Origin: Oculatellaceae cyanobacterium bins.114 | GTDB lineage: Bacteria; Cyanobacteriota; Cyanobacteriia; Elainellales; Elainellaceae | Assembly (NCBI GenBank): GCA_033764315.1 | Contig: JANRJA010000096.1 | Location: forward strand, 1 to 47,429 | Direction of reading: 5' to 3' | Length of the DNA: 47,429 nucleotides | Part shown: one piece after another, positions 1-47,429 of the stretch | How positions within the stretch are numbered: the stretch's first letter is position 1 | Layout: each line of letters starts with the position of its first letter | The notes under the pieces: generated by a model | Database searches by the model: none | Told to the model about the DNA's origin: nothing | What the model saw: the letters and a program-made list of their open reading frames with translations, nothing else | Made by a program: the position numbers and the translations under genes

Positions 1-136
1 ACGCGGCACGGATCACTTCCCGAAGCTGCTCTGATTGTTCAGACGGTTCCTTCATTGATCATGCTCAATGCCCTGCTTCCAACAATAACCCAGTTATCCC
101 CACTCCACTTAAACTCAGCAAGTTTTGCCTGAGTAG

Positions 137-379
137 TTACCCCGTTGCTTTGGAGATCGTATTGCCGTTGTTGTCATAGCCATAAGTCGTTACCACCCCT
201 GCCAAGGTTTCTGTCAGCAAACGGTCGTTGGCATCATAGGTGTAGGTCGTTGTGCCCTTAACCGAGTCAACTCGGCTCAAGCAGTTCCCCACAGTGTCAA
301 AGCTGTACTCGGTGGTGCGATTTCCTAGTCGTGCATCTGTGATTTTTTCCTGAGGCAGCCGATTGAGTGGTTTCCTGTG
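137..379 (-). pseudogene. RHS/YD-repeat protein fragment with no start codon
   Basis: Manual translation of the minus strand gives PLNRLPQEKITDARLGNRTTEYSFDTVGNCLSRVDSVKGTTTYTYDANDRLLTETLAGVVTTYGYDNNGNTISKATG*, which contains typical YD repeats. It is bounded by stops at 380-382 and 137-139 and is absent from the ORF track. Confidence 0.8.
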
Positions 380-398
380 TTAACTCAACCTATTTTGC

Positions 399-423
399 TA
401 GGGGGTTTAAGGAAGACCCCCTA
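399..423 (-). terminator. Stem-loop downstream of ktrA (possible terminator or 3' stabilising hairpin)
   Basis: Perfect 8-bp inverted repeat TAGGGGGT (399-406) / ACCCCCTA (416-423), about 30 nt past the ktrA stop. No clear U-tract follows. Confidence 0.4.
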
Positions 424-455
424 ATGCCTGGTTTTCAAATTTCTCTTCTACCCGA

Positions 456-1154
456 TTACGACACTGGCAAGCGATCGATACAGCGATTAGAGCCAATCAC
501 CACCATTACCGACCCTTTTTGCAGACGCATCACCGGATAGGGGTTGATTTCAAACTTGTCTCCCCGGCTCACGGCTAACAGGTTTAACCCATAGCGGCTC
601 CGAAGTTCTAGTTCGGCGATCGTCTTACCATCAAACTCAGCGGGAACAACGGCTTCAACAATGCTGTGGTCGGGGTCTAGCTCAAACCGTTCTAAAATGT
701 TGGGCTTTGTCAGCGATCGCGCCAGAGAGCAACCCATCTCGTGTTCTGGGAAGATCACATGATCGGCACCGACCTTCCGCAGCAATTTGTCATGGATCTC
801 AGATGAGGCTTTAGCAACCACATGAGGCACCCCTGCCTCTTTCAGGTTCATGGTGGTGATGACGCTTTCCTCGACATAGTTGCCGATCGCCACAATCACC
901 GTATCAAACTCAAATAGCCCTGCCTCTTTGAGTGCGGCGGGTTGAGTAGAGTCAAGCTGAATCGCATGAGATACCAATTGGTCGGTGAGAATCTGGGCAA
1001 CCCGTTTCTCATCAGAATCAACTCCCAAGACCTCGTATCCTAAATTGTGCAATGTTGCACAAACGGCTCGACCAAAACGCCCCAATCCAACCACGGCAAA
1101 CTGTTTATTGACAGTCCGCAAACTTCTAAAAAAGCTCAGCGAGGATAAATTCAC
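456..1154 (-). CDS. ktrA: Ktr/Trk potassium uptake system, RCK nucleotide-binding subunit
   Basis: FAVVGLGRFG Rossmann motif, TrkA_N plus TrkA_C layout, adjacent to ktrB. Confidence 0.92.
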   Translation of the reverse strand: MNLSSLSFFRSLRTVNKQFAVVGLGRFGRAVCATLHNLGYEVLGVDSDEKRVAQILTDQLVSHAIQLDSTQPAALKEAGLFEFDTVIVAIGNYVEESVITTMNLKEAGVPHVVAKASSEIHDKLLRKVGADHVIFPEHEMGCSLARSLTKPNILERFELDPDHSIVEAVVPAEFDGKTIAELELRSRYGLNLLAVSRGDKFEINPYPVMRLQKGSVMVVIGSNRCIDRLPVS

Positions 1155-1371
1155 CGATTAACTCCAAGATCACTCATTAATGTAAAGACGCTACCAACTC
1201 ACTCTCGATTGTCGTAGAAACCCTTTGACACCCCTTTGATGCTCCTTGAATCCCCATTGCAGTAGGCGTGACTTGTTAAGCTGTTGTAGACAGATTAAAT
1301 CTCTTCACCGTAGGTGTAAAATACATCACTTTTCAGCCTATCAAGATTCAGATTGATCTGGCTAATCAACC

Positions 1372-2706
1372 CTAACCTACCAACAGGTTTTCTTCTGGAA
1401 ATCGAATAGCTGTTGGACTTGGATCACCTAAAATCGCGCCCATTAGCAGCAGAACGCCTACACGTCCGATATACATTGTGGCAACAATGACGAGTTTGGC
1501 GAAGGTAGACAACCCAGCCGTAATGCCTGTAGAAAGACCAACTGTGGCAAATCCAGACATGACTTCAAATAGAATCTGAATAAAATCAATATCTGGGTCA
1601 CTAAATGTAATCAACATCGTCATGACAGAGACGGTTACCAATGACCCGACTGCCACTCCAACCGCCTTGAGAATCAGTGACACGGGCACCTGGCGATCGT
1701 AAAGAACGACTTCTTCCTTGCCCTGCAAAATTGCCTTAGTGCAACTGGTTAAAACCCCTAACGTTGTGGTTTTAATCCCTCCTGCCGTCCCTCCTGGACT
1801 ACCGCCGATAAACATCAGGACGATCATAATAAACAGCGATGGAACTGTCATTGCTCCGATATTAAGAGTATTGAATCCAGCTGTTCTAGGGACGACTGCT
1901 TGCGCCCAGGAGGTGATTAGTCTCTGACCAAAATTCATAGGGCCAAGAGTTTCGGGGTTGTTTGCCTCGGCCAGGAAGATGGCGATCGTGCCAACTACGA
2001 GGAGGATAATGGTCGTGCTGACGGCCACTTTAAAGTTGAGTGAGAACACGATTCGTTCGGTTTTGCGAGTGATGCGATCGCGCAACAACAAAAACAGCTC
2101 AAAGATGACCTCATAGCCAATTCCCCCGAAGATGATCAACCCGGTGATCACCAGATTAACCAGAATCGAAAATTGGTACCCTACCAGGTTGTCAGAGAAC
2201 AGGCTAAATCCGGCATTGTTCCAGGCACTGACGCTATGGAAGATGGAGAGCCACAGCCCCTGACTCAGCCCATGATCGCGGGCAAAGACGGGCAGTAAGA
2301 GAAACGCTCCGGTAATTTCAAAAATCAGTGTCGTCGCAACAATCGAGCGCAACACTTGAGGGCTGCCCTGCATATTAGGTCGATCTAACGCTTGTTGAAG
2401 GGCGATTTTGTCGCGCAGACCAAACCGACGTCCCAACAGCAGCAGTAAAAATGTGGTTGCTGTCATGTAACCCAATCCTCCGATTTGAACGAGGGCAACA
2501 ATAAAAAATTGCCCCACCGGAGAAAAGTGAGTTCCTGTATCCACCACAATATGACCTGTTACACAAACAGCAGACGTACTGGTAAACAACGCCACAATCA
2601 GATCATTCCAGGTGCCATCACTAGTCGAAAAGGGCATCCATAGCAACACAGTGCCGATCGCAATTACAGCCAAAAAACCTAAGCAAATCGTTCTAGAAAC
2701 CGTCAT
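1372..2706 (-). CDS. ktrB: Ktr/TrkH-family potassium uptake membrane subunit
   Basis: Multiple TM helices with pore-loop motifs SAVCVTG, NNAGF, RTAGF and TVGLS, and a GGSPGGTAGGIK loop. Confidence 0.93.
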   Translation of the reverse strand: MTVSRTICLGFLAVIAIGTVLLWMPFSTSDGTWNDLIVALFTSTSAVCVTGHIVVDTGTHFSPVGQFFIVALVQIGGLGYMTATTFLLLLLGRRFGLRDKIALQQALDRPNMQGSPQVLRSIVATTLIFEITGAFLLLPVFARDHGLSQGLWLSIFHSVSAWNNAGFSLFSDNLVGYQFSILVNLVITGLIIFGGIGYEVIFELFLLLRDRITRKTERIVFSLNFKVAVSTTIILLVVGTIAIFLAEANNPETLGPMNFGQRLITSWAQAVVPRTAGFNTLNIGAMTVPSLFIMIVLMFIGGSPGGTAGGIKTTTLGVLTSCTKAILQGKEEVVLYDRQVPVSLILKAVGVAVGSLVTVSVMTMLITFSDPDIDFIQILFEVMSGFATVGLSTGITAGLSTFAKLVIVATMYIGRVGVLLLMGAILGDPSPTAIRFPEENLLVG

Positions 2707-2875
2707 GGGGAATCAAAGGATCAAAGCCACATGCAATGACAATAGCTCAGCAAGGGAGCACTTCATTAAATCTGGCAACCCACAGGGAAATTGTCACTAT
2801 TGATTTGAACAGGGGCAGGGGGTTGAAGTAAGGGAGCAGAGGAGCGCGACCCATCCCCCATTTCTACCTCGATCA

Positions 2876-3748
2876 TCAGCCTCGATAAATTGCATCTGCG
2901 ACCTGACACACCTCTCGCATTTCTTTGACATCGTGTACCCGAACGATATCCGCAGAGTTGGCGATCGCCGCACAACAGGCTGCCGCCGTTCCCCAAACCC
3001 GTTGCTTGGGGTCAGGTTGATTGAGAATGTGTCCGATAAAGCTTTTACGCGACGCCCCCACAAGAATTGGACACCCCAAGGTGCGAAATTCTGCCAATCG
3101 CCGCAAAATTTCCAGGTTTTGAGCATAGGTTTTGGCAAAGCCGATGCCCGGATCAATGGCGATGTGGGCTTGAGGAATGCCAAGGGCAAGCGATCGCTCA
3201 ATTTGTTGTCGCAAAAAGGCCATAATCTCGCCGATTAAATCGTCATAATCGGTCAACTGTTGCATTGTCTTGGGGGTACCCCGCAGATGCATGAGGATCA
3301 CGGGAACGCTCAGTTCTGCAACAGTAGGCAACAGATCTGGATCATACGTCCCTCCAGAGATGTCGTTTACAATGTCAGCACCTGCTGCGATCGCGGCTCG
3401 TGCTACCACAGATCGGGTGGTATCTACTGAAATAGGAATGGATAGGGGTGCCTGCTCAGAGGATCCAGCTTTCAACGCCTGAATGACTGGAATCACCCGG
3501 TCAAGTTCTGCTTGCACCGATATTAAGTCTGCCTGGGGGCGAGTGGATTGTCCACCAATATCCAAAATGTCTGCCCCAGACTCAGCCAAATAGTACGCCT
3601 GTGCTATTGCAGTGTCTAAATGGTTAAATTGCCCACCATCACTGAAGCTATCAGGAGTAACATTAAGTACACCCATTACATAGGTTTGTTGCCCCCAGAG
3701 GAGCGATCGCCCCCCTTTTAATCGCCACATTGACTCCATCAATTGCAT
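2876..3748 (-). CDS. folP: Dihydropteroate synthase
   Basis: MGVLNVTPDSFSDGG, DIGGQSTRP, IDPGIGFAK, GASRKSF and RVHDV motifs. Confidence 0.96.
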   Translation of the reverse strand: MQLMESMWRLKGGRSLLWGQQTYVMGVLNVTPDSFSDGGQFNHLDTAIAQAYYLAESGADILDIGGQSTRPQADLISVQAELDRVIPVIQALKAGSSEQAPLSIPISVDTTRSVVARAAIAAGADIVNDISGGTYDPDLLPTVAELSVPVILMHLRGTPKTMQQLTDYDDLIGEIMAFLRQQIERSLALGIPQAHIAIDPGIGFAKTYAQNLEILRRLAEFRTLGCPILVGASRKSFIGHILNQPDPKQRVWGTAAACCAAIANSADIVRVHDVKEMREVCQVADAIYRG

Positions 3749-3988
3749 TAAACGCTTAAATAGATCGTAAAAATACAGAGACCCTGGGAACTATATCATT
3801 AAGCTTTTGTAATTGCCAGGTGGTGTATTGATTTAGGGTGAAACTACAGTCAACCGAGATTCTAAGTCAGTTAGAGGCAAATCTTCCGGATTGTATCTGA
3901 TAAACCGACTTCATTACATTAGGAGCAGATCTACTTAAACTTACTGAATAAGGATGTATTTCTCCCCTGAAATTGCCTGGAGATACTC

Positions 3989-6900
3989 ATGATTAAGCTC
4001 AATCTACGCAAACATACGCAGGAACAATGTAATCTCGTTGCCCTGTTGCTGATTTTTATCCTGCCGTTTGTCGTAGTGGTCTATCAACTGATTTCAGAAA
4101 TTCATCTGCGGATTGATTTTGCTCAGTCCGAGCAGTATGGCACGGCTTATCTGCGCCCCTTAGAACAGGTGCTATTAGATCTGCCTGAAAGTCAGTTGTT
4201 GGCTCATCGTTACCTCAGTCGGGGAGTCTCTCAAACCGAATGGGTGGAGCAACAGACTCAGATTGATGCTGATTTAGCTGCCCTGACCACCATTGCCCAA
4301 ACTCTAGAAACTGAATTAGACACCACTGCATCGATCACAGCTCTGCACCAAAGCTGGCAGCACCTCAAACAACAGTTAGTTGTAGCAAAGCCCAATTCAG
4401 ACGATGACGCCCAGATCCAACAGCTTTATCACGCCATCACAATTGAGATTCGGGGTTTGATGTCGCACGTCGGCGATCGCTTCAAGCTGATCTTAGACCC
4501 CAATCTAGATAGTTATTACTTGATGGATGCAGTGCTCTTGAAACTGCCAGAGGCGCAAGATTTGCTGGCACAACTGCGGCTGTTAGGAGAAGATGTTGTC
4601 AATCGCCAAAGCTTAACGCCTGAGCGCAAAGGCAAACTCACGGTGTTGATGGGGTTGCTCACGACCACAATGGACGCTTTGGCAAAAAATATGGCCGTTG
4701 CCTATCAACACAACACGGCCCAAACCCTGCAAGCCAATTTAGACCCCTCGGTCAAGGTCTCAGTCACCGCAACCGCCGATTTTATTAGGGTGCTCAATGA
4801 AGCGATCGCCCAATCTAAAACCGTGCAGGTGCAGCCAATTGCCTATGACCCCGTGGTATATGAACGAGTGGCGATCGCGGCTCTCGACACGAGCCACACC
4901 CTATGGCAACAAACGGTTGACCAACTCGATCAGCTATTAGAACAGCGGATTCAGCGATCGACTCAAAAGATTAACGGGATCGGAATAGTTTCACTCCTGG
5001 TCTTGATTGCAGCAATCTATAGTTTTATTCTCTTTAGTCGCAATCTATCAGACCGTGGACGGGCTGCACTGCGGCTCAGTGCTCAACATGCGACAACCCG
5101 TGTTTTGGCTGAGTCTTCAACCCTAAACGAAGCAACACCTCGAATTTTGCAAGCCATTTGTGAGAGTTTGCAGTGGGATGTTGGAGAACTGTGGATTCTC
5201 GATCCTGACACTAATGTGTTGCAGATTGTAGAGCGGTGGCATCAGCCCTCGATCAATACCCTTGAGTTAGAGATGGTTAGCAACCAACTCTCTTTTGCCT
5301 GCGGAATTGGCATGGCAGGGCAAGTCTGGCAACAAGCAAAACCTATTTGGATTGCAGATATTACGAAAGATGCAACATTTGTTCGTAGTACTAGTAAAGA
5401 TCCGTTAGAGTTGCGGGCTGCCTGTGGGTTTCCCATTCTCAACAATGATGAAGTCTTGGGGGTGATGTCCTTTTTTAGTTGCACTCCTCAAGCATCGGAT
5501 GAAGACCTACTCACAATGGTGATCACCATTGGCAATCAAATTGGTCAATTTATCAAAACTCGGCAGGCAGAGACAGCCTTGCGCCAGACCGAAGAGATGC
5601 AGAGCATTGCGCTGACGGCTGCCCATATGGGGGCGTGGGAGTGGAATTTAGTCACGGGCAAAGAGCAGTGGTCTCAAGAAACTGAAGGATTGTTTGGAAT
5701 GACCCCTGGCAGTTTTCAGGGAAGTTATGAAGATTTCTTAGAGTATGTCCATCCAGACGATCGCCCAGTGATTTTGCAGGCACAGCGACGCGCTATCACC
5801 GAAGGAGGCAGTTACAAGCCAGAATATCGAATTACTTGCAAAGATGGCACGCAACGGTGGCTCAGCAGTTGGGGTGAGCTCATTCGAGATGAGTCAGGCA
5901 ATCCTCTGCGGATGAGTGGCGTCGTCATGGACATCACCGATCGCAAGCAAGCTGAGCTAGCTCTGGCAGAAAGCGAACGGCGATTGCGACAACAAAGTCA
6001 GGCGTTAGCAAATCTGGCCCAAAACAAGGCGTTGTCATCTGGAGACCTAGAGGTGGCGTGTAAGACCATTACCGAAGCGGTTGCCGAGTCTCTTGAGGTC
6101 GAACGGGTTAGCATTTGGCTCTATGACAGCGATCGCACCATTCTTCGCTGTGTTGATCTCTATGAACGGGCAACCAATATCCATTCCGCCGAAGAAGAAT
6201 TAGTCGCCTCTGACTATCCGATCTATTTCCAGGAACTTGCCACCACTCGGGTGATTGCGGCTCACGAGGCGCAAACCGACTATCGCATGCAGGAATTTCG
6301 CGATCACTACCTGATCCCGCTTAACATCACCTCCAGCCTTGATGCCCCTATTCGAGTGGCAGGAGAAATTGTCGGGATTGTCTGCCACGAATATGTCAAC
6401 ACCCCCCACCACTGGAGCATGACCGAGCGGAACTTTGCAGGCTCAGTCGCTGACTTTGTTGCTCTGGCACTCGAAAGCTCTGAACACAAACGCACTGAAG
6501 AAGCGTTGCGACAAGCCGAAGAAAAATATCGCAGCATCTTTGAAAATTCGGTGACAGGCATTTTTCAGACAACCCCCGATGGTTGCTATATCAGTGCCAA
6601 CCCCGCTCTCGCCTATATCTATGGCTATCACTCGCCCACTGAGTTGATCGCCAATCTGACCAATGTTGGCTGTCAATTATATGTAGATTGCGATCGCCGT
6701 CAAGAATTTATTGAGTTGGTGGCCGAGCAGGGCAGAGTCTCCGAATTTGAATCGCAGATTTATCGACAAGACGGCAGCATTATCTGGATTTCTGAGAATG
6801 CTTTAGCCGTTTATGACAGCAATGAGCAGTTGTTGTATTACGAAGGCACCGTCGAAGATATCACCGAGCGCAAGCATGCTGAAGATGCCCTTGAACGGCA

Positions 6901-9283
6901 ACTAGCGGCGGTCGAAGCCGCCAACGATGGCATCGCTATCTTAAGAAATGAAACCTACATCTATCTCAACACGGCTTACTCTGAGTTGTTTGGCTATAAC
7001 CATCCGGCTGAGCTGATTGGCAAAACCTGGCGCGATCTGTATTTCCCAGATGAGGTTAAACGGTTTGAGCAAGAAGTCTTTCCTATCTTGAGAGAGCAAG
7101 GGAAATGGCGCGGCGAAGGGATCGGTAAACGCAAAGATGGCTCAACGTTTGCTCAGGAAGTCTCACTCACCTTAGTAGAAGGAGGAGAGTTAGTTAGTGT
7201 CTGTCAAGATATCAGCGAACGCAAACAAGCAGAAGAGATCTTGCGCGAACGTGAAGAAAGATTTCGATCGCTAGTGAACAACATTCCGGGTGCAGTCTAT
7301 CGCTGTGCCCATGATGCCAGTTGGACGATGGAGTTTTTGAGTGAGGCGATCGAAGAAATTGTTGGATATCCAGCCTCTTACTTTACTCAGCGACGCATCC
7401 TCAGCTTTGCCAGTTTGATTCACGCTGAAGATGTCATTCGGATTGGCGGTGAAATCAACCGAGCACTAGCAGAACACCGCCCCTACATTATTGAATATCG
7501 GGTGGTGCGAGCGGATGGCACTATTCATTGGGTCTATGAAAAAGGGCAGGGTGTCTTTAACGATGAGGGTGAAGTGCTATGGCTAGATGGGGTGATCTTT
7601 GACATTAGCGATCGCAAACGCACCGAAGAAGAACTGCAACAAGCCAAAGAAACGGCTGAGGAAGCCAACCGGGCTAAGAGCCAGTTTCTCGCCAACATGA
7701 GCCACGAATTGCGGACTCCCCTCAATGCCATCATTGGCTATAGCGAGATGTTACAAGAAGATGCAGATGATGCAGGCTATGCAGACATCACCCCCGACCT
7801 TGAAAAGATTCGAGGAGCCGGAAAGCACCTACTAGCCCTGATCAATGACATCCTCGATATCTCCAAGATCGAGGCAGGCAAAATGGATCTCTATCTTGAA
7901 ACCTTTCAGGTGGCAGATCTGGTTGCCGAAGTCGAACATACCATTCGTCCATTAGTCGAGAAAAACAACAATCGTCTCATGGTTCATTACCCTGACTCGA
8001 TTGGCATCATGCATGCTGACCTGACCAAAGTTCGTCAGGCACTCTTAAATCTCCTGAGCAACGCTGCCAAATTTACTGAACATGGCACGATTACCCTGAC
8101 CATCGAACACACCACTCAGGGGTTGGATGCAGTCCCTCAAACCCAAACCAATGGGGCAGCCACCCCCATTGACTCGTCTAGACCGTGGATTACCTTTCGA
8201 GTCACTGACACGGGCATTGGCATGACCTTAGAGCAGATGCAAAAGGTGTTTCAGGCGTTTACTCAAGCGGATGCCTCCACCACCCGAAAGTATGGTGGCA
8301 CCGGACTAGGGTTAGCCATTAGTCGGCGGTTTTGCCAAATGATGGGCGGTGACATCTTGGTCAGCAGCACTGTGAATGAAGGATCAACCTTTACGATTCA
8401 CCTGCCGATGGAATTGGTCGATCGCCCTGTAGTAACGTCACCGTCTACAACGTCGATGGAAGACAACCTCCCCGATCTCTCGACCGATGTCTTATATGGC
8501 ACGGTGTTAGTGATTGACGATGACCCCTCGGTGCGTGAGTTGGTGGCACACTACCTGACCAAAGAAGGGTTTTATGTTGAGACCGCTGGCACTGGAGAAG
8601 AAGGCTTAGAGCTGGCTCGGAGCTTACGCCCGATCGCCATCACCCTGGATGTCTTGATTCCCAATATCAACGGGTGGGCAGTGCTGTCTGCGCTCAAAGC
8701 TGATCCTGAGTTAGCGGATATTCCAGTGGTGGTGATGACCATTGTGGATGACAAAGATCGAGGGTTTGCCTTGGGTGCCTCTGACTACCTGACGAAACCG
8801 ATTGATTACAAACGGCTTGCCAAACTGCTGCGCAACTATCGCCCTGAGGCAACCGATCATCGGACTGATTCCATTGGACAAGTGTTGATTGTGGAAGATG
8901 ATGACGCGACTCGCGACATGTTCCGACGCATTTTAGAAAAAGAAGGGTGGATTGTTTTAGAAGCCGAGAATGGTCAAATTGGGTTAGATCAAGTTGCCAG
9001 CCATCATCCTGATCTGATCTTGTTAGATTTAATGATGCCCAAGATGGATGGGTTTGAATTTATTAGCGTGCTGCGTCAAACACCACAGTGGCGATCGCTC
9101 CCCATTATTGTGGTGACCGCAATGGATTTAACACCAGCAGACTATCTGCATCTCAATGGCTATGTTGAGCAAATTTTGCAAAAGGGTGCCTACAATCGCG
9201 ATGACTTACTGCAAGAAGTTCGTGATCTCGTCTTAACTTGCATTCGCCATCAACAAACCCGGTTGAAGGAGGCATCGCCATGA
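3989..9283 (+). CDS. Membrane hybrid histidine kinase (TM-helical sensor-TM-GAF-PAS-GAF-PAS-PAS-PAS-HisKA-HATPase-REC-REC)
   Basis: Two TM segments; PAS ends [30 protein letters not shown] and [11 protein letters not shown]-box [17 protein letters not shown]-boxes DTGIG and GGTGLGL; two receivers (VIDDD..ITLD..KP and IVEDD..LLLD). Confidence 0.93.
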
Positions 9284-11454
9284 CCGATCATCGAGGAGCC
9301 GTACTCGTTGTAGATGATGAGCTTTCCACACGCTTATATGTCTCTCGTCAGTTAGAACAACAACACTATGTGGTAAGTCTCGCCGAAAACGGGACTCAAG
9401 CGATGGAACTCGTTCAATCTCAGGTATTTGATCTGATTTTGTTAGACATCATCATGCCTGAGATGAATGGCTATCGCGTCTTAGAACAACTCAAATCAAG
9501 CTCGTCTCACCGTAATATTCCGGTGATCATGATTTCGTCTGCCGATGACTTAGAGGGTGTGGTGCGATGCATTCAGCTAGGCGCAGAAGATTACTTGTTT
9601 AAACCCCTCAATCCGATTCTCTTAAAAGCACGCGTGGGTGCTTGTTTAGAGCGCAAATGGCTGCGCGATCAAGAACAAGCCTATTTGAAACAACTGCAAA
9701 TTGAGAAGGAGTTAGCAGAGTCGGCCAACCGAGCCAAAAGTGCCTTTTTAGCCAACATGAGTCACGAATTGCGAACTCCGTTGAACGCCATCATTGGCTA
9801 CAGCGAAATGTTGCAAGAGGACATGCAAGCCGAAGGATATATTGAATTAATTCCTGATTTAGACAAGATTTGTAGTTCTGGAAGACGGCTGCTGGAGATG
9901 ATTAACGATATTCTCGATATCTCCAAGATTGAAGCAGGCAAGATTGAGATCTATGCAGAGACCTTTGAAGTTCAGCCCTTGATCGATCAGTTAGTCAGTG
10001 GCCTACAACCGCAGATTCAAGCTAATAACAACACATTGCAGGTCAATTGCCCTGTGGATGTGGGCACGATGAAAGCGGATCTGGGCAAAGTGCGGCAGAT
10101 TTTGTGGAATCTGTTGAGCAACGCGGCTAAATTTACGCAAAACGGAACGATCGCCCTGAGTGTGGAGCGGCAAGTCGTCCCTGATCGACCCTTTGAGAAT
10201 GATTTAGAACCAGAAGATTTAGAACCAGAAGCCTTCACTTCAGAGGCGACGCCTATGCCTGCGACGCCTAATTCCTGGATGATCTTTCGGGTCACAGACA
10301 CGGGCATCGGCATCTCCTCTGAGCAACAGAGAACGATCTTTCAAGCCTTTACCCAAGGCGACACTTCATCCACTCGTCGCTATGAGGGCACGGGTCTGGG
10401 GTTGGCCATCAGTCAGCGGTTGTGTGCTCTGTTGGGAGGCACGATCGCGGTTGAAAGCACCTTAGATCAAGGGTCTACATTTATCGTGCGGTTGCCGATC
10501 AACTCAGCTCATGAGCGATCGCCTACCGGGCTGGCGGTGACGCCAGAGCCATCACCAGAGTCAGTAGATGCAGCTCACAACAGCGGTGTGTTTTCGGTGG
10601 CAAAGGGGTCAGATCTGGTGTTGGTGATCGATGACGATCGCGTTATTCGAGATCTCTTGGTGCAAACCTTTAATCGTCGTGGGCTGCGGGTTGTCACCAC
10701 CTGGTGTGGTCGAGAGGGACTGCGATTGGCAGGAGAATTGTCTCCTGATTTGATTGTGGTAGATGTCTTAATGCCCGATCGCGATAGCTGGGCAGTGCTG
10801 TCTGCGCTCAAGCGCGATCGCCGTTTGATGGATATCCCGGTGCTGATGATGGCGTTATCAGGAGAAAGCCCTGCGTCGTCTCCACCAGGCGAGTACCCCG
10901 TTGGAGGAATGGCTTCACATCGTGGCTTTCTCTTAGGGCTGTGTGAATCTCTCACGACCCCCGATGATTTTCGTCGTCTCAGTCTTTTGTTACAGCAGCA
11001 AGACCAGAGATCTCAAACTCGACATCTGCTGTCTGTGCAAACTGACTCAATGGCACAGCAAATGTTGCAACGCTTGTTATACAAAGCAGGCTGGAGGGTG
11101 ACAACGATTGACACGGCTGAGGCGGCTCTGACCTGTCTGCAAGACCAACTCCCTGACTTGCTGCTGCTCGACCTGACCCTACCAAAGGGGGGAGCCTTTC
11201 AACTGGTCAACCACCTGAGCGGTCATCCTCAATGGCGATCGCTACCATTGATCAGCATTCTCCCCAACAATTTCAGCGTTGCCAACCATCCCCACCTCAA
11301 CTACTGGGCAGAGCAACTGTTGCATGAGAGCCAGTCCATTGGCACTGACCTGATCGATCAACTGTGTATGCTGTTGCCCCATTTCCCCATCAACCTGTCC
11401 TCTCCCTCCTTTATGAAAAGGAGGCGTGATGTCCCTCCTCATCCTCAACTCTGA
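9280..11454 (+). CDS. Cytoplasmic hybrid histidine kinase (REC-HisKA-HATPase plus two degenerate receivers)
   Basis: Start moved to ATG 9280, which follows an AAGGAGG RBS and makes an ATGA overlap with the upstream stop. N-terminal REC VLVVDD..LLD..FKP and H-box SHELRTPLN. The C-terminal receivers lack the conserved Lys. Confidence 0.88.
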
Positions 11455-11564
11455 TCGGTTTTGGCTGAAACCCTGACTCATCTCATCCTCCCCTTAAATC
11501 CAGCCGCTATAGTGCCTCAGTTTAGTTACATCTTGCCGTATTCGTTTCACTCCTTTGTCTAGCC

Positions 11565-14500
11565 ATGACCCTCCGTATTCGTATTCTCTTGATGGTCACT
11601 TCCCTCCTTGCCGCAACGGTGTTGGTGACAACATTTGTGTTTGCCTGGGGAACTCGACGAGCGATGTTAATGCACACGGAAGAAGATGGAATTCGCACGG
11701 CTGAGTTTTTAGCCCGCATGACCCGCTTTAACGATCAGGCTCAAATTGATATAGAGCAAGTGATTGGAGAGCAGATGATTGTGCAAGCCACGATCGCCAG
11801 TCATATGGTCGCGATCGCAGAACAATCGGGAATGTCGTCAGAAGAACTCAATCAACGCTTGCGGGCGATCGCCGATACCACACCACTAGACGAGATTTGG
11901 ATTACCGACGAACAGGGGCATGCCTATCTCCACAACCTGCCCAATATCGACTTTACGTTTAGCCCTGATGCGACCCAACAACCTCAAGCAAGCTCTTTTT
12001 GGCCCCTGCTAACGGGTGACGCAACCGTGGTCAATCAACCCTTAATGCAGCGAGAGATTGACAATCGCTTCTTCAAATATGTGGGTGTAGCTGGGGTTGA
12101 CCAGCCGCGCATTGTTCAGGTGGGGTATGATGCAGCTCTGCTAGAGCGGTTTCGCCAACGGTTGGGGTTAGTTCGCATTGTCACAGAATTGGTGGATGGC
12201 AAACGCATCGTGGCTATTCGGATCATCGATCGCCAGATGAATAACCTGGCTCGTCATGTCACGGCTGGGTTACCCAACACCCAAAGTATGGATGACCCCA
12301 AGGATTTGGCAAACCTGCAACGGGTGATGAGTGAGGGCAAACCATTTAGCTATCTTGATGATTCAGTTGTCAAGGTGATGGTGCCCAACTTAGATGATCG
12401 AGGGGTGATCAGCGGAGCTACTGTCATCTATATCTCAACCCACGAGTTGCAACAAGAAATGCTGGGCGATTTACATCGAGCCGCGATCGCCTCTGCTCTA
12501 ATTTTGACGATAGGAGTCTTTGCTTCAATTTTCCTGGCCCGCCGAATTGCCCAACCCATCGCTCAGTTGACGTTGGCCGCAACGGCGATTCAAACCGAGC
12601 AATTTGATCCAGAGATGCTCAAACGAGCGACCACTGGCAAAGATGAATTAGGCTTGCTGGCACGAGTCTTTCAACGCATGGCGCGAGAAGTACGCGAACG
12701 AGAACAAGGGCTGATTCAAGCTAAGGAAGCCTTACACCGCAGTGAAGCTCACTTTCGGTCGCTGATCGAAAACGCCTCAGATGTGATTACGATTCTCAGT
12801 GCAGAAGGCACCGTTCAATATGGCAGTGCTTCGGTAAAAGCGGTGTTAGGGTACAACCCAGACGAGGTGATGCATCGCTCCATTCTGGAGTTTGTTCACC
12901 CCGATCAACAATCGGAAGTGATGGCGGCGTTTAATCGTGCCCTGGTCGAAGGAGGAGTTAGCTCACCTCTGGAGCTATGTCTAAAACACAAAGATGGCCC
13001 CTGGTTGATCTTAGAAGCCGTTAGCAACAATCTATTGCACGATAAAACGGTGGGTGGCATTATCGTCAATCTGCGAGATATCACCGAACGCAAGCAAGCC
13101 GAAGCCCTGCAAAAAGCAAAAGATATGGCTGAGCAAGCCAATCGGGCTAAGAGTCAATTTCTCGCCAACATGAGCCACGAACTCCGGACTCCGTTGAATG
13201 CCATCATTGGCTATAGCGAGATGTTGCAAGAAGAAGCTGAAGATACGGGACAGGATGGGTTTGTGCCCGATCTAAAGCGCATTCACACCGCTGGAAAGCA
13301 CTTGCTGGCGTTGATCAATGACATTTTGGACTTGTCTAAAATTGAGGCAGGCAAAATGGATTTGTATCTGGAACGGTTTGATATTTTGCAGATGATTCAA
13401 GATGTTGTCAGCACTATTCATCCGTTGCTTGAAAAGAATCACAATACTCTAGTGGTTGACTGCCCCGACTCTATTGGCACAATGTATGCTGACTTAACGA
13501 AAGTCAGACAAAATTTGCTAAATCTGTTGAGTAATGCGGCCAAGTTTACCAATCAGGGGACGGTTACTCTAAAGGTTTGGAAGGAAGGACAACCCCAACA
13601 CGAAGACGACAAGGTTAAGAGGGCAGGAGACTCTTTTGAATCTCGTCCCGTTACGTCGGTCATCTGGTTTCAGGTGTCTGATACCGGAATTGGGATGACA
13701 GCAGAACAGATGAGTAAACTGTTTCAGGCATTTACCCAGGCGGATGCCTCGACCACTCGCAAGTATGGCGGCACGGGGCTAGGGTTGGCGATCGCCCAAC
13801 GGTTTTGCCAGATGATGGGGGGTTCTCTAGAGGTTGAGAGCGTAGTCGATCAGGGAACTACATTCACAATGGTGTTGCCCGTTCAGGTGATGTCTCTTGC
13901 CCTTCCCCCGACACGAGTCACTGACCTACCAGACACCTTTGACGCGACCACCTCAAGCTCCCCAATTTTGGTGATCGATGATGACCCCACTGTGCATGAT
14001 TTAGTGAGACGCTTTTTGGTCAAAGAGGGGTTTCAGGTGTGCAGTGCCTTTGATGGAGAAGAAGGACTCCGATTAGCTAAAGAGTTACATCCGATCGCTA
14101 TCACGTTGGATGTGATGATGCCAGGAATGGATGGCTGGACAGTCCTATCCATGCTTAAAAATGATGTTGAATTGGCCGACATCCCTGTGGTCATGATGAC
14201 AATGGTGGATGACAAGAATATGGGCTACGCTCTGGGAGTCTCAGATTATTTGACAAAACCGATCGATCGCAGTCGCTTGATTAGCCTGCTCAGGCGGGTG
14301 CAGTGCGAAAACCCTCCTTGCTCAATCTTGGTGGTCGAAGATGACCTCGTCACCCGCGACATGATGCAACATATGCTAGAGCGAGAGGGGTGGCAGGTGG
14401 TGTTGGCAGAAAATGGTCGGGTTGCTCTAGAGCGGTTAGCTGAGACTCACCCTGAGTTGATCTTGCTCGACCTGGTGATGCCTGAAATGGATGGATTTGG

Positions 14501-14717
14501 CTTTATTGCAGAATTGCAAAAACGAGAGGAGTGGCGATCGCTGCCGGTGGTGATCCTGACGGCTAAAGATCTGACCCTCGACGATCGTCTCCGGCTCAAC
14601 ACCCACGTCGAGCAGATTCTCCAGAAAGGAGCGTATAGTCTTGAAGAAATACTTATTGAGATCCGTAGATTGGCAATAACGAGTCGTCCTAAGACTTGTC
14701 TCAACCCAATTACATAA
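11565..14717 (+). CDS. Membrane hybrid histidine kinase (Cache-like sensor-HAMP-PAS-HisKA-HATPase-REC-REC)
   Basis: Two TM helices; HAMP (ARRIAQPIAQL..DELGLLARVFQRM); PAS ending RDITERKQAE; H-box SHELRTPLN; two receivers. Confidence 0.92.
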   Translation: MTLRIRILLMVTSLLAATVLVTTFVFAWGTRRAMLMHTEEDGIRTAEFLARMTRFNDQAQIDIEQVIGEQMIVQATIASHMVAIAEQSGMSSEELNQRLRAIADTTPLDEIWITDEQGHAYLHNLPNIDFTFSPDATQQPQASSFWPLLTGDATVVNQPLMQREIDNRFFKYVGVAGVDQPRIVQVGYDAALLERFRQRLGLVRIVTELVDGKRIVAIRIIDRQMNNLARHVTAGLPNTQSMDDPKDLANLQRVMSEGKPFSYLDDSVVKVMVPNLDDRGVISGATVIYISTHELQQEMLGDLHRAAIASALILTIGVFASIFLARRIAQPIAQLTLAATAIQTEQFDPEMLKRATTGKDELGLLARVFQRMAREVREREQGLIQAKEALHRSEAHFRSLIENASDVITILSAEGTVQYGSASVKAVLGYNPDEVMHRSILEFVHPDQQSEVMAAFNRALVEGGVSSPLELCLKHKDGPWLILEAVSNNLLHDKTVGGIIVNLRDITERKQAEALQKAKDMAEQANRAKSQFLANMSHELRTPLNAIIGYSEMLQEEAEDTGQDGFVPDLKRIHTAGKHLLALINDILDLSKIEAGKMDLYLERFDILQMIQDVVSTIHPLLEKNHNTLVVDCPDSIGTMYADLTKVRQNLLNLLSNAAKFTNQGTVTLKVWKEGQPQHEDDKVKRAGDSFESRPVTSVIWFQVSDTGIGMTAEQMSKLFQAFTQADASTTRKYGGTGLGLAIAQRFCQMMGGSLEVESVVDQGTTFTMVLPVQVMSLALPPTRVTDLPDTFDATTSSSPILVIDDDPTVHDLVRRFLVKEGFQVCSAFDGEEGLRLAKELHPIAITLDVMMPGMDGWTVLSMLKNDVELADIPVVMMTMVDDKNMGYALGVSDYLTKPIDRSRLISLLRRVQCENPPCSILVVEDDLVTRDMMQHMLEREGWQVVLAENGRVALERLAETHPELILLDLVMPEMDGFGFIAELQKREEWRSLPVVILTAKDLTLDDRLRLNTHVEQILQKGAYSLEEILIEIRRLAITSRPKTCLNPIT

Positions 14718-14755
14718 ACACTTCTTAACAAAACGCAATTAATCGCAAAAAAGAA

Positions 14756-15133
14756 ATGTCTAAAATTCTCCTAGTCGAAGACAATGAAATGAATCGAGAT
14801 ATGTTGTCCCGACGACTTGAGCGCAAAGGACACCAAATCTTGATTGCAGTCGATGGTGAACAAGGAATTGTGATGGCACAATCAGAAATGCCAGATCTGA
14901 TTTTGATGGATATGAGTCTGCCCGTGCTAGATGGCTGGGCGGCCACTCGTCAATTAAAGGCATCTCCTATGACAAGTTCAATCCCAATCATTGCGTTAAC
15001 GGCTCATGCCATGTCAGGTGATAAAGAGAAATGCTTTGAGGCAGGTTGCGACGACTACGACACCAAACCCGTTGAGTTTGCTCGCCTTTTAGGAAAAATC
15101 GAGGCACTTTTGGAGCAACAGAAAGTTGTATGA
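14756..15133 (+). CDS. Single-domain response regulator (DivK-like)
   Basis: ILLVEDN, LILMD, IIALTAHAM and TKP motifs; 125 aa; stop overlaps the next start. Confidence 0.92.
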   Translation: MSKILLVEDNEMNRDMLSRRLERKGHQILIAVDGEQGIVMAQSEMPDLILMDMSLPVLDGWAATRQLKASPMTSSIPIIALTAHAMSGDKEKCFEAGCDDYDTKPVEFARLLGKIEALLEQQKVV

Positions 15134-16194
15134 AGCTTGACAGCGGGCAAGTTCTCGTTGTAGACGACAACGAGATGAACCGAGATCTCCTCTCTAAACG
15201 ACTACGCCGTCAGGGATTGACCGTCGTAATCGCTGAGAATGGGCGGCAAGCATTGTCAGAGATGCAAGCGCAGCCCTTTGATCTAGTGCTGCTCGACATT
15301 ATGATGCCAGAGCTAAATGGCTATGAAGTGCTAGAACAACTTAAAGCAGATCCTTTGCTGCGCCACATTCCCGTGATTATGATCTCAGCGTTAGACGACA
15401 TTGATAGTGTCGTGCGTTGCATCGAGTTGGGAGCCGAAGATTACCTGTTTAAACCCTTTAACCCCACTCTGCTGAAAGCCAGAATTAGTGCTTGCTTAGA
15501 GAAAAAGCGTCTGCGCGACCAGGAACAGGCTTATCTCAAACAATTGCAAGAAGAACAGGAAAAATCAGAGCGATTGTTGCTCAACATCTTGCCTAAAGCG
15601 ATCGCTGACCAACTCAAACAACACCAGCGCACCATTGCCGATAACTTTGCCGAAGTAACGGTGATGTTTGCCGATATTGTCAACTTCACTGAGTTGTCAT
15701 CACGTTTATCTCCGATTGAGCTAGTGAGTTTGTTGAACACGATCTTTTCTGCTTTTGATCATCTAGCCGAGCAGCATCAACTCGAAAAAATTAAAACCAT
15801 TGGCGATGCTTACCTGGTGGTGGGGGGGTTGCCCATTCCTCGACCCGACCATGCCGAGGCGATCGCAGAGATGGCACTGGATATGCAAGCGGCGATCGCC
15901 GCTCTCAACTTTGGGGAACTCAGCCTCAATAAACCCCTGACCATGAGAATTGGCATCAATACTGGACCTGTAGGAGCCGGAGTGATTGGCACCACCAAAT
16001 TTACCTATGATCTCTGGGGAGACACCGTCAACACCGCCAGTCGCATGGAGTCTCTAGGCTTGCCAGGTCAAATTCAAGTCACCGCTGACACCTACGAACG
16101 CCTCAAAGACCGATACCTATTTCAAAAACGAGGGGCGATCGATGTCAAAGGCAAAGGCGAAATGACCACCTACTTGCTGATTAGCAGAAAATAG
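15130..16194 (+). CDS. Receiver-regulated class III adenylate cyclase
   Basis: N-terminal REC, then VMFADIVNFT, KIKTIGDAY and YDLWGDTVNTASRMES. The Lys/Asp substrate-specifying pair indicates ATP rather than GTP. Confidence 0.92.
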   Translation: MKLDSGQVLVVDDNEMNRDLLSKRLRRQGLTVVIAENGRQALSEMQAQPFDLVLLDIMMPELNGYEVLEQLKADPLLRHIPVIMISALDDIDSVVRCIELGAEDYLFKPFNPTLLKARISACLEKKRLRDQEQAYLKQLQEEQEKSERLLLNILPKAIADQLKQHQRTIADNFAEVTVMFADIVNFTELSSRLSPIELVSLLNTIFSAFDHLAEQHQLEKIKTIGDAYLVVGGLPIPRPDHAEAIAEMALDMQAAIAALNFGELSLNKPLTMRIGINTGPVGAGVIGTTKFTYDLWGDTVNTASRMESLGLPGQIQVTADTYERLKDRYLFQKRGAIDVKGKGEMTTYLLISRK

Positions 16195-16199
16195 AGCCT

Positions 16200-17441
16200 A
16201 TGCAGGGTGATGCTTCATCCCACACTCCTGATCCAGCAGGAACAATTCAGATCAAAAATCACCCCTTCCCCTTTTTGCTCTATCTGGAATGGGGATTGGT
16301 GGTGCTCGCTATTCTCAGTGAGTTTTTGCCTGCTCCGGTGTCTCGCCTGTCTCGCTATCCTGTCTTAACAATTGCGAGTATTGCCATTTTTGGCTTGATG
16401 GGGTTGCGTCTACCCACAAAACGTCCTCTGACAAAAGTGGCTTACACTTTAGTGGAATTGGGACTCATTATCTTAGCCACTACCACAGGCTTGCGAGGGT
16501 TGCGGTTGTTTCCCTTTCTCTATTTGGTGCTGGTGAGTCGCAGTTGTTTGATCTTTAAACTGCCGGGACGATTGCTCGTTTCTGGGGTAGCGTTTGTCCT
16601 ATTTTTTCTGATTTTGGTCTATCGAGTCAGATCCCTGGTGCTACAATTGCCGACCGTGGTTGCAGAAAGGTTTCGCCCTCTGGTTTGGGGGTTTGCCATC
16701 AATTCAGTTTTGTTGTTTGGCTTGGCGTTGGTGTTTGTGCTGTTGTTAGTCAATGCCCTGATTGCTGAACGCCAGAGCCGTGAAAAGTTGGCGATCGCCA
16801 ATGATCAATTGCGAGAGTATGCCCAGAAAATTGAGAATTTAGCGGCTGTCCAAGAGCGCAACCGCATTGCCCGCGAGATTCACGACTCTTTGGGACACGC
16901 TCTGACAGCACTCAACATTCAACTTGAGGGAGCCTTAAAACTATGGCAGGCAAACCCTCAAAAAGCCCGAACATTTTTGCAAGATGCTAAACAACTCGGC
17001 TCAACAGCTTTGCAAGAAGTGCGTCAATCCGTTACCACTCTGCGGTCTGATCCGTTGCGAGGGCAGTCACTATCAGAGGCGATCGCCCAGCTCAGCAACG
17101 ACTTTTATAGAACGACTGGAGTTCAACCTCGTTGTCAGATTCAGTTGACACAAGCTCTCTCTAGTGAGATCAACACTACGCTCTATCGCATCATTCAAGA
17201 AGCTTTGACTAACACTTGCAAGCATGCAGATGCGACTACCGTTGAGATTCAAGTGCGTACCACTCCAACTCAGGTGCAATTAACCTATTACGACAACGGC
17301 AACGGCTTTCAAGTGAACCAAAACCAAACCGGATTTGGCTTGCAGGGAATGCGCGAACGCGCGTTAGCCTTAAAGGGACAATTCACCTTTAATAGTTCAC
17401 CCGGACAAGGGGTTCGTCTTAGTGTTCATATTCCTTTGTAG
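16200..17441 (+). CDS. Membrane HisKA_3 (DesK/NarX-type) sensor histidine kinase
   Basis: About five TM helices; ERNRIAREIHDSLGH H-box; QEALTN, DNGNGF and GFGLQGMRER motifs. Confidence 0.92.
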   Translation: MQGDASSHTPDPAGTIQIKNHPFPFLLYLEWGLVVLAILSEFLPAPVSRLSRYPVLTIASIAIFGLMGLRLPTKRPLTKVAYTLVELGLIILATTTGLRGLRLFPFLYLVLVSRSCLIFKLPGRLLVSGVAFVLFFLILVYRVRSLVLQLPTVVAERFRPLVWGFAINSVLLFGLALVFVLLLVNALIAERQSREKLAIANDQLREYAQKIENLAAVQERNRIAREIHDSLGHALTALNIQLEGALKLWQANPQKARTFLQDAKQLGSTALQEVRQSVTTLRSDPLRGQSLSEAIAQLSNDFYRTTGVQPRCQIQLTQALSSEINTTLYRIIQEALTNTCKHADATTVEIQVRTTPTQVQLTYYDNGNGFQVNQNQTGFGLQGMRERALALKGQFTFNSSPGQGVRLSVHIPL

Positions 17442-17751
17442 CCATAAGCATGGGTTGAGTAAAAGCCGTAAGGGAAATATTGTCCATCACCATAGCAATG
17501 GACAAAGGTTCAATGTAGAGCTTGTAAGGGATGCAGGTGAAGTGCTTGCCCTCTTGACGTTGGAGCGATCGGATATTCAACCTGAACGAGAAACCCTGCG
17601 AGAGCAAGTTCTGGCAATTCTGAATTCTTTACCTGAAGACTTAATTGCAGAAGTGAGAGACTTTGCTGAATTTTTACAGCGACGAAAAGCAGGCTCAATA
17701 CTTAGGCGACGCTTCAATAAATATAAGCTGATTCCAAAGGTATATCCTTAG
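17442..17751 (+). pseudogene. 5'-truncated DUF4926-like / DUF2281-like fusion remnant
   Basis: KHGLSKSRKGNIVHHHSNGQRFNVELVRDAGEVLALLTLERSDIQP resembles the C-terminal part of DUF4926, and LNSLPEDLIAEVRDFAEFLQRRK resembles DUF2281. There is no credible start, and similarity begins right after the kinase stop. Confidence 0.55.
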
Positions 17752-17857
17752 CTTCTCGGAATTTAACTCTTACTCCACACAAAAAATGGACAATTCCCAT
17801 CCTACTCACTGATGCGTTTCAAGGAGGTCATCATAGAGTAATTAGAGTTATCGTAGG

Positions 17858-17900
17858 GAGCGCACTCTACAAAATCTGCGCTCGCACTTTTCTTTTTATT
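17858..17900 (+). terminator. Possible intrinsic terminator between convergent units
   Basis: GAGCGCA (17858-64) / TGCGCTC (17877-83) inverted repeat followed by TTTTCTTTTT. Confidence 0.35.
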
Positions 17901-17989
17901 GAGGTAACTTGGTACTTTGTACACCATTACAATGTCTTTCTCCATTGTTGACCATTACTATGCAGTACTATCGAAAAGTTGAATTGAGC

Positions 17990-18934
17990 CTAACGAATTG
18001 TGAGCAGATAGCGCCCTAAACCCGTATGGTCATATGAATTTACTATAACCCTATATCTACCAGTATATGGAAGAGTAATTACCATCTGGGAATTGGTATT
18101 GCTGCCATTAATATCATCATTCTCCCCAATGTTTTGACCATTTTGAGTGTATAGAAGAAGGTAAGTATCAAAGTCTGAACTAGATAAGTTAATTACTACA
18201 GATTGACCAGCACTGCCTTGGAAATAGTACTCATCATAAGAGCTACCATCGTTCAAAATAGGATCATTTCTGGTTAAAGCTCCACGTTCCTCTAGGATGA
18301 ATCTTTGTTGGCTTGATGGGGGTGATGTCTGATTTGTGTCTTGCCAAAACGCATTCAGTGAAATGAAGTTTTGCCTATCACTTGGACTACTCAAACCTAC
18401 ACGATCTGAAAAGGACTGGCGACATTGTTGCTCAAAACTCTCATACTGCAACCTTGTTAGATCTGTATTTCCAAACTGTCGCAGTAAATTACCCGCGAAA
18501 GCTGGTACAAACAAGCATCCTTGAAGCTCATTTTGAAACGTCAATAACAAATCATTAGTTCTACAAAAACCTTGTTGCTGATTTTGTGGATTAGTCGCAA
18601 CACAAAGTACCGGTTGGTTGTTGATATAACTGAAGGTTAAACCATAAATTAAATTCTCCCCATAGGTAACTAAAGCATTTTGGAATCTCTGAGATACAGC
18701 CCTACAACGTGCTAATGGCGTAGAATAAGGTGGGGGTGTCCAAGCAGAGGTGAAAGTAATAAAGTCAAATCTTTGACGATTGCTAAATAATGCCATTACG
18801 GGTGGATTCCGGCTTTCATCGCAGTAAAAGTATTCAGCAGTTGATTGCGCTACAGCTTGTTCACGATGAAAAAAAGAAATATTAAAACTTGAAAAACCAA
18901 GAAGCAACGTAATTGTAAATCGAAATAATTTCAC
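17990..18934 (-). CDS. Secreted COP23-domain protein with C-terminal PPC (pre-peptidase C) domain
   Basis: Signal peptide ending AVA-Q. COP23-like pattern FYC..TPLARCRAVSQRFQ..INNQPVLCVA..C..LLLTF. PPC pattern YDEYYFQGSAGQSVVINLSSSDFDTYLLL..ENDD..TGRYRVIVNSY..GRYLLTI. GTG start with an upstream GGAG. Confidence 0.8.
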   Translation of the reverse strand: MKLFRFTITLLLGFSSFNISFFHREQAVAQSTAEYFYCDESRNPPVMALFSNRQRFDFITFTSAWTPPPYSTPLARCRAVSQRFQNALVTYGENLIYGLTFSYINNQPVLCVATNPQNQQQGFCRTNDLLLTFQNELQGCLFVPAFAGNLLRQFGNTDLTRLQYESFEQQCRQSFSDRVGLSSPSDRQNFISLNAFWQDTNQTSPPSSQQRFILEERGALTRNDPILNDGSSYDEYYFQGSAGQSVVINLSSSDFDTYLLLYTQNGQNIGENDDINGSNTNSQMVITLPYTGRYRVIVNSYDHTGLGRYLLTIR

Positions 18935-18990
18935 AAGGAGACTCCCTATAACTTGAACTTAGAATATAAAGGCTCAAAAAGTTACATAAC

Positions 18991-21222
18991 CTAAACACAT
19001 GGAGGGGTCCTGCATATAGGGTTAACAGGTTGTCTTCTTCGCCTTCCTTCTTCTCTACGTCTAGCTGCCGCTGTTTCTTCTCTACGTCTAGCTGCCGCTG
19101 TTTCTTCTCTACGTCTAGCTGCCGCTGCTTCTTCTCTACGTCTAGCTGCCGCTGCTTCTTCTCTACGTCTAGCTGCCGCTGCTTCTTCTCTACGTCTAGC
19201 TGCCGCTGCTAACTCATCACTTGCCTGCTGAATTATAGAAGAAGCTTGCTGCTCCCAATAATTAGTGGTTACCTTGCTTGCTTCATCAATAGCTTGCTGC
19301 CATTGTTGTGAATCTATAGCTTCCTTAGCGACTTCAAGAGAGGCTTCGTTTTTTTCCCATTCTTGATTCCACTGTTCAATTTGCTCTAAAGTTCTAGTAT
19401 GCAAAGGGCTTCCCTCTGGGATCGCCTTTATCATCGCTATGGCTTCATCTAGCTTGCCTGACTGATACTGCTCTTGTGCTAATTGCAATATGCGGTTAGA
19501 CCATTGACTAATTAACTGGTTAGCCTGCTGATGTGCAGAATGCCCAGGCAATATCTCAGTTGCTATCGTAATTGCACGACTGTAACTACCTTCTTCAGCA
19601 AATTGTTGAGCTAAAGCAAGTTGACAATCTCCCAGAAGACCCTGAGCAGAACCATAAGCTTCAGTGTGACTTGATGAAATAGTCTTTGCCTTCTCAATAC
19701 ACTGTTCATAATTGCCTGACAATTTAAGTTCCCTCGCTTCAGAAGCAAGATTCTCAGCTTGAAGATAAGCTTGATGACGGTTTACTGAAATTGTCCCTAT
19801 TATCAAACCAATAATTACAAGTAACCCTCCTACCCCAGTGAATAACCATACTTTGCGTGCAAGAATACTTTTCCTTCTAATATTTGGAGAGGGAAATACT
19901 GATAAAGAATTAGAAATATTTTCAGAAACTTCAGCATTACTATAAGTAGTTTTCACCTCATTTGAAGGGGGCTTAATTGATCCAGTTGAGACGATTGTAG
20001 ATTGAGGAGAATTGGAGGATAGTATTGTCGGTAACGCGTTTATATTGCTTAATTCAACAGCATTTCTATCTGTAGAGACAACCGTTGGATTTGGAACTCC
20101 GAACGATGTATCAACACTAGACATTTCCTTATCTGCAGGAGCTGATGAAACAACTGTAGATTGAGGATTAGATTTAAACGTTTCTTCAGTAGGCCTAGAA
20201 TCTTTGGCAAGCGACGAAGAAACAATTGTTTCAGAATTATCGAATTTCTTGACGGGGTAAATATTATTTATAGGTTGATTAGATTGGTTAGATACATGTG
20301 TAGGTCGCAAGTTTGTTACTGATTGATTTAACTGCTCATTGAAAGTATGAGATTGAGACAAACTTGTGTACTCACCATCTACAAAAACTGTCCTTTTTTT
20401 CGCAAGAAGTAACTGAAGATCCGCTAATACATCCTGAGCTTCTTGATATCGTTCTCTGAAATGGTAACGTACCATTCGATCAATAATATTTGCAAGTTCG
20501 TCTGTACAATTTGCCCACGCGCTCCAAACAAGTTCACCTGTTTCTGGATCTTCTTGTAGTTGATTAGGCAGCAAGCCTGTTAAAGCTTGAATGCAAATAA
20601 TGCCTAAAGAGTAAATATCACTATTTGGACGAGGTTTCCCCCGTCCCTGCTCAGTTGGCATATAACCTGGAGTTCCAGCTACAATTGTTGTTGTAGGTTG
20701 TCCATGTAATAGAACTTGTTTAACTGTTCCAAAATCTACTAAAACAATTTTGTTGTCGCTATCTCGACGAATTAAGTTATCAGGTTTAATGTCTCTATGT
20801 ATTACACCGTTTTTATGAATAAAAGCCAATATATTTAAGACTTCACAAAGTAACTTATAAACTAATACTTCGTCCCATTTATGCCCAGGTTTCAACTCAT
20901 AGGTAAGTGTATGCCCACCAATTAGCTCTTGAACCAAGTAAAAGTCTTGATTCTCATCAAAATAAGCCAGCAGTTGCGGAATTTGGTTATGCTTGCCTAA
21001 TTTCTGTAAAGTCTCGGCTTCATTAAGAAATAACCGTTTTATATTCTCGAATTGCTTTAAATTATCACTTCCTGGTGGTTTAAGATGTTTGACTACGCAA
21101 TGAGGATTACCTGGAAGACGAATATCTTCAGCAACATAGGTTCGTCCAAAACCACCCTCTGCTAAATTCTGAATTATTCTGTAACGCCCATCTAATAATT
21201 CACCAAACCTAAGTACCTTCAT
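18991..21222 (-). CDS. Membrane-spanning Hanks-type Ser/Thr protein kinase with extracytoplasmic TPR-like region and repeat tail
   Basis: Likely start MKVLRFGELLDGRY (ATG 21222). Kinase motifs GGFGRTY, VVK, HRDIKPDN, DFG and GTPGYM. S/T-rich linker, TM VWLFTGVGGLLVIIGLIIGTI, and (AAARRREEA/T)x6. Confidence 0.9.
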   Translation of the reverse strand: MKVLRFGELLDGRYRIIQNLAEGGFGRTYVAEDIRLPGNPHCVVKHLKPPGSDNLKQFENIKRLFLNEAETLQKLGKHNQIPQLLAYFDENQDFYLVQELIGGHTLTYELKPGHKWDEVLVYKLLCEVLNILAFIHKNGVIHRDIKPDNLIRRDSDNKIVLVDFGTVKQVLLHGQPTTTIVAGTPGYMPTEQGRGKPRPNSDIYSLGIICIQALTGLLPNQLQEDPETGELVWSAWANCTDELANIIDRMVRYHFRERYQEAQDVLADLQLLLAKKRTVFVDGEYTSLSQSHTFNEQLNQSVTNLRPTHVSNQSNQPINNIYPVKKFDNSETIVSSSLAKDSRPTEETFKSNPQSTVVSSAPADKEMSSVDTSFGVPNPTVVSTDRNAVELSNINALPTILSSNSPQSTIVSTGSIKPPSNEVKTTYSNAEVSENISNSLSVFPSPNIRRKSILARKVWLFTGVGGLLVIIGLIIGTISVNRHQAYLQAENLASEARELKLSGNYEQCIEKAKTISSSHTEAYGSAQGLLGDCQLALAQQFAEEGSYSRAITIATEILPGHSAHQQANQLISQWSNRILQLAQEQYQSGKLDEAIAMIKAIPEGSPLHTRTLEQIEQWNQEWEKNEASLEVAKEAIDSQQWQQAIDEASKVTTNYWEQQASSIIQQASDELAAAARRREEAAAARRREEAAAARRREEAAAARRREETAAARRREETAAARRREEGRRRRQPVNPICRTPPCV
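19048..19209. repeat. Coding tandem repeat, 6 x 27 bp
   Basis: TTCTTCTCTACGTCTAGCTGCCGCTG[T/C] starts at 19048, 19075, 19102, 19129, 19156 and 19183, with no spacers. Confidence 0.97.
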
Positions 21223-21362
21223 AAGACAAGTTTCTAAAAAATGAATTTCTTTAAAGTTTTGAAGACAAAAAGGGAAAGATCTAATCCAATGCCTTTGCAA
21301 CAGGTACCGCAATTTATAAGAATTTTGCAGAGAATCTGTAAAGCAGATTCTCTGCAATTCAA

Positions 21363-23057
21363 TTAAGTTGAGTGTTCGCCTGTTTTCGCTCGTGCAGAAT
21401 CCTGTGCACGGCTTCTATCAGAGGGATTAAAATAAGTTAAAGTCACTTGGTTGCGTGGATCATCACCAATAGTAAGTTTATCCTCATCATGAAGCAAATA
21501 CCCCTCATTCTTAGAAATCTCTATTCCATCTATACGAGTTTTATTTGTGCTTCCTTTCAAACGGTCTCCATCATAAATACGGTAATTCTCACCATCTTTA
21601 TATAGTGTTGCGTGACATTTGGAAATAACTTCCCATCCTGCATCAGGAACACATAAATCTGCCCAATTTGGATCCCGTCCAAGCTTATGTTGGTTATTTT
21701 GAAGGTAGAACCGTTTAATTTGTCCCTGGTGGTTTCTTACCTCTAAAAAGGGCTGAAAACTTACTACAGTTTCTGGGCGAAAAAGTTTAGTTACTGCCCG
21801 AGGTATGTTTGTCCAAGCATCTGCTCTTGAACTAAATTCCTCCGCTTGAGTTAGTGTGGTTGACGTACTTGATGCTGACTCTACTTGCACAAGAGGGGCA
21901 TACCTTCGTCTACCTAGTAGATAAGCTATGAGCAGTAGAATGACAATTGAAATTCCAGCTATAAACCAAAGTGTGTAGCTTCTTTTATCCCATGCTTCAG
22001 CAATTTTTTGTTCACTAGCTCTAATTAGCTTAGAAACTTCTGAGTGTTGTGGAAATAACCCCTGAACTGCCAAAAATTTTGCCTTCGCCCCTTCCCAATC
22101 CCCTCTCCAGTAAAGTTTCAATCCTTCTTGGTACAAGGCTGTGGTCGTGCTTACCTCGTTACTAGCTCCCGACTGCCTGATATATTCCTGTATAGTGCTG
22201 GTGGGTATAGCAAAAGGAAAGCTAGTTTCTTCATCTACTGCACCTCCACCGAAGGTTATCATACCAACCACTTCACCATTTTGATTTAATACAGGACTCC
22301 CAGAACTTCCAGGCGCTACAGTTGTGCTAATTTGCAATACAGGGGCGTTATCCTGCAGGGTTTTACTTGTATTTGAAACTTGACCTTGCAAAACAGATGC
22401 TTCAAAAATTGATTTGTCACTTAATGCAGAGATCACATCTGCCGTATTCGGATATCCAATCACAATGATTGAATCTTGAAGCTGAACCTGTCTAGACTCA
22501 CCTAATTTAAGTACAGGCGCATTTGTAACTTCAATCTTTAACACTGCTACATCTTTACCACCACCACCAACAGGTGTTCCAGATTGCTTGACATCAAATC
22601 GGAAAGTCTCTCCATTGGGTAAAATTACGACGTCTGCATAATTAAATTCTTCCAGTTCTGCCCGTTGTTTGATATTCTATATTCGTGATTCAGATAACTT
22701 ACTCAAATCTCGCTCGCCAGTTAACTTTTGAACAAGATTCTCAAACAGTCTTTGTTTACAAGCGTCCTCACCGCCTTTAGCTGGTTCTACAACATGGGCA
22801 TTCGTAACGATATAACCGTTTGGATCAACAAAATAACCTGTACCAGCTGAGGCATGGGAAAATGGATACTCAGTCACGTATGAGCTATTCTCTGGTTGAT
22901 AATAGTAGGTGCCATAACAACCAGCCAAAATACGAACGACAGCAGGTTTAGAATACATCGACAACTGCTGCTCAGGTTTAGGTTCCGTCTTTTGAAAAAA
23001 TGGAAACTGAATAAGAACCAGAGCTTGAGTAAGGTATAAAGCAAGACGCTGAAGCAT
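21363..23057 (-). pseudogene. Trypsin-like serine protease-TM-FHA protein interrupted by one in-frame TAG (22677-22679)
   Basis: ORFs 22677..23105 and 21363..22544 are in the same frame, and the gap reads *NIKQRAELEEFNYADVVILPNGETFRFDVKQSGTPVGGGGKDVAV. Catalytic triad TNAHVV / KDVAVL / GSSGSP. TM helix, then FHA motifs LGR..ISKCHA..STNKT. Likely ATG at 23057. Confidence 0.87.
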
Positions 23058-23416
23058 GGATGGGGCTCTCCAGACAACGATATAGATGACACAAAATTTA
23101 CACAACTATCTCGAACAGTTGATAAAGTCTAGTCCAGCTATCTGTAAAAACAACTTGAATCAGTAATAAATACTAAAATTTGATCACTTTATTCTGTACT
23201 TGCCCTACAAATGATTAAATTTTACGTTTGCTTACCATAGAACTAAGCAGGGCAGCATTAGTTTATAGGCATGTCAACCAGTACTAAGAGCTAATTTATA
23301 AAGTAAATCCTTAAATAAATCGCCTCTAAATATAAGCATTATTTTAATATGGTGTCTAGAATATTTATTTAATAAATTTAAATATAAGCAACATAATATT
23401 GTTTCTGGACTGGCAA

Positions 23417-23459
23417 ATGTATCAAAAAATACATCTACTTGATATCCTAATTATACAAT
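23417..23459 (+). promoter_or_regulatory. NtcA-type activated promoter upstream of the TIR gene
   Basis: ATGTATCAAAAAATACAT (23417-34) contains GTA-N8-TAC with 6-bp palindromic arms. A TACAAT -10 box (23454-59) follows 21 nt after TAC. Confidence 0.6.
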
Positions 23460-23549
23460 TCCTCAATATTATGATTATGAGGATAAGTCCTTCCATAACA
23501 TTGGCTTTAAGCTATTAGTCAATTCTTGCACAATGTATAAAGGACAGTT

Positions 23550-24566
23550 ATGAGTGTTTCTTCCAACTCTCAGCCAATGAGGACTACTGAGGTATTCTTT
23601 TCTTATTCTCATAAGGATGAGGGCCTACGAGATGAACTTGCAACGCATCTCAGCATCCTCCGGCGACAAGGTGTGATTAGTGCTTGGTACGACCGCCAAA
23701 TAACACCCGGAACAGAGTGGGCTGGAGAAATAAACACACATCTAAATTCATCTGAGATTATTCTTTTATTAATTAGCCCAGACTTTCTTGCATCGGATTA
23801 TTGTTTTGATATTGAGTTAAGAAGAGCGATGGAAAGGCATGAAAGGGGTGAAGCCCGGGTTATTCCAATTATTCTTCGCCCAGTAGACTGGCAAGGCGCT
23901 TCTTTTGGAAAGTTGCAAGCTTTGCCTAAAAATGCAAAGGCTATTACTCTTTGGGACAATCGAGACGAAGCTTTTAGAAATGTTTGCGAGGGAATTCGCA
24001 TTGCCATCAAAGATTTTCGTCGATTCTCTGGTTTCAAATATTATTCTGAAGTTGCATTCTCGCCTCAAGATGTTTATGGAAAAACATTAAACGATGGGAG
24101 CTCTTCATTCTCCCATAACGTGGAAAAGAGGAAAAAGTCTAATTTAAAATCAAGTATCAGATCGAGTAATTCAACAAGAAACGTAAGTTTTTCTACTACT
24201 ATCTCTTTCATCAAGAAAAATCTGATCATTCTTTTAATGATCCTTTTGATATGGCTTCTTATCGGATTTCTAAGTCAACAGGATATTAGTATTGCTGACA
24301 AACCTATTGCCATGCTCTCTTTCGGTTTACTGGGCGGTCTTGGTAGTGGTTTTCTTGGAGCTTTAGCATGGAAACAATATTTCCATGCTTCTAGAGATAT
24401 GTTAGTTCCACAAACACTTATTGGTGGGTTTGCTGGTAGTTTGCTTTGGTGTTTGTTAGGACTCTCACTTCAGGATTCTGTGCTGAGAAGTTCAGGACAT
24501 ATAGTTGGGCTATTTTCAGGATTTTTAATAATAACTTTTTTGCTATTAAGTGTATTGAACAAATAG
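23550..24566 (+). CDS. TIR-domain protein with about four C-terminal TM helices
   Basis: VFFSYSHKD, WYDRQITPG and LLISPDFLASDYCFDIEL (conserved Glu retained), followed by hydrophobic Gly-rich helices. Confidence 0.9.
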   Translation: MSVSSNSQPMRTTEVFFSYSHKDEGLRDELATHLSILRRQGVISAWYDRQITPGTEWAGEINTHLNSSEIILLLISPDFLASDYCFDIELRRAMERHERGEARVIPIILRPVDWQGASFGKLQALPKNAKAITLWDNRDEAFRNVCEGIRIAIKDFRRFSGFKYYSEVAFSPQDVYGKTLNDGSSSFSHNVEKRKKSNLKSSIRSSNSTRNVSFSTTISFIKKNLIILLMILLIWLLIGFLSQQDISIADKPIAMLSFGLLGGLGSGFLGALAWKQYFHASRDMLVPQTLIGGFAGSLLWCLLGLSLQDSVLRSSGHIVGLFSGFLIITFLLLSVLNK

Positions 24567-24770
24567 GTTCAATTCAAAAATGTTGTTAAGCCTAACATAA
24601 ATAGTTTAAAAGAAGGTTTTAAAGACCGAAATAACATAACTTTTATAGATATAGATGGAGCTTTCTTGTAACTAATAATTCTATTTAGTCAATGATTATT
24701 ATTGACATCTCTTCTTTTTCTAGTTTTACACACTTCTACGTTAATTTTATTTTAATACTAATTTCATGTA

Positions 24771-25854
24771 AGTAGCTAGGACTAATTAAATATAAGATGA
24801 TATAGACCCTGTAAACGGAATGTTTCATCTATTTATGCCTGCTCCCATTCGGATTATTTTGAGCGAACTGCGGGTTGCCCAAACCGTATCACAACGAACA
24901 CGTGACCGTGCCCATATGATTCGCTTAAATGCCCGAGGGTGGAACGTGCCTGCGATTGCTGAGATTTATCAGTGTCATGAGCATACCGTGAGAGCGACGT
25001 TGCGACGCTGGCAAGCAGGAGGATTAAGCGGGTTATGGGAAGCACCAGGGCGAGGAGCAAAAGCCAGTTGGAGTGAAGCCGACAAGCAACTAGTGGAAAC
25101 CTGGATTGAGAGCGCCCCTCAAACCTACAACAGCACGCAACTTGCTCGTAAACTGCAACAACAACGGCAAATTAAGCTCTCACCCGATTGGATTCGACGA
25201 GTGATGAAAAAAAGGGCTTCCGCTGGAAACGCACCCGTCACAGTCAGCGAAACAAACAGGACGTGTTCAACAAGCAATCTAAGCAAGCAGACCTAGAACT
25301 ATTGCAGCAAGCCGCACAAGACCAACCTATTGAGCTGAAGTATTTAGATGAATCAGGCTTTTGCCTGTGGAGTCCAGTCAGCTACAGCCGCATCGGAACA
25401 CAGAAATGTATCAAGCAGACCCAGTTAGCATTTTGGGGCTTTGGCAACCCGATGAACACTTCGAGTATGCACTGGTGCAAGGAGGCTTTAAGAGTGCAAG
25501 TTACATTAGCGTGATGGATTGGGTCGCTGCAACAGCCGCCCAAACACTCAAACAAACAGGACGGCTCACGGTTATTGTTCAAGACAATGGATCGATTCAC
25601 ACCAGTAAACTCGTCCAGCAACAGTGGGGACGGTGGCAAGAGCAAGGATTATTCATTTTCTTTTTGCCTGCCTATTGCTCGCAGATGAACCCCATCGAAG
25701 GACAGTGGCATCAACTCAAAGCTCATGAAATCTCAGGACGAATGTTCGACAATGAATATGATTTAGCCCTTGCTGTAATGGACGGTATAGAATCCCGAAG
25801 TGAACAAGGTGGGTATACGCTGGAACGTTTTAAGTTTAAATCCTCCTAGCTACT
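24771..25854 (+). mobile_element. IS630-family insertion sequence (decayed)
   Basis: Terminal IRs AGTAGCTAGGA (24771-81) / TCCTAGCTACT (25844-54), with further imperfect matches inward. Flanking TA at 24769-70 and 25855-56. Encloses transposase frames. Confidence 0.92.
24835..25849 (+). pseudogene. IS630 transposase (HTH plus DDE) split over three frames
   Basis: HTH frame MPAPIR..; an A7G slippery run at 25207-14 leads in -1 to KKGFRWKR..YLDESG; a second frameshift near 25425 leads to SILGLWQ..VQDNGSIH..NPIE. Confidence 0.85.
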
Positions 25855-26191
25855 TAGTTGTAGTTCTCCTAAATGCTCCAGGAATCACGTATAACTCCCC
25901 ATCAAATGAACTGTTGTAGTCTTTGTCAGGAATCTGATGTTGCTATCTTAAACAAACACTTTTGTTGTTCTCATCAGAAAACTTATGGGAAAAAATTACA
26001 GAATTGAGTGGAGATTTAGATTCCTGGTTGCTCGTTTAGCATCCTCAAAGTAATCTGATTTGCGTCACAGCAACCGGGGATCTAGGGAAAGTCGCACACG
26101 CAGTTAATACATAAATGTTTTCTGCAAATACATTAGTAAAATCAACTTCTGCTTATTCAAAACAAGCTAAAACATGAGGATTTGCTGTAAA

Positions 26192-27889
26192 TTAGCCCAC
26201 AAAATCAACTGGCTGATAAAAAGTATTTGAAAAAGCAAAACTAGAACGAAGAAGCTGGTTGGCCCGAACCCCTATTAATAGAGCCAACGGCTCACCACCT
26301 AACTGAACGGTGGTATTGCGTCCTGATTGAACTAGCCTTAACCCTCTAAAACTCGTGCTTTTGGGTAAGCCCAAATAATCTTGACCGATCTGGAAATCAG
26401 TAATAACGTCTAACCCTTCTCTACGTCTCAATCCAAAAATGTCCTTTCCAGCTCCACCCGTGAGGCGATCGCTTCCTAACCCACCGATCAACACATCATC
26501 CCCAGTTTGACCCACGATAAAATCATTGCCCTGACCCCCCAGTAATCGATCATTGCCGCGATCGCCCACAATACGATCATTATCATTGCCGCCATCGATC
26601 CAATCAATTAAACGAGTGCCAGTCAAGCGATCGCGGTTCTTGCTTCCTCGAATCACCCCAACACCTTCAAACGCGCCGATATCAGTGCCAGATCCGATCG
26701 GGCGAAGCGTTCCTACAATGTCTCGACTGGTTAAACCGTTAATTCCTCTATTCAGGGCAGGGCTATTGGAGCGTAGTGCAAAGTTGCCTATGCTTGGATC
26801 TAAAAATAGTGGGTCAACACCAATCAGATCATTGGCTCCAGTTTGGGTATAGAGCACAGAATTAAACAGCAAATTGTAGTCAAACAAAATGTTGCTTGAG
26901 TTGGAGACTTTGTTCGCTGGTTTTCCTGAGGTGGCACTCATGATGTTGTTTAACACGCGCACATCATTGGCAGTGCCTACGGTAATCTCTCCACCATCGA
27001 TCGCTGGATGTTGTGAGTTTTGATAAGTTGTGTTGTTAACAATATCTACAAAATTACTGCTATAAACATTGATACCCCGACCTCCGTTGTTATACGAAAG
27101 ATTGTTCTCAACCAACGTTCGTCCTTGATAAACCCCAAGCGTAGAGTTGTTTTGAGTATTGCGAGTATCATCAACAATAATGCCATTGCCATCTGTCACC
27201 CTGCCAACCTGAAACCAGGGAATTAAATTTTGATTGTTATACGTGACGTTACCCCGGATGATCATCCTATAGCCACTTGAGCTATCAGAGTTCCAGTTTT
27301 GGTAATTGGAAATCCCACTATTACCGTAGGGAGCATACCAGGCATTGTTGTAAACAAGATTGTTTTCGATAGTGACGTAGTCTGCGTGGTAGGTATAGAT
27401 GCCACCACCACCAAACTTATAGACTTCATTATTGCGAATCACAATGTGATGTGGATAAGTTGGGGTCGCATCATCAGAGGGTCTAATCCCAATGCCATTG
27501 CCTGATGTTAAGGGATTGCCTAGATTATTTTGCTCAGCGATCGCTTGTGGCAAGGTGATGTTGTCGTTGTTTCCCTGCAATTCAAACCCGTCGATAATAA
27601 TATGGGATGCACCCAGAATTGCAAAAGCATGCCAATTGTTGGAAACAAGCTTGGGGTTAGCCCCAGGATAGGCTTGATAAGTGATCCAGGCATCAGCAGT
27701 GCCAGAACGAGTAATGCGGACAATATCGCTGTTTGGGTTACTGGCAGTGTAAGTGCCATTCATCACGTAGACGATATCTCCCGGTTGAGTTAAATTGGCG
27801 GCTGTTTGAATATTGCGGAAGGGAGTTTGAGGTGTTAATCCATTGTTGTTGTCGCTACCTAAACCCGAAATGTAATAAGTCGTTGTCAT
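26192..27889 (-). CDS. Right-handed beta-helix (pectate-lyase-like) protein with C-terminal RTX Ca-binding repeats, copy A
   Basis: YYISGLGSDNN..PFRNIQTAA N-terminus, repeated IxNNxxYNN coils, DIGAFE motif, GGxGxD nonamers, no signal peptide. Confidence 0.85.
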   Translation of the reverse strand: MTTTYYISGLGSDNNNGLTPQTPFRNIQTAANLTQPGDIVYVMNGTYTASNPNSDIVRITRSGTADAWITYQAYPGANPKLVSNNWHAFAILGASHIIIDGFELQGNNDNITLPQAIAEQNNLGNPLTSGNGIGIRPSDDATPTYPHHIVIRNNEVYKFGGGGIYTYHADYVTIENNLVYNNAWYAPYGNSGISNYQNWNSDSSSGYRMIIRGNVTYNNQNLIPWFQVGRVTDGNGIIVDDTRNTQNNSTLGVYQGRTLVENNLSYNNGGRGINVYSSNFVDIVNNTTYQNSQHPAIDGGEITVGTANDVRVLNNIMSATSGKPANKVSNSSNILFDYNLLFNSVLYTQTGANDLIGVDPLFLDPSIGNFALRSNSPALNRGINGLTSRDIVGTLRPIGSGTDIGAFEGVGVIRGSKNRDRLTGTRLIDWIDGGNDNDRIVGDRGNDRLLGGQGNDFIVGQTGDDVLIGGLGSDRLTGGAGKDIFGLRRREGLDVITDFQIGQDYLGLPKSTSFRGLRLVQSGRNTTVQLGGEPLALLIGVRANQLLRSSFAFSNTFYQPVDFVG

Positions 27890-27973
27890 AGTGACTTAAG
27901 ATGCAGCAAAAACAACATAAAATTAGACGAGACAGCCCTGATTTAAGTTTCAGGTCTAGCTCAAATCGGTGCA

Positions 27974-28113
27974 TTATCTCGGTGCATTATCAAAGGCACG
28001 AGCGATCGCATTCCATTCCAATTTACGATGCATGTTTTCGTCAAGTGGCAACGGACGCCCAGCTAACCCATCTCACCAGCGTTCAAGGTTTAATAACCAG
28101 GTGTGGCGATCGC
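27974..28113 (-). pseudogene. Duplicated, decayed 3' end of the GH10 gene
   Basis: Translates as DRHTWLLNLERW*DGLAGRPLPLDENMHRKLEWNAIARAFDNAPR*, versus DRYTWLSEFEPRTDGLPVRPLPLDENMNRKLAWNAIARAFDQAPA in the GH10 gene (about 30150-30283). Confidence 0.9.
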
Positions 28114-28148
28114 GCTCTAGCATTTATAGAAGTAGCTATAGCAAAGGC

Positions 28149-28182
28149 TATACCCAGTAAAGCATTTGCCCTACTGGGTATA
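28149..28182 (-). terminator. Long hairpin after beta-helix/RTX copy B
   Basis: 11-bp perfect arms TATACCCAGTA / TACTGGGTATA. The inner stem extends by G-U pairs only in the minus-strand RNA. Lies about 30 nt past the stop at 28211. Confidence 0.6.
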
Positions 28183-28210
28183 ACTCAATGTTCAAGATAA
28201 CTGTACGAAG

Positions 28211-30022
28211 TTAAGGAATTGGCTGATAGAAAGTGTTTGAGAAAGCAAAACTAGAGCGAAGGAGTTGGTTTGCTCGCACTCCGATCAACAGAGCCAATGA
28301 CTCGTCACCTGACTGAACTAACGTGTTACGTCCTGACTGAACAAACTTTAATCCTCTAAAGCTCCTGCTACTAGGTAAGCCTAAATGATCCTGACCAATC
28401 TTGAAATCAGTAATGACATCTAGCCCTTCCCCTCGTTTTAGTCCAAAAATATCCTTTCCGGCTCCACCGATGAGGCGATCGTTTCCTAACCCACCAATCA
28501 AAATATCATCCCCATTTTGACCCACTAAGAAATCATTGCCCTGACCACCCAGCAATCGGTCATTACCTTGATCGCCCACAATTTGGTCGTTGCTTCTGCT
28601 ACCATCGATCCAATCGGCTAAAAGAGTGCCAGTCAAGCGATCGCGGTTGCGAGTCCCTCGAATAATTTGAATCTTGCCAGACGCATCTGTATTCGGAATG
28701 CTCGAATTCGGTATATCTACATTAGGAGCACCCACATTAGGAATACCTAAGTTAGGAATGCCTACGTCAGGAATACTCCCATTAGGAATAGGAACACCGG
28801 AATTAGGACTGCCTGAATTAGGAATACTTGCATCTGAGTCAATTGAACCTGAAAGAATTCTGCCAATCGTTCCTCGTATTCCTTGATTGAGAGCAGGGCT
28901 TGTAGAAAGCAAGGTAAAGTTACCTGCCAATGGATCTGTAAATTGCGGATTGACGTTAATTAAGTCATTGTTTCCACGAATTGCATGGGTTGTAGCGTTG
29001 AAAATAACGTTATAGTCACCTATTACATTAGTGGAGTTCGAAGACGTAGTAGCAGGTCTTCGATTTGTAACGATAATGTTATTTAGTATCCGAATATCAT
29101 TGGAGAGGTTCACATTAACATCCGCATCAGGTCTGGGGAGACTACGCATGTTGTAATAAACGGTGTTGTAGAAAATGTCTACATGATCTGCTTTGTAAGT
29201 TGAAATACCGCGACCACCGTTATAGTAGACAAGATTATTCTCAACTAGAGTTCGTCCTTGATAAGGATCAAACGGAGAGTCTGTTTGAGTATGCTGAGTG
29301 TCATCAACGATAATGCCATTGCCATCCGACAATCTATTAGCTCGGTAATAGGGAATATAATTAGCATTGTTGTAAACAATGTTATTCCTGATAATCATTT
29401 TATGCCCGGTAAAACTGTCGAAATTCCAACTTTGAAAAAGAGAAATGCCACTGTTACCGTAAGGAGAATAAAAGGCATTATCATGAACAATATTATTCTC
29501 AATCGTCACATAATCTGACTGAAGAACAGTAATTCCACCACCTGGAAATTTGGAGACTTTGTTGTTACGAACAATAACATGATGGGAATAGGTCGGAGAG
29601 TCACTCAAAGAGGGTCCAACTTTAATGCCGTTTCCTGATGTTAAAGGATTGTTTAGGTTGTTTTTTTCAGCTGTAGCTTGAGCAAGGGTAACGCTATCAC
29701 TGTTTCCTTGCAATTCAAATCCATCGATAATAATGTATGACGCACCACGTACTGCAATAGCATTCCAGTTGGCGGAGACAATTTTGGGTTGTGAACCAGG
29801 ATAAGCTTTGTAAGTAATCCAGGCGTTTTCAGTTCCAGAGCGAGTGATCCTAAGAACGTCATCATTTGGATATTGGTTGGTATAGGTACCATCCATGACA
29901 TAAACGGTATCTCCTGGTTGGGTTAAATCGGCAGCTTTTTGAATATTGCGAAAAGCAGTTTGTGGGGTTAACCCATCACCGTTGTCACTCCCAGAGCCTG
30001 AGACATAGTAAGTGAATGCCAT
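28211..30022 (-). CDS. Right-handed beta-helix protein with RTX repeats, copy B
   Basis: Collinear paralogue of copy A (shared NPLTSGNGI, DGNGIIVDD, YQGRTLVENNL and RSSFAFSNTFYQP), with an inserted IPNxG repeat linker. Confidence 0.85.
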   Translation of the reverse strand: MAFTYYVSGSGSDNGDGLTPQTAFRNIQKAADLTQPGDTVYVMDGTYTNQYPNDDVLRITRSGTENAWITYKAYPGSQPKIVSANWNAIAVRGASYIIIDGFELQGNSDSVTLAQATAEKNNLNNPLTSGNGIKVGPSLSDSPTYSHHVIVRNNKVSKFPGGGITVLQSDYVTIENNIVHDNAFYSPYGNSGISLFQSWNFDSFTGHKMIIRNNIVYNNANYIPYYRANRLSDGNGIIVDDTQHTQTDSPFDPYQGRTLVENNLVYYNGGRGISTYKADHVDIFYNTVYYNMRSLPRPDADVNVNLSNDIRILNNIIVTNRRPATTSSNSTNVIGDYNVIFNATTHAIRGNNDLINVNPQFTDPLAGNFTLLSTSPALNQGIRGTIGRILSGSIDSDASIPNSGSPNSGVPIPNGSIPDVGIPNLGIPNVGAPNVDIPNSSIPNTDASGKIQIIRGTRNRDRLTGTLLADWIDGSRSNDQIVGDQGNDRLLGGQGNDFLVGQNGDDILIGGLGNDRLIGGAGKDIFGLKRGEGLDVITDFKIGQDHLGLPSSRSFRGLKFVQSGRNTLVQSGDESLALLIGVRANQLLRSSFAFSNTFYQPIP

Positions 30023-30113
30023 AGCGATTCAAGAAGGGGATAGCGTCTACAGTACAATTATGTGTTTATTATTTTGTCCTTGAGGTAAAGCATCCGAGAG
30101 AATACGACTTGAC

Positions 30114-31310
30114 TTAATGAAGCATGTATAAATTTTGCGGTGTTCTTGCAGGAGCTTGATCAAAAGCCCGAGCGATCGCATTCCATGCCAATTTACGATT
30201 CATGTTTTCATCGAGCGGTAATGGACGTACTGGTAACCCATCGGTTCGAGGCTCAAACTCTGATAGCCAGGTGTAGCGATCGCTCAACCCCCAAGTTAAG
30301 ACTGCAATTACAGCAGGCTCATCTAACACCACGTTGAGATAATCCTCATAAGCAGCTGCCACAATGCGATCGCGTACAGCAATATCAGCGGGCAAATAGT
30401 TATCAGCAACATCTAATTCTGTTACTAAAATCTTGAGATCCAAACTGGCAACATCAGCAAGAAATTGCCGAAATTTTTCAGCATTAAACCGAGTTTCGTG
30501 ACCATCTAAATGGGCTTGAATCCCTAATCCATGAATTGGGGTGCCTTGCCCTTTTAATTGCTCCAATAGGTTTAATACCGCAATTCGTCGTGCTTCATCT
30601 TCATTCGTGTCGTATTCTAGCCCATAGTCATTATAAATAAGTAACGCATTTGGATCGGCTTCAGCCGCCACTCGAAAAGCCAAGTCAATATACTCAATTC
30701 CCAAATAATCAAACCAGGGGGTTCTTCGTAGTCCATCAGGGCGATCGTCGTAAGGTTCAATGGCTTCATTGACCACATCCCAAGAGTGCATTCGACCTCT
30801 ATACCGCTTGGTAACCGTTTGAACATGGTTAACTAAATATTGTTCAGCGTTTTGAGCCGTTACGATTTCTGAAAACCAATCTGGTAAGGAGTGGTGCCAA
30901 ATTAGTGTATGCCCACGCATAAGCAAATCATGGGTCTGAGTGAAATTGAGTAGCCAATCTCCATCTGTAAAATCAAATTGATTTGGGTGGGGGCGCAGTG
31001 TTCTCCACTTCAAATCGTTTTCTGGTACTAAGATCTCGCATTCTTTCATCACATAAGTTGCAAACTTCGGATCTAAAGATAGTATTCTGTAGTCAGATGC
31101 AGTCCCATAGATTAAATTCTTGTTTGCAGCCCGTTGCCTCAGAGATGGTTCTAATGGGGTGACTTCAAAACCCCTAAATGGGTCATTCAGCTTTTGCAAC
31201 TGATAGTTCCGATATGCAACTTTTGAGATTATTGAGCAACCAAGACCTACTGTTGCTCCTAAACCAAGTTGAAAAAATCTTCGCCTGTCTATTAAACAAT
31301 TCCTAACCAT
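30114..31310 (-). CDS. GH10 endo-1,4-beta-xylanase-like glycoside hydrolase with Tat-like signal
   Basis: DRRRFFQLG twin-arginine motif; ENDLKW, RGHTLIWH, WDVVNE (acid/base) and VTELDV (nucleophile). Start overlaps the upstream stop (TAATG). Confidence 0.92.
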   Translation of the reverse strand: MVRNCLIDRRRFFQLGLGATVGLGCSIISKVAYRNYQLQKLNDPFRGFEVTPLEPSLRQRAANKNLIYGTASDYRILSLDPKFATYVMKECEILVPENDLKWRTLRPHPNQFDFTDGDWLLNFTQTHDLLMRGHTLIWHHSLPDWFSEIVTAQNAEQYLVNHVQTVTKRYRGRMHSWDVVNEAIEPYDDRPDGLRRTPWFDYLGIEYIDLAFRVAAEADPNALLIYNDYGLEYDTNEDEARRIAVLNLLEQLKGQGTPIHGLGIQAHLDGHETRFNAEKFRQFLADVASLDLKILVTELDVADNYLPADIAVRDRIVAAAYEDYLNVVLDEPAVIAVLTWGLSDRYTWLSEFEPRTDGLPVRPLPLDENMNRKLAWNAIARAFDQAPARTPQNLYMLH

Positions 31311-32515
31311 TAGCTTTCCTTTACAGAAGCACTAATAGATTCATATGCTTTTAATAAAATGGGTGCCTGATGTCGCCACTCTAGCTCTTCTTCCATTCTA
31401 CGCTTGCCTTCTGCGCCTAATTGTTGCCGAAGAGCTGAAGATTCTAGAAGTTCAAGAATTCGCTCTGCAAATTCAACTTCATCATTCGGTTGGGCGTATA
31501 GAGATGCACCTTGTGCTGAATATCTACCTTCCTTCAAATCAAATTGAACGATCGGTTTACCAAGTGCCATATATTCCAAAATTTTGTTCATCGTACAGCA
31601 CTGGTTGTAAGCCGATAACGGGGAGGGTTCAACACAAATATCACAGGTTGATAACCGCTCTAAAAATTCATGCCCTGTCTTGAATCCAGTAAATTCTACA
31701 AAATCGGTGATTCCAAGTGTTTGGGAAAGTGCAACTAGTTTATCAAAGGCTGGTCCTCCTCCAATCAGCATAAAATGGATGTCACGCCGATTTTTCACGG
31801 TTACGAGGTAGTGAATTACACGTAGCAAATAATCGACTCCTTCTGGTTCACCCATAACGCCCATATACCCGACCAAATAATGGCGATTGCAGTAGTAGGC
31901 TTTATTTGGAGGAGTGGGACGAAAACGAGCGATGTCAGGTGCACTCCGCACAATAAAAACTCGCTCAGAGGGCATGTGTCCTCGGTTAAGAGCAACAGAT
32001 TTATGAGATTCGTTGGTAGAGATTGCGATGTCAGCCGTAATGTAAGTTAACCGTTCAACCAGTTTGAGTCCATGATAAAAAATATCCCGTCGATTATACT
32101 TTGCTTCATACATCTCTGGGCTGAGGTCATGATGATCAAAAATGACTTTTATTCCATGCACTAGCTTGAACCACAGTGCTGTTATAAATAATAAATCTGG
32201 TGGATTACATAGATGCATAATATCGAATCTACGTTCTCGCCATACTCGGTGAGCTATCTGAAATTCCCATCTTACAGCTGAACTGTACTCTCGAAGATAA
32301 CCAAAGACTGAACTCATTTCATCAGGAAGAGGGTGGCGATAAATATGAATTCCCTCCAGAATTTCATAGTCTTTTTCATAACCCTTTCCCATCGGACAAA
32401 TGACTGAAACCTCATAGCCTGCTTTTTGGAGGGTTGTTGCCTCCATCCAAACTCGCCGATCAAACGGTACAGGAAGATTCTCAACAACAATCAAGACTCG
32501 ATTACGAGCACGCAT
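31310..32515 (-). CDS. Glycosyltransferase family 4
   Basis: ENLPVPFDRRVW, HLCNPPD and NKILEYMALGKPIV motifs; likely ATG at 32515. Confidence 0.9.
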   Translation of the reverse strand: MRARNRVLIVVENLPVPFDRRVWMEATTLQKAGYEVSVICPMGKGYEKDYEILEGIHIYRHPLPDEMSSVFGYLREYSSAVRWEFQIAHRVWRERRFDIMHLCNPPDLLFITALWFKLVHGIKVIFDHHDLSPEMYEAKYNRRDIFYHGLKLVERLTYITADIAISTNESHKSVALNRGHMPSERVFIVRSAPDIARFRPTPPNKAYYCNRHYLVGYMGVMGEPEGVDYLLRVIHYLVTVKNRRDIHFMLIGGGPAFDKLVALSQTLGITDFVEFTGFKTGHEFLERLSTCDICVEPSPLSAYNQCCTMNKILEYMALGKPIVQFDLKEGRYSAQGASLYAQPNDEVEFAERILELLESSALRQQLGAEGKRRMEEELEWRHQAPILLKAYESISASVKES

Positions 32516-32531
32516 ATAAACTCCTGTGGAT

Positions 32532-33647
32532 TTATGAATGGTGGCTAGGTGAATGATCACAGACTGAACAATAAAGTTCTAATAGTGAATTCCAATAATT
32601 TTGGATATTTAAAGGTTCCACACTCTTTCTGCCATTGATTCCCAGTGCTATTCTCAGCGATGAGTCTTCAATCAAACGCTGCATTGCTAACGATAGTTCT
32701 TCAATATTTCCGGGTGTTACTAATAAACCATTCTCACCATCTACTACAAGTTCGGGGATGCCGCCCACAGGGGTTGTGATTGATGCTAATCCCCAACTCA
32801 TTGCTTCGAGCAAAGCCATGGGCAGACCCTCATTATACGAAGGTAATACAAAGACATCTGCTGCCTTTGAAAGAGCATTACGCTGCTCTGAATCAATCCA
32901 ATCCATGACTGACACACCATCTTCTACATTCAGGTCTTTAACGAGCTGGCGTAATTTCACTCCCTCGCCGTCTCCAGCTAACGTTAGTTTTGCTTGCAGT
33001 TGATACTTTGATGAAAGAGCAGCAAATGCCCTGACTAAATCAAATGCTCCCTTACGTTGACCAATACGTCCAAAAAAAACAAATGAAACGTCTTTTTTGA
33101 GAGGGCGCGTAGGAATTTGTGGAGGAATTTCCACAGCATTAGGCAGCACAATAACTCGCTCTGCTTCTAATTTAAGATTTTGAGTGTAAAAGGTTTTCCA
33201 ATTTTCAGACAAAACTATGAAGCGTTCACACTTGCCAAATACCCAACCTAATCCCCACTTTAAAGATTTAGGTAGCTGTGAATAAAACACATGAAATTCA
33301 GATCCATGAGCATGCATAATGACTGGTTTACGAAACGCTAAAGCAACTAAAGTTGTGATTGCCTGACGAAAAGCACTACCTCGCCCTGAAACGTGAGTGT
33401 GAACTAAATCAATGTCTTCATGTAACAATCTCCAAGATAATTCTAGAATCGCTTTTGTGAAATTCACAATTTTTTGCCAGATAGAACCATTCACTAGAGT
33501 TGCAATATGTTTGATTTGAATTGTGGAGTCAATTTGTTCAAGAATAAGCTTTTGTACTGAAACAATCCCGCCTTGTCTGGATAGGCTTTCACCTAACATT
33601 AAAACTTTAATTCGTTTTTTTTCTTTATTTAATTCTTCAATTTTCAT
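32532..33647 (-). CDS. Glycosyltransferase family 4
   Basis: FFGRIGQRKG and VLPSYNEGLPMALLEAM (EX7E motif). Confidence 0.92.
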   Translation of the reverse strand: MKIEELNKEKKRIKVLMLGESLSRQGGIVSVQKLILEQIDSTIQIKHIATLVNGSIWQKIVNFTKAILELSWRLLHEDIDLVHTHVSGRGSAFRQAITTLVALAFRKPVIMHAHGSEFHVFYSQLPKSLKWGLGWVFGKCERFIVLSENWKTFYTQNLKLEAERVIVLPNAVEIPPQIPTRPLKKDVSFVFFGRIGQRKGAFDLVRAFAALSSKYQLQAKLTLAGDGEGVKLRQLVKDLNVEDGVSVMDWIDSEQRNALSKAADVFVLPSYNEGLPMALLEAMSWGLASITTPVGGIPELVVDGENGLLVTPGNIEELSLAMQRLIEDSSLRIALGINGRKSVEPLNIQNYWNSLLELYCSVCDHSPSHHS

Positions 33648-33718
33648 GTCTCAATCATCAAGAAATTAGCAACTTATTCTCTAATTAGGAAGTCTATATT
33701 GATGGTTCCTATTTTTAT

Positions 33719-34732
33719 TTACTTGTTACCATGCAAAACTTGAAATGCACTCTTATTACCCAATAAGTAATATTGAATACGTCGCGTTAAAACAGCTTGC
33801 AGTCGCATTGTGAAATACCAAAAAAAAGAAGGCTTAGACAAAGCATTTAGAAATGCTTGTTTAAGCCTTTTCTGCTTAAAAGGTTCTACAACATTGTAAT
33901 ACACTCGATTTCTTTGCAATTCCTGTAGATTTTTTGATAAACAATGCTTTAACTGAGGAGAAATTTGAGCATTTTTATTCTCCATAAGGTCAAGAATGGC
34001 ATCATTAAATTGATCAATATGCTTAACCTTACCTTGAGTGACTAATGAACCAGGACGACGTAGATAAAAATAATAAGGAGTAGGGACAAATATGAATTTG
34101 GCTCCACTAATTAAACAATTCAAGGCAAAATGAAAATCTTCAACAACCCGTAGTTTTTCATTATAAAAAATATGGTTATGTAGTAAAAAATCTCGCTTAA
34201 ATAAAGGTTTAGATAAACCTAGATGCAATCCTTGACGACCATAGATTCCAGTTTCCACAAAATAAACAGGATCAACCTGTTTATTTTCTTCAATCTGCTG
34301 ACCACTCTGTTTTAATAAAGTACTCCAAGGCGTGTTTTCGCCCAAATGCATAAAAGCAATGTCATCACAGATAATGTCAGCTTCTGTCATTTCCGCAATT
34401 TTCAAAAGCTCTTCCAATCGATTTTGAGCATACCAATCATCTGAATCAAGGAGAGCAATCCATTGGCCTTTGGCTTCTCTCAAAGCTCGATTTCGAGTTA
34501 CACTAACGCCTGCATTACAAGGATTTTTCAGTATTTTTAAGCGTTCATCTGAAAAGGTTTTAACAACTTCAAGAGTATTATCAGTTGAAGCATCATCAAC
34601 AACGATGACTTCAATATTGTGCAAAGTTTGATTTAAGGCGGACTGTATTGCTTTAGCAATATAAACTGCGGTGTTGTAAGCAGGAATAATGACTGTAACT
34701 TCTGGATTGACAAACATATTTCTATTCATCAT
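33719..34732 (-). CDS. Glycosyltransferase family 2 (ExoO/ExoU-like)
   Basis: VIIPAYN, VVDDASTD, LLDSDD and VVEDF motifs. Confidence 0.92.
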   Translation of the reverse strand: MMNRNMFVNPEVTVIIPAYNTAVYIAKAIQSALNQTLHNIEVIVVDDASTDNTLEVVKTFSDERLKILKNPCNAGVSVTRNRALREAKGQWIALLDSDDWYAQNRLEELLKIAEMTEADIICDDIAFMHLGENTPWSTLLKQSGQQIEENKQVDPVYFVETGIYGRQGLHLGLSKPLFKRDFLLHNHIFYNEKLRVVEDFHFALNCLISGAKFIFVPTPYYFYLRRPGSLVTQGKVKHIDQFNDAILDLMENKNAQISPQLKHCLSKNLQELQRNRVYYNVVEPFKQKRLKQAFLNALSKPSFFWYFTMRLQAVLTRRIQYYLLGNKSAFQVLHGNK

Positions 34733-34808
34733 TTAGAGTATTCATTATTTTTTAAGTATGATATATCGAAATTGAGTAGCTACTCTTGAGGAATTTAGTA
34801 GAGTATCC

Positions 34809-36056
34809 TTAGTTATGTTGTTCTTTCAAATTTACAGCTCGATGTAAAGATAAGGCAATTGCAACATAAAGCACCCAAAAAATATTGTTTTGAATTAATA
34901 GAGAGCTTTCCGTTATATTAGCTACAACAAGATAAGTCATATACACTAATGTCCAGACTGCTTGTACTGATTTGGTCAAGTTTGTTGCTGTAATGCCTTT
35001 CATCAAACTCATAAAATAGCTTAAGAGAAAAATAGACAAACCGAGTAAACCTAAATCCAGGAGTAAATCCAATAAACCATTGTGGGCATTAGGAGGATCC
35101 CAATTTGTAGCTTTCCAAATATCCCCCCCTTCACTATTTATGTCTCTCCAAAAGCCACTGAAGCCATAACCCAACCAAAGTTGCTCTTCAATTTTCATTA
35201 CAACGGCAGGCCATAGGTATGAACGTCCTGTAAAGGATGTGTCCTTTCCGAAAAAGCCTAAAAATGTCTCTAGTTGTAGAAGAATCAGAAAGCAGAAAAG
35301 GATGATTACTGCTAATAGGAATAATAGTGTGGGGATTGTTAAGCGGCTACGCCACTTCAACACTTTGAAGACGGAAGAGACAACAATCAAGGTTAAAAAA
35401 TTAATTAAAGATGATGTCGAACGACTGAAAACTAGTAGTAAGATGGAGGTGCCTAAAGCAAGATTTAAACGTAAATTAAATCCTTTTGCTTCTGTAGCAA
35501 TGAGCCAGAAGAAGGCAGTGCTTAACACCATAATCTTTCCCAGAACATTCTTATGAGTGTAAATACCACGCCATGCTCCTTCATGAATGCCAGTCATAAC
35601 ACCATAATTGGGTAAGGCAATTACAAATAGCAAGCTCAGTATCAAAATAATGCTAAAAGTCCATCCCAATATTTCCATTTGCTGTTTCAAACTGTAACGA
35701 GTAGCTAAATAAACTCCAAATAAAGTCGTTCCTAATAAGCCAACACTTCGTTGCAGAGTTAAGCTTGGAATAAATGACCAGAGTATCGAAATAACAGCCA
35801 ATGCAGCTAGCAATAAAATGAATTTTTCTTTCAGCAGGAGGTAGGAAACCGTTCGCCATAAAGGAATTAGTAAAATGCCAATAACAATATAGCTGAACAA
35901 AAAAACTAAGCGGATGATAGCAAAGTCTGGTGTTGCTGCCATATCGCCTTCATTGGTTGAGTTAGCAGATAGAATAACTGTTAATGGTCCTCCTGAATAT
36001 AAAATCATGAGGAGAACCACAAATATGAATTCAATTTTTCCCAATAATTTTTTCAT
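34809..36056 (-). CDS. wzy: Polysaccharide polymerase / O-antigen ligase family (ExoQ-like)
   Basis: About 12 TM helices; WRGIYTHKNVLG, FTGRSYLW, LGYG and NAHNG motifs; EPS context. Confidence 0.8.
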   Translation of the reverse strand: MKKLLGKIEFIFVVLLMILYSGGPLTVILSANSTNEGDMAATPDFAIIRLVFLFSYIVIGILLIPLWRTVSYLLLKEKFILLLAALAVISILWSFIPSLTLQRSVGLLGTTLFGVYLATRYSLKQQMEILGWTFSIILILSLLFVIALPNYGVMTGIHEGAWRGIYTHKNVLGKIMVLSTAFFWLIATEAKGFNLRLNLALGTSILLLVFSRSTSSLINFLTLIVVSSVFKVLKWRSRLTIPTLLFLLAVIILFCFLILLQLETFLGFFGKDTSFTGRSYLWPAVVMKIEEQLWLGYGFSGFWRDINSEGGDIWKATNWDPPNAHNGLLDLLLDLGLLGLSIFLLSYFMSLMKGITATNLTKSVQAVWTLVYMTYLVVANITESSLLIQNNIFWVLYVAIALSLHRAVNLKEQHN

Positions 36057-36069
36057 GAATTATAGAAAA

Positions 36070-37158
36070 TCATGTTTTACTTGTTTGGCAATAAATACTA
36101 ATGGTTTGGCTAGCAATTTTTAGCCAACTAAGATCATGTTTACAACGTTCAAGAGCAGAGATTTGCATTTGACTTTGTAAGGATTGACTACTCAGAAAAT
36201 GTACAATTGCATTAGAAAGTGCTTGTGAATTGCCAGGTGCTACAAGCAACCCATCTTCTTTATGCCGAATGATTTCGCGCAATCCTCCTATATCAGAAGC
36301 GATAACGGGTGTCCCTAAACCATAGGCTAAAGCAGCAACCCCACTTTGAGAGGATTCGATATACGGAAGAACGGCCGCAGCACTACGTTGGAAAAGTTGC
36401 GCTACTTGTTCAACTGGAATAAAGTCATTATGCAGTTCAACATAGTCTGGGTAATGCCCATTTGGGAAATAATAGCTTAAATCTTCTCCTCGACCAGCGA
36501 TGATTAACTTCGCATCTGGAATTTGAGCCACAACTTGGGGCATAGCTTCTAGTAAATAGTTCAAGCCTTTGTACTGCCAAATTCGTCCAAAAAACAATAA
36601 GGTATGAGGTTCGCGTTCAACAAGCTGTTGATGCGATCGCCGTTGATATAAGCTACCTAACTCTCCATGTGCAATGACGTGAATTCGTTGCTCAGGCACT
36701 CGAAATTGTTTCACCAAAACATCTTTCAGGGTTTGTGCATGAACAATTAACTGTTGCGATCGGTAAAATGAAATCTGCCGAGTATATTCTGCCCCTGGTG
36801 GAGTTTGGCGATCGCCAGGGTGGCGATACACATCATGAATGGTTGTAACCAATGGTGGCATTCGATTAAACAACAAAGTTAAGTCATACCAAAAATCGTT
36901 GGTTTCTTGCACATGCAAAACATCAGGTTGAACCTCTCGAAGGATTTGCATTATCTCCATCATGGTGAAGATATTACGCGGATCGCGAATGCGAGGTTTC
37001 TTAAAGCTCCTAATCTGCACCCGTGGATCTAGAGCATCACGACATGCCATTGATACTTTTTCTGGATGAATCAAGACAATATCTATCAATTCAACTAGAG
37101 CATTGACAAGTTGAATCGTATAATCTTCAAAACAAAAGTGAAGTAAAGCAACTTTCAC
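36070..37158 (-). CDS. Glycosyltransferase family 4
   Basis: FFGRIWQYKG and LPYIESSQSGV motifs; likely GTG start at 37158 after GAGG. Confidence 0.88.
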   Translation of the reverse strand: MKVALLHFCFEDYTIQLVNALVELIDIVLIHPEKVSMACRDALDPRVQIRSFKKPRIRDPRNIFTMMEIMQILREVQPDVLHVQETNDFWYDLTLLFNRMPPLVTTIHDVYRHPGDRQTPPGAEYTRQISFYRSQQLIVHAQTLKDVLVKQFRVPEQRIHVIAHGELGSLYQRRSHQQLVEREPHTLLFFGRIWQYKGLNYLLEAMPQVVAQIPDAKLIIAGRGEDLSYYFPNGHYPDYVELHNDFIPVEQVAQLFQRSAAAVLPYIESSQSGVAALAYGLGTPVIASDIGGLREIIRHKEDGLLVAPGNSQALSNAIVHFLSSQSLQSQMQISALERCKHDLSWLKIASQTISIYCQTSKT

Positions 37159-37189
37159 AATTTCGCCTCTAAACAATGTGACAAAGTAA

Positions 37190-38434
37190 TTAGACTCTCT
37201 CCCGTTGTGTAATTTTCTTTTTCTGGATACTTTGGTAGAGTTTGTAGAACACACCATTGAAGTACTGTTGATCAAACTCTTTCAGCGCGTAACGCTGATA
37301 AAACTGAGATACAAGTTGCTCAGTTCCCTTCACCAAATCATCGCGTCCTTGCTCTTTGAAAAGCGGGATTAAATCTGAATAACAATCAATTTCATCAGGA
37401 AACTGAGAACGTCCTCGATCCAGTAAGAGGGCTTTTGAGATGTCTTTGCGAGGGAAAACATTCGTTTTGTCAAGGACTCCCAACGCACATAGCGTAGTCA
37501 TAGTAATCATACATTTACGACACATCCCACAGTTGAGATAACCTATCGGTAAATGCAACTCGTTGCATACTCTAAGATTTTGTAGAGCAATATCCCAACC
37601 TGCTACTAACCGCGTTTTCTCTAGACGAGAGAGTGCAACGTCAGCATAATGAATTTGAAAATCATAGCTGCTGTAATTGGGGTCCAATACAGGGTTTGTC
37701 CCCCAGAGCGATAGTGTTAATGTGCGAACATCATCGCTGGCACTAATAGATAAGGAAGATAAGCGTTTATGGAAAGCATGACCGACCGCAGAGAGAGCCG
37801 CACTAGTTAAGTAGTACCTCAAAAATGTATAGTTACTATCTTCTAGATCCTGCACACAATGGTAGGTGTTTGTGTAGATTGGGATGAGTGTAATACCTGC
37901 ATCGTCTGCAACGGGTGATAACCGCTGCACAGCCTTTTCGTAACCTTCTAAGGTGGTATTTGCAATACCGTGAATTAGCAGCCCATCTTTAAAAGAACGG
38001 GGATGGCTAAGGGAAAATCTCAATCGGTTATTTCGTAGAGTAGCTAGAGAATCGATTCCACCAGAATAACAAACTGCTGCATTTTTAGGTTTTTGAGAGT
38101 TCTGAATGCTAATTTGCGACCTAGCTTCAATCTCTACCAGAGGAAGATTTAATCCCTCCCAATGTCTAAACCAGCTCATGATGGTAAACAAACCTTCAAG
38201 CAATTGAGGACAGATGTCTGCATCAATAGCAATTCGTCTTTCTCCAAACCGTAAAGCAGTGATAACCGTGCCTACTAAAAATGCATGGGGATTGCAAGAC
38301 AAATCATCAGCAAAATCTGAAGTAGTTTCAAAGAAAATCTCTTGAGAAGGGCGATCGCGATCTTCCCAAATCATTGTTGCTGATACTCTAAAGCGATCTT
38401 CATTTTTCCGGGTGGTTAAGTTTTCAACTCTCAT
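37190..38434 (-). CDS. PP-loop (adenine nucleotide alpha hydrolase, QueC-like) protein of unknown function
   Basis: CYSGGIDS PP-loop and C-terminal C-x11-CGMCRKC Cys cluster. Confidence 0.7.
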   Translation of the reverse strand: MRVENLTTRKNEDRFRVSATMIWEDRDRPSQEIFFETTSDFADDLSCNPHAFLVGTVITALRFGERRIAIDADICPQLLEGLFTIMSWFRHWEGLNLPLVEIEARSQISIQNSQKPKNAAVCYSGGIDSLATLRNNRLRFSLSHPRSFKDGLLIHGIANTTLEGYEKAVQRLSPVADDAGITLIPIYTNTYHCVQDLEDSNYTFLRYYLTSAALSAVGHAFHKRLSSLSISASDDVRTLTLSLWGTNPVLDPNYSSYDFQIHYADVALSRLEKTRLVAGWDIALQNLRVCNELHLPIGYLNCGMCRKCMITMTTLCALGVLDKTNVFPRKDISKALLLDRGRSQFPDEIDCYSDLIPLFKEQGRDDLVKGTEQLVSQFYQRYALKEFDQQYFNGVFYKLYQSIQKKKITQRERV

Positions 38435-38533
38435 AAAGATACCTTAACTAACTAATTTGGCAATAGTTTAAGTAAAAGGTAGAAGCCCTCATTTCTAATA
38501 TCTTGAATTGACTTATGTTATATGATGATGACA

Positions 38534-39172
38534 TCAACAATGAAAGTCTTGTAGACTTTCTTGGCCATCATCTAAACGGATGATGCGGCCATAGCCAAGT
38601 GTCACTTTGTCTAATCCATACTTTAGGACAATGCGACGAATGTGCTCAACTTGATCATGGTGAAACTGGAAGAACTTATAGGCAGGTAATCGACAAAGGC
38701 TTTCCTGAACTAAAAGAGAGCCTTCTGAAAAATAGACAGGATGAGTTCTACAAACGAACGGCTTGTGTCCACCACAAAGCCCCAATTTATTACAGTAAAT
38801 AGCTTTTCGACCTGGAATATTAGGATTTTCAGCTAATCGAAAATCCCAATCGTTAATAACATCGACGAACATCTTTTCTTCATTGGGCAAAAGATGGAGC
38901 CGAACATTAGCCGGACAACAATGACATGCCTTGAGAGCGCCTCCGTCATAATTAGCAACATTGGGAGGTTGATAACAATTACTTCCATCGCCCAACTCCT
39001 GGTAGAGTTCTGTAAACCAACGCTTAGTAAAGCGTTTAGATGGATCTTGACTCTCAAAATTAGGTGGGATTTCCAAGTCAGTGGGGCTAAAACTCTTCTT
39101 CAGTTTTAGCTTCCTCAAAAGGTATGCTCCGATTCGAGTTAGGAAGATTTGAGTATCGATAAATAATTTCAT
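38534..39172 (-). CDS. Cys-rich protein resembling the YkgJ/CxxCxxCC metal-binding family
   Basis: NC..ACHCC, then YCNKLGLC..KPFVCRTHP..LC, matching the family's C..C..RPxxCRxFP pattern. Confidence 0.55.
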   Translation of the reverse strand: MKLFIDTQIFLTRIGAYLLRKLKLKKSFSPTDLEIPPNFESQDPSKRFTKRWFTELYQELGDGSNCYQPPNVANYDGGALKACHCCPANVRLHLLPNEEKMFVDVINDWDFRLAENPNIPGRKAIYCNKLGLCGGHKPFVCRTHPVYFSEGSLLVQESLCRLPAYKFFQFHHDQVEHIRRIVLKYGLDKVTLGYGRIIRLDDGQESLQDFHC

Positions 39173-39243
39173 GAGTTTAAGTCTCCAGTAACGGTTGCAC
39201 TATGTGTTAACTACATTTGAGTTAGATATGAAAAGTTTTCTAC

Positions 39244-40677
39244 TTACTTTCTATTAAGAATCTTGCTGTAAGCCTTTCGAGGTCCGCCAATTGCGTGAAT
39301 ACTAAGTAAACCTATAAGGAGAAGATAAATTGCTGTTGACACTTCTAAGGTAGTTAAGAAGCTGGGGCTAAACCGATTTAAGCTTAGAAAAACAGGAATC
39401 ATCACAAGGCTGACTAATACCGAAGGCATAAAAATATGCCATAGCCGTAAAGTAAATAATCGATTATAAGTAGCGTACATATATTGATTAAAGGCAATAA
39501 AAGTTGCTCCGAAATCCATCATTGCTGCACCAATTAATTGAAAGTGAGGAATGAGAAATACGCCTATTAACCCTACTATAGAGGTTGTAGTGATAACCTC
39601 TCGTAAGTTAACTCTCTCAAGCCCATTAGCAACTAATACATGACTAAGTGCTCGGTTAAAGGGCATCAGTAAGAGAGAAAAGGCTACGAGCTTAAAGGGC
39701 AAACCAGCTTCAGCAAAATCAGAACCGTAGACAAATACTATTAAATTGTGACCTGTGAACAAAATTCCAATCAGAAATGGTAGAGCAATTAGCATTAAAC
39801 TTCTAATGAATGTTTCAGTAACCTCTCTCTGCTCTTCTTTGCCTTTTTCAACTGCTCTTGACATTGCAGGAAACATCGAGATTGCAAAACTGTTGGCAAC
39901 GATTAAGAATGGCTGAATTAATTGATTAATACCTCCATAAAGACCAACCAAAATCTCACTACTAAGAAGGGAAAGTAGGAATATTTCTAACCTGCTACTG
40001 ATTACAGCAATTCCATCAATGGCTAAAAGGGCTTTAGCTGCTTGAAGAGTTCCCCAGATAAATTTTTTTTCAATTTTCCATTGAGGCTTTACAAACTGAA
40101 CAACTAAAATCCATTCAGCTATAAGAATCAAGGTTTCTGATGCTACAAAGACAAAAGCTAAATAATTAATTCCATAGTTTGAATGAATCAATTTCAGCAT
40201 AATCAGCAGCCTTAAAATATAAACAGGAACTGTTGAAAAAGCGATCAAGTGCATTTTTTCTTGACCTTGGAAAATTGATTCTGTGATATTAGATAATGCG
40301 AAAGGAACGATTGCTAAACCCATAATAATGCAAATATTTGATGTAGCAGCACTATAGGGTAGAAGAAGTATTAAAAATACCAGAAAAATATAGGCAGTCA
40401 AACTCATTAAAAGCTGTAAGAAGCTGCCGCTAACTAAGTAGATAGGAGTTTTTTCAGGGTGGCGAGCCAATTCTCGTGTGAAAAGCGTTTTTAAGCCTTG
40501 AGATGCTAAGGTGACAAATGTAAAATAGTAGCTGAAAGCCAGTAGATATTGACCTAACTCATATGCCCCTAAAAGTCGAGCGATTGATGCAGTTAGCACA
40601 AAGGTTGAAATACTTTGAACCAACCGATTAGTCAGCATTGAAACAGAGTTAATAGCTAATTTTCGCTTTTCTAACAT
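39244..40677 (-). CDS. wzx: Polysaccharide flippase
   Basis: Many TM helices; ARLLGAYELGQY, LFTRELAR, VGLYG and FPAMSR patterns. Confidence 0.88.
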   Translation of the reverse strand: MLEKRKLAINSVSMLTNRLVQSISTFVLTASIARLLGAYELGQYLLAFSYYFTFVTLASQGLKTLFTRELARHPEKTPIYLVSGSFLQLLMSLTAYIFLVFLILLLPYSAATSNICIIMGLAIVPFALSNITESIFQGQEKMHLIAFSTVPVYILRLLIMLKLIHSNYGINYLAFVFVASETLILIAEWILVVQFVKPQWKIEKKFIWGTLQAAKALLAIDGIAVISSRLEIFLLSLLSSEILVGLYGGINQLIQPFLIVANSFAISMFPAMSRAVEKGKEEQREVTETFIRSLMLIALPFLIGILFTGHNLIVFVYGSDFAEAGLPFKLVAFSLLLMPFNRALSHVLVANGLERVNLREVITTTSIVGLIGVFLIPHFQLIGAAMMDFGATFIAFNQYMYATYNRLFTLRLWHIFMPSVLVSLVMIPVFLSLNRFSPSFLTTLEVSTAIYLLLIGLLSIHAIGGPRKAYSKILNRK

Positions 40678-40774
40678 TTAGAGAATTCTCTTGTGAAAAC
40701 AATCGTTTATTTTGACAATAGTAGAATTGAATTAACTGATTTTTTATCCTCCGTTTTTAATGGCGAGCAATGCT

Positions 40775-41722
40775 TTATGAAATAGGTGTCAATTGTTTAA
40801 GATAACGTTTCATCCACGCAAATATGCCTCGGTCAAAAAGTGAAGGAGGAAGCAATGCGTCAATTTGTGCAACCTCTTTAGTAGAGAGAGTCACGGTCAT
40901 AGCTTTGACAGAATCTTCAATGGTGGCAGGTCGGCTTGCCCCTGGGATTGGCAGAATCACAGAAGACTTGGCTCGTAACCAGGCAAGTAAAATGCAATAG
41001 ACTGAGACTCCTTTGGCTTTTGCTAAGTTACTAAGAAGAGATAAATCATCCAGACTTTTGGTACGTCTCACACCTCCTACACCTCCCAAAGGGCTCCAGG
41101 GTAAGAAGGTAATTTTTTCTCGTTCGCAATACCCTAAAATGCCATTGGACTCATTTTTGCGTTGCCAGAGGTTGTATTGATTCTCTACTGCTGTAATATC
41201 AACAATCTCACGAGCCCGTTGCAATTGCTTGAGCGAGATATTAGATACGCCGACACTCCGAATCATGCCTGATGCCAATGCCTCCTGTGCAGGTTTAAGA
41301 GATTCCTCCACGGTATAATTTGGGTCAGGGCGGTGATACATCCACAAATCAATGGGTTTTTTACCACCTAAAGCTTCAAAACTTTTCCGAATTGCTTGCC
41401 GTAAATAGGTCGGATTACCGTTATTGACCAATTCGCCGTTGATGCGTAAACAGCCCCCTCGAGTTGCCACCACAACTTGACTGCTATCTCCCGTATAGGT
41501 GGTTAATGCTTTCCGAATCAGAAGTTCACCATAGTGTTTTTCCGATTCATCGAGGCAGTAGACATCTGCTGTATCAATCAAGGTAATACCAAGATCAAGC
41601 GCACGATGAATCGTGGCGATCGCTTGTTCTTCGGGCGGTCGTCCTCGTTTGCATAAAGAACTGGTACCTAGACCCAATGCACTAACAACTATATCTGTCT
41701 TGCCAAGTTTTACTGTTTTCAC
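40775..41722 (-). CDS. Aldo/keto reductase
   Basis: VSALGLG, IDTADVY, YHRPD, GVSN, ENQYNL, WSPLGG and PIPGA motifs. The catalytic Lys position reads ATRGG. Confidence 0.9.
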   Translation of the reverse strand: MKTVKLGKTDIVVSALGLGTSSLCKRGRPPEEQAIATIHRALDLGITLIDTADVYCLDESEKHYGELLIRKALTTYTGDSSQVVVATRGGCLRINGELVNNGNPTYLRQAIRKSFEALGGKKPIDLWMYHRPDPNYTVEESLKPAQEALASGMIRSVGVSNISLKQLQRAREIVDITAVENQYNLWQRKNESNGILGYCEREKITFLPWSPLGGVGGVRRTKSLDDLSLLSNLAKAKGVSVYCILLAWLRAKSSVILPIPGASRPATIEDSVKAMTVTLSTKEVAQIDALLPPSLFDRGIFAWMKRYLKQLTPIS

Positions 41723-41794
41723 GTTATCTTGCCTCTCTCAAGGCATTTACACATCAACGAACAAGAATTGGTTAACACACTCAATTGCGCTCTA

Positions 41795-43459
41795 TTAGAC
41801 AGCAACAATGGATTTCAATAATGAAGTACCCTCCAAACTTTCTGGAATTGGAGCACCCATCAACGACAGAATAGTAGGTGGCAAATCAATAGTTTCGCAA
41901 TTAGACAGTGTTGTTCCTGGAGCAATGCCAGGTCCCTTCACCATTACAAAACCTCGATTCCAGTGTGATCCTGGACGGAAATAAGGAACAGGTCCAATCC
42001 GTCCAAAATCTGGGCTATCAAACACATCTGTCATTTGTTCATCCCAAATGATCACCAAATCAGCCTCTAATAACTTAGGATCAGCTTCATAAGGTGTCTT
42101 TCGAGTTCGTACAATCTTCTTAACCAGAGGTTTGCCTGTTCTACCATCTGTTAAACGACATAAAACATCACACAGCTCTGTACAAAGTGAATCATATTCA
42201 CTGGCTGCAACGATGCCATTTTTTTCTCGACCTTCTAAGTTAATTCGAATATAACCATCCGTAAAACCTGGTAAAGCAAATGCTTTCATTTGATGCCATA
42301 GAGGTTGGTACCACATAGTTGGCATCCAACCAAAGGCTACCTCTTGTTCCAATAGAGGATAGGGGGAGGATAGTCCATTCTGAGGCGCTTGAAGGAATTC
42401 CTTGGGAATCCAGGGTTTTATGAGTCGTTTTAGTGGGTTAGGCTCATATGTCTTGCTCCACATTTCACCCATCCATGAGTTGCGAATAGGCTTTGTAATC
42501 ATCGGTGGAGGGGTAGTACCACTGTCTCCAGCAGCTAAAGCAACTTTACCAGGAAAGTTGAATCTATAGAGAATTTCTGGAAGAACAACGTGACAGAGCA
42601 ATTCGCTAATGTTAGGTCCCATGCCATTGGGGGAGAAACACATGACGTATGTATCTTCAGGGATTTCTGCCAAAAGTTGACCAATCGCATTATCGATTGC
42701 TTTGTAAGACTTTAGGAGTGGGTCAGGAGATGTACCGTTGTTCGTGAGATAGGGATAGAGAGGATGATCAGGTTGACTGCGATTGTATAGGTCATGTCCT
42801 GCTGCGTGTGGTTCTCCAACTACAGTAAAAAACAGATCCCATGAATCTCGCTTTAGTAAATCTTTACAAATTTCTAAACGACGGCTTGTGCTTTCATCTA
42901 AAGCTTGATCTATCCAGGTAAGATACTTTTTATCCCACCAATGCCCACCATCCTCAAACAGAATCGGATTTTTTCCATATGTTTGAGTAATTTCTGAGAA
43001 TAAATTCTCAGGACGAGAGACGCTATTCACATAGGGGAAATGCCCACCCCAACCAAGGATTTGTAATCCGTGAATTTGATCAGAGAATTGAGCATAAGGA
43101 ACATCAAAGACCGCAACTTTGTAGCGATCGCCCAATGCATAGAAGGGGGGATAGTCTTTGTAATCAAATCCAGAATTAACTAAATCACTAGTAACCGTGT
43201 AATCATCTGGATGGTACTGACAAGCTAACCAATAGCCAGTTTTATCAGCGCGTTGACCTGTAATAAATGCAGGCCAAATTGTGTCATTGGATTTAAGTTC
43301 TTCTAGTTCACCGCAATATCTAACAGTATTGCTCAAATCAGCATAAGCTCCTTGTTCCCACAATTGTTTGAAATGATTCAGGTGCCCCTGAGCAATCCAG
43401 GTCTTCATCAAATGTGGATCGTAGGAATCTAAACCGATAACGACGACTTGCTTATTCAT
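41795..43459 (-). CDS. Alkaline phosphatase superfamily / type I phosphodiesterase-like protein
   Basis: VVIGLD, WPAFITG, HAAGH, IRINLEGRE, GSH and DLPPTIL motifs. Confidence 0.8.
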   Translation of the reverse strand: MNKQVVVIGLDSYDPHLMKTWIAQGHLNHFKQLWEQGAYADLSNTVRYCGELEELKSNDTIWPAFITGQRADKTGYWLACQYHPDDYTVTSDLVNSGFDYKDYPPFYALGDRYKVAVFDVPYAQFSDQIHGLQILGWGGHFPYVNSVSRPENLFSEITQTYGKNPILFEDGGHWWDKKYLTWIDQALDESTSRRLEICKDLLKRDSWDLFFTVVGEPHAAGHDLYNRSQPDHPLYPYLTNNGTSPDPLLKSYKAIDNAIGQLLAEIPEDTYVMCFSPNGMGPNISELLCHVVLPEILYRFNFPGKVALAAGDSGTTPPPMITKPIRNSWMGEMWSKTYEPNPLKRLIKPWIPKEFLQAPQNGLSSPYPLLEQEVAFGWMPTMWYQPLWHQMKAFALPGFTDGYIRINLEGREKNGIVAASEYDSLCTELCDVLCRLTDGRTGKPLVKKIVRTRKTPYEADPKLLEADLVIIWDEQMTDVFDSPDFGRIGPVPYFRPGSHWNRGFVMVKGPGIAPGTTLSNCETIDLPPTILSLMGAPIPESLEGTSLLKSIVAV

Positions 43460-43523
43460 TTACCCTCCAGTTAAAACTAGTCAAATCCAATGCATTTAAT
43501 TTGCTCAAATTGTTTACCTCTCC

Positions 43524-44570
43524 TTAGGGGAGAAGATTCAACAATATGTTGAGCGGATTGAGAACTTGAACTGCTCGATCTAGGAATGCAGAAGTATCGC
43601 TTTTAGGTACGATAATGACGTCTCCCTCCTGCACCTGATAGTTGTCTGTCAGAGTCCTTAGATCAACTCTCTGCTGCTCGATCTGCCCCGATTCATTCAT
43701 CCGTACAAAAGCAACACGGCTCAGTCTGGCATCTTCAGTCGGTCCACCCGCGATCGCTACCGCACTAGAGAGAGAGCTATCAGGGGGAACTTGAACTTCA
43801 CCAGGGTTATTGACTTCTCCAACTACCCGTACCCGCACCGTATCTGGTGCAAAACTAGCCCGCGCAATTAAGCGGCGATCAAGTGTTGTATTTGGATCAA
43901 GACGAGGAACATAGATAGAATCTCCGTCTTGCAAAATCAAATCTTGGGTTGCATTTTCAGAATTAATCGCGTCCCAGAAATTGATAATAACGGGTTGAGA
44001 ATTTCCATCTGGGCTATAACGCCTTAATGCAATTTGACGGACATCTGCCTGCCGTGTAATGCCTCCTGCCTCAATTAAAGCCGCACTCACAGTTGGGGTA
44101 CCCTCAATCGTATTACCGCCAATCGTGAGGTTAGTGGTTGTCAGACTCCGAAGTTGCAAAGGACCAGGACGCTGTACTTCTCCTGCAACCGTTACTGAGA
44201 CTGGACGGAGTACAGAAAGCCCCACTGTAACAACTGGGTTGACCAGAAAAACATTAAGTTGAGTCGTTAGCTCCTGAGCCAGTTGATCGCTTGTCAATCC
44301 TGAAGCTTCAACTCGACCAATCATGGGTAAGGTAATGGTGCCATCAGGAAGAATGACTTTAGCTCCTGTAAACTCTGCATAGTCAAATACTGTGATGTCA
44401 AGTTGATCTCCTGGCCCCAAGATATATTCTGGGCGTCTGCTATCAGACGCAGTTGTCATCGGGGTGTTAGGTGATGTTTGGGCAAGGCTAGGGCTACTCG
44501 TAACTAAACTGAGTGGAAGCAATAAGCTTAGCCAGAAACAAAATTGCTTTGAGTGAATCAGGTTTAGCAT
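43524..44570 (-). CDS. wza: Polysaccharide export protein (Poly_export plus SLBB)
   Basis: YILGPGDQL, DGTITLPMIG, VAGEVQRPG and VVGEVNNPG motifs; likely ATG at 44570. Confidence 0.9.
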   Translation of the reverse strand: MLNLIHSKQFCFWLSLLLPLSLVTSSPSLAQTSPNTPMTTASDSRRPEYILGPGDQLDITVFDYAEFTGAKVILPDGTITLPMIGRVEASGLTSDQLAQELTTQLNVFLVNPVVTVGLSVLRPVSVTVAGEVQRPGPLQLRSLTTTNLTIGGNTIEGTPTVSAALIEAGGITRQADVRQIALRRYSPDGNSQPVIINFWDAINSENATQDLILQDGDSIYVPRLDPNTTLDRRLIARASFAPDTVRVRVVGEVNNPGEVQVPPDSSLSSAVAIAGGPTEDARLSRVAFVRMNESGQIEQQRVDLRTLTDNYQVQEGDVIIVPKSDTSAFLDRAVQVLNPLNILLNLLP

Positions 44571-44604
44571 AACTAAATTTGAGTATTGCCTATGAGCACT
44601 TAAG

Positions 44605-46818
44605 TTAAACGGGATCACTGCGATCATCTTGAGCGGCTTCAACAGAGGCTAAGCTCTGAGATTTGGAAACTGACTCTATTTGGTCACGGGTGTAATAGAA
44701 ATAACTATCAGGCTCGTGCTTGATATCTACTCCATTGACAACCATGCCTAACACCTGCTGGTTTGACTGCATCAAAAATTCTTTAGCTGCATTTGCATTA
44801 GAAAAATTAAGCACTCCAGGACGAACGACTATTAAAACACCATCCACCATCTTTCCTAAAACAGCAGCATCGGCTATTCCCCCTAAAGGCGGCATATCAA
44901 AAATCACGAAATCGTAACTGTCAGCAAAGGTATCTACCAGAGTTGCCATTCGCTTTGAGTCAAGCAGAGCAATTGGGTTGGGTGGAATCACGCCACAGGG
45001 CAACACATGTAGATTGGGGGCTACCTCTTGAACGGTTCCCTCCAGTGAAACTTGATCAATAATCACGTTGCTCAGTCCGGCTGAGTTGGTTAGCTGCCAA
45101 ATGTGATGTTGAGAAGGATGACGCATATCTGCATCGACTAACAACACTCGTCGCCCAACTTGCGCCATTGTTAGGGCTAAATTGGCAGAGACTTCTGACT
45201 TGCCCTCTTGTGGCACAGAACTGGTAATGACAATGGTTCTGAGTTTGTGATCTGACCGCACAAATTTCAGGTTTGCCTGTAACATTTGATAGGCTTCAGC
45301 AATTGGGGACCGTGGAAAATCGTTTGGTACTAGCCTTGGTAGAGAGCGATCGCCTTCTAGCTGAAGATTATTTTTTGTAGTTTTGAAGTTGGGAATAACT
45401 CCTAAAAGGGTAAATCTGAAGAGTTCCTTGGCTTCTTTCAACGTTTTAATGGAGCGATCGGTGAGATCAAGCGCAAAAGCAGCGGTGATGCCTAATAAGC
45501 CTCCAATCACAACTCCTGCCAATAAAATCAATTTACTACGTGAAGCAATAGGATTGGTAGGCACTAAAGCGGGTGAGATCACACGAGCATTACCAATATT
45601 TTGATTTTCTGTCACTTGTACTTCTTGTAGTTGAGTTAAAAGTGTTTCATATGTTGTTTGTGCAGCTTGTAACTGACGTTCTAATTCTCGCTGAGTCGTC
45701 TCTAATCGTGGTAGAACGCTGGCACGTTCTTTATAGTTTGATTGGGCGTTAGTGAGAGTTGTAATGCGCTGCGCCAAACCTTGTCTTTCTGTTTCTAGCG
45801 TGATCAAATTTGAAATTAGACCTTGTTGCAATTCACCAACTTGTAAATCACCCAATGATGTAGATTGGCTTTGTCCAACAATTTGGGCCGTTCGCTCATT
45901 CAATAAGTCATTAAGGGCGTTCACTCGACGTTCTAAGTTTGCGATAGCAGGGTGTCCGGGACGATATCGAGTGCGCTCAACAGCCAGTTGTTGTTGTGCT
46001 TCCTGGAGTTGGGTTAAGACTTCTTGTACACCCTGCGCTTGACTTAAAGCAGCGATCGCAACGGCTTGTTGTGAATTAATACCGATACGGCTACGCAATT
46101 GTTCTAAACGAGCGGTGGTATCTGCAAGCTCAGCTTGAGCTTGGGAAATCTGGTTGTCTAAGTTAGAGATGGTTGCGACAGCAGTATTAGCTTCCTCTTG
46201 AAGGGCAATGACTTGATTTTGTTCTTTAAATTGGCGCAGTGCCTGATCTGCATTTCTAACAGCTGTCTCAGTTCGGGGCAATTGTTGCACGATAAATTCA
46301 CGAGCGGATACTGCTTCGGCGCGATTAGATTGAATATTATTTTTAATATAGACTTCAATAACTTTGTTTACGATGATTGCTGCCATTTCAGGATCATCAG
46401 CTCTGTAAGAAATTTGTAAAATATCCGTTCCAGGAATATCTTTTACAACTAGTTCACTTGCTAAACGATTCGGCTCAATAAAATTACCTTCATCGTCTTT
46501 TAAATCTAACGCTTCGATTGTTGCTTGAAGTACCGGAATAGAACGAACGATCTCTGCTTGAGTGTCGAGGGGACTGGTGCCTTGACCTAATGCTTCCAGT
46601 TGACCAACCCCTTCCCCCAAACCAGTTAAAGACTGAGTGCGATCGCTCCTAAACAACAACTTGCCTTGTGCTTCATACGTCGGTTTTTGTGAAAGCGCAA
46701 CCGTAGACGCAAGAATTACAACAATTCCAAATACTCCTGTAGCTGGTAGCCAACGCCGGTTCAAGACAAGCCAGTACTTCTGTAAGTCTATCTCTTCGTA
46801 ATTATCTTTAGGTTCCAT
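44605..46818 (-). CDS. wzc: Polysaccharide co-polymerase / tyrosine autokinase
   Basis: Two TM helices flanking a coiled coil; Walker A PQEGKS; VDADMR and FDMPP motifs; C-terminal Tyr cluster DSYFYY. Confidence 0.93.
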   Translation of the reverse strand: MEPKDNYEEIDLQKYWLVLNRRWLPATGVFGIVVILASTVALSQKPTYEAQGKLLFRSDRTQSLTGLGEGVGQLEALGQGTSPLDTQAEIVRSIPVLQATIEALDLKDDEGNFIEPNRLASELVVKDIPGTDILQISYRADDPEMAAIIVNKVIEVYIKNNIQSNRAEAVSAREFIVQQLPRTETAVRNADQALRQFKEQNQVIALQEEANTAVATISNLDNQISQAQAELADTTARLEQLRSRIGINSQQAVAIAALSQAQGVQEVLTQLQEAQQQLAVERTRYRPGHPAIANLERRVNALNDLLNERTAQIVGQSQSTSLGDLQVGELQQGLISNLITLETERQGLAQRITTLTNAQSNYKERASVLPRLETTQRELERQLQAAQTTYETLLTQLQEVQVTENQNIGNARVISPALVPTNPIASRSKLILLAGVVIGGLLGITAAFALDLTDRSIKTLKEAKELFRFTLLGVIPNFKTTKNNLQLEGDRSLPRLVPNDFPRSPIAEAYQMLQANLKFVRSDHKLRTIVITSSVPQEGKSEVSANLALTMAQVGRRVLLVDADMRHPSQHHIWQLTNSAGLSNVIIDQVSLEGTVQEVAPNLHVLPCGVIPPNPIALLDSKRMATLVDTFADSYDFVIFDMPPLGGIADAAVLGKMVDGVLIVVRPGVLNFSNANAAKEFLMQSNQQVLGMVVNGVDIKHEPDSYFYYTRDQIESVSKSQSLASVEAAQDDRSDPV

Positions 46819-47294
46819 ACGGGAACAATCTCAATTTGAGAACAGGATAGAAATAGGTATTCTTTGAAAGCAGCGTTCCCTATAAAAGGTGACACTGAAC
46901 TGTAAGCAGATTAATAGAAGCTTATTAGAGAAATTGACAAACTAATGTAAAACAGACCTATAAAACGGCATTAAAGCAGGATAAATAGGCTACAAACTAG
47001 GCTACCCTCCCTAAATTTGATAAGTAGCTAGCATTAGATACTTTGATGCACTCCAAGTACCATTTAATACCATGAATATCATAACGTCATCCTCATGATG
47101 CAAATTTCACTGCCTCTTTAGCATTTGCCATGAAGATATGAGCTTCTAGTAAAGATTAATACCAGTCTAGAGAATGAATTAATAACGCCTATAGAAGAGG
47201 TTCAGATAGGAATTCATTGGAGCACTGACCCTAATTCAGGTTCACTAACCCAAGGAGAATGCCTTTCATTGCTAGCCAATACAACCCCCTTTAT

Positions 47295-47429
47295 AGAGTC
47301 CATTTGACATCTTTATAATGGAGGGTGAAAGCATCTACCCCCTTGACTTCAGTTGCTATGGCATATTCCAGCAGTCTCACCGATGCAGAATGGGAAATTC
47401 TTGAACCCCTGTTGCCTCAGATATTACCG
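47295..47429 (+). mobile_element. Left end of an IS5-family element; the transposase (ATG 47358) runs off the window
   Basis: MAYSSSLTDAEWEILEPLLPQILP is a typical IS5-family N-terminus. The probable end is AGAGTCCATTTGACATC near 47295; the partner IR is not visible. Confidence 0.8.

Follow-up and report, generated by a model that had tools for sequence, protein, structure and literature searches.

We find that a 6.6-kb segment, positions 17990..24566 of the window (the 47,429-nucleotide cyanobacterial contig JANRJA010000096.1), appears to encode an immune or cell-death switch of a kind not yet described. We somewhat favor the reading that filamentous cyanobacteria have a rare membrane system of three components, a sensor-effector device for conflict or cell death that spreads horizontally, and that the segment is one copy of it; we infer its mechanism below, and literature searches found no description of such a system. 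Its constant parts would be a protease-FHA protein (PF), in which a single TM helix links a periplasmic S1 protease to a cytoplasmic FHA domain; a Hanks Ser/Thr kinase with a long Thr-rich linker, a membrane anchor and an extracytoplasmic sensor part; and a glycine-rich platform of four membrane helices (4TM). Its variable parts would be the sensor or accessory, either a TPR-like ectodomain with a COP23-PPC or exported WD40 protein, or else a periplasmic binding protein; and the cytoplasmic enzyme on 4TM, a TIR domain in the window and CHAT or caspase elsewhere, joined to the platform by direct fusion or recruited via paired EAD8 or coiled-coil adaptors. Pfam and open-reading-frame checks recovered all four genes of the original prediction where it had placed them, with matches for COP23, PPC, Pkinase, Trypsin_2, FHA and TIR_2, and catalytic or binding residues are kept in all module parts.

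The genes for PF, the kinase and 4TM are shown to be linked, which supports a real module. PF is followed by a directly adjacent, same-strand kinase in 14/14 cyanobacterial loci (the window, G001, G013, G014, G024, G576/L035, L025, L031, L149, G215, G601, G657, G857 and G915), and a 4TM gene lies within a few kb in 12 of the 14, the two misses being short contigs (4.5 and 7.6 kb); these counts overstate independence, since loci inside one family are kin. The co-location of homologues in other genomes, predicted for all four genes, holds for the core. When the 4TM profile alone was used in a reverse search, it matched 5/389 genomes of family f22, all five of which encode full-length PF and kinase within 6 kb, in a differing gene order with 4TM convergent downstream. 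In family f1, where 25 genomes were searched for PF and for 4TM alike, 5 have both and 20 have neither. Carriers number 4/401 among sampled genomes of the phylum, 7/57 in the order and 5/389 in f22. Weak 4TM-profile matches in two genomes (G327 and G366; E ~1e-5) had no PF or kinase nearby. PF does not always need a neighboring kinase: among the 80 full-length PF genes of a wider fetched set, just 23 have one within 4 kb downstream, and none of the Pyrinomonadaceae-like PF genes in that set does; for 16 of the 80, less than 1.5 kb of downstream DNA was available. Outside cyanobacteria, PF genes next to a kinase were found in Kofleriaceae and also in Acidobacteriaceae, the latter together with genes for a PP2C phosphatase and a small protein with an FHA domain; the cyanobacterial loci examined showed no PP2C phosphatase. 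Most relatives are flanked by housekeeping genes rather than defense islands; the G857 copy adjoins a type I restriction R subunit.

PF (21363..23057, − strand) comprises, by Pfam and translation, a signal peptide, an S1 (Trypsin_2) protease, a TPR-like hairpin, a TM helix (aa 363-381) and a cytoplasmic FHA domain. The catalytic triad residues are present (His in TNAHV, aa 88; Asp in GKDVAV, aa 169; Ser in GSSGSP, aa 252), as are the FHA residues GR, SxxH and N. Similarity of the protease to the NCBIfam families HhoA/HtrA, DegS and MarP is sub-threshold, with scores far under the family cut-offs (e.g. 77 vs 450 bits). The predicted domains and topology are therefore there, but not in one open reading frame: a single TAG, overlooked earlier, splits the frame into two in-frame ORFs, 22677-23105 and 21363-22544. 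This stop (22677..22679, − strand; codon 127, by translation) lies within the protease domain, with the catalytic His upstream and the Asp and Ser downstream. Orthologues have D or E at the aligned position, the frame is uninterrupted in 11/11 aligned cyanobacterial orthologues, and the window protein is 62% identical over 560 columns to the intact protein of metagenome locus L149. TAG is an ordinary stop here, terminating 7/29 long ORFs in the window. The nonsense codon may therefore have crippled the window copy, leaving the system inactive here.

The kinase gene (18991..21222, − strand; Pkinase 2.2e-33) encodes a Hanks Ser/Thr kinase domain, a ~190-aa disordered linker, one TM helix (aa 460-478, preceded by RRKSILARK) and a helical-repeat ectodomain. 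Orthologue alignment places its likely start at ATG 21222, giving 743 aa, with the ORF open up to TTG 21357. K, HRD and DFG are invariant among seven kinase orthologues, and two Cys are invariant in the ectodomain. The original prediction of an exported TPR-like region stands as to kinase domain, TM helix and a C-terminal ectodomain modeled as helical repeats (pLDDT 89), but the TPR-type matches are weak (BamD, LapB; E 7e-3 and worse). In the extracytoplasmic tail, a 27-bp tandem repeat (19047..19210, − strand; 6.1 copies, 98% matches, Tandem Repeats Finder) encodes (AAARRREE)n. A terminator-like scan found a hairpin with a perfect 14-bp stem between the PF stop and the kinase start (21325..21357, − strand), which could be a putative attenuator or RNA processing site.

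Two further features offer suggestive support for the module. The motif T-[VILM]-[VILM]-[SA], which was defined from the window's own sequence, occurs 18 times in kinase linkers vs 2.3 expected from shuffles, and is found with a conserved Thr upstream of FHA in 11/12 PF proteins; it is absent from the f22 kinases (0/5) and from the G020 kinase. The C-terminal tail of the kinase also co-varies with the accessory, with a Cys pair in three kinases accompanied by COP23-PPC and GW..R..[RK][LI] in four accompanied by WD40.

The exported COP23-PPC protein (17990..18934, − strand; 314 aa; Pfam COP23 2.5e-14, PPC 1.3e-6) has a signal-peptide-like N-terminus. It had been predicted to be part of the module, a role that its distribution argues against: it is found in just 3/14 PF-kinase loci, and full-length orthologues are limited to G013, G020 and L149, where each immediately follows an orthologous kinase, in one case in a genome without the protease. 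At other loci an exported WD40 protein or a periplasmic binding protein (Peripla_BP_6) replaces it, and export signals are found on all accessories. COP23-PPC is best described, from this pattern, as an optional periplasmic accessory of the kinase, outside the core.

Divergent from the other three, as predicted, is the TIR-4TM gene (23550-24566, + strand). Its cytoplasmic TIR domain (aa 13-163; 23586..24038, + strand; TIR_2 3.3e-18) has a conserved glutamate, Glu89, at least 90% conserved across 13 TIR-4TM representatives; the PADLOC ThsB1 model matches at 5e-60 through its TIR part alone (positions 2-146 of 319), and the best fold matches are all TIR domains. At least ten further TIR paralogues, up to 68% identical, are present in the genome. 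In the AlphaFold2 model of TIR-4TM, a disordered linker connects a TIR fold to a helical bundle, and hydropathy gives four hydrophobic segments with charges that put both termini in the cytoplasm. Alignments and hydropathy delimit the 4TM module (aa 224-336; 24219..24557, + strand), whose helices have invariant GxxxG-type glycines. The family has 53 representatives among 1.84 billion proteins, C-terminal in every one; no Pfam family covers 4TM in 52 scanned representatives, bar one sub-threshold DUF1129 match (P0017), and no similarity to a named family could be detected with the 4TM profile. Judged by these alignments, 4TM is what stays constant in the effector gene, and it is a previously unnamed module.

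What precedes 4TM varies. The heads of the 52 scanned representatives comprise 13 TIR, 8 CHAT, 5 caspase, 5 EAD8, 2 EAD9 and 1 kinase domain, with 1 sub-threshold TPR_2, 1 PG_binding (a probable false match) and 16 without a recognized N-terminal domain. An EAD8-CHAT gene lies directly upstream of the EAD8-4TM gene in three genomes (G601, G857 and G915); in G013, CHAT and 4TM are two separate genes with the coiled-coil motif ETDPxxKFKL common to both. Even between the congeneric genomes G000 and G001 the head differs (TIR vs caspase), as do the accessories; their PF proteins are 39% identical and lie at different loci, and flanking genes have 77-80% DNA identity. The G001 head scores 175 bits against a cut-off of 140 for the NCBIfam “caspase, EACC1-associated type.” The proposal of TIR as a possible output is partly supported: a TIR-bearing 4TM does lie beside PF and kinase, but other heads can stand in the place of TIR.

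The analysis bears out the predicted compositional island, which proves more pronounced than first noted: the segment has a GC content of 0.387 vs 0.4765 genome-wide and is the genome's lowest-GC stretch. When the genome was divided into 890 pieces of 6.5 kb, just 0.11% of them had a value as low. GC3 is 0.25-0.31 in the four genes and 0.43-0.53 in the immediate flanks. An IS630-type transposase (24820..25849, + strand; two ORFs, HTH then DDE_3, by Pfam) borders the right-hand side of the module; beyond it, low GC also marks some polysaccharide genes. The divergent PF and TIR-4TM genes have in common an AT-rich intergenic region (23058..23549), where promoter-like matches occur no more often than they do after shuffling.

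We suggest that an envelope or periplasmic cue would activate the kinase; that the FHA domain of PF would bind phospho-threonines on the juxtamembrane linkers; and that PF, kinase and 4TM platform would gather into clusters. Since induced proximity generally activates TIR, CHAT and caspase enzymes, clustering would fire the effector, giving NAD+ cleavage or signal production by TIR in the window and proteolysis elsewhere, and the attacked cell in the filament would undergo growth arrest or death. The periplasmic protease would probably cut the sensor, accessory or platform loops to license or reset this step, and in this way outside proteolysis may be coupled to inside phosphorylation, as had been proposed.

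Other readings must be weighed against this one. It is possible, though we doubt it, that the window holds a decaying relic, in which a jointly arrived system was inactivated by the nonsense codon and the rest drifts or acts independently. The TAG within a protease domain intact in all aligned orthologues, the adjoining IS630-type element, the foreign GC and the expanded, 98%-perfect tandem repeat in the kinase tail are consistent with decay; against it, the lesion is single, with no frameshifts and with 62% identity to the L149 protein along the whole length, the other three genes are intact with catalytic residues kept, and in a 251-contig draft genome the TAG may be a base-calling or population-consensus artifact. 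This reading is limited to the window copy, and is compatible with a conflict system as the explanation for the family. A Thoeris-type ThsB sensor using a ThsA encoded elsewhere, with unrelated signaling neighbors, is very improbable despite the strong ThsB1 match and the many TIR paralogues of the genome: the match is limited to the TIR part of the model, SIR2, Macro and SLOG domains occur in 0/32 scanned window ORFs, and the 4TM half accompanies PF and kinase in 12/14 loci whatever its head.

For the family as a whole, it is unlikely that the receptor kinase, FHA and protease monitor the cell wall or periplasm in envelope-stress or developmental signaling rather than immunity, the effector serving programmed death or filament breakage (necridia, hormogonium release) or ordinary signaling. 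The nearest non-cyanobacterial pairings do resemble classical kinase/PP2C/FHA housekeeping clusters (Acidobacteriaceae), accessories such as Peripla_BP_6 are ligand-binding periplasmic proteins, flanks are mainly housekeeping genes, and sampled carriers are all cyanobacteria from large-genome families. However, a core developmental pathway would be expected to be wider and stably inherited, so the very patchy spread of the module counts against signaling, as do effector swaps even inside one genus, atypical GC, and EAD8/EAD9 adaptors, described as typical of conflict systems (Kaur et al., 2020). Less probable again is a protease-activated pore, in which toxicity would reside in the glycine-zipper 4TM, set free or unlocked through a cut in the linker or a loop made either by the attached CHAT or caspase or by the periplasmic S1 protease, with kinase and FHA merely gating that cut. 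EACC1 is outlined as a small membrane protein with a glycine-rich helix that forms a pore upon caspase cleavage (Kaur et al., 2020; Evans et al., 2025, preprint), and the above-cut-off G001 caspase head, the invariant 4TM glycines and the modeled disordered linkers between heads and 4TM fit such a pore; but the most frequent head, TIR (13/52), is no protease, EAD8/EAD9 heads imply partner recruitment and not self-cleavage, and the 4TM profile has no detectable resemblance to a named family.

The conflict system that we favor has its closest parallels in the effector-swapping conflict systems of multicellular bacteria, which include EACC1-caspase and EAD-coupled effectors (Kaur, Burroughs, Iyer and Aravind, eLife 2020, PMC7159879). 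As outlined there, these have in common with our loci the TIR, caspase and CHAT-type peptidases, EAD8/EAD9 with EADs paired between neighboring genes, a constant component with variable heads, and occurrence in filamentous cyanobacteria, the G001 head being of the EACC1-associated caspase type. Unlike them, the loci examined here have neither the NTPase core (MoxR-vWA, GTPase, STAND) nor an EACC1 gene, and their constants are 4TM, the Hanks kinase and protease-FHA, none described as a system in the available parts of that paper (Kaur et al., 2020).

PF resembles DegS/HtrA-type and MarP-type proteases in its chymotrypsin fold, His-Asp-Ser triad, membrane tether and periplasmic site, but lacks PDZ and has a C-terminal TM helix followed by cytoplasmic FHA. 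With Thoeris ThsB and other bacterial TIR defense proteins the window effector has in common the TIR fold, the catalytic-type glutamate and the PADLOC match; unlike ThsB, its TIR is fused to 4TM, is interchangeable with peptidase heads, and has no ThsA partner in the window. In the Thr-phosphorylation pathway of Pseudomonas type VI secretion (PpkA kinase, Fha1, PppA), and in mycobacterial PknB with FhaA/FhaB, a membrane Hanks kinase with an extracytoplasmic sensor acts through a phospho-Thr-reading FHA protein on assembly of a membrane machine. A sensor-bearing membrane Hanks kinase signaling to an FHA protein would be common to these and to our module. In contrast to PpkA/Fha1/PppA, the cyanobacterial loci examined have no secretion-system genes and no phosphatase; their FHA domain is instead fused across the membrane to a periplasmic S1 protease, and their output would be TIR, CHAT or caspase on a 4TM platform.

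Four genes form the module on this 47,429-base contig, which is the whole window and belongs to a 6.6-Mb cyanobacterial draft genome of 251 contigs. On the reverse strand lie a 314-aa protein with Pfam COP23 (PF14218; 53.6 bits against a cut-off of 27) and PPC (29.6 against 25.9) domains (17990-18934); a Hanks kinase (18991-21357, with a likely start at ATG 21222 giving 743 aa); and a protein, hereafter PF, that combines a trypsin-like protease, a transmembrane (TM) helix and an FHA domain (21363-23057). Divergent from PF, on the forward strand, is a 338-aa TIR protein (23550-24566) with four TM segments in its glycine-rich C-terminal half, hereafter 4TM. A hairpin with a perfect 14-bp stem (21325-21357, reverse strand) sits between the PF stop codon and the kinase start.

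Hydropathy and charge distribution indicate how these proteins span the membrane. The N-terminus of PF is hydrophobic, and its TM helix (aa 363-381) is followed by RRR and then the FHA domain, placing the protease outside and the FHA inside. The kinase TM helix (aa 460-478) is preceded by RRKSILARK, which puts the kinase domain inside; the predicted ectodomain carries two cysteines that are invariant among orthologs. Six Lys/Arg residues ahead of TM1 and acidic outer loops likewise place the TIR domain inside. In the AlphaFold2 model of the TIR-4TM protein (mean pLDDT 78), aa 13-163 adopt a TIR fold, residues 162-211 form a disordered linker and 214-337 a confidently modeled helical bundle; every one of the best PDB matches is a TIR domain. 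The 4TM bundle had no PDB match with Foldseek, and its look-alikes in the ESM Atlas were uninformative (scores up to 0.77, structural TM-scores up to 0.51). The modeled kinase ectodomain consists of helical repeats throughout (pLDDT 89), for which Foldseek returned TPR-type matches, all weak, BamD and LapB among them. The complementary topologies of the original prediction agree with hydropathy, charge and the models, and its exported TPR-like region is modeled as a helical-repeat ectodomain, its likeness to TPR proteins being weak; the four-gene description is also largely right, except that the protease gene is not one open frame but is cut by a TAG codon. The extracytoplasmic tail of the kinase is encoded in part by a 27-bp tandem repeat (6.1 copies, 98% matches, 19047-19210) specifying (AAARRREE)n; orthologous tails are rich in Ala, Gln, Arg and Glu, that of genome G020 having a different repeat.

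Catalytic and binding residues are retained across the module: the protease triad, the kinase K/HRD/DFG residues, the TIR Glu89, the His/Cys dyads of the CHAT and caspase enzymes that replace TIR in relatives, and the phospho-threonine-binding residues of the FHA. The S1 chymotrypsin-fold domain of PF (Pfam Trypsin_2) carries its His-Asp-Ser triad in the motifs TNAHV, GKDVAV and GSSGSP, which are conserved across 12 sequences from three phyla. Assignment to the HtrA/DegP/DegS family was rejected, as there is no PDZ match and NCBIfam scores are far below cut-off (HhoA/HtrA 77 bits against 450; DegS about 44 against 408). The FHA domain (Pfam 4.2e-10) carries LGRD, SKCH and STNK and is a predicted phospho-threonine reader, with G468, R469, S487, H490 and N513 invariant in 12 sequences. 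The kinase is of the Hanks Ser/Thr type (Pkinase 116 bits against a cut-off of 31.7), and its K45, H142-R143-D144 and D163-F164-G165 are invariant in seven orthologs. The TIR domain (TIR_2 66.8 bits against 28) is a predicted enzyme whose E89 reaches at least 90% conservation among 13 sequences.

The PF frame is split by a single TAG at codon 127 (22677-22679) into a 142-aa piece with the catalytic His and a 393-aa piece, parting the His from the Asp and Ser; the Asp itself is encoded after the TAG but ahead of the second piece's first start codon. In aligned orthologs this position is Asp or Glu. An alternative genetic code is ruled out, as TAG terminates seven of the window's 29 long ORFs. 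Because there is only this one nonsense codon, and the remaining frame is 62% identical, with no frameshifts, to an intact metagenome protein (locus L149), the TAG reflects either an inactivation that is very recent or an artifact of the draft assembly.

We conclude that PF, kinase and 4TM form a conserved unit in cyanobacteria. Among 40 relatives, full-length PF occurs only in G024, G014, G013 and the congener G001, and each of the four has, directly after PF, a kinase with the same ectodomain. Public genome and metagenome contigs added loci L025, L031, L035 (contig C161 of genome G576) and L149; L026 and L027 are G013 and G014 contigs already counted. Over all 14 cyanobacterial PF loci, the kinase is present in every one and a 4TM gene in 12, the two others lying on short contigs (L025, 4.5 kb; L149, 7.6 kb). 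Divergent from PF is a CHAT gene in G024, G014 and G576 and a caspase gene in G001 and L031, and the C-terminal parts of their products align with the membrane half of the window TIR protein. The aligned helices share invariant Trp and Gly residues in the pattern W..G / G..G...G / G...G...W / G...G...G. A 4TM profile proved highly selective: it found 53 representatives in 1.84 billion proteins, the module being C-terminal in every one, and among genomes sampled across the phylum it matched 4 of 401 (two of the four weakly), with 7 of 57 of the order and 5 of 389 of a second family, f22. All five f22 genomes encode full-length PF and kinase within 6 kb of the 4TM gene, in a different order: PF, kinase, periplasmic binding protein, then a convergent 4TM gene, except in G915, where the binding protein comes after a second kinase beyond the 4TM gene. 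Of 25 family f1 genomes searched with both queries, five have PF and 4TM together and 20 have neither. Weak 4TM-profile matches in G327 and G366 are taken as doubtful relatives (E about 1e-5, no PF or kinase nearby, no recognizable heads), and FHA-only matches, with open frames some 800 aa long, belong to FHA-FHA-ABC transporters that have no relation to the module. These conserved, rearranged and co-occurring neighborhoods support the linked transmembrane module originally proposed. Co-location in other genomes holds for PF, the kinase and the 4TM part of the TIR gene; the COP23-PPC protein proved to be an accessory, and TIR one of several outputs.

The heads joined to 4TM vary widely. In 52 of the 53 representatives (one 4601-aa match was left out) we counted TIR 13 times, CHAT eight, caspase five, the effector-associated domains EAD8 five and EAD9 two, and protein kinase once; one more had a sub-threshold TPR_2, one a probably false PG_binding match, and 16 no recognized head. 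The kinase-headed representative, P0026, whose PknB-like domain is fused directly to a 4TM-like module, may be a fusion link between kinase and platform; its identity to the window kinase is only 30%. In three f22 genomes (G601, G857 and G915) an EAD8-CHAT gene lies directly upstream of an EAD8-4TM gene, an EAD-coupled arrangement; pairing of effector-associated domains across genes is described in the text of Kaur et al. (2020). In G013 a coiled-coil-4TM gene comes after a CHAT-coiled-coil gene, and the two have a motif in common. These paired genes indicate that 4TM is a platform holding effectors, whether fused or recruited; in the window TIR is fused directly to 4TM and EAD pairing does not apply.

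The extracytoplasmic accessory varies as well: COP23-PPC in the window, G013 and L149; an exported WD40 propeller in G024, G014, G576, G001 and L031; and a Peripla_BP_6 protein at all five f22 loci. In G020 a COP23-PPC gene follows an orthologous kinase without PF and without 4TM; this pair is preceded by a gene whose 1195-aa product combines a TPS secretion domain with CHAT at the C-terminus (L142 12656-16243, reverse strand). Kinase tails co-vary with accessories, with a terminal Cys pair in the three aligned COP23-PPC kinases and an ending GW..R..[RK][LI] in four aligned kinases with WD40, in a sample that is small and phylogenetically confounded. At three of the five f22 loci an alpha/beta-hydrolase gene is divergent from PF (L109 827-1795, L234 3084-3977, L236 15976-16974), in L109 with an SLH-domain gene between the two. 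Such hydrolases are reported as protease-activated effectors in the text of a preprint (Evans et al., 2025), and the f22 gene could represent a further output, or just synteny retained by descent. The module adjoins a type I restriction R subunit in G857 (L236 4087-7416) and a Uma2-family putative endonuclease in G601 (L233 7409-7996).

PF also occurs outside cyanobacteria, in Acidobacteriaceae, Kofleriaceae and Pyrinomonadaceae-like soil bacteria. In Acidobacteriaceae the genes after it encode a small FHA protein, a PP2C phosphatase and two kinases; in Kofleriaceae it often overlaps the downstream kinase gene; in the Pyrinomonadaceae-like bacteria it has no adjacent kinase. A same-strand kinase lies within 4 kb downstream in 23 of 80 full-length PF genes. 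None of the non-cyanobacterial loci examined has a 4TM gene, and the PF-kinase pair is therefore older, with the 4TM effector platform added in cyanobacteria.

The module sits on a compositional island, as originally proposed: its 6.6-kb segment has a GC content of 0.387 against a genome mean of 0.4765, a value as low occurring in only 0.11% of 890 same-size genome windows, and GC3 is 0.25-0.31 in the four genes against 0.43-0.53 in both immediate flanks. To the left, hybrid histidine kinases and response regulators, together with a response-regulator adenylate/guanylate cyclase, make up a large cluster (3989-17441, forward strand); it is syntenic with G001 at 77-80% DNA identity, and the synteny ends exactly at 17434, where the low-GC segment starts; a small DUF4926 ORF (17422-17751, forward strand) overlaps the end of a HisKA_3 kinase gene at this boundary. 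In an empty-site comparison with this one congener, left-flank synteny ends at 17434 and the right flank is placed elsewhere. The G001 copy of the module, with a caspase head and WD40 accessory, lies on another contig in another context, and its PF is only 39% identical to the window PF. Immediately right of the TIR gene is an IS630-type transposase in two forward-strand ORFs (HTH, 24820-25296; DDE_3, 25361-25849), which could be a frameshifted or broken copy. Beyond are two RTX/beta-helix proteins (26192-30022, reverse strand) and a polysaccharide synthesis and export cluster (30114-46818, reverse strand) with GH10, glycosyltransferases and Wzy-like, flippase, Wza-like and Wzc-like genes, parts of which are low in GC. 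Elsewhere the genome (contigs C209, C141, C246, C228 and others) has at least ten further TIR-domain paralogs, up to 68% identical to the window TIR, and four matches to the G001 caspase head, of the type passing the EACC1-associated model, which suggests a large repertoire of conflict-type proteins.

The module probably functions in conflict or programmed death. TIR, CHAT and caspase enzymes are generally known to share activation by induced proximity or oligomerization, and the simplest unifying model would have the constant machinery control clustering of the platform. We advance more tentatively, as a possibility we would bet against, that the module is a bacterial immune receptor complex, spanning the membrane, of a new class. 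Variable periplasmic sensors (the TPR-like ectodomain with COP23-PPC or WD40, or the binding protein) would feed the Hanks kinase; the FHA tethered to the periplasmic protease would read the phospho-threonine marks that the kinase sets; and this reading would drive clustering of a dedicated 4TM platform bearing TIR, CHAT or caspase death enzymes. In the clustering model, the protease may cut the sensor, the accessory or loops of the platform, licensing or resetting signaling. The kinase and effector linkers are disordered and Ser/Thr-rich. A motif defined post hoc, T-[VILM]-[VILM]-[SA], mostly after Pro, recurs 18 times in kinase linkers, where 2.3 would be expected (f22 kinases are without it), and also just ahead of the PF FHA domain, its Thr conserved in 11 of 12 proteins. 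These sites are candidate phospho-acceptor or FHA-docking sites.

The window TIR matches the PADLOC ThsB1 model in its TIR part, as a Thoeris system would require, but no window ORF has a ThsA-type domain (SIR2, Macro, or TM with SLOG), and Thoeris was rejected. The many PD-T4-6 matches of the kinase reflect the kinase domain only, and neither PADLOC nor NCBIfam has a model for PF, 4TM or the whole system. A constant core with swappable TIR or caspase heads and EAD adaptors is the design of the conflict systems described in multicellular bacteria (Kaur et al., 2020, 2021). Those systems are built on NTPase cores or EACC1, and in the text describing them FHA and kinase domains appear only sporadically, on the effector side. 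In the window no AAA+/MoxR, vWA, STAND or GTPase gene adjoins the module, which led us to reject an NTP-dependent ternary conflict system (MoxR-vWA-VMAP, iSTAND or GAP1-GTPase); such genes are absent from the relatives' loci too, the exceptions being a ClpB in G001, which is unrelated, and in L031 a VWA gene. In the two-gene EACC1-caspase system (Kaur et al., 2020) a small single-TM EACC1 gene stands 5' of the gene for a caspase-headed protein. The G001 caspase head passes the NCBIfam model 'caspase, EACC1-associated type'; by inspection, no separate small gene was seen in the 397-bp gap between the caspase gene and PF. Full-text literature searches returned no description of the combination, although the supplementary tables of Kaur et al. 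(2020, 2021) may list such architectures.

The module would provide a first context for the protease-TM-FHA architecture, found in at least three phyla, for the unnamed 4TM module, and for COP23-PPC proteins, which would be kinase accessories. Since it is a small system of three or four genes, with variants that differ naturally in sensor and effector and clear point mutants for each part, the hypothesis is directly testable. The proposed kinase-FHA relay resembles the threonine-phosphorylation pathway of type VI secretion and PknB with FhaA, but the outputs differ. Sensors in TIR- and caspase-like bacterial immunity have so far been mostly cytoplasmic, as in STAND NTPases, CBASS cyclases and Thoeris; the module would place such effectors under an extracytoplasmic sensor and FHA-read Ser/Thr phosphorylation, a form of control otherwise familiar from eukaryotic innate immunity. 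If the receptor-complex reading is true, the module would be a prokaryotic analog, made of different parts, of the receptor-kinase-to-TIR and receptor-kinase-to-caspase signaling of animal and plant innate immunity.
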